A stretch of 32,000 nt of DNA, taken from positions 1,500,001 to 1,532,000 of the forward strand of contig NC_009925.1 of the NCBI RefSeq assembly GCF_000018105.1, given 5' to 3'. Position numbers and translations under genes: made by a program. The stretch comes from Acaryochloris marina MBIC11017 (GTDB taxonomy: Bacteria; Cyanobacteriota; Cyanobacteriia; Thermosynechococcales; Thermosynechococcaceae). Under the pieces are notes generated by a model. It saw only the letters and a program-made list of their open reading frames with translations, searched no databases and was not told the origin of the DNA. How positions within the stretch are numbered: the stretch's first letter is position 1; the number at the start of each line of letters is the position of its first letter. Below, piece by piece: positions 1 through 32,000 of the stretch.

Positions 1-551
1 AATGGGGAAGTTCAGGCCGTTGCGACCGACGTCATTAATGCAGATGAGTTGTGGTCCTTTGTCAAAAAAAGCAAAAGCACTGTGAGCCGAAGGAGTTGAG
101 GGTAGGCGACTGCTGGATAGCATTGAGTCTTGCGAAAGAGAGTGGTCTCGTGCTCAGTGGCCGTATTGGCAAACATACCGACGAGCTAGCTCAAGAATTG
201 ATTGAAAATACTGAGGGCAAAACCGCCTGTCATCATTGGCAAACGGATGGTTGGGAAGGGTACGCACGACAATTACCCGATGAGGTCGTCCATGAAGTGA
301 GTAAAGCCCTGACCCAACGCTTAGAGCGGACCAATGGCATCGTGCGTCAGCAGACCGGGCGTTGGCATCGACGACAGAATAAATTTGGCAAAGTCTGGCA
401 ACAGAGTGCGATGACTTTAAGATTGGTGCTGAGCTATTTCAACTGGATTTGGTGCCACTCTCGATTCAAGAACACGGCTGCCCAACGAGCTGGATTGACG
501 GAGCGTCCTTGGAGATGGCAAGACTTAGCTTCCTATCCCACACTTTGTTGA
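1..551 (+). mobile_element. IS1-family insertion sequence, 3' portion cut by the window edge. InsB-like transposase ORF (51..551) is joined to an upstream open frame (1..99) across an A7 run (64..70).
   Basis: Frame 1 reads ...NADELWSFVKK and stops at 97..99. The -1 frame continues KQKH..CWIALS..WQTDGWEGY..QRLERTNG..RQQTGRWHRR, matching the IS1 InsB pattern (DE.W..V / TDGW..Y / R.N...R). Confidence 0.7.
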
Positions 552-613
552 TGCACAATCCAATCATTACCGTTTAGAAAAACTAATTATGGAGTGCTTT
601 CCTATAGTCGGTT

Positions 614-1318
614 CTATTCCATGAAAGAGCGAATGGTATCTGAGAGAATATCGAGGATTCCAGATTGCTGAATATAGGGTTGAGCTTGTCTTAAGATCGG
701 ACCCGCTTCTTTTAAGAGGGGACCTGCATCTTCTAAGAGAGGAGCGGCTTCTTTTAGCAAGGGGCTAGCGGCTCCGATGGCCGGGGCAAATTGCTTGCCC
801 TTGGCAATGATAGGGCCATATTTTTGATAGGCTTCCAACAACCGCTCACCATCTACTTCCACGGTGCTGGTGGGATAGCTTTCAAGGGTATCTAGGATGG
901 TAATTTTGCCATCTCGGCTAGCGTCTAAAACCAGGGCAGAGCGAATGGCCTGACGACTAGCTCGTTTAGAAGGGGGGGACATGATTTCCCCGGCTTCATC
1001 GAGCATGGCATCGCCGAAGGGGGTATTAAGTAACTGATCGAGCTGAGTAGAACTGACGGCAAAGGGGCGAGTGAGAATGTCGCTCACTTTTTCTGGCTCT
1101 TGTTCCGCTAACTCTAAATACACTTTTAGATCAGCAGGGGCACGACCTGTATCCGCCAATTGACGTAGAGAACTAACCGGAACCGAGCGAGCGATGGGAC
1201 CATATTTGAAGACCACCTGTTCTGCAGCCCCAGAAGGTAATGCGCTCAACAGCACAACCGCACAACTTCCTAATACATAATTCCACCAATTGCTGGTCTG
1301 TGATGTTGTTGAACTCAT
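614..1318 (-). CDS. Secreted DUF1400-family protein (cyanobacteria-specific alpha/beta-hydrolase-associated domain) with a C-terminal PLLKEA-type repeat tail
   Basis: Hydrophobic N-terminal signal (LGSCAVVLLSALPSGAA). The body AAEQVVFKYGPIARSVPVSSLRQLADTG...LDQLLNTPFG...RSALVLDAS matches DUF1400 as I remember it. Confidence 0.65.
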   Translation of the reverse strand: MSSTTSQTSNWWNYVLGSCAVVLLSALPSGAAEQVVFKYGPIARSVPVSSLRQLADTGRAPADLKVYLELAEQEPEKVSDILTRPFAVSSTQLDQLLNTPFGDAMLDEAGEIMSPPSKRASRQAIRSALVLDASRDGKITILDTLESYPTSTVEVDGERLLEAYQKYGPIIAKGKQFAPAIGAASPLLKEAAPLLEDAGPLLKEAGPILRQAQPYIQQSGILDILSDTIRSFME

Positions 1319-1651
1319 AACGCTAGGCTCTATACCTTTCCAATCTTAAGAATACCCAATTACCATGACCAAAATGTGATCCTGGAGTTCCTGAAGTCTA
1401 AGAGATCTATAGTTTTAGGTCGAACCCATCGGGAATGGAATAGGATTTTGGCTGGGCGTTGATCTTGTATGGAGTAGGCGAAAACGCTCTCAAACCTGCT
1501 TCAATAGAAAGGAACGAAATCGGTTCATCGGCTTTGTAGCACTATATCCGAGGCCCAGCTGAAGCCAGCCGTTCAGGATTTGAAATGGCATGGGGCCTGG
1601 ACCGATACAGAGTGATTCACGAAAATTTGGCAACTGAAAGGTAAACGGTTT

Positions 1652-2425
1652 ATGGATGTTATCCCTGCTATTGACTTGTTAGAGGGACGATGCGTTCGTC
1701 TATATCAAGGGGACTATGACCAATCCCAGGTTTTTTCTGAAAACCCTGTTGAAGTTGCCAAGGCATGGGAGGCTCAGGGTGCCCAATGGCTGCATTTGGT
1801 GGATTTAGATGGTGCTAAAACAGGCCAGCCCGTGAATTTAGACACCATTGCTGCGGTGGTGGAGGCTTTAGAGATTCCGGTGCAAGTGGGGGGTGGCTTG
1901 CGAGATCGCAACCGCGTTACCCAACTTCTAAATTTAGGTGTAAGAAGAGGTATTTTAGGTACGGTAGCCATCGAAAACCCCGATCTGGTGCAGGAACTAT
2001 GCCAGGAATTTCCCGATCAGATTGTGGTGGGGATTGATGCAAGGGAAGGCAGAGTAGCCACCCGAGGCTGGTTAGAAACCTCTGAGATTCTGGCGGTAGA
2101 CTTAGCCAAACGCATGGTGACGGCGGGTGCAGCGGCGATTATTTACACGGATATTCAGCGGGATGGTACATTGCAAGGTCCTAATATTCCGATGCTACGA
2201 GAAATGGCTGAGGCGATTACGATTCCGGTGATTGCTTCCGGTGGCGTCAGCTCAATTACAGATCTACTAAACTTGCTGGCATTGGAAGCTATCGGGGTGA
2301 CGGGCGCCATTGTAGGCAAGGCTTTATATACAGAAGATATCGCGTTGTCTGAAGCGCTCCGGGCCGTTGGTCCTGGTCGCTGGCAGGATGTGCCCCCCGA
2401 TTTAGGCTCTTCTGCGCTGGCCTGA
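1652..2425 (+). CDS. hisA: Phosphoribosylformimino-5-aminoimidazole carboxamide ribotide isomerase HisA
   Basis: [22 protein letters not shown]...HLVDLDGAK...GGGLR...ASGGVSS, the canonical HisA (beta/alpha)8 motifs. Confidence 0.95.
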
Positions 2426-2481
2426 AAGTGACAACACCATTCTGTAAACTATTTGATCTGAGATATTGAGAAGCTCAATGG

Positions 2482-2727
2482 CTATTCAAGCTCAAATTCA
2501 ACATTAAGAAGAGGATGGGAGTGCTGCAGTACCTCGGCAAGGGCTTCAGCGCTCTGTTGGTTCCCTTGCCACAGCAGAAAAGTGCCTGAGGTCACGGCAG
2601 TATGTGAGAAGCCATATTGTTTAAGGATAGGGATAGCAGACTTGAGCTGAATCCAAACATCCTGAGTCCAGTTTGGAGCAGACTCGTGTGGCCAAGAAAC
2701 GATTATATTGCCATCCATATTTGCCAT
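2482..2727 (-). CDS. Hypothetical protein (81 aa)
   Basis: Open frame 4 nt downstream of the 2732..3034 gene, so probably co-transcribed. No recognisable motif. Confidence 0.45.
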   Translation of the reverse strand: MANMDGNIIVSWPHESAPNWTQDVWIQLKSAIPILKQYGFSHTAVTSGTFLLWQGNQQSAEALAEVLQHSHPLLNVEFELE

Positions 2728-2731
2728 GTAC

Positions 2732-3034
2732 CTATATATCTTGGATGTCTAATGTCAAAGTAGGCGGTGCTGCAAAGTCTCTACAATCAATCGCCTTCTC
2801 TGATAAAGCAATATCAGGATGGACCGAGCATTTAAGATGATAATCGTTTGTGAAATATTGGCAGTTACTACAAGGGATTTGATGCATCCGATTTGAGACT
2901 CGGATACTGTATGCGATCGCAGATCCAATATTCCAAAGTATTAGCCCTATAATCCCCCAAGCTAAACAAAAGCCAATTCCCACAAATAGAGGATGCAAGA
3001 GAGGGGAATAACTAACCCACAGTTGATAAACCAT
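2732..3034 (-). CDS. Small membrane protein with a C-terminal Cys-rich segment (hypothetical)
   Basis: Two hydrophobic helices (LLHPLFVGIGFCLAWGIIGLILWNIGSAIAY), then PCSNCQYFTNDYHLKCSVHP...CRDF. Confidence 0.55.
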   Translation of the reverse strand: MVYQLWVSYSPLLHPLFVGIGFCLAWGIIGLILWNIGSAIAYSIRVSNRMHQIPCSNCQYFTNDYHLKCSVHPDIALSEKAIDCRDFAAPPTLTLDIQDI

Positions 3035-3243
3035 AATGTCTCACTGACTAAGCCATATGCTGATGGGCAATTAAACTACCCATCCTTAAGGTAAAACCTC
3101 AAAAACATCGGCTAAGCAAGGGTCATAGCTTCGTCATAAATATTTCAATCTCTTTACCCTTGGTAATTGAGCAACACAATTGAGCCTGACTCATGGCCGA
3201 CGATTTGGCAGGCAATAGTCAAGAGAATTGAGGCCATTTTTAG

Positions 3244-4717
3244 CCTGGATTATTCATGCCCCTATGGGATGCGAGTCTAAAGTGAGTGGCATTGGGTCAC
3301 ATAAACGTTGAGCAATTAAGCGAATCTCTTTTTCAAAGGGACAAAATGTTGCAAGCTCTACAAGGACCCGTCGAACAGACACTCTGACCCGAGCAGCCCC
3401 TTTAATCAGGGCACATCGTAGGCGTTCCACTTGAGCCGTCGCTAACTCCGTTCCCTGGGCAGCCTATCGTAACGTAATCATTAGCAAATACGCTGCCTGC
3501 GCTAACAGCAGACGAAATTGATTCGCCGTAAACCGGTGACAACTGAGTCGGTCTGCTTGAATGCCTCGTTTGAGTTCTTTAATGGGATGCTCACTATCCC
3601 CACCACGCTGAACATAAAACGTATCGTAGAGCTGCTGTGGACTGAGCATCATATCGGTCAGGACAAACCGAGGATTGGCCCCTTTGGGAAGATATTCAGC
3701 CTTCATCACCAGACGTCGAGGATAGTCCCAGGTGGCAGCTGCGTAGTAGACATCATCAAACAATCGAGCCTTTTGTTGGGTTCGACAATACTGGAGTCGG
3801 GCCTGCTCTAGTACATTAGAGATTTTCCGCTTCAGCACAGCATTCGAGCTAAAGCCAATGGCATAGTGAATGCCAGAACGCTCACAGACCCTCAGAATTT
3901 CAGGCAGTGAGAATCCAGCATCAGCCCGTAGAACAATGGTCACACCAGGCCAGGCTCGTTTGAGACGCCAAAACAGCCAACGCAGAATCCCGGCCACTGC
4001 TTTACCAGGATGAGAGTTGCCTCGACGCAGTTGGCATACCAAGGGAAACCCACTCTGAGCTTCATTGATTAACACGGGGAAATACATATGCTGACCATAG
4101 TAGCCATGAAACGCACTCCCTTCCTGGTCACCATGAGTCGGGTCATCCCAACCATCAATGTCTAAAACGATAGTCGATGGCGGGTGAGGATAGCTGGCAA
4201 TGAACCGGTCAATAAATTGACGACGCATTGCTGCAGTCTGGTCAGTTGTGACCTGATTCTCTAGACGACTGATAGTCAGTTGACTCGCCAATACGTTGGA
4301 CTCTGGAATAGGCAAGTACTCGCAGGCGATTTTGAAGATGGGGTCATGCCGTAAACTATCGCTATCATTGGCATCCTCGTAGCCTCCGATGAGTTGGTAT
4401 ACCCGTTGAGCCACTAACTGAGGTAGGGAATGGGTGAGTTTGTCAGGATCTCGCCATTCTTCAATACAGTCTGCGATATCTTGGCAAATGTGGATTCGTG
4501 ACTCGGCTTGAGCAGCGAGTAGAATGCCAACATCTGAACTCAAGTCAAGGTCTGAAAATTGAACACATAACGGATGGTCTTGATAAAAGTCGAGGGTTAC
4601 ATCACTGTCACACGGTGTCATGGCACAATAAAGCTACAAATTTCTTGGAGAGCTTGAGTCTACTATGGTTCAAGCTCTTTTCTCTATGGCACTCAAATAC
4701 CTCGTGAATAATCCAGG
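3244..4717 (-). mobile_element. IS1380-family insertion sequence, complete ends (1474 bp)
   Basis: Perfect 13-bp terminal inverted repeats: CCTGGATTATTCA at 3244..3256 and its reverse complement at 4705..4717. Flanked by direct TTAG at 3240..3243 and 4718..4721. Encodes an IS1380-type DDE transposase. Confidence 0.85.
3254..4621 (-). pseudogene. IS1380-family transposase interrupted by one in-frame TAG (3464..3466)
   Basis: The 385-aa ORF (LSSDVGILL...GGYEDANDSD.LRHDP...DIDGWDDPTHG...) ends at TAG. The same frame stays open for 69 more codons (AAQGTELATAQVERLRCALIKGAARVRVSVRRVLVELATFCPF...) to TGA at 3254..3256, which matches the usual IS1380 C-terminus. I checked every codon from 3257 to 3463 by hand and found no other stop. 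Confidence 0.75.
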
Positions 4718-5176
4718 TTAGGCATCATTGCCAAATTGTTTCACCATTGGAATGGAGCTGTCTGGATTGGGATTTCCTAAAACTACGTACCCCAACCTGG
4801 AATAGAAGGACACGGCATTCGGACTAGCGTCGAGATGTGCTGAAGATCTTCCCGTTCTTTGAATCTCGGTCTCTGCAAACGCCATGAGAGACGAGCCTAT
4901 ACCTGAGCCAAAAACCGAGGAGTCCACGTAGAGACCCATAATCTTGTCTTCTTTTACCTCGACCCAACCCATAACACTCGACGCTACCTCTACCACCCAA
5001 ACACTATTTTGGGTAATCGCTCGTGTGGCGCGATCAGGTTTCGCAGATTTTGCCCATCGATGCGTTGCGGCATACCCAAAATCATCGGCAAGACTCATGA
5101 TGGCATTCCAACGTATTGCCAGTAATTGCTCGGCATCGTGGAGAATTGCGGATCGAATGTGCACAGGTTTAATCAT
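4718..5176 (-). CDS. GNAT-family N-acetyltransferase
   Basis: IRSAILHDAEQLLAIR...GLYVDSSVFGSGIGSSLMAFAE...SFYSRLGY. The acetyl-CoA-binding motif (Q/R)xxGxG/A is present. Confidence 0.8.
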   Translation of the reverse strand: MIKPVHIRSAILHDAEQLLAIRWNAIMSLADDFGYAATHRWAKSAKPDRATRAITQNSVWVVEVASSVMGWVEVKEDKIMGLYVDSSVFGSGIGSSLMAFAETEIQRTGRSSAHLDASPNAVSFYSRLGYVVLGNPNPDSSIPMVKQFGNDA

Positions 5177-5259
5177 AGAATTCGTCTAACGTCCCGACTC
5201 ACTGAACCACGATGAACAACAACCACAAGTCTTACAGCCATGGACTGTAGCGTAATTTT

Positions 5260-5613
5260 TTAGACATCTCCCTCTAGCATGGGAAGGTACTTATCGATTT
5301 CATCGTCGGATGCCTTCCAATTGTCACCTCTAACCTCATGAAGTTTGACAAGGCCAAGTAGTGAAAGCGGATCCTCTGCAACATAGTCGTTACCTCTGCC
5401 AGAGGCTGTCCAGACCATCTCTTGATTGGCGTTCACGATTTGCGAAGCAAGGGTGAATCCCATAGACTCTAATGCAAGAATTGCCGGAACTTCAACATTG
5501 GCCATAGATGCAATTTTCATAGAAAAAATTTTTTTCTTGGTTGTTTTGATGCCTTCTTTCCAAGTGAACGGAACTCGGCGAATAAGGTAAATTTCAAAAC
5601 CTTCACGTTCCAT
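5260..5613 (-). CDS. Hypothetical protein (117 aa; alternative ATG start at 5520 gives 86 aa)
   Basis: Open frame 20 nt downstream of the 5634..6131 gene. No recognisable motif. Confidence 0.45.
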   Translation of the reverse strand: MEREGFEIYLIRRVPFTWKEGIKTTKKKIFSMKIASMANVEVPAILALESMGFTLASQIVNANQEMVWTASGRGNDYVAEDPLSLLGLVKLHEVRGDNWKASDDEIDKYLPMLEGDV

Positions 5614-5633
5614 AGTTTCGGTTTAAGGGGTTG

Positions 5634-6131
5634 TTAGTCAGAATTTTTGATTCGGGCATCGTCCTTCATAGAGGTCCTGTAGAACTGAGGATCACTTAAA
5701 AGATCTTGAACAACACGATCGTCAAGCAAGTCTCGATGCCACCAATGATTACAACTTTCTTCTCGTTCGTCGCTGAAGATGCGACCTTCCGCAGTTCCAA
5801 AGAGCGACACAAAGAATCGTAAATGCTGGTGCAACTCTGTTTCCGAAATGGACTCAATCCATTGATAGATTCGAAAGGCTGTCATTCCGTCATCCCGTCG
5901 CATTGATTGGATGTGTTTGACCGTTGGATCATCGTCCGACAATTCGGCATGGGTAACGGCGGTCATGAATACGTCATCATCGATACCAGCTTGGTGAGCG
6001 AGTTCTGAAAGTGTGTGGATGAGGGTGCGTTGTTCGCTAGCTGAAACTTCTTTAAACCAACGTTCAAAACCGACAAAGTCGATCGTCCCGCGAACGAGTT
6101 GATTGAGGCGAATTAGATCGGGAAGTTCCAT
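5634..6131 (-). CDS. Hypothetical protein, DUF5958-like (assignment from memory)
   Basis: LNQLVRG...WFKEVSASEQRTLIHTLSELAHQAG...LRFFVSLFGTAEGRIFSDEREESCNHWWHRDL. The C-terminal C.HWWH.DL signature is what I recall for DUF5958. Confidence 0.55.
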   Translation of the reverse strand: MELPDLIRLNQLVRGTIDFVGFERWFKEVSASEQRTLIHTLSELAHQAGIDDDVFMTAVTHAELSDDDPTVKHIQSMRRDDGMTAFRIYQWIESISETELHQHLRFFVSLFGTAEGRIFSDEREESCNHWWHRDLLDDRVVQDLLSDPQFYRTSMKDDARIKNSD

Positions 6132-6254
6132 CTTGTGATGATGCTTGACCTTGCTGTCTAATGTTTCAATATCAACTACCGTCGCATGTTCGTACCATTA
6201 GGAAAAACGAGTTGGCAGTCGAGTGTAACGTCTGGTAATCCAACTGTTTTGAGA

Positions 6255-6755
6255 TCAGGATTGGGATAATTCCCACGCATCACGCTTCCGTTTTCCTTTG
6301 ATTGAGCCCACTGGCACACACACAAGACAACCGCAGTACCATTGCTTGTGAGAATCTGGCTGATACCGCCAACCCACAACTTGCGGCAGTGACTTTACCC
6401 GATGAATCTCGTTCTTTTCAATTTTGCGAGGGATATAAACCTGATATCCTTCCGAATTCTCTGCGTGCATGATGATGTCGATTGCTGAATCAGCAGCCAC
6501 TTCAATATGGCGCTGATTGTAGTGACCAACGAGCACTAATTCATCATCAGGAATCCGAAAGTAAACACCTGAAATTGTGCGCTGCCCGCACCGTTTTAGC
6601 TCACGTAGCCATTGATGGGAAATGTAAAACTCTGGTGTCATGGGCATAGCAAAGACACCGCCGGGATACTCATCCGTATTTCGACACGGTTTGATGCCGG
6701 TCCGCTTAATCGATGCGATGTCCTTCTCAGGGGCAAGGTGTACGAACATTGCCAT
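6255..6755 (-). CDS. Hypothetical protein (166 aa), function unknown
   Basis: ATG start and a long open frame. Features: N-terminal FVHLAPEKDIASIKRTGIKP, and a C-terminal CGCLVC cluster with a basic tail KGKRKR. Confidence 0.6.
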   Translation of the reverse strand: MAMFVHLAPEKDIASIKRTGIKPCRNTDEYPGGVFAMPMTPEFYISHQWLRELKRCGQRTISGVYFRIPDDELVLVGHYNQRHIEVAADSAIDIIMHAENSEGYQVYIPRKIEKNEIHRVKSLPQVVGWRYQPDSHKQWYCGCLVCVPVGSIKGKRKRDAWELSQS

Positions 6756-6900
6756 GTCACAACTCCTTACACATAAAGGTTACTCATCGGTACGAGAGGG
6801 ATAAAAAGGATATTCTGGCGTATTTATCAATTTTCAGGTCAATGGCTAAACCATGAATTCCTAAGCGCAGCAATCATAAAGCTAGCTAGGCCATGAATCA

Positions 6901-7386
6901 TTAGAGCCATCTATCCATATTTAAATAGGATTCCCACTCCCCATACGCATCAATATCCCATCTTGGATTATTCCAACCATCATCAATAGCGTAATTTACA
7001 CTAAGCACATCTAATTTATTCTCATATGAGAAAATTCTCCTTTGGTGAACAAATGGCAGAAAAAATGCATCTATGTAGACAGCCTCGTCATAATTAATCA
7101 ACAAACAGATAACTCCTCCATATTGCAAATTAGTAGAATTATTCACTTGAGCAATGACATCTAGGGAAACTTCATAAGATGCGCAATCTAGATGTTGATT
7201 TTCTATGAAGCTACTTGTGGTAACTAGTGGGCATTCCAGAAATTCAGAAAGCTCTTGTCTCAATGTTGCCAAAGTAGCTCGCCATTGCTCAGGATTTTTT
7301 AGATTTCTAGAGCAATCAAACAGTAACTCACGATCCATGATGTATTTATCAATTTCGATGCTGACTGATCTAAGACTGTAGATCAT
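6901..7386 (-). CDS. Hypothetical protein (161 aa) in an AT-rich segment
   Basis: Open frame 21 nt downstream of the 7408..8058 gene. My hand count gives 42 G/C in the 120 nt at 6901..7020. Confidence 0.55.
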   Translation of the reverse strand: MIYSLRSVSIEIDKYIMDRELLFDCSRNLKNPEQWRATLATLRQELSEFLECPLVTTSSFIENQHLDCASYEVSLDVIAQVNNSTNLQYGGVICLLINYDEAVYIDAFFLPFVHQRRIFSYENKLDVLSVNYAIDDGWNNPRWDIDAYGEWESYLNMDRWL

Positions 7387-7407
7387 CGCATCGTTATCTG
7401 CCGATAG

Positions 7408-8058
7408 CTAAAAGTCATGAAAGGGGTACGCTGCCCAAGGCACCCGGTTGGCAATACCAAGGGCCATTTGCGATGCTCGCCAGATATCTAGAGTATCTTC
7501 ACTCAGAGAATTATAAATCTCGTGTGCCTGGTCGAGTTTTCCATGGCGAAAGAGTTCAATTGCAACTACAAAGTTCACATTGGCTTGGCTTTGAGTATTA
7601 GAAAGACGTGAAATAGATTGAAGTGCAAGGTGTGTGTCACCGCAAATCGCTTGCATAAGAATGATTTCTTCAATTTGTAGTTGATTTGTAGCGTGAGAAA
7701 ACGCTGTTGGGTAGTTCCCAGAAAGGCAGGGCAACAGATGTTTCTCCGATGCGTTGATAACCGAGATTATGTAATCATCTGAGAAAATGGGATGTTTCTG
7801 GTCAATCTTTTTCAGATCATCAAGCTGTTTAGCGGCAACTGGAACATAACCAATACGTGGAATCTTCGTATTTGCGTGGTGTTCTACTCCAATCTGTAAG
7901 AATCGCTCAGCTAAATCATCCATTTGGAGGATTCGAGATGCGTTGCCTGCATAACGTGCTGCCATGTGATTGAAGGTGCCACGCTCACTTTGCATCGTTT
8001 CAAGCAGATCAGCAGTCCGCGTTAAGAGCATCCGAGAAAGCCCATTGTTCCTGTTCAT
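7408..8058 (-). CDS. Hypothetical protein (216 aa), apparently all-helical
   Basis: ATG start and a long open frame. No catalytic motif recognised. Confidence 0.6.
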   Translation of the reverse strand: MNRNNGLSRMLLTRTADLLETMQSERGTFNHMAARYAGNASRILQMDDLAERFLQIGVEHHANTKIPRIGYVPVAAKQLDDLKKIDQKHPIFSDDYIISVINASEKHLLPCLSGNYPTAFSHATNQLQIEEIILMQAICGDTHLALQSISRLSNTQSQANVNFVVAIELFRHGKLDQAHEIYNSLSEDTLDIWRASQMALGIANRVPWAAYPFHDF

Positions 8059-8151
8059 AGAAAACTGATCGCAAGTTATCGTCGGATACCCACAGTTACA
8101 AAGTTGATTCTCAACACGAAATAGTTTGGTAGCTCGTTTTGCCTTCAGAAA

Positions 8152-9549
8152 TTATTGCGAGAGATCCTGGCATAGTTGCCGAAAATGATCGCCTCGTCTC
8201 TCAAAGTTTTGATATTGGTCAAAGCTAGCACAGGCAGGTGATAAGAGCACACTTTTAGCTTGCAGAGAAGGGGCCAATTCAGCGGCTCTAGTCACCGCTT
8301 TGTTCATTGTGTCCACGATTTCGTAATCGTCATACCCAATCGCCTTAAGGCGCTGGCTAAAGGCACCGGCAGCACTACCAATCAACAGCACCTTGGCTGC
8401 TTGAGCCTGAATGGTTTGCAGCCATGCCTGATCGTCACCCACTTTGGCTTCCCCACCTGCAATCAGAATGGCAGGACTATTGACTGCAGCTAATCCCGTT
8501 TGGGCTGCTTCATAGTTCGTGGCCTTGCTGTCATTAATAAAATCTACGCCCTGCCAGGTGCAGATATGTTCCAGGCGATGGGCCACACCGGGGAACGTGG
8601 ATACGGCAGTTGCGATCGCATCCTTCCCAATCCCCGCCAAATGAGCCACAGCCACTGCCAGTAAAAGATTCTGCTGGTTATGAACCCCCAACATCCGCAT
8701 GGAGGATACCTGCACAATGGGTTCTCCTTCCACCTTCACCCATCCCTCTTCAATAAAAATATTGGGCACTGGACAGCGTTGACCATTACAGGCATCCGGC
8801 AAGCTGGGGCCATGGCTACTCGTCCAATAGGCATCAGCCCATCGCCAAGGCAATCCTTTGATCAAGCCCTGATCATCACCATTGAGAATCTTCTGTTTGG
8901 ACTGATTGAGAAGTAGGGCCTTAATTTCGCGATAGCACTCAACAGTGCCATGACGCTCCAAGTGGTCGGGAGAGAAGGTCGTCCAGACGCCAATGGTAGG
9001 GGCTAGGGTGGGGGAGGATTCAATTTGGTAGCTGCTCACCTCCGCAATCACCCAATCCAGAGGATCTCCTGCTAAGGCCAATTCACAGGCGCTATAGCCA
9101 ATATTGCCGCAGGCGGGTGCCCGTAACCCTGCCGCCTTAAAGATGGCTTCGACAATGGCAGTCGTGGTGGTTTTGCCGTTAGTGCCCGTAATCCCGACCC
9201 AAGGATATTGCTTGAGGGATCGCCAGGCCAGTTCAAGTTCACCAAAGGTCTCAATGCCTTGAGATCGTGCCTCTTCTAATGCAGGCAACTGCCACGGCAC
9301 TCCAGGACTGACCACAATCCGATCAGGACGGTCCAGACTGAGTTCAGCCAAGGCTGAGAGGGAAAATTTCAGATTTAAATGGACGGGGATGCCTTCTGCC
9401 GCCAAGGTTTTCTGCGTCGCCACTAACCCTTCTGAATGACCTGCATCACCCACCGAAACTTGCCACCCCTCACGGCGCAGCAGACGAGCAGCCGCGATAC
9501 CGGAGCGACCAAGACCAATAATATGAACAGCAGGCATAGAAGGGAGCAA
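8152..9549 (-). CDS. murD: UDP-N-acetylmuramoylalanine--D-glutamate ligase MurD
   Basis: [17 protein letters not shown] Rossmann N-terminus, [12 protein letters not shown]-loop, and Mur ligase C-terminal motifs. The start could instead be the second ATG at 9537. Confidence 0.93.
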
Positions 9550-9609
9550 CGTGATTCAGCAATCCTGATCGTATCGCTTGGTGGTCCCTTTGCTCCAATT
9601 AAATGCTTC

Positions 9610-10656
9610 TTAGGGATAAATTAAAATCTTGTAGGTCTCAGGTCCGGGAGAAACCGCCTGCTCGACCGCATTCGCTAAGTCTTGAAGCGGATAGCGATCG
9701 CTGACTAAGGCATCGACATCAATTCGCTTGTTGAAAATAATGTCCGCCGACTGTTTCTGTAATCGAAAAGAAGAGCTATAGCTGCCAATCAAATCGATTT
9801 CGCGACGATACAAGACATTGGGATTAATAGGAATTTCGACTTCATCGGGGAACTCAGCAAAGAACAGAATCTTACCGCCTTTGCGGGTACAGTCGAGGGC
9901 TTGGAAAAAGGCTTTATCGCTGGGCACGGCTAGTAAGCTGACATCCACCCCCATACCATTGGTCAAATCTTGAATTTTGGAGGCTAGATCGGGATCGCGA
10001 GCGTCAAAGGCCGCCGTCGCTCCCACCTGCTTCGCTTTTTCAATTCGCGTGGGTAAGAGATCCGTGGCGATGGCACGACCGCCCACATAGTTGACGAGCA
10101 TCACGAACATCAGGCCAATGGGGCCAGCCCCCGTGATCAGGACCGTTTGTCCCGGTTTGATATCGGCTTTGGTGACGGCCTTCAAACAGCAGTTGGTGGG
10201 TTCAACAAAGCTCGCTTGCTCAAAAGAAATATCTTCGGGAATAGCAATTAATCCGCCTCGGGTAACGATATGGCCCGGAACCTTTACATATTCGGCAAAG
10301 CCGCCGCCGCTCGGGCTAAATCCTGCCGTGGTGGTGATGTTTTTATACACCTCACACATGGAGAAGTTATCATTCAGACAGTAGTCGCAGTGCATACAGG
10401 GAATATGGTGCAGCACAACCACCCGTTGCCCCACCTGCCAGCCTTTAACCTCAGAACCCACAGCGGCAATCTCGCCTGCCGTTTCGTGGCCAAATATCCG
10501 GGGTGGCTCGTAGAGGGGATAGCGGATTTTTTTAATGTCGGATTGACAAAGACCGACTACTTTGACTTGGACGAGCACCTCATCTGCACCCACTTCAGGC
10601 TTTGGTATCTCTTCGTAGCTGAGTTGATTAACCCCGCGAAAGACTTGAGCTTTCAT
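9610..10656 (-). CDS. Zinc-dependent medium-chain dehydrogenase (sorbitol/threonine dehydrogenase-like)
   Basis: GLCQSD...GHETAGEI...C..C..C......C structural-zinc cluster (CMHCDYCLNDNFSMC), and GAGPIGL NAD-binding motif. Confidence 0.85.
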   Translation of the reverse strand: MKAQVFRGVNQLSYEEIPKPEVGADEVLVQVKVVGLCQSDIKKIRYPLYEPPRIFGHETAGEIAAVGSEVKGWQVGQRVVVLHHIPCMHCDYCLNDNFSMCEVYKNITTTAGFSPSGGGFAEYVKVPGHIVTRGGLIAIPEDISFEQASFVEPTNCCLKAVTKADIKPGQTVLITGAGPIGLMFVMLVNYVGGRAIATDLLPTRIEKAKQVGATAAFDARDPDLASKIQDLTNGMGVDVSLLAVPSDKAFFQALDCTRKGGKILFFAEFPDEVEIPINPNVLYRREIDLIGSYSSSFRLQKQSADIIFNKRIDVDALVSDRYPLQDLANAVEQAVSPGPETYKILIYP

Positions 10657-10719
10657 GCTTCCCGACCCCTAACAAACGTCTGTTTTCAGCTTATCGTGTT
10701 GCTTCCTGTCCCTCAAGCC

Positions 10720-10749
10720 ATGAAACCCCACCAGCAGGCAGGGTTTCAT
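10720..10749 (-). terminator. 9-bp perfect stem-loop between the desC stop and the dehydrogenase start; function uncertain
   Basis: ATGAAACCC (10720..10728), a 12-nt loop, then GGGTTTCAT (10741..10749). On the minus-strand transcript the U-run lies before the hairpin, not after it, so this is not a canonical terminator. Confidence 0.3.
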
Positions 10750-10776
10750 TAAAAAAATTATGGGAGGTGATGGGGG

Positions 10777-11619
10777 CTAGGTACCATCATTGGATGCTAG
10801 CTGTTGAGCATTCGGCAGGCGGACTTTATCTGCTAAGCCCAGAGATTGGAGTAACTGCACCATCATCCAAGTGGTGTCAATTTCCCACCATTGCAAGCCA
10901 TGGCGAGCCGATTGAGGAAAAGCATGGTGATTATTATGCCAGCCTTCACCATAGGTGAGTAGGGCAACCCACCAGCAGTTGGTGGATTGATCATCAGACT
11001 CATAGGTTTTATAGCCAAACTTATGGGTGGCGCTATTTACAAACCAAGTGCAGTGATACACCAACACCAAGCGGACAAAAATACCCCAAACCACTAGAGG
11101 CCAGCCGCCAATGAAGTACAGCAATACCCCAAACACAATTTGCATGGGGAAGAAGTAGTCATCCAAAAACCGATAAAAGGGATCGGTATTGATATCTTTC
11201 GTCAGTTTGTCAATGTCTGCTTCCGCTGGGATTTCATGAATCATCCAGCCCATATGACTCCACCAGAAGCCATTACGGGAATTATGCTGATCCAGATCCG
11301 TATCAGAATGCATATGGTGATTGCGATGCAAGCCAACCCACCAAATCACGCCGCCCTCACAGGCTAAGGATCCGCAAAAGACGAGAAAATACTCCAACCA
11401 CTTGGGGGTTTTGAAACTGCGGTGGGTGAGCATCCGATGCCAACCCAGGGTGATACCAAGTCCACCGGTAACCCAGTGAAAAAAGACGGCAAAGCCCACG
11501 GCTGCCCAGCTAAAGTTGCTGGGTACGAAGGCAAACAATGCTCCAATATGGATAGCAATTAGGACCACAATAAAGGTCCAATCACGCTTAAGCTGTGATG
11601 GCGGTGTTGCGATAGTCAT
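10777..11619 (-). CDS. desC: Delta-9 acyl-lipid/acyl-CoA fatty acid desaturase
   Basis: Three His boxes (HRMLTHRSF, HRNHHMHSD, GEGWHNNHHAFP) and four hydrophobic segments. Confidence 0.9.
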   Translation of the reverse strand: MTIATPPSQLKRDWTFIVVLIAIHIGALFAFVPSNFSWAAVGFAVFFHWVTGGLGITLGWHRMLTHRSFKTPKWLEYFLVFCGSLACEGGVIWWVGLHRNHHMHSDTDLDQHNSRNGFWWSHMGWMIHEIPAEADIDKLTKDINTDPFYRFLDDYFFPMQIVFGVLLYFIGGWPLVVWGIFVRLVLVYHCTWFVNSATHKFGYKTYESDDQSTNCWWVALLTYGEGWHNNHHAFPQSARHGLQWWEIDTTWMMVQLLQSLGLADKVRLPNAQQLASNDGT

Positions 11620-11775
11620 TTAGTCTCTTTATAAATGAATGTTTCGACAAGAAAACAAGGGTAAACCTTATCCAGGATTCTTATACTTGCCTAATCTCCG
11701 CCTAAGCTCTGTACGTCCACAACGATAAAAAATCAAACCTTTAGTGGCTGTACGTTGTAAAGAAAAAGTTGCTCT

Positions 11776-13008
11776 ATGAAACCCCTTACACAGCTAGAGG
11801 CAGCCGAACAGGCAATGTCTCTCATCTTTTCTAAGATTGACACTCAAGTCAAGAAAAACTTAACACAAATATTAAAATCTTTTCATAATTACCGCTTAGG
11901 TCCCCATCATTTTGCTAGTGTATCGGGTTACGGTCATGACGATTTAGGGCGGCAAGTCCTAGATCAGGTGTTTGCCGACGTTATGGGCGCAGAAGCGGCT
12001 CTGGTGCGGGTCCAATTTGTATCCGGCACCCATGCGATCGCAGCGGCTCTATTTGGCGTATTGCGTCCCGGAGACCAAATGCTATCCGTAGCCGGGGCAC
12101 CCTACGACACCTTAGAAGAAGTGATTGGCATTCGAGGCAAAGGCCAAGGATCCCTTAAAGATTTTGGGGTAGCGTATCGGCAACTGGAGTTAACCCCTGC
12201 CGGAACCATCGATTGGCAGGCTCTAGAAACTAGCATTCAACCCCAAACCCGTCTCGTCTTGATTCAGCGATCTTGTGGCTATAGCTGGCGGCCCAGCCTG
12301 AGTATTGAAGAAATTGGCAAAATTGTGGACCGGATAAAAGCCCAAAACCCCAATACCATTTGCTTTGTCGATAATTGCTACGGGGAATTTATTGAAGACC
12401 GCGAACCTCCATCTGTTGGGGCCGATTTGATTGCCGGTTCCCTAATCAAAAACCCTGGCGGTACCATTGTTACCGCCGGAGGGTACATTGCTGGACGTCG
12501 TGATCTAGTGGAAGCCGCAGCCTGTCGACTCACCTCACCGGGAATTGGTTCAGCAGGAGGAGCGACTTTGGATCAAACCCGGTTGATGTTTCAAGGCTTA
12601 TTTTTAGCCCCCCAAATGGTGGGGGAAGCCATGAAGGGCAATCATCTAGTAGCTCATGTGTTTCAGAAGCTAGGCTATCCCGTCAATCCCTTGCCTGAAG
12701 CACCGCGTCGGGATGTGATTCAGGCGGTCAAGCTCGGATCTGAAGAAAAGTTGGTGGCCTTTTGTCGGGCCTTTCAACAATATTCACCTGTGGGGTCTTA
12801 TCTGGATCCGATGCCTGCCCCGATGCCGGGCTATGAAAGTAATTTAGTCATGGCAGGAGGGACTTTTATAGATGGCAGTACCTCAGAACTCTCTGCTGAT
12901 GGGCCGTTGCGAGAGCCTTATATTGTCTTCTGTCAGGGAGGAACCCACTGGACTCATGTTGCGATCGCACTAGAAGCTGCCATTGAAGCCGTTGGCCCAG
13001 CCTCTTAA
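11776..13008 (+). CDS. Methionine gamma-lyase family (aluminium-resistance/YnbB-like) PLP enzyme
   Basis: SGYGHDDLGR..LDQVFADVMGAEAALVR.QFVSGTHAI...PYDTLEEVIG...GSLIKNPGG. Confidence 0.8.
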   Translation: MKPLTQLEAAEQAMSLIFSKIDTQVKKNLTQILKSFHNYRLGPHHFASVSGYGHDDLGRQVLDQVFADVMGAEAALVRVQFVSGTHAIAAALFGVLRPGDQMLSVAGAPYDTLEEVIGIRGKGQGSLKDFGVAYRQLELTPAGTIDWQALETSIQPQTRLVLIQRSCGYSWRPSLSIEEIGKIVDRIKAQNPNTICFVDNCYGEFIEDREPPSVGADLIAGSLIKNPGGTIVTAGGYIAGRRDLVEAAACRLTSPGIGSAGGATLDQTRLMFQGLFLAPQMVGEAMKGNHLVAHVFQKLGYPVNPLPEAPRRDVIQAVKLGSEEKLVAFCRAFQQYSPVGSYLDPMPAPMPGYESNLVMAGGTFIDGSTSELSADGPLREPYIVFCQGGTHWTHVAIALEAAIEAVGPAS

Positions 13009-13018
13009 TCATCAAAAA

Positions 13019-13041
13019 GGGCCTGTTAATGTAACAGGCCC
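13019..13041. terminator. Bidirectional intrinsic terminator between convergent genes
   Basis: GGGCCTGTTA, loop atg, TAACAGGCCC: perfect 10-bp arms. An A5 run lies upstream and a T-rich sequence downstream, between the stops at 13008 (+) and 13067 (-). Confidence 0.7.
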
Positions 13042-13066
13042 CGGGTCGTTTCAAATTTGCGGTGAT

Positions 13067-13309
13067 TTAAAAGACTTGCTCAACCTCAGCAATTTCAGGA
13101 ATGGTGTCTCTTAATTTACGCTCAATCCCCATCTTTAACGTCATGGCAGAACTGGGGCAAGATCCACAGGCTCCTTGCAGACGTAGCTTCACTACAGGAC
13201 CTTCGACTTCAACCAACTCAACATTGCCACCGTCTGCCATTAGGTAGGGGCGCAACTCATCTAATACTGTTTCGACGTTTTCGGGATTAAGTTCTAACGT
13301 TTGTGACAT
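13067..13309 (-). CDS. nfu: NifU C-terminal-domain Fe-S cluster scaffold (Nfu)
   Basis: [43 protein letters not shown]. The start is set at the internal ATG (MSQTLE...), which gives the usual ~80-aa protein. The track ORF extends to 13360. Confidence 0.85.
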
Positions 13310-13438
13310 GACTAAACCTTGGTGTGCTGATCTATATTGTAGCGATTGCAGTAGAGACATTTACGCCTGAACGATATCCATCTCTAACTGCCTGCAGAGA
13401 GTCCCTGCATTAATGAGGGTCTCAAATAGTCAAAAATA

Positions 13439-13464
13439 AAGGGTGAAGGCTAACCTTCACCCTT
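13439..13464 (-). terminator. Rho-independent terminator of the 13489..13794 gene
   Basis: AAGGGTGAAGG, loop ctaa, CCTTCACCCTT: 11-bp perfect stem. On the minus-strand RNA it is followed by UAUUUUUG. Confidence 0.8.
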
Positions 13465-13488
13465 ATTAAAAATTAGGAGCTTGAACTA

Positions 13489-13794
13489 TCACCTTGCAAG
13501 AGACAATTCTTCCGTTTCTACCCTTAAGCTAGGGAATAGAAAATGATTCTCTTCGACATATTGAGCACCGAACAAACCTTTTTCGGCCCAAAAATACCGA
13601 TCAGTCGTGTGTTCGTTGCGTTTGACGAGAAGTAAAGCGGGTGGAATAACCCCTTCCGTTTTAATATACTTCCGGGCTGCCGTTACTGGCTTATCCTCAC
13701 CACTCTCGATACTGAACTGAGGAACATTTTCCAAAATTCGACGTCCTTCCTGTCGACGACGACTTTTGCGTTTCCGTCTTCTTGCCAAACCCAA
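13489..13794 (-). CDS. Conserved hypothetical protein with a poly-basic N-terminus (about 100 aa)
   Basis: No ATG; TTG starts at 13794 or 13788, preceded by AGGAGG. Sequence: RRRKRKSRRRQ...LLLVKRNEHTTDRYFWAEKGLFGAQYVEENHFLFPSL. Confidence 0.6.
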   Translation of the reverse strand: MGLARRRKRKSRRRQEGRRILENVPQFSIESGEDKPVTAARKYIKTEGVIPPALLLVKRNEHTTDRYFWAEKGLFGAQYVEENHFLFPSLRVETEELSLAR

Positions 13795-13992
13795 GACCTC
13801 CTTAAGCTATACCGCAGTGTAGTCAAAGTTACAAAAGCTTAATGAGTATAACTGGAGACAAATTAGAATTCAACTTTATCTTAAGTTTTGATAAGCGAAA
13901 ATAGCTTGACAAACGATTTGTTGAACCTTATAAGCTTTTTTGGATGTAAAAAATTGTAAAGTTTTCTCAGGGATTTATGAGATAATTCGGGG

Positions 13993-14379
13993 TTAGCCTT
14001 CGACCTTAGCCTGGTAGTCTGACGCCGACATGGCCTTGTCTAAAGCGGCAGGCCCACTCACCTTAATCTTGAGTAGCCAGCCGTTATTGTAGGGATCTTC
14101 TGCGAGTTGTTCAGGGGCATCGGCAATGGCGGTATTGCACTCCAATACTGTTCCATTAATCGGAGCATAAATATCTTCTACGGCTTTGACGGATTCGATA
14201 TTTCCCATCGTCTCCCCTTGGGATAATTCATCACCCACTTCTGGCAATTCAATAAAGACAATATCCCCTAACTGATCGATGGCAAATGCGGTGATACCAA
14301 CCGTGGCAACATCTCCCTCCAAACGAACATATTCATGGGAGTCCATATATTTCAAATTGTCGGGATATTCAAAACTCAT
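13993..14379 (-). CDS. gcvH: Glycine cleavage system H protein
   Basis: [22 protein letters not shown]...IESVKAV.DIYAPI.G, with the lipoyl-lysine motif ESVKA. Confidence 0.95.
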
Positions 14380-14455
14380 AATGGGGTGCCTCAGTCAATA
14401 AGGAAGTTGAGTAGGATTTCAGGAGAATCATCCAAACCATATTTTGCCTTAAATC

Positions 14456-15562
14456 TCACGCTTTAGGTCGTCGATAAAAGGGCTTTTTAACAACCGTTGC
14501 CAGTTGGGGCTTCTTGCGGATTAATACCGCTACTTCCGTACCGGATTTGGCATAAGCCGTTGGGACATAGGCGAGGGCAATCGATTTACCCAAAGTGGGT
14601 GAAAAACTGCCGCTGGTGACAATGCCCACTTCTTGGTCATTGACCCAAACGGGATAATCATGACGAGCAATATGACGCCCCTGCATTTCCAAAGCCACTA
14701 ACTTACGGGGCGGTCCCTCTGCTTGCTGCTTCTTGAGGGTGTCTTGGCCAATAAACTCACCTTGATCTAGATTAACCAACCATCCCAACCCAGCTTCGTA
14801 GGGGGTTGTAGTGTCATTTATATCTTGACCATACAGAGCCATGGCGGCTTCTAGTCTTAAGGTATCGCGGGCTCCCAAACCGCAGGGAGCAACACCAGCC
14901 TCCAAAAGGGTCTGCCAGAGTTTCTTACCCGTCTCTGGATCGACCATGACTTCAAACCCGTCTTCGCCAGTGTACCCAGTGCGGGCAAACCAGGCGGGTT
15001 GCTCCAGGATGGTGCCAGACTGATGGCGATAGTTGCGAATGGCCGAGAGATCGGTGGGGGTAAAGCGCTGCAGAGTTGAGATCGCATCGGGTCCTTGCAC
15101 GGCAATTAGCACATGGGAGTCGGAAACATCCTCAAACCCAATCGCTTCAGCGGAAACATTCTCTAATAACCAGGCTTTGTCCTTAGCCGTAGTCGAGGCA
15201 TTGACAATCAGCTTGCCAATTTCTGCTCCTGAGTCTGAGATCCCCTCAAAGTAAAAGATTAGATCATCAATAATCCCAGCTTGCTCATTCAAAAAGACAG
15301 AGTACTTTGCTTGCCCCGGTTCAAGCTGACTGAGATCAGAGGGGACTAAGGGCTGCAGTTTCTGCCGTAAGTTATCTCCCTTGAGCAAGAACTTACCCAT
15401 ATGAGAGATATCAAACATGCCCACTTTTTGACGGACGCTTTGATGCTCAACGGTGATGCCTTCATATTGAACAGGCATATTCCAACCCCCAAAGCCCATC
15501 ATCCGAGCATTGAGCTGCTGATGTTGCTCTAGTAAAGGAGTCGGTTTCAAGGAGTCTGCCAT
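14456..15562 (-). CDS. gcvT: Glycine cleavage system aminomethyltransferase T
   Basis: TPLLEQHQQLNARMMGFGGWNMPVQY...FDISHMGKF...RTGYTGEDGFE...GLGARDTLRLEA. The start is set at MADSLKPTPL (ATG 15560..15562) rather than the upstream track start. Confidence 0.93.
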   Translation of the reverse strand: MADSLKPTPLLEQHQQLNARMMGFGGWNMPVQYEGITVEHQSVRQKVGMFDISHMGKFLLKGDNLRQKLQPLVPSDLSQLEPGQAKYSVFLNEQAGIIDDLIFYFEGISDSGAEIGKLIVNASTTAKDKAWLLENVSAEAIGFEDVSDSHVLIAVQGPDAISTLQRFTPTDLSAIRNYRHQSGTILEQPAWFARTGYTGEDGFEVMVDPETGKKLWQTLLEAGVAPCGLGARDTLRLEAAMALYGQDINDTTTPYEAGLGWLVNLDQGEFIGQDTLKKQQAEGPPRKLVALEMQGRHIARHDYPVWVNDQEVGIVTSGSFSPTLGKSIALAYVPTAYAKSGTEVAVLIRKKPQLATVVKKPFYRRPKA

Positions 15563-15655
15563 GGTAATCCACGTTTGCACTAAGCTTCTGGCTGGGCTCG
15601 ATGTAACACACCATCTGCGAACCAGCCCTCGCATTTATATCATGAACCTAGTGTT

Positions 15656-15690
15656 CAGATCAGTGTTGTTGCGATATGACCACTGATCTG
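15656..15690 (-). other. 10-bp perfect inverted repeat (stem-loop) between the methyltransferase stop and the gcvT start
   Basis: CAGATCAGTG (15656..15665), a 15-nt loop, then CACTGATCTG (15681..15690). No U-tract follows on either strand. Confidence 0.3.
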
Positions 15691-15760
15691 TTGGGAATAT
15701 CATTAACAAATGAATGCGTTGATATATCTGGTGCTGGGGCCATTGGATTGAACTCGATGT

Positions 15761-16495
15761 CTAATTCCTATCGCGAGACTTTTCCCACACGGATACGTGA
15801 TAGCGACTGGTGTTCGTAAAAGGCTCATTGTTCCAACCGCCCCATCTTGCTTTTAACTTTAAGTGGGCCAGCCTCGCCATCAGATCCAGCTCTGATGGCC
15901 AAACATAGCGAAAAGGCGTTGAGGACAGTTCTGTATCTCGATCTCGAACTCGCATGTGGTGCGACTTGAGGGATTGAGATACGACATCATAGTCATCTAC
16001 GCCCCAATGATCCGCTCCAAACTCAAAAACATGTTTGGTTTCACCAAAGGGGATGCACTGAAGCGCAGGCACCATAACCTCAATCACAAAACTGCCGCCA
16101 GGTTCGAGATGTATGGCTGCGTTTTGGAAACATCTAACTTGTTCATCCTGGGTTGTCAGGTTCATGATGGTATTGAAAACCAGATAGACCAGGGAGAACG
16201 TTCCATTGCAAGATGTAGTCGCAAAGTCACCTTGAGTCACAGGAATGCGATCTGTTTTTTCAGTAAGTTTAGTGAGCATTGCTTCAGAGAGATCGATGCC
16301 ATGAACTTCAACACCTGACTGTTCCAGTGGTATAGCAATTCGACCTGTGCCAACGCCAAATTCGAGTGCCCTACCAGATCCAGCAAGTTTTGCCAGAAAA
16401 TCAACGACAGGTTTCACTAATTCAGCGTTGGAAGCCTCGACGTCTTCATCATAATTTTTAGCGACTTTTTGAGGGAAATAGTCGTTAGTATTCAT
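15761..16495 (-). CDS. Class I SAM-dependent methyltransferase
   Basis: ALEFGVGTGRIAIPL (motif I), GIDLSEAML, and LVFNTIMNL. Confidence 0.85.
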   Translation of the reverse strand: MNTNDYFPQKVAKNYDEDVEASNAELVKPVVDFLAKLAGSGRALEFGVGTGRIAIPLEQSGVEVHGIDLSEAMLTKLTEKTDRIPVTQGDFATTSCNGTFSLVYLVFNTIMNLTTQDEQVRCFQNAAIHLEPGGSFVIEVMVPALQCIPFGETKHVFEFGADHWGVDDYDVVSQSLKSHHMRVRDRDTELSSTPFRYVWPSELDLMARLAHLKLKARWGGWNNEPFTNTSRYHVSVWEKSRDRN

Positions 16496-16830
16496 GATTC
16501 AAAGGGAAACAGATGGGTAGATCAATCTCAATCGTTGATACACCTGAGTGAGCTACTTTTGCCAGAGATGAAGACTTGAGATCATCAAAAGACCACCCAC
16601 CAAGATTAGCAAAGCAAAACTATCACCACACATGTAAAAAGCTCTTTATGCAGATATTGATCGGCCGAGGAAGCCAGTGGTTTTTATAGAGTCTGCCATA
16701 ACGTCTACTCTAGCGTTGAACTAGTGGCTAGCCTTGATGTAATGGGCATTTGGATCTCTAAACCAAGCACCTATGGCTCAATCGTCTGGTAGTAAATGGT
16801 AGCGATAAATTCGTTCGTTCAAGGTGAGGT

Positions 16831-17694
16831 TCACTTCCGGTAAGGAGCCAGAAGAAATTTCCAGCTTCGTTCACGACGCTGATAGTCTATGGGACATAAG
16901 TCAGCCCGCTCCTGAGGGAGATCGCCGCTAGTGACAAAATTCGCAAACTTCTCAGGATTACTGCCATAAATAATGCAAGAAACGGTATAAAAACGCTGTG
17001 CCCCTAAACCATGGGATGTCCAAAACGGCAGCTCTTGAAGCTGCTCTTCTTCTTCCGCATCCACATCAAACTGATCGATGCCAGCGATGACTGCATCATC
17101 GTCTTGCAGCTCTAACAACATCATCGCAGCAAACTCATCCACTACATTCTCTTCTAGCCCGGTAATGGGAAGTTGGTATTGGTCCACAAAGGCATGACCC
17201 AGTTCGTGAAAAAACGTGAACAGAGCGGAGTAGATCACCTCATCTGCATAGGCTTCAGAAGACTGATTATCTTCACCCAAAATGTCGGTATATTGCTTGA
17301 GCAGCTCGTAACACATTTCGATTTTGACTTGCTCAGGATCATAAAACGCATTCGCTTCACCACATTCTTGAAAGCTAACTGTGATGTCTCTGGGTAAGGC
17401 AAACTTGGTATTGAGCTGGGCAATCAATCCATCTGATTCCTGGGGCACAGAAAATTCCAGGGAATCTTGGAGAGCTGCATAGATAACATTGAAGTTCGCA
17501 TCCCTCGGCTGTACATAAACGATCCGAATGTCACCTTTGTCGGTAATTTGTTGGCGAGACAGTTGGGCAACTTTGATCGGTTTATTTTGAGGTGAGGCAT
17601 TGATTAAAGGACTCGTGCATCCCGAAGTGGCCCATAGCAAACTGCCTATTGCAACGCCCCATTGCCAAAATTTAGGTTTCTTGAACTGAATCAT
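16831..17694 (-). CDS. Secreted or lipoprotein DUF4344-type putative metallopeptidase
   Basis: HELGH zinc motif within FFHELGHAFVDQYQLPITGLEENVVDEFAAMMLLE. N-terminal signal ending ...LLWATSGC. The start is set at ATG MIQFKKPKFW. Confidence 0.75.
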   Translation of the reverse strand: MIQFKKPKFWQWGVAIGSLLWATSGCTSPLINASPQNKPIKVAQLSRQQITDKGDIRIVYVQPRDANFNVIYAALQDSLEFSVPQESDGLIAQLNTKFALPRDITVSFQECGEANAFYDPEQVKIEMCYELLKQYTDILGEDNQSSEAYADEVIYSALFTFFHELGHAFVDQYQLPITGLEENVVDEFAAMMLLELQDDDAVIAGIDQFDVDAEEEEQLQELPFWTSHGLGAQRFYTVSCIIYGSNPEKFANFVTSGDLPQERADLCPIDYQRRERSWKFLLAPYRK

Positions 17695-17990
17695 AAAGTG
17701 GCACTCCTTCACTTCAATCAAACACATGAATGCTTTGCACAATATCTATTTCTAGACACATTCATCGTTCTTGAAATCACTCTAATTCACGGCCAGCCTT
17801 CGCCATTATTTTTGTCCCAAAACTTACGATTTTTGATATTTCGGAACAATAGAAAAAGGCTGTTACCAAATTTGCAACCCCTGTCAAACCTAAGGGCAGT
17901 TGGGCTAGAGTCGGAATGAACAGCTCTACTTGGAACTCATCCACTATTCGGGAGATCCATCTAAGCCATCCTTGTTGTCGAGATTTTCAT

Positions 17991-19457
17991 ATGTTTAAAC
18001 GATTGCCCGTCATTCAAACCCTCTTCAGTACCCTAGCGGTATCTATGGTGCTGACGTCTTCAGCCCTAGCGACAAAGCCAACCTTGATTGCCGAGGAAGA
18101 ATCGTTTAATCCCATTGCCCCCAAATCAGAATCTGCGCCGGTGGAGAACAGCGATGTCGTTGAACCCCGCCGCCGCCCATTCTTCGATAATGGCTATCAA
18201 CGGGTGATTGACCAAACGGTGCAAATGGTCACCAATCCCAAAGCTCAACGGTTGGCCAAACGGTTTGGCTTAAATATCCTCAACGTTACTTGGGAAGATA
18301 CGGGACGCTACAAAAACTCCTCCTTTGGTCCCAACATTAGCGATATGACGATTCAAGTCCAACATCGCGATCCAAAGACTCGGTCCAATCGCCTGCATCT
18401 CATGCCTGTGATTAGACATCCCAACTTTTCGGATAAAACCGCTGATGTTCGCCTCGATCGGTTTTTCCTGAAGGTTGGCAATGAGAAAGGGGCTAAACTA
18501 CGAAAAGTGGCCCTCAAAGATATTCTGAAAGATCCAAGACGGTATCTGCATCAGCCCAATTCTTGGACAGGCCGCCAAAAGTCACTCTTAGCTCCTCGCG
18601 ATACCCATGCACTGGTCAGTGCTCAAGCCAGCTTCCTACCCATACCCAAGGGCGGTAAGGCTGAATTCAACCCGGTGCTATTCAATTACCAGTCCTATGC
18701 AGATAACCCTGCGGTCCTCACGATTCTGGCGACCCGAGAAGGGACCAGCATGACGGTGATTGATAATAAGCGCGATGCCTTTTCTGCAGGTCAGACTTGG
18801 GGACAACGGTTATTCTTTAATCAAAATGGTGAGCGGGCCAGTTTGACAGGGCAGCGGGCCAGCGATTTTGTCAGTAGTGGTCAGTCTTCTTCTTCATCGG
18901 CCAGTAGCTCTAAGGAGGTGGAGGACCGAGGCTTAAATATGGTGCTGCTCATTCAAGTCCCTCTCAAACAGAAACGGCCACCCATGCCATTGTTTACACC
19001 TGAAGCGATGGAGGATAGCGCAGTCGGTGCGAGTGCCCCCACGGCAAAAGCCCAACGCAGTAATGTTGAGGCTGCAGTGATTGGTCATGGTGAAGTGGAA
19101 GGTCCCTTTACCGAAATTGACAACTTGGCGATTGAGCGTGATCCGCGTTTCCCGGTTCGGGTGACGGTCCAATTCTATAAAGCCACCAGCAATGGGGCCG
19201 TCTCTCAGGCAGACATGAAGCACATTAACCAACAAATCGCTCGGGTTTATGATGATGCTGACTATGTGGGCAGTTTAGTGGTCGAGGGCGATACGGGACG
19301 GCCTACAGAGTATGACGGTTCTAAGCAGGAACCCCCCACTTGGTGGCAGGAATTCTGGAAGCGCCATCGTTCTAATACAGGACAATCGAAGGAAGATGCC
19401 TGGGAAATGCTCAATCGTCTGATCGCCCAAGCATGGTCTGAGAATTCTGATTCCTAG
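17991..19457 (+). CDS. Secreted hypothetical protein (488 aa) with an internal poly-Ser linker
   Basis: Signal peptide MFKRLPVIQTLFSTLAVSMVLTSSALA, and a linker SSGQSSSSSASSSKE. No recognised domain. The start is set at ATG 17991. Confidence 0.7.
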   Translation: MFKRLPVIQTLFSTLAVSMVLTSSALATKPTLIAEEESFNPIAPKSESAPVENSDVVEPRRRPFFDNGYQRVIDQTVQMVTNPKAQRLAKRFGLNILNVTWEDTGRYKNSSFGPNISDMTIQVQHRDPKTRSNRLHLMPVIRHPNFSDKTADVRLDRFFLKVGNEKGAKLRKVALKDILKDPRRYLHQPNSWTGRQKSLLAPRDTHALVSAQASFLPIPKGGKAEFNPVLFNYQSYADNPAVLTILATREGTSMTVIDNKRDAFSAGQTWGQRLFFNQNGERASLTGQRASDFVSSGQSSSSSASSSKEVEDRGLNMVLLIQVPLKQKRPPMPLFTPEAMEDSAVGASAPTAKAQRSNVEAAVIGHGEVEGPFTEIDNLAIERDPRFPVRVTVQFYKATSNGAVSQADMKHINQQIARVYDDADYVGSLVVEGDTGRPTEYDGSKQEPPTWWQEFWKRHRSNTGQSKEDAWEMLNRLIAQAWSENSDS

Positions 19458-19465
19458 GTCATCGA

Positions 19466-20404
19466 CTATTCCAAGCTTTGAAGGGTATCGCTAAATAAAT
19501 TGAAAAAGCGATACTCTTCCAGCTGTTGTTGATCATTCCAGGTAGCAGAGACACAGTAATTATTGCCCAAGTCATCTTTGAGGGCTGTGGTTAGATTCAA
19601 GACGCCCGGTTCTGCGCCTCCTTTAAAGGCCACCTGTTGCCAGTTATCAGCATTGATAATGCCAGTATTGATGTGCATCAGCGGTAAGTCGGCAACCTGG
19701 GCAATCAGTTGGCAGAGTTCTTGGGTGGTGAAAAACCATTCAATGTCTGGGGCCAGGGGTTCACTATCCACTAGCTCAACAGGTGGAAGTGGGGCCTTAT
19801 GGATGCTTGGGAGTAGATCTTTGGGAGCAGTACTTTGTCGATAGGTCTCTAGCAAGTCTTGATTCTCAGGGCTTTTGAGAGTGAAGACTTCTTGGGTTGT
19901 CAAGAAGGGCTGGTTCCGGGGAGAGGCTGTGGCTAGGGTGTCTCGCCCCACAACCTGGATTAGAATATCCGCCGCTGTATTGTCACTGACGGAAATCATC
20001 AGGCTGGCCAAGGTTTGTAGAGTTAGCGGTGCCTGATCGGGCCAGTCTTGGAGGATACCGCTAGGAATACTTTTCCATTCGGGTTTTAGTTGAATCACCT
20101 CATCCCAGGAATGTTGTCCTGCGTTAATTTGCTGCTGGAGTTTGGCTAAGACTTGGAGCTTGAACGCAGATGCGATCGCAAGGGGTTTCTCAGCATTTAG
20201 GGAGGCGACTGCTTCATTATCCCTAAGCACCAAAACACTCGTTTCCCCAGGTAAGGCATCAAATTCATCCATAAGTTTGCTAGGAACTGCGACTGCTTCT
20301 GAATAAGGCAGTCCCAGGCAAATTAGGAGAAATATCGTTCCCAGGACCGTAATCACCCCTCGCTTCAAAAAGTTTTTATACTCAAAATGGTGATAAAAAT
20401 CCAT
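19466..20404 (-). CDS. Class A beta-lactamase-related serine hydrolase
   Basis: The S-x-x-K (SAFK), S-D-N (SVSDNTAAD) and K-[TG]-G (KGGAEPG) motifs occur in the right order. An N-terminal hydrophobic anchor or signal is present. Confidence 0.75.
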   Translation of the reverse strand: MDFYHHFEYKNFLKRGVITVLGTIFLLICLGLPYSEAVAVPSKLMDEFDALPGETSVLVLRDNEAVASLNAEKPLAIASAFKLQVLAKLQQQINAGQHSWDEVIQLKPEWKSIPSGILQDWPDQAPLTLQTLASLMISVSDNTAADILIQVVGRDTLATASPRNQPFLTTQEVFTLKSPENQDLLETYRQSTAPKDLLPSIHKAPLPPVELVDSEPLAPDIEWFFTTQELCQLIAQVADLPLMHINTGIINADNWQQVAFKGGAEPGVLNLTTALKDDLGNNYCVSATWNDQQQLEEYRFFNLFSDTLQSLE

Positions 20405-20829
20405 AATTAATCAACCCAAAAATTCCCAAAACCTAGAATTATTGATCTGCGTCAGAGAAAAAATGCGTAATTATACGGAAGACTAAAAATATTTGATTTC
20501 AAAGTTCCGTATTTCTGACCTGAACACTCCCAATTAATTTGGGGATCATAGAAATATATAAAAATCGATATTCGGGGGATATGATTAAATGCTAATTCCT
20601 ATTGCTGGATTTGCTGCTTTATCAATGTTATCCATCATCACAAATACTTTAATCCTGATGGATAGCAAGGATGCTCCCATCGAGAACTAAAACGCTAACC
20701 CTTTGACTGCAAGCGATACAATCAGAATTAGACATCAACAACAGTATTGTAAAAAAGTGTTTTGAACTGCGTAAATGCAGTCTTGCGATCTGATAACTAC
20801 AATATAGATTGCCAAACCAAACCTCTAAG

Positions 20830-20857
20830 CCCTTGTTTTTTGAAACGGGGGTTTTTT
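20830..20857 (+). terminator. Plus-strand intrinsic terminator with no annotated gene upstream
   Basis: CCCTTGTTT, loop tttg, AAACGGGGG: 9 bp including two G-U pairs, valid only on the + RNA. Followed by TTTTTTATT. Confidence 0.65.
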
Positions 20858-20935
20858 ATTGCCATCCCCCCTAACAATGGCGACTGGCTATTCTCTTTAC
20901 CCCAGAAAATTGCACTTACGCCAATACTATCTCTC

Positions 20936-20981
20936 AAAAAAATATGCCAAGGCCGACTCAACTTGAACAACCTTGACATAT
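20936..20981 (-). terminator. Rho-independent terminator of chlB
   Basis: On the minus-strand RNA: AUAUGUCAAGG, an 18-nt loop, CCUUGGCAUAU (11 bp, one G-U), then U7. It begins 25 nt after the chlB stop. Confidence 0.75.
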
Positions 20982-21005
20982 TTTCCTTAAATCAACGGAT
21001 TGAGG

Positions 21006-22532
21006 TTAAGCACCAACCGCTTCTTTGGCTGCATACAGAACTTCAGCAGTTATCTCAGTAATATTCCGTTCACGAGCAAATTTCTCGGTATTCCGCTTCA
21101 CTTTGCCGCGAACAAAACCAGGAATTTTGTTGAGTTCGGCTTGCCCATCAGCACTCCAACCCAAATCAGAATCAGCTGAGATTCCCTTCGTGATCACTTC
21201 TTTGGTGTCATGGCCACCGAAGATTTCTAACAAGTGGTCTTCCATGCCGAGGGTAAAGGAGTTGTAAACCAAATCAGCAACCTGATTGGTCCCTTCATAG
21301 CCCAGGAAAGGCTTGTAGCCGATGGGGAAATCTTGGATATGGATAGGAGCTGCAATCACCCCACAAGGAATATTGAGCCGCTTACCCACGTGACGCTCCA
21401 TTTGTGTGCCGAAGATAGCAGAGGGTTCGACTCGGGCGATGGCATCGCCGATAGCACCATGATCTTCATTGATCAGTACTTCGTCACAATACTCGCTGAC
21501 TTCTTTGCGGAACCATTCTTGATCATATTTGCAGTATGTACCGGCCCAAACCACATGAATGCCCATTTCCCGTGCCAAGATTTTGGTCATGGCTGCAGCA
21601 TGGGTGTTATCGCCATAGACAACTGCTTTTTTACCGGTGAGGTTTTGGCAGTCGATGGAGCGAGAGAACCAAGCCGCCTGGGAAACATGTAATGTCTGGT
21701 TTTCGATGTACTCTTCGTAATTAACATCTGCTCCTTGCGCATTCAGTACTTCTTGAATTTTGCGAATGCAACGAGCTGTTTCCACCACACCCATGGGTGT
21801 GATATCGACGAAAGGCATGCCAAACTCTTTCTCCAGATAGTGAGCGGACATATGGCCAATCTCACGATAGGGAATCAGGTTAAACCAGGCTTGAGGGAGA
21901 CGCTTGAGGTTATGGACTGAAGCCCCTTCAGGAATGACTTCGTTGACTTCAATGCCTAAGTCAGCCATGAGCCGCTTTAGTTCGGTGCAGTCATGCTGGT
22001 TATGGAACCCTAGGGTTGAAACCCCAATGATATTAACGGAAGGCTTAGCGGTTTTTTCTTCCAGTAAATCGCCATTCTTACGGGCTTTTTGGATATAAAA
22101 CTGAACAATTTGGTCAAGGGTACGGTCTGCAGCCTGTAGCTCGTTGACCCGATAGTGATTCACATCAGCCAGTAGGACATCCCCTTGAGTGCTAAGGGAG
22201 GCCCGCTCTACAAAGTTCTCTAGGTCTTCTTGCAAAATACTGGAGGTACAGGTAGGGGTGAGGACAATCAAATCTGGATTTTCCTCTTCATCCTTGCGAG
22301 TAATGTTATCGACTACCTTCTCTTGGGATCCACGAGCCAATACATGACGATCGACAACGCTGGCCGTCACGGGAGTGAAATTCCGCTCTCGTTCTAGCAT
22401 GGAGCGCATGACGTTGAAGTAGTCATCCCCCAAGGGAGCATGCATAATGCCGTGAACATTTTTGAAAGAACTGGCCACTCTCAACGTGCCAATATGCGCT
22501 GGACCAGCGTACATCCAGTAGGCTAATTTCAT
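21006..22532 (-). CDS. chlB: Light-independent (dark-operative) protochlorophyllide reductase subunit B
   Basis: [58 protein letters not shown]..., a near-invariant ChlB N-terminus, at full length (508 aa). Confidence 0.97.
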
Positions 22533-23270
22533 TCTCTAGAATCTCCCTTGAGTTTCAGCACCTGTAAGCATTATTGACTAGTTTGTAGTGCTTTAGGAAG
22601 AATAAATTGCCCTTAAATCTCAAAAAAAAGAATTAAATAAGCTCATAGGAAAAATAAATTATCTATAGTCTCCAAAATTGAATAAATAATAATTATATAT
22701 ATATTTACTGTATTAATTTATAAATATAAGAACAATAAACAATTAAGTCTTTAAGGAAATTCCAGCCTCTAAAGGCCCTACATGTGAGCACAGTTGATCT
22801 CAATGGCTAGGGATGAGGGACCAATGTTGTTGAACGATAGGATTGATATCCCTTAAGATCCTTCGGGTTGGCGTAAACCTATCAGCGTTATCCATAAGCA
22901 GCTTGTCAGGTATATCGTGCTCTGGCCCTTCATAACAGCATTGCTAATTTGAACAACGGGACATAGAAGGCTGTCCAGAGAAAACGGTTGGCCTTGAAAG
23001 AAAAAATGCTGGTGATTAACTGAGCTCCTTCCTTAGATAGATCTGATCACGAGTCATCCATAGGAGTGATCATTAAATTTAGTTACTTTTTTCTATTTGG
23101 TGTTTAGACGGGGCCTTAGAGGTTGAAGTAAGAGGCAAATCAACCCAATGGACAGATTTAAACTTGAGAGTTGAGGTTTGAGGCCAAGTCTAACTTTATC
23201 GGTGATTCCTTCAAAGGTTTCGATAAGATGGGACAAGTCCGTAAAATTAGCTCAAACATATAGATCCATA

Positions 23271-25091
23271 ATGTCCGCTGAACAGCAACCTGAACAACAG
23301 CCTGAAAAGATTCACTTACCCAAGACCAGTGAATCCGAACAACTCAAGAAAATCCGCCACACCACCTCTCATGTGATGGCGATGGCTGTTCAGAAGCTGT
23401 TTCCCGATGCCCAAGTTACCATTGGTCCGTGGATTGAGTCCGGTTTTTATTATGACTTTGACAGCCCCACTCCTTTTACAGATAAAGATTTGAAAGCCAT
23501 CAAAAAAGAGATGGTCAAAATCATTAAAAAGAAGCTGCCCGTAGAACGGGAAGAGGTGAGTCGGGAAGAGGCGAAGAAAAGAATAAAAGCGTTAGGAGAA
23601 CCTTATAAGCTGGAGATTCTGGAGGATCTAGAGGATCCGATTACCCTCTATCACCTTGGCGATCAGTGGTGGGATTTGTGTGCCGGTCCCCATGTGGAGT
23701 CCACTGCCGATTTGAATCCTAAAGCGATTGCCCTAGAAAGCGTGGCGGGGGCCTATTGGCGAGGGGATGAAACCAAAGCCCAATTACAGCGTATCTATGG
23801 CACGGCTTGGGAAACCCCTGAACAGTTAGCAGAACATAAACGGCGGAAGGAAGAAGCCCTCCGTCGTGACCACCGAAAGCTCGGGAAAGAGCTGGGACTA
23901 TTTCTCTTTTCCGATCTGGTGGGACCGGGATTGCCCTTATGGACACCTAAGGGAACCTTGCTGCGATCGCAACTCGAAGACTTCCTCAAACAGGAACAAA
24001 TCCAGCGAGGATATTTGGGGGTGACCACGCCCCATATTGCTCGGGTTGATCTGTTTAAGACTTCAGGGCACTGGCAAAAATACCAAGAAGATATGTTCCC
24101 GCTGATGAGTGAGAACGATGCAGATCGCAGCTCTGAACAAGGCTTTGTGATGAAGCCGATGAACTGTCCGTTTCATATCCAGATCTATAAGAGTGAGTTG
24201 CGGTCTTATCGCGACCTACCCATGCGGCTGGCAGAATTTGGCACCGTTTATCGGTATGAGCAATCCGGCGAGCTAGGGGGCCTCACACGAGTCCGCGGCT
24301 TTACCGTCGATGACTCCCATTTATTTGTCACGCCTGATCAGCTCGATGATGAATTTCTCAAGGTGGTGGATTTAATTCTCTCCGTCTTTGAGAAGCTGCA
24401 GCTCAAGAATTTCAAAGCCCGTCTCAGCTTCCGTGATCCAGATTCAGACAAATATATTGGTTCTGATGAAGCTTGGGAAAAGTCTCAGAATGCCATTCGT
24501 CGAGCCGTGGAAACCTTGGGCATGGAGCATTTTGAAGGTATTGGCGAAGCTGCTTTCTATGGTCCGAAGCTGGACTTTATTTTCCAAGATGTCCTGGATC
24601 GGGAATGGCAGTTGGGAACGGTACAGGTGGACTACAATCTACCCGAGCGCTTTGACCTGGAATTTATGGGAGAAGACGGTAACCGTCAGCGCCCGATTAT
24701 GATTCACCGGGCTCCCTTCGGATCTTTAGAACGACTGATTGGTATCTTAATCGAGGAATATGCAGGTGTCTTTCCCCTATGGCTAGCCCCCGAACAGGTG
24801 CGGCTGTTGACGGTGAATGATGACCATATGCCCTTTGCCCAAGCGGTAGCCACGGATTTGCAGGCTGCGGGGATTCGAGTCTCCGTGGATCAAAGTGGCG
24901 ATCGCCTAGGCAAGAAAATTCGCAATGCGGAGAAAGCCAAAATCCCAGTGATGTCAGTGATTGGGGATAAGGAAGTCGAAGCCCATAGCCTCAATATTCG
25001 GACGCGGGCGTCAGGTGAGTTAGGGGCGATTCCGGTGGATGAGGTGAAGCAGAAGTTAGGCGATGCGATCTCAACTTTCTCTGCCTTCTAG
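23271..25091 (+). CDS. thrS: Threonine--tRNA ligase (short form without an N-terminal TGS domain)
   Basis: RHTTSHVMAMAVQ (editing-domain His motif), class II motifs (FRDLP-type RSYRDLPMRLAEFG, GFTVDDSH, GEAAFYGPKLD), and an anticodon-binding C-terminus. The start is set at ATG 23271. Confidence 0.95.
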   Translation: MSAEQQPEQQPEKIHLPKTSESEQLKKIRHTTSHVMAMAVQKLFPDAQVTIGPWIESGFYYDFDSPTPFTDKDLKAIKKEMVKIIKKKLPVEREEVSREEAKKRIKALGEPYKLEILEDLEDPITLYHLGDQWWDLCAGPHVESTADLNPKAIALESVAGAYWRGDETKAQLQRIYGTAWETPEQLAEHKRRKEEALRRDHRKLGKELGLFLFSDLVGPGLPLWTPKGTLLRSQLEDFLKQEQIQRGYLGVTTPHIARVDLFKTSGHWQKYQEDMFPLMSENDADRSSEQGFVMKPMNCPFHIQIYKSELRSYRDLPMRLAEFGTVYRYEQSGELGGLTRVRGFTVDDSHLFVTPDQLDDEFLKVVDLILSVFEKLQLKNFKARLSFRDPDSDKYIGSDEAWEKSQNAIRRAVETLGMEHFEGIGEAAFYGPKLDFIFQDVLDREWQLGTVQVDYNLPERFDLEFMGEDGNRQRPIMIHRAPFGSLERLIGILIEEYAGVFPLWLAPEQVRLLTVNDDHMPFAQAVATDLQAAGIRVSVDQSGDRLGKKIRNAEKAKIPVMSVIGDKEVEAHSLNIRTRASGELGAIPVDEVKQKLGDAISTFSAF

Positions 25092-25420
25092 CCAATACAC
25101 CCAAAACGTTAAGATCGGAGAAATTACGCTCGAATTTCGTCAACTCTCATCTCATGAAGAGATGAAAAATTGTAATCAATAATTTTTGCAAGTAATACAA
25201 ATCAGGCTTTTCTTACGAGAGATCAAGCGTGCTAAGGTCTCAAGTGCTTTTAGAATGAGGAATCAGAAAGTGTGACTCAAGAACTACTTCACAATATCGC
25301 CACAGAGGTTCGACTCTTCAGAACAGTTGAGCAAAAAGAAGAATTTCTTTTCGTGGGCACTGGTCTATTACCAGGATCTAGCTATAACGCTTCCGACGCA
25401 CCCTGATGTAGATCAATGGA

Positions 25421-26009
25421 TGTCCAAGCGAGAAGATCCTTAAGCGCGGCTTTGATAGCCTGCAAGATGGGACATTAGTCCAGCGATATCAGTGTAAGGA
25501 TTGCAATCGTCGTTTCAACGAACGCACGGGTACCCCAATGGCTCGCTTACGCACCGCTAGTTCAGTAGTGAGCTATGCCATCAAAGCTCGCACCGAAGGA
25601 ATGGGGGTCCGTGCAGCAGGTCGTACCTTTGGTAAATCTCATACCACCATTATGCGTTGGGAAAAACGCCTAGCAGACCAGGCACAGAACTGGTCACCCC
25701 CCGCTCCAGCAGGCTCTGATGTGACGGTAGAAGGGGATGAAGTTTACACTCGTGTAGGCCAAAATCTTCCCCCCCATTCAGTCCCAGGGCTGGACGATCC
25801 ACTTCCTTGAACGCGAAAGCCTGATACATTGGAAATATCACACTACCCAGAGAATCTCAAACTATTGGCACAGCTCAGTCAGTGGATGTGGGAACGTCCC
25901 TTTATGTATAGTGTTGGTCTTCGAGGGATGGGGGCAGAATGCTTATGCCAAATTTATTGATCTGCTGCTTATAAGAAACTACGCGCTAATCCAACTATTC
26001 ACGCGATAG
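25421..26009 (+). pseudogene. Decayed IS1-family transposase relic: zinc-finger and HTH N-terminus, frame broken at a C7 run, 3' part missing
   Basis: CPSEKILKRGF...VQRYQCKDCNRRFNERTGTPMARLRT...GVRAAGRTFGKSHTTIMRWEKRL...EGDEVYTRVGQNLPP. After the C7 run (25769..25775) the homology (SQGWTIHFLERES...FEGWGQNAY) continues in the +1 frame to TAG at 26007..26009. There is no start codon upstream of the first Cys. Confidence 0.6.
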
Positions 26010-26348
26010 AACAAAGTATAGGTATTGAAAACTAGGAATAATTATTTCTATTCTTTTCAACAAAGAAATTAGATATTTTACTGAAATTCGGATTGGTCTA
26101 CCTGAGGATAGGACATTCCTAAGCTGTCGATCTTCTAGTGAGGGGAGTTGGGTGAATATATCTCCAAAAGCTATTCACAGGGCTTATTGGTATAAAACAA
26201 GCTGCCCTTTTATTTAGGGGTTAAAATTAGGCAAATAGTCATAATTTCCTCAATTATTGAGTTGACTATTTAACTGGCAGAATGTCGGGTGTAACATCGT
26301 AATTAAGCATGCCAACAATTTTTATATGTGCTTTTGGTGACTAGATCC

Positions 26349-26741
26349 ATGACTAAGCAAAACACGATGCAAATTACCTTTGGTCAAAGTAATCCTGATT
26401 TAGAGGAACATGAGCGGCTACTCTTCTCGAAGAGAGTGCTGTCTGAACTACGCGATCTCGATCAAGTAGAGCATGCAGAACGCACTGAAAAGGAAGCATC
26501 TGAATTTGGAGAGAAAGGCTTTTCTACACTGGTGGGTTTTTTAACTGCAGAGGTTACTTTGCCAAACCTGAAAGCATTTATAAACTGGATGGGAGATCGC
26601 TTTTCGGATCAACCGATGAAAGTGAAGGTCAAGGTTGGTGAGCAGGAAGTCGAATTCGAAGCCCGGAGTCAACTAGAATTGGCTCAGCTTGAGGAGGTGG
26701 CCAACTCTCTATTGGCCAAAATGAGTGCGGGTGGAGCGTAA
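26349..26741 (+). CDS. Small acidic protein, EACC1-like (effector-associated constant component; assignment from memory)
   Basis: MQITFGQSNPDLEEHERLLFSKRVLSELRDLDQVE...GEKGFSTLVGFLTAEV...LKAFINWMGDRF...VKVKVGEQEVEFEARSQLELAQLEE. Possible starts: GTG 26328, ATG 26349, ATG 26367. The stop lies 1 nt before the next gene's ATG. Confidence 0.55.
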   Translation: MTKQNTMQITFGQSNPDLEEHERLLFSKRVLSELRDLDQVEHAERTEKEASEFGEKGFSTLVGFLTAEVTLPNLKAFINWMGDRFSDQPMKVKVKVGEQEVEFEARSQLELAQLEEVANSLLAKMSAGGA

Positions 26742-26742
26742 A

Positions 26743-28530
26743 ATGTCGGAGTCTAAGAAATCCGCACTACTGATCGGGGTTAGTGAATATGGTGAGGGGT
26801 TAAACGCCCTCAGTGCTCCTCCAATGGATGTAGTAGCGATGAAGCAGGTGTTGGGAAATTCTGACCTTGGCGGTTTTAGCTCAGCCAATATTAAAGTCCT
26901 GATCAACCCTGATCTTGCTGAGATGCGCGAAAACATCGAGGATCTGTTTACACGATCGTCTAAGCAAGATTTAGTGCTGCTCTACTTCTCAGGTCATGGA
27001 ATTACTGATGATAACAACCGCCTCTACCTCACATCACGGAACACATCTAAAATACGCTATCGTTCCCGGTCAGTACCTGCCAGCTTCATCCAAAATTTAT
27101 CAGATGATACTCATGCAAAGCGACAGGTGATTATTCTTGACTGTTGTTATAGCGGGGCGTTTGCCGAAGGGTGGCAGAGAAAGGGCAATGCCAAGGTCGA
27201 GCTAGAGCGTGAACTAGGCAAAGAGGGGCGCGTGGTGCTGACTTCGTCATCATCCACTCAGGTATCCTTTCAACAAGAAGATGCAGAGCTATCACTTTAT
27301 ACACAATATCTTATAGAAGGTATTGAGGTAGGTGCTGCAGATGAAGACCAAGATGGCATCGTAACGGTGCGAGAATTGCACAACTATGCCAAGAAAAAGG
27401 TACAAGCAGTCAAGCCTAATATGAAACCCGACATCATCGTGGCAAATGACGAGGGCTATGACATTTTCTTAAGCAAGGTCAAAATTGACGCCGAATCAAA
27501 GTTTAGAACGCTAGTCGAAAACTATATCAACCATGAACTAGGCGAAATCCATAGCCATCGCTCACAAGAAATTTTAGATAAACACGCTAGAGTGCTGGGT
27601 CTTGCGGTTGGTCACAGTCAAGCGATTATTGCAAGCGTGTTAGAACCTACTCGTCGCCGCCTCAAAAATCTGGAGCGTTATCGCCAGGAGTATGAAGCTG
27701 AAGTTCAAAAGCATTATCCACTCAGCGAGGCAACGCTAACAGAAATGAAAGACTGGCAACAAGAAATCTTAGGCCTAGCAGATGGAGATGTTGCCAAGAT
27801 TCAAAATGAAGTTAATTCTGCTAAAGAAAGTCAAATTGCAAAACCAAAGCAAGATTTAGAACTTCGGCGTGCTAAAGCAGAGCATCAGCATCAAGCAATT
27901 GAGCAACAAGAAGAACAACTGAAACGAGAAAGGCCGGAAACTGAAGCCCAGTTCCAGCAAAAAGAGCCTGAACTAGAACAACAAATGGCACTTGAGCAGC
28001 AAAAGCAAACCATGTCAGGCCTAGAAGAGAATGGCCAGGATGACCTAAGTTCAGAACGATTTAGGGGCAAATATCTCGCCAAGCTGCGCGACCTGTTAGT
28101 AGCTAAAGACTGGAAAGCTGCTGATCAGGAAACTGCCGAGCGTATGAAAGAAGTAATGGGTGAAACTCTAGACGAAAAAATTATTCGGCGATTTCCCTGT
28201 AGGGATTTACTCAACATTGATCGCCTGTGGATGAAATATAGTGGGGGAAAATTTGGTTTTACTGTCCAGCATGCAATTTGGGAGAGTTGTAATAAGGATT
28301 GGAACAAATTTGGTACTACAGTAAACTGGAGAGATCCGAATAGCTGGCCCAAAACCTTGAGTTGGTACATTGAAAGCAAATACACTTTTAGTAATAAAGC
28401 CGTTAAAGGTCATCTTCCAACGATGCGAGCTTTTTTTGTTTTTGGATTTGCGATTAAACTACAAAGTGTGGGCGAATGCGAGTTAGAATTCGCCGCCCTT
28501 ATGTCAAGGGTTAAAGACTGTAGCAAATAA
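26743..28530 (+). CDS. Orthocaspase (peptidase C14), coiled coil, and C-terminal GUN4 domain in one 595-aa protein
   Basis: ALLIGVSEYG...LLYFSGHG (His codon 26995..26997)...VIILDCCYSGAF (Cys codon 27145..27147). A Q/E-rich segment lies at about 27850..28045. C-terminal GUN4 signature: DWKAADQET...FPCRDLLNIDRLWMKYSGGKFGFTVQ...GHLP. The start is set at ATG 26743 (GGTGGAG upstream), not the track's GTG 26725. Confidence 0.85.
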   Translation: MSESKKSALLIGVSEYGEGLNALSAPPMDVVAMKQVLGNSDLGGFSSANIKVLINPDLAEMRENIEDLFTRSSKQDLVLLYFSGHGITDDNNRLYLTSRNTSKIRYRSRSVPASFIQNLSDDTHAKRQVIILDCCYSGAFAEGWQRKGNAKVELERELGKEGRVVLTSSSSTQVSFQQEDAELSLYTQYLIEGIEVGAADEDQDGIVTVRELHNYAKKKVQAVKPNMKPDIIVANDEGYDIFLSKVKIDAESKFRTLVENYINHELGEIHSHRSQEILDKHARVLGLAVGHSQAIIASVLEPTRRRLKNLERYRQEYEAEVQKHYPLSEATLTEMKDWQQEILGLADGDVAKIQNEVNSAKESQIAKPKQDLELRRAKAEHQHQAIEQQEEQLKRERPETEAQFQQKEPELEQQMALEQQKQTMSGLEENGQDDLSSERFRGKYLAKLRDLLVAKDWKAADQETAERMKEVMGETLDEKIIRRFPCRDLLNIDRLWMKYSGGKFGFTVQHAIWESCNKDWNKFGTTVNWRDPNSWPKTLSWYIESKYTFSNKAVKGHLPTMRAFFVFGFAIKLQSVGECELEFAALMSRVKDCSK

Positions 28531-28867
28531 GCGCTTCAGTGCAAATAAGTTTCATCTTAAATACAGTTGAAGCCTCGTAGTGAGTTTGACATCACTGTGT
28601 AGGTATACTCTAATGCAACTCCTAAATGCATCACCAATTGATTTTTTGGCACACTCTATGTTAGAAGGTCCTGGAAACATTTGAGCTGAATCCTAGCGAC
28701 GTCATGCTCACCACTAACGAAGATGGCTAGTATAATACAACGATTTTCTCCAGTAGACCTCTTGCAATATTCATTTCACGATGTGCTACCTACTCAATTT
28801 ATGCCGCAATCTAACTTGATTATTTTGCAATCTACCACATCGATAGCCGAATTGTGCAAGAGGTCTA

Positions 28868-30077
28868 GTGTTCAGTCAAGAAAAGACTGACAGGTATATT
28901 TTCTAGAATGAAATGGACGCATTCTAGGAGAACGTCATGGGTAAACGGTACATCGTCACTCTGAGTGAGCCAGAGCAACAGTATCTCAAGAATTTCACGT
29001 TCACGGGAAAACGAGGTGCTCGGCAAATCAATCATGCCCGCATTCTTCTGAAAGCGGATACTAACCAAACTCATGGTGGTTGCTGTGATCGAGAAATTCA
29101 TGAAGCGATAGGTGTCAGCATACGCACAATTGAGCGGGTGCGTATGCGATTTGTGGAAGAAGGCCTTGAAGCTGCTATCAATCAACGTTCTGGGGCAGGT
29201 CGAAAGCGAAAAATACAAGGAGAACAAGAAGCTCATCTGATTGCCTTACGCTGCAGTGAACCCCCCGTTGGTCATGCTCGCTGGACATTACGCTTACTCG
29301 CAGACCAGATGGTGGAATTAGGCTACATCGACCACCTCAGTCATGAGAGTGTCCGACAAACTCTAAAAAAAACGAGTTGCAGCCTTGGCGAAAGACCTGT
29401 TGGGTCATCCCCCCACAGCAGAATGCAGAATTTGTCTGGCGAATGGAGGAGCTCTTAACGGTTTATGAGCGTCCTTATGACTTGAGGAATCCTTTGATTT
29501 GTCTGGATGAAGCCACCAAGCAATTGGTTGAGGAAATCACTCTACCCATCGCGGCTCAACGTGGTCAACCCGAACGTGTTGACTATGAGTATGAACGTAA
29601 GGGCACAGCCAATCTCTTTATGTTGTGTGAGCCAATAGTAGGCACGCGATATGTGAAAGTAACTCAACGACGAACTGCCATTGACTATGCTCATCTACTC
29701 AAAGAATTAGTGGATGTGTTTTACCCTGAGGCCCACACCCTCACGCTGGTTCAAGACAATCTCAATATTCACTCCCCCTCCTCACTCTACAAAGCTTTTG
29801 AACCTGAAGAAGCCAGGAGACTTTTATCTCGGTTCGAATTTTTCTACACCCCCAAACATGGAAGCTGGCTCAATATGGCTGAGATTGAATTAAGTATCCT
29901 GTCTCGTCAATGTTTAGATCAACGCATTGCTGATTTTCCAACCTTACAAAAGCATGTGAGGGCTTGGAATGAGCACCGAAACCAAAAGGGAACATGGATT
30001 GACTGGCGGTTCACGACGCAAGATGCCAGGGTCAAATTACACAGACTTTACCCATCAATAAATCTTTGACGGAATAC
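28868..30077 (+). mobile_element. IS630-family insertion sequence, apparently intact (1210 bp)
   Basis: Terminal inverted repeats GTGTTCAGTCAA (28868..) and the reverse complement of 30066..30077, GTATTCCGTCAA (10 of 12 match). Flanked by TA at 28866..28867 and 30078..30079, the expected TA target duplication. Confidence 0.8.
28937..30069 (+). CDS. IS630-family DDE transposase made from two frames by a -1 shift at A_AAA_AAA (29365..29371)
   Basis: ORFA (HTH: ARILLKADTNQTH...IGVSIRTIERV) ends ...RQTLKK. The -1 frame continues NELQPWRKTCWVIPP...CLDEATK...LVQDNLNIHS...WLNMAEIE (D, D, E triad). AGGAG lies 6 nt before the ATG. Confidence 0.85.
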
Positions 30078-30159
30078 TAGTAGGTAATACGCAACTTTAG
30101 ACTAACCCAACTGTGATGGCATGAGAATCAGTAACAATAAAATATGGGCCAAGGAAGCG

Positions 30160-30450
30160 ATGGCAAACGTTGAAGCCGTGCAGGCGATCTTACGACGTTG
30201 GGACCCGATGGACCTGGCCCCCGGTGAATTTGCCCCGGCAGACGAGTACGATAGCTACGCCCCTCAGATTGTGTCGTTGGTTGCACAAGGATGTTCAGTC
30301 GAACAGATATTTGACCATCTGCAGAGATTGCGGTCCGGCATGGTTTGTATGAGAGAAAACCCCAAGCATGATAAAGAAATTGCCGGTGAGATAATTGCCA
30401 CATTGCGGGGAGACCTAGGAATGGACTTCAATCCATCAGTTAGCCAATGA
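30160..30450 (+). CDS. DUF1871-like small protein (hypothetical)
   Basis: VQAILRRWDPMDLAPGEFAPADEYDSYAPQIVSLV resembles the YugE/DUF1871 pattern (L..WDP......DEY). The ATG at 30160 has AAGGAA upstream. The track start is 30121. Confidence 0.5.
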   Translation: MANVEAVQAILRRWDPMDLAPGEFAPADEYDSYAPQIVSLVAQGCSVEQIFDHLQRLRSGMVCMRENPKHDKEIAGEIIATLRGDLGMDFNPSVSQ

Positions 30451-30525
30451 CTAAATGGTATGGTGCTGCCCTTAGGTCTTATCCATTCAGCAAACTACGG
30501 GGCTCAGTCTCTTATTAATCCAGCA

Positions 30526-30999
30526 CTATAAGAAACACCCTACAGGGGTTTTACATACCGAAGCATCTACCACTAGGTCTAACTGATCCAATAACGCTTG
30601 CGAACCTGCTGGTGCGTAGGGCGCTAGCAATCGCTCTAGGGTAAATCCCGTATAGGCCATCGTATTCAAACCTTCTGCTTTCAAACGCTTTGCCAGTAAA
30701 GCTAAAGCTGATGCTTGCCAAAAGGGTTCTCCTCCGGCAAAGGTCACCCCCTCATTCTTAGGATTGCGAACAATGGTTCGAAACATGCGATCAATCGATA
30801 TCAACTCATTGAGTTCAAAGGACCAAGATTGTGGATTTGCACAGTCAGAACAATGACGATGACAGCCTTGTAACCACACTACCGCCCGACAGCCTGGACC
30901 ATTCTCTTCCGATGCATCCCAATACCCCATAACGTTCAAATAACCGGGTGGCACTGCAATCAGGGATAGTAAAGGATCTATTTTCTGGGTGGTCTTCAT
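30526..30999 (-). CDS. NrdG-like radical SAM activating protein (anaerobic RNR activase family)
   Basis: NGPGCRAVVWLQGCHRHCSDCANPQSW (a CxxxCxxC cluster in the NrdG context), GVTFAGGEP, and YTGFTLERL. The C-terminus after LDLVVD looks short or divergent. Confidence 0.6.
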   Translation of the reverse strand: MKTTQKIDPLLSLIAVPPGYLNVMGYWDASEENGPGCRAVVWLQGCHRHCSDCANPQSWSFELNELISIDRMFRTIVRNPKNEGVTFAGGEPFWQASALALLAKRLKAEGLNTMAYTGFTLERLLAPYAPAGSQALLDQLDLVVDASVCKTPVGCFL

Positions 31000-31146
31000 G
31001 ATGTTTACTACCGTTATGACGGGTATCTAGGGTTGCGATCGCACCTATCGTTCCTTGCCTCAATCTCCAAAAGAGGGAAGGGCGACCCATACCAGCCGCC
31101 CCAAGCTGTTCATTCAGAGGAGATTGCAGCAACAGGAGTCAAAGTT

Positions 31147-31806
31147 TTAAGATTCAGCAATCAGAGTGGAACTATGAGGGCTGAGGTTAGCCTGCGCTTC
31201 TAGAGACTGGCAGGCCACCATGGTTTTCACATGTTCCATTTCATCGTCCCGAATATTGACAAACACGTCGTATAGGTTATCCACGGCAGGACGACGTTCT
31301 TCGGGAACACGAGCGGACTGGAACTCATCAAACATGTAGAGATCGCCATCGCGATAATAGCTAACGGCTATCTGGGGCGCAGGTTGACCTTTGAGTTCCT
31401 CGGCATGGTCATGCAGAAAAGAATTGTAGGTCTGAAAGGCTTCCTGCTCGACGAGTTCCATGAAATGATAGGCGGAACGGGGTGACACCACATACAGCGC
31501 CACAACAATCCAGTAGTACAGCAACGCCACATGGCGAGCGAGAAACCGATCAATCCACTTTTTATCTCCACCCAACGCTTCCATAATCAGCAGGTGGTGA
31601 AGTTCATTCCAAGACTCCGCAAAATGCACCTTCAGCCAATCAGCCCGTCGCCAAAACCCCAGAGTTTCATAGAAATGCAGCACCGATAGATAGGAAAAAT
31701 AGGGAATTCGAGCCACCGTTTCTAACACATAAAAACGCGGTATAGGACGATCTCGATAGACCGTTTTTAAAACAAAGACGAGCACACCAACCAGTAGTCG
31801 AATCAT
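31147..31806 (-). CDS. ptox: Plastoquinol terminal oxidase (alternative oxidase family di-iron protein)
   Basis: Di-iron ligand motifs in order: LETVARIPYF, ESWNELHHL (ExxH), LVEQEAF, DDEMEHV (ExxH). Confidence 0.85.
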   Translation of the reverse strand: MIRLLVGVLVFVLKTVYRDRPIPRFYVLETVARIPYFSYLSVLHFYETLGFWRRADWLKVHFAESWNELHHLLIMEALGGDKKWIDRFLARHVALLYYWIVVALYVVSPRSAYHFMELVEQEAFQTYNSFLHDHAEELKGQPAPQIAVSYYRDGDLYMFDEFQSARVPEERRPAVDNLYDVFVNIRDDEMEHVKTMVACQSLEAQANLSPHSSTLIAES

Positions 31807-31867
31807 GTCTAAGGGTTCCCTCTAGCTACTGCTTGCATCCTGACTGATCCCTCCTAGAGCGGCAAGA

Positions 31868-31900
31868 TAGTTACCTAAAGGTATACCTAGTTACCTAAAG
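31868..31900. promoter_or_regulatory. Two perfect 13-bp direct repeats (TAGTTACCTAAAG), 20 bp centre to centre, around the palindrome GGTATACC, upstream of PTOX
   Basis: Copies at 31868..31880 and 31888..31900. GGTATACC at 31880..31887. The repeats lie 62-94 nt upstream of the PTOX start codon (31806, minus strand). Confidence 0.5.
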
Positions 31901-32000
31901 TAAAAAGCTAGCGTCCGATCTATCCTTGACGGACTTCTGAACGAATTCTTAAATTTTGGATAATCTGTCCCCTATCCCTTGACGTCCCCTCTAGAACCGT

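Follow-up and report, generated by a model that had tools for sequence, protein, structure and literature searches.

A probable EACC1–caspase two-gene system of the GUN4 type in Acaryochloris marina MBIC11017

Do a small acidic open reading frame and the caspase gene that follows it in the cyanobacterium Acaryochloris marina MBIC11017 form a conflict module and, if they do, is the module of a known kind? The pair occupies positions 26349-28530 of a 32,000-nt stretch of NC_009925.1 (the window), and the parts of the pair, like the two flanking elements described below, lie on the + strand. A preliminary description had read it as an uncharacterised module acting in conflict or programmed cell death. 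Our analysis supports the conflict or cell-death reading and suggests that the pair is probably an intact member of the two-gene EACC1–caspase conflict and cell-death system ("System 4"), of a GUN4 type; this judgement covers System 4 membership and the proposed working of the pair (cleavage, pore formation and a GUN4 trigger) as one explanation.

The upstream gene (26349..26741; 100% identity to AM1_1545) is predicted to encode a latent membrane-active effector of the EACC1 family. Read from the ATG at 26349 to the TAA at 26739-26741, it specifies an acidic protein of 130 aa (pI 4.8, 14.7 kDa). Alternative starts would give 137 aa (GTG 26328) or 124 aa (ATG 26367), but the 130-aa start is favoured by the N-termini of orthologues (MTxxPxIQITFG) and by gene calls made independently for five other assemblies. 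Comparison with the nearest orthologue gives pN 0.12 and pS 0.62, hence a dN/dS of ~0.1, with the same result for the caspase gene; since this signals purifying selection, the small ORF is a real gene, as the preliminary description had supposed. At the junction between the two genes (26730..26745, read directly from the sequence), a Shine–Dalgarno-like GGTGGAG (26730-26736) is followed by the TAA, a single A at 26742 and the ATG of the caspase gene at 26743-26745, so that GGTGGAG ends 6 nt ahead of that ATG and the intergenic gap is 1 nt. This agrees with what was first described, and tight coupling of the EACC1 and caspase-GUN4 genes is supported.

The protein encoded downstream has 595 aa and combines a caspase domain with a helical module and a GUN4 domain. 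Residues 1-245 (26743..27477) make up the caspase (Peptidase C14) domain, which is recognised by Pfam, NCBIfam, AF2 and Foldseek alike: PF00656 (Peptidase_C14) matches residues 6-221 with E 3.7e-21, the AF2 model has a pLDDT of ~90, and the top Foldseek matches are the MALT1 paracaspase and metacaspases (E ~1e-9). Both catalytic residues reported at the outset are present, His85 in YFSGHG (CAT 26995-26997) and Cys135 in DCCYSG (TGT 27145-27147), and neither varies across 43 homologues. With 170.1 bits against a cutoff of 140, residues 7-222 match NCBIfam NF047832, "caspase, EACC1-associated type", whose name is the one that RefSeq gives to exactly this protein. After the caspase domain come a folded helical module (residues 250-345; 27490..27777; AF2 pLDDT 90-98) and, judged by AF2 secondary structure and pLDDT, a long single helix (347-396) leading into a low-confidence Q/E-rich spacer (397-431; helix and spacer together 27781..28035). 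The C-terminus is a GUN4 domain (residues 445-595, with the stop codon 28075..28530), the predicted sensor, and the order of Q/E-rich helical stretch and GUN4 is that given in the preliminary description. Pfam PF05419 matches residues 445-562 of the protein with E 9.9e-33 (113.7 bits against a cutoff of 29.2), the domain aligns to the Gun4 structures 1Z3X (E 5e-16) and 1Y6I (E 9e-13), and Foldseek places it on 1Z3X with an rmsd of 2.7 Å across 159 columns. In the conserved GHLP motif P559 shows no variation and G556, H557 and L558 show almost none, and AF2 models the loop at 561-575, equivalent to the porphyrin-binding loop region, with low confidence. The residue that aligns with the region of Arg214 of Synechocystis Gun4, which we take to be the residue that matters, appears not to be conserved in an alignment read by eye.

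To which family does the small protein belong? Scanned directly against Pfam, NCBIfam and PADLOC, the AM1_1545 protein falls into no family, and it does not match the Pfam EACC1 model (PF19953; gathering threshold 23.6 bits) even at E <= 10. As AM1_1545 itself has no direct family match, the assignment was made through its orthologues. Ten of these, 47-67% identical to AM1_1545, score 25.0-31.6 bits on PF19953 over model positions 7-106 of 107, and one orthologue has already been named EACC1 by JGI. EACC1 is matched by 16 of 23 close orthologues and by 13 of 53 distant representatives of the family, and hhalign joins the profiles of the two sets with 99.9% probability (E 3.9e-33). This transitive evidence, and it only, supports placing the AM1_1545 protein in the EACC1 family. 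The EACC1 identity that had been proposed from the layout of the protein is accordingly upheld, though indirectly: orthologues above the PF19953 threshold and the NF047832 match of the caspase speak for it, but AM1_1545 taken alone has no significant EACC1 hit and it is the close orthologues that rescue the assignment.

The AF2 model of the small protein (pLDDT 77) is an alpha+beta fold with strands at residues 6-13, 40-45, 65-70, 90-96 and 99-105 and helices at 20-36, 71-85 and 108-127, in which the N-terminal strands pack on the C-terminal strands and residues 49-57 form a disordered loop (pLDDT < 50). As modelled, it shares its layout with the EACC1 described by Evans et al. (2025; bioRxiv 10.1101/2025.11.14.688446, a preprint). 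Foldseek likens the model to ferredoxin-like folds, with generic PDB matches only (best E 0.017); because the matches are generic and all have E > 0.01, the fold carries no functional information. When PDB sequences were searched with the family profile, nothing meaningful emerged (E at least 0.19).

Two neighbouring parts of this protein deserve closer description. AF2 and conservation mark codons 46-57 (26484..26519), the loop that joins the N-terminal part to the hydrophobic segment, as the predicted protease cleavage region. R45 is kept in 52 of 53 sequences, E47 in 49, E52 in 48, G54 in 50 and K56 in all 53, with G57 and F58 kept in ~88% (codon 58 lies just past the loop); position 48 is Asp in ~55% of relatives and Lys in AM1_1545. 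The following codons, 58-79 (26520..26585), encode a conserved hydrophobic, glycine-containing segment, FSTLVGFLTAEVTLPNLKAFIN, defined by conservation and hydropathy. Its pattern, taken from the end of the loop, is K56-G57-F58-x-T-L-x-G63-F-L-T-A-E-V, where G63 never varies and at least 96% of sequences keep L65, T66 and A67. The hallmark of EACC1, a central hydrophobic Gly-patch segment flanked by alpha+beta elements, is present in AM1_1545.

The conserved EACC1 helix, with its patch of small residues, was read as a transmembrane helix by Kaur et al. (2020; PMC7159879). From this helix and ~50 swappable C-terminal domains, these authors proposed that a membrane EACC1 senses and activates the caspase; applied to A. 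marina, self-cleavage would then free GUN4 as an effector that sequesters tetrapyrrole or disturbs Mg-chelatase, and the long helix and disordered spacer ahead of GUN4 (residues 347-431) could hold the autoprocessing site. We consider this model quite unlikely here. The highest Kyte-Doolittle 19-residue mean in the small protein is 1.17 (residues 60-78), too weak for a constitutive transmembrane helix and thus in keeping with a latent soluble form of EACC1, and AF2 folds the segment into a soluble alpha+beta domain, rendering part of it as a strand rather than as a transmembrane helix. Furthermore, experiments on a family member make EACC1 the cleaved substrate and toxin and the C-terminal Avs the sensor (Evans et al. 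2025), and GUN4, DnaJ_C, HSP70 and FGE/FGS domains, which bind ligands or substrates, are better suited to sensing than to killing.

Further clues come from other genomes. A caspase gene lies directly 3′ of the small gene, in the same order, in 36 of the 42 cyanobacterial loci that encode a protein related to AM1_1545, and in 34 of these 36 its start lies between -41 and +40 nt relative to the EACC1 stop, a 14-nt overlap being the commonest arrangement. Seen from the caspase side, with genes picked for caspase homology, the small gene is immediately upstream in 3 of 3 caspase-GUN4 genes and in 1 caspase-HSP70 gene. The adjacency noticed in the window is in this way a conserved one. GUN4 ends the caspase in 18 loci; elsewhere DnaJ_CXXCXGXG+DnaJ_C, FGE-sulfatase, HSP70 or EF-hand domains are found (the partner of the nearest orthologue has DnaJ substrate-binding domains and that of another orthologue HSP70). 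With residues 251-430 as query, tblastn located the helical module 3′ of the caspase domain at 29 loci, some of which have DnaJ_C and FGE-sulfatase partners, so the module is a constant part, common to caspase partners with other C-terminal domains. Across the loci the constant core consists of EACC1, the caspase and the helical module, with a C-terminal domain that can be swapped. Plasmid records yielded just one weak match to the small protein.

A closely similar arrangement has been described by Kaur et al. (2020; PMC7159879), whose EACC1 system comprises two genes, a 5′ EACC1 and a 3′ caspase with ~50 alternative C-terminal domains, and is defined, as System 4, without a separate NTPase; they describe it as mainly actinobacterial. 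The A. marina pair resembles it in having a small EACC1 gene on the 5′ side, tightly coupled to a 3′ gene for an N-terminal caspase plus variable C-terminal domain, in having no NTPase, and in its host, a cyanobacterium scored as multicellular in that study. It differs in that the small protein of the window falls under the Pfam threshold and in that the cyanobacterial clade has the extra conserved helical module after the caspase. In the accessible part of that paper's supplementary data, neither the AM1_1545 locus nor the GUN4 architecture is listed.

The absence of an NTPase nearby and the position of the pair between IS remnants were both remarked upon in the preliminary description, and both observations hold. 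Scans of the flanking genes found no STAND or AAA+ NTPase near the pair, and neither protein has an NTPase domain; the ten large ORFs scanned in 1652-19457 match housekeeping or transposase families only (17916-19457 is without a match), and the STAND, AAA+/MoxR or GTPase component that NTP-dependent ternary conflict systems (vWA-MoxR-VMAP, iSTAND) require is not found here. On the upstream flank is a degenerate transposase fragment (25400..25830; a 90-aa ORF with a weak HTH_38 match only) and on the downstream flank an IS630-type element (28937..30069; HTH_32 3.1e-19, DDE_3 1.7e-22) with its transposase split over two overlapping frames, both outside the module. Because IS elements flank the pair, neighbouring genes could have been lost, and the pair might then be a stripped-down or new NTP-dependent conflict configuration that lost, or never needed, a STAND/AAA NTPase. 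This is highly improbable, however: the same layout recurs in the 36 loci, which come from many cyanobacterial genera, no NTPase gene was found in nine related contexts inspected, and the caspase+GUN4 architecture is present in more than 90 of the best 120 homologues. Two genes without an NTPase are, moreover, the definition of the EACC1 system (PMC7159879), and the earlier suggestion of a "minimal or novel configuration" has to be given up.

Nor does "uncharacterised" describe the family. The sole characterised EACC1 module is KrEACC1-KrAvs12 of Ktedonobacter racemifer, in which the KrAvs12 caspase cuts EACC1 at about Asp49, toxicity resides in the C-terminal fragment only, and cleaved EACC1 makes liposomes leaky; the sensor is the Avs12 STAND ATPase, which recognises phage tail connector proteins (Evans et al. 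2025). A caspase that cuts EACC1 and so frees a fragment able to permeabilise membranes has therefore been reported, and the caspase of the window already had its RefSeq name. GUN4 variants are not treated in that preprint. The A. marina pair is like the Ktedonobacter module in gene order, in its intact His/Cys dyad and in its small alpha+beta protein with an exposed loop before the central hydrophobic segment, and the N- and C-terminal proportions are comparable, with 49/114 in KrEACC1 and about 56/130 in AM1_1545. It differs in having GUN4 where the other has the Avs12 STAND ATPase sensor, and in lacking a clear equivalent of the Asp49 cleavage site. The similarity of KrEACC1 (WP_007905045.1) to the AM1_1545 clade is not significant (hhalign E 0.4 and 0.18; hmmsearch E 0.2), and the only link between them is the Pfam model PF19953, on which KrEACC1 itself scores 28.2 bits; between the two caspases, identity is 27% along a stretch of only 62 residues that includes the dyad. 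A collinear, non-significant alignment sets Asp49 of KrEACC1 beside K56-G57 of AM1_1545 and hints weakly at where cleavage may fall. In the gasdermin-protease and Pepco-protease pairs too, a latent small effector sits beside a protease, is freed by one cut and damages membranes, but their folds and families are unrelated to EACC1.

How might the A. marina pair work as a member of System 4? By homology with the one distant characterised pair, EACC1 would be cleaved and would form pores, and the identity of the C-terminal domain suggests GUN4 as the sensor and hints at the nature of the trigger. One tightly coupled operon would yield both proteins, the 130-aa EACC1 protein being a soluble, autoinhibited alpha+beta monomer. 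Triggering of the C-terminal GUN4 sensor, presumably by free tetrapyrrole or by disturbed metabolism of chlorophyll or haem, as might occur in phage infection or under photo-oxidative stress, would render the caspase (His85/Cys135) active, and the active caspase would cut EACC1 in its exposed loop, around residues 46-57. The C-terminal fragment, with its hydrophobic Gly-rich segment, would then oligomerise and permeabilise the membrane, leading to growth stop or death.

GUN4 is a tetrapyrrole-binding regulator of Mg-chelatase, and its fusions to caspases and NACHT proteins have earlier been proposed to sense tetrapyrrole or photosynthesis status. It is possible, and we put it forward tentatively, that GUN4 here is a true tetrapyrrole sensor gating the caspase, such that free chlorophyll or haem precursors, set loose on derailment of pigment synthesis by cyanophage or light stress, directly trigger EACC1 cleavage and membrane permeabilisation. 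If so, the GUN4-gated module would act as a metabolite-guarded suicide switch peculiar to oxygenic phototrophs, and sister modules with DnaJ_C or DnaK domains would likewise sense unfolded protein. The tetrapyrrole-sensor idea for GUN4 fusions in general has already been floated in the literature; EACC1 as executioner is not part of it.

Phage defence may not be the primary purpose. The pair could instead regulate chlorophyll biosynthesis or serve as a switch for physiological stress or programmed cell death, with porphyrin overload or photo-oxidative stress as the trigger and with EACC1 executing or modulating the response. The role of GUN4 in Mg-chelatase regulation and its tetrapyrrole binding would suit such a switch, orthocaspases have long been tied to stress-induced cell death in cyanobacteria, and stress-response roles have been raised for DnaK-fused EACC1 modules (Evans et al. 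2025), with DnaJ and HSP70 occurring on orthologous partners. In addition, a search of phage records turned up no relative of the small protein. We nevertheless regard this alternative as doubtful, for the related neighbourhoods contain toxin-antitoxin genes, transposases and HEPN/NTase genes, typical of mobile or defence islands, IS elements lie on both sides of the A. marina pair, and the sole tested family member responds to a phage protein (Evans et al. 2025). The execution step is the same in this alternative as in the System 4 explanation, and the trigger alone differs.

The analysis establishes how the two genes are built, which domains they encode, that the catalytic dyad is intact, that both genes are under purifying selection, to which family they belong, and that their adjacency is conserved while the C-terminal domain is swapped. 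The pair is real yet ordinary, since GUN4 on the protease is the common cyanobacterial form, and it leaves unchanged the picture that Kaur et al. (2020) and later Evans et al. (2025) have given. Cyanobacterial orthocaspases with a C-terminal GUN4 have been catalogued, and in the available portions of these surveys GUN4 ranks fourth in frequency among accessory domains, with 29 of 473 orthocaspases carrying it (PMC8283722, PMC7475262). As far as those portions go, the catalogued proteins resemble ours in having Peptidase_C14 followed by GUN4 and an intact HC dyad, but no upstream EACC1 partner or substrate is named for them, whereas the partner is conserved here. The hypothetical protein AM1_1545 thus gains a family, a likely role and a revised probable start codon, and the catalogued "orthocaspase-GUN4" proteins are accompanied by a conserved EACC1 partner encoded upstream, which is very probably their substrate. 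Substrates are mostly missing from research on cyanobacterial caspase homologues, and EACC1 offers a concrete candidate; with two genes only, the pair also makes an easy test case for the triggering of a protease-activated pore by a metabolite-binding domain (GUN4).

Promoter and terminator scans gave signal no higher than in shuffled sequence, and the window contains no Rfam families and no tRNAs. The neighbours of the pair are thrS, the IS fragment, the IS630 element, a radical-SAM activase gene and an AOX/PTOX gene. A link between GUN4 and the nearby chlB (21006-22532) was considered and dropped, because chlorophyll genes adjoin the pair at none of the other loci inspected. Antisense ORFs of 57-86 aa inside both genes were dismissed as mechanical by-products of the sense strand, which is under strong purifying selection.

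The preliminary description of a small ORF followed immediately by a caspase–GUN4 gene, both on the forward strand, was confirmed. The window is chromosomal sequence of Acaryochloris marina MBIC11017: its small protein matches AM1_1545 at 100% identity, and an identical RefSeq entry from the species exists for the large protein. Read from the sequence, the small ORF stops at TAA 26739–26741, a single A separates this from the ATG at 26743 of the 595-aa ORF that ends at TAA 28528–28530, and GGTGGAG is found 6 nt 5' of that ATG. Three lengths are possible for the small ORF (137, 130 and 124 aa), with the deposited annotation using the shortest (124 aa, ATG 26367). Because 22 orthologues have the N-terminus MTxxPxIQITFG in common, and independent gene calls in five other assemblies give a 130-aa product, sequence comparison supports a start at ATG 26349 (130 aa), 18 nt 5' of the deposited one. 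The protein is acidic (pI 4.8). Comparison with the nearest orthologue gives a non-synonymous difference of 0.12 and a synonymous one of 0.62, the same pattern as for the caspase gene, so that it can be taken as a genuine gene that purifying selection maintains.

Assignment of the small protein to the EACC1 family, as originally proposed, holds by way of its orthologues but not by direct match: the AM1_1545 protein itself matches no Pfam or NCBIfam family, even at permissive E-values. The Pfam EACC1 model (PF19953) is matched by 16 of 23 close orthologues, and ten orthologues 47–67% identical to the window protein score 25–31.6 bits (gathering score 23.6) across nearly all 107 model positions. 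A family profile retrieved 374 cluster representatives among 1.8 billion proteins; the close-orthologue profile matches that of 53 distant representatives with 99.9% probability, and 13 of these 53 match EACC1. Taken indirectly, via its orthologues, the small protein is thus assigned to EACC1, and AM1_1545 gains a family assignment as well as a corrected start. The AlphaFold2 model is an alpha+beta domain (pLDDT 77) whose PDB neighbours are only generic ferredoxin-like folds, and a PDB search with the family profile found no solved EACC1 structure. In the small protein a disordered loop (residues 49–57) precedes the conserved K56-G57-F58-x-T-L-x-G63-F-L-T-A-E-V, a segment in keeping with the published account of the family's "conserved helix with a patch of small residues" (Kaur et al. 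2020, PMC7159879). With a hydropathy of 1.17, it is not hydrophobic enough to be a permanent transmembrane helix. Weak similarity to EACC1 (28% identity, E 2e-4) was also seen on Nostoc sp. UHCC 0926 plasmid pn3 (L051, 1881–5369), located C-terminally in a 1162-aa protein named 'SAV_2336 N-terminal domain-related protein' whose gene adjoins a MoxR ATPase; the EACC1-like domain is likewise C-terminal in the long representatives P0113, P0123, P0151, P0222 and P0230, and therefore is not always stand-alone.

In the large protein, Pfam identifies Peptidase_C14 (residues 6–221) and GUN4 (445–562), and the catalytic dyad of His85 (within YFSGHG) and Cys135 (within DCCYSG) is intact, each residue being invariant across 43 homologues. 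The AlphaFold2 model (mean pLDDT 81) has five parts: the caspase domain (1–245), a well-folded helical module (250–345, pLDDT >90), a long helix (347–396), a low-confidence Q/E-rich spacer (397–431) and the GUN4 domain (445–595). By Foldseek, the caspase domain has MALT1 paracaspase and metacaspases as its nearest neighbours and the last domain superposes on Thermosynechococcus Gun4 (rmsd 2.7 Å), an identity with which a PDB sequence search agrees. The protein matches NCBIfam NF047832, "caspase, EACC1-associated type" (170 bits, cutoff 140), and RefSeq already gives the exact protein this name. The last 160 positions of the PADLOC PD-T4-6 defence model align to the window's GUN4 domain (28075–28527, E 2.6e-34); no paper in the literature consulted connects PD-T4-6 with GUN4.

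The pairing is conserved. When one genome per species was scanned, 42 cyanobacterial loci were found to code for a relative of the small protein, and in 36 of these a caspase lies directly 3' on the same strand, starting -41 to +40 nt from the small gene's stop in 34 of the 36, most frequently with a 14-nt overlap. Half of these downstream caspases (18 of 36) end in GUN4, and others in FGE-sulfatase or HSP70. Viewed from the caspase side, all four genes checked have a homologous 125–135-aa gene immediately 5'; one encodes caspase–HSP70 and three caspase–GUN4, from Nostoc punctiforme, a Nostocales strain (protein labelled Tolypothrix by RefSeq) and a metagenome-assembled contig. Catalogued orthocaspase–GUN4 proteins are thereby shown to have a conserved EACC1 partner. 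In the closest orthologous pair (L001, 1438–4036, the same locus as L009) the small protein is 79% identical and the caspase and helical module are as in the window, with a DnaJ zinc finger and DnaJ C-terminal substrate-binding domain at the end and no GUN4. The caspase partner at another locus (L061, 3607–6808) ends in HSP70/DnaK, so that both co-chaperone halves appear as alternative 'sensor' ends of one module; of the two, Evans et al. (2025, bioRxiv 10.1101/2025.11.14.688446) mention fusions with DnaK but none with DnaJ. At a further locus (L060, 6501–8000) a protein-kinase–GUN4 gene lies directly 3' of the caspase–GUN4 gene.

The pair had also been proposed as a new or minimal configuration, an idea that comparison with known systems does not support. 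"System 4" is defined as two genes, EACC1 on the 5' side and a 3' partner whose caspase is N-terminal and whose C-terminal domain takes about 50 alternative forms (Kaur et al. 2020, PMC7159879), and therefore the missing separate NTPase is the norm. No STAND or AAA+ NTPase gene was found in nine inspected contexts, which hold toxin–antitoxin genes, transposases and unrelated housekeeping genes, nor, as originally noted, among the flanking window genes and ten upstream ORFs. GUN4–caspase fusions in cyanobacteria were noted in the same study, and in surveys of cyanobacterial orthocaspases (PMC8283722, PMC7475262) GUN4 is the fourth commonest accessory domain. The window pair is a new, unstudied representative of a known kind of system, in its commonest cyanobacterial form, and we consider this identity well supported and very probably correct.

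Most likely, the pair works along the lines of the model of Evans et al. (2025): GUN4 would receive a signal, the activated caspase would cut EACC1 in the loop preceding the hydrophobic segment, and the freed C-terminal part would damage the membrane. The Ktedonobacter racemifer caspase cuts EACC1 near Asp49, toxicity is limited to the C-terminal fragment, cleaved EACC1 causes liposome leakage, and the phage sensor is a C-terminal Avs module (Evans et al. 2025, preprint). For the window pair we infer the cleavage-and-pore step at family level, since Ktedonobacter EACC1 does not align significantly with the window clade (E 0.2–0.4), the two being linked solely through the Pfam model, and the similarity between the caspases extends over only 62 residues, at 27% identity. 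In a collinear but non-significant alignment the Ktedonobacter site falls beside the invariant K56-G57, and a predicted split there would give fragments proportioned as in that experiment; where about 55% of relatives have an Asp, the window protein has Lys. One main rival is an older model, in which EACC1 is a membrane sensor and the caspase's C-terminal domain the released effector.

GUN4 as sensor, like the nature of its trigger, is suggested purely by domain identity. GUN4 has been proposed to report tetrapyrrole status (Kaur et al. 2020, PMC7159879), and Kibby et al. made the same proposal for NACHT–GUN4 proteins, including virus-induced changes in photosynthesis. The other main rival is that stress from pigments or light, not phage, is what the module responds to. 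The window pair offers a simple experimental system for the question of whether GUN4 is the trigger. Located ~4 kb 5' of the GUN4-domain gene is a chlB-like gene (21006–22532, reverse strand; Oxidored_nitro and PCP_red), for a subunit of light-independent protochlorophyllide reductase; this proximity looks coincidental, because no chlorophyll genes adjoin the pair in the other inspected loci.

The pair has a degenerate transposase fragment on one side and an IS630 element on the other, the next genes outward being thrS, a radical-SAM activase and an alternative-oxidase-like gene. The transposase-like remnant (25400–25830), between thrS and the module, has a zinc-finger-like 'QCKDCNRRFNERTG' with an HTH after it. 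All but one of ten large ORFs farther upstream belong to housekeeping or transposase families; the exception, a 513-aa ORF (17916–19457, forward strand), has no Pfam match at E <= 1e-4. In the IS630-type element (28937–30069) the transposase is divided between two overlapping frames (HTH_32, 28937–29458; DDE_3, 29377–30069), through a programmed frameshift or else because the copy has decayed. A full-length IS4-type transposase (3464–4621, reverse strand; DDE_Tnp_1_4, E 7e-117) is a third mobile element in the 32-kb window. Assemblies from other read sets break 0.1–2 kb from the pair (contigs of 2.6–4.2 kb), which fits with repeats on both sides.
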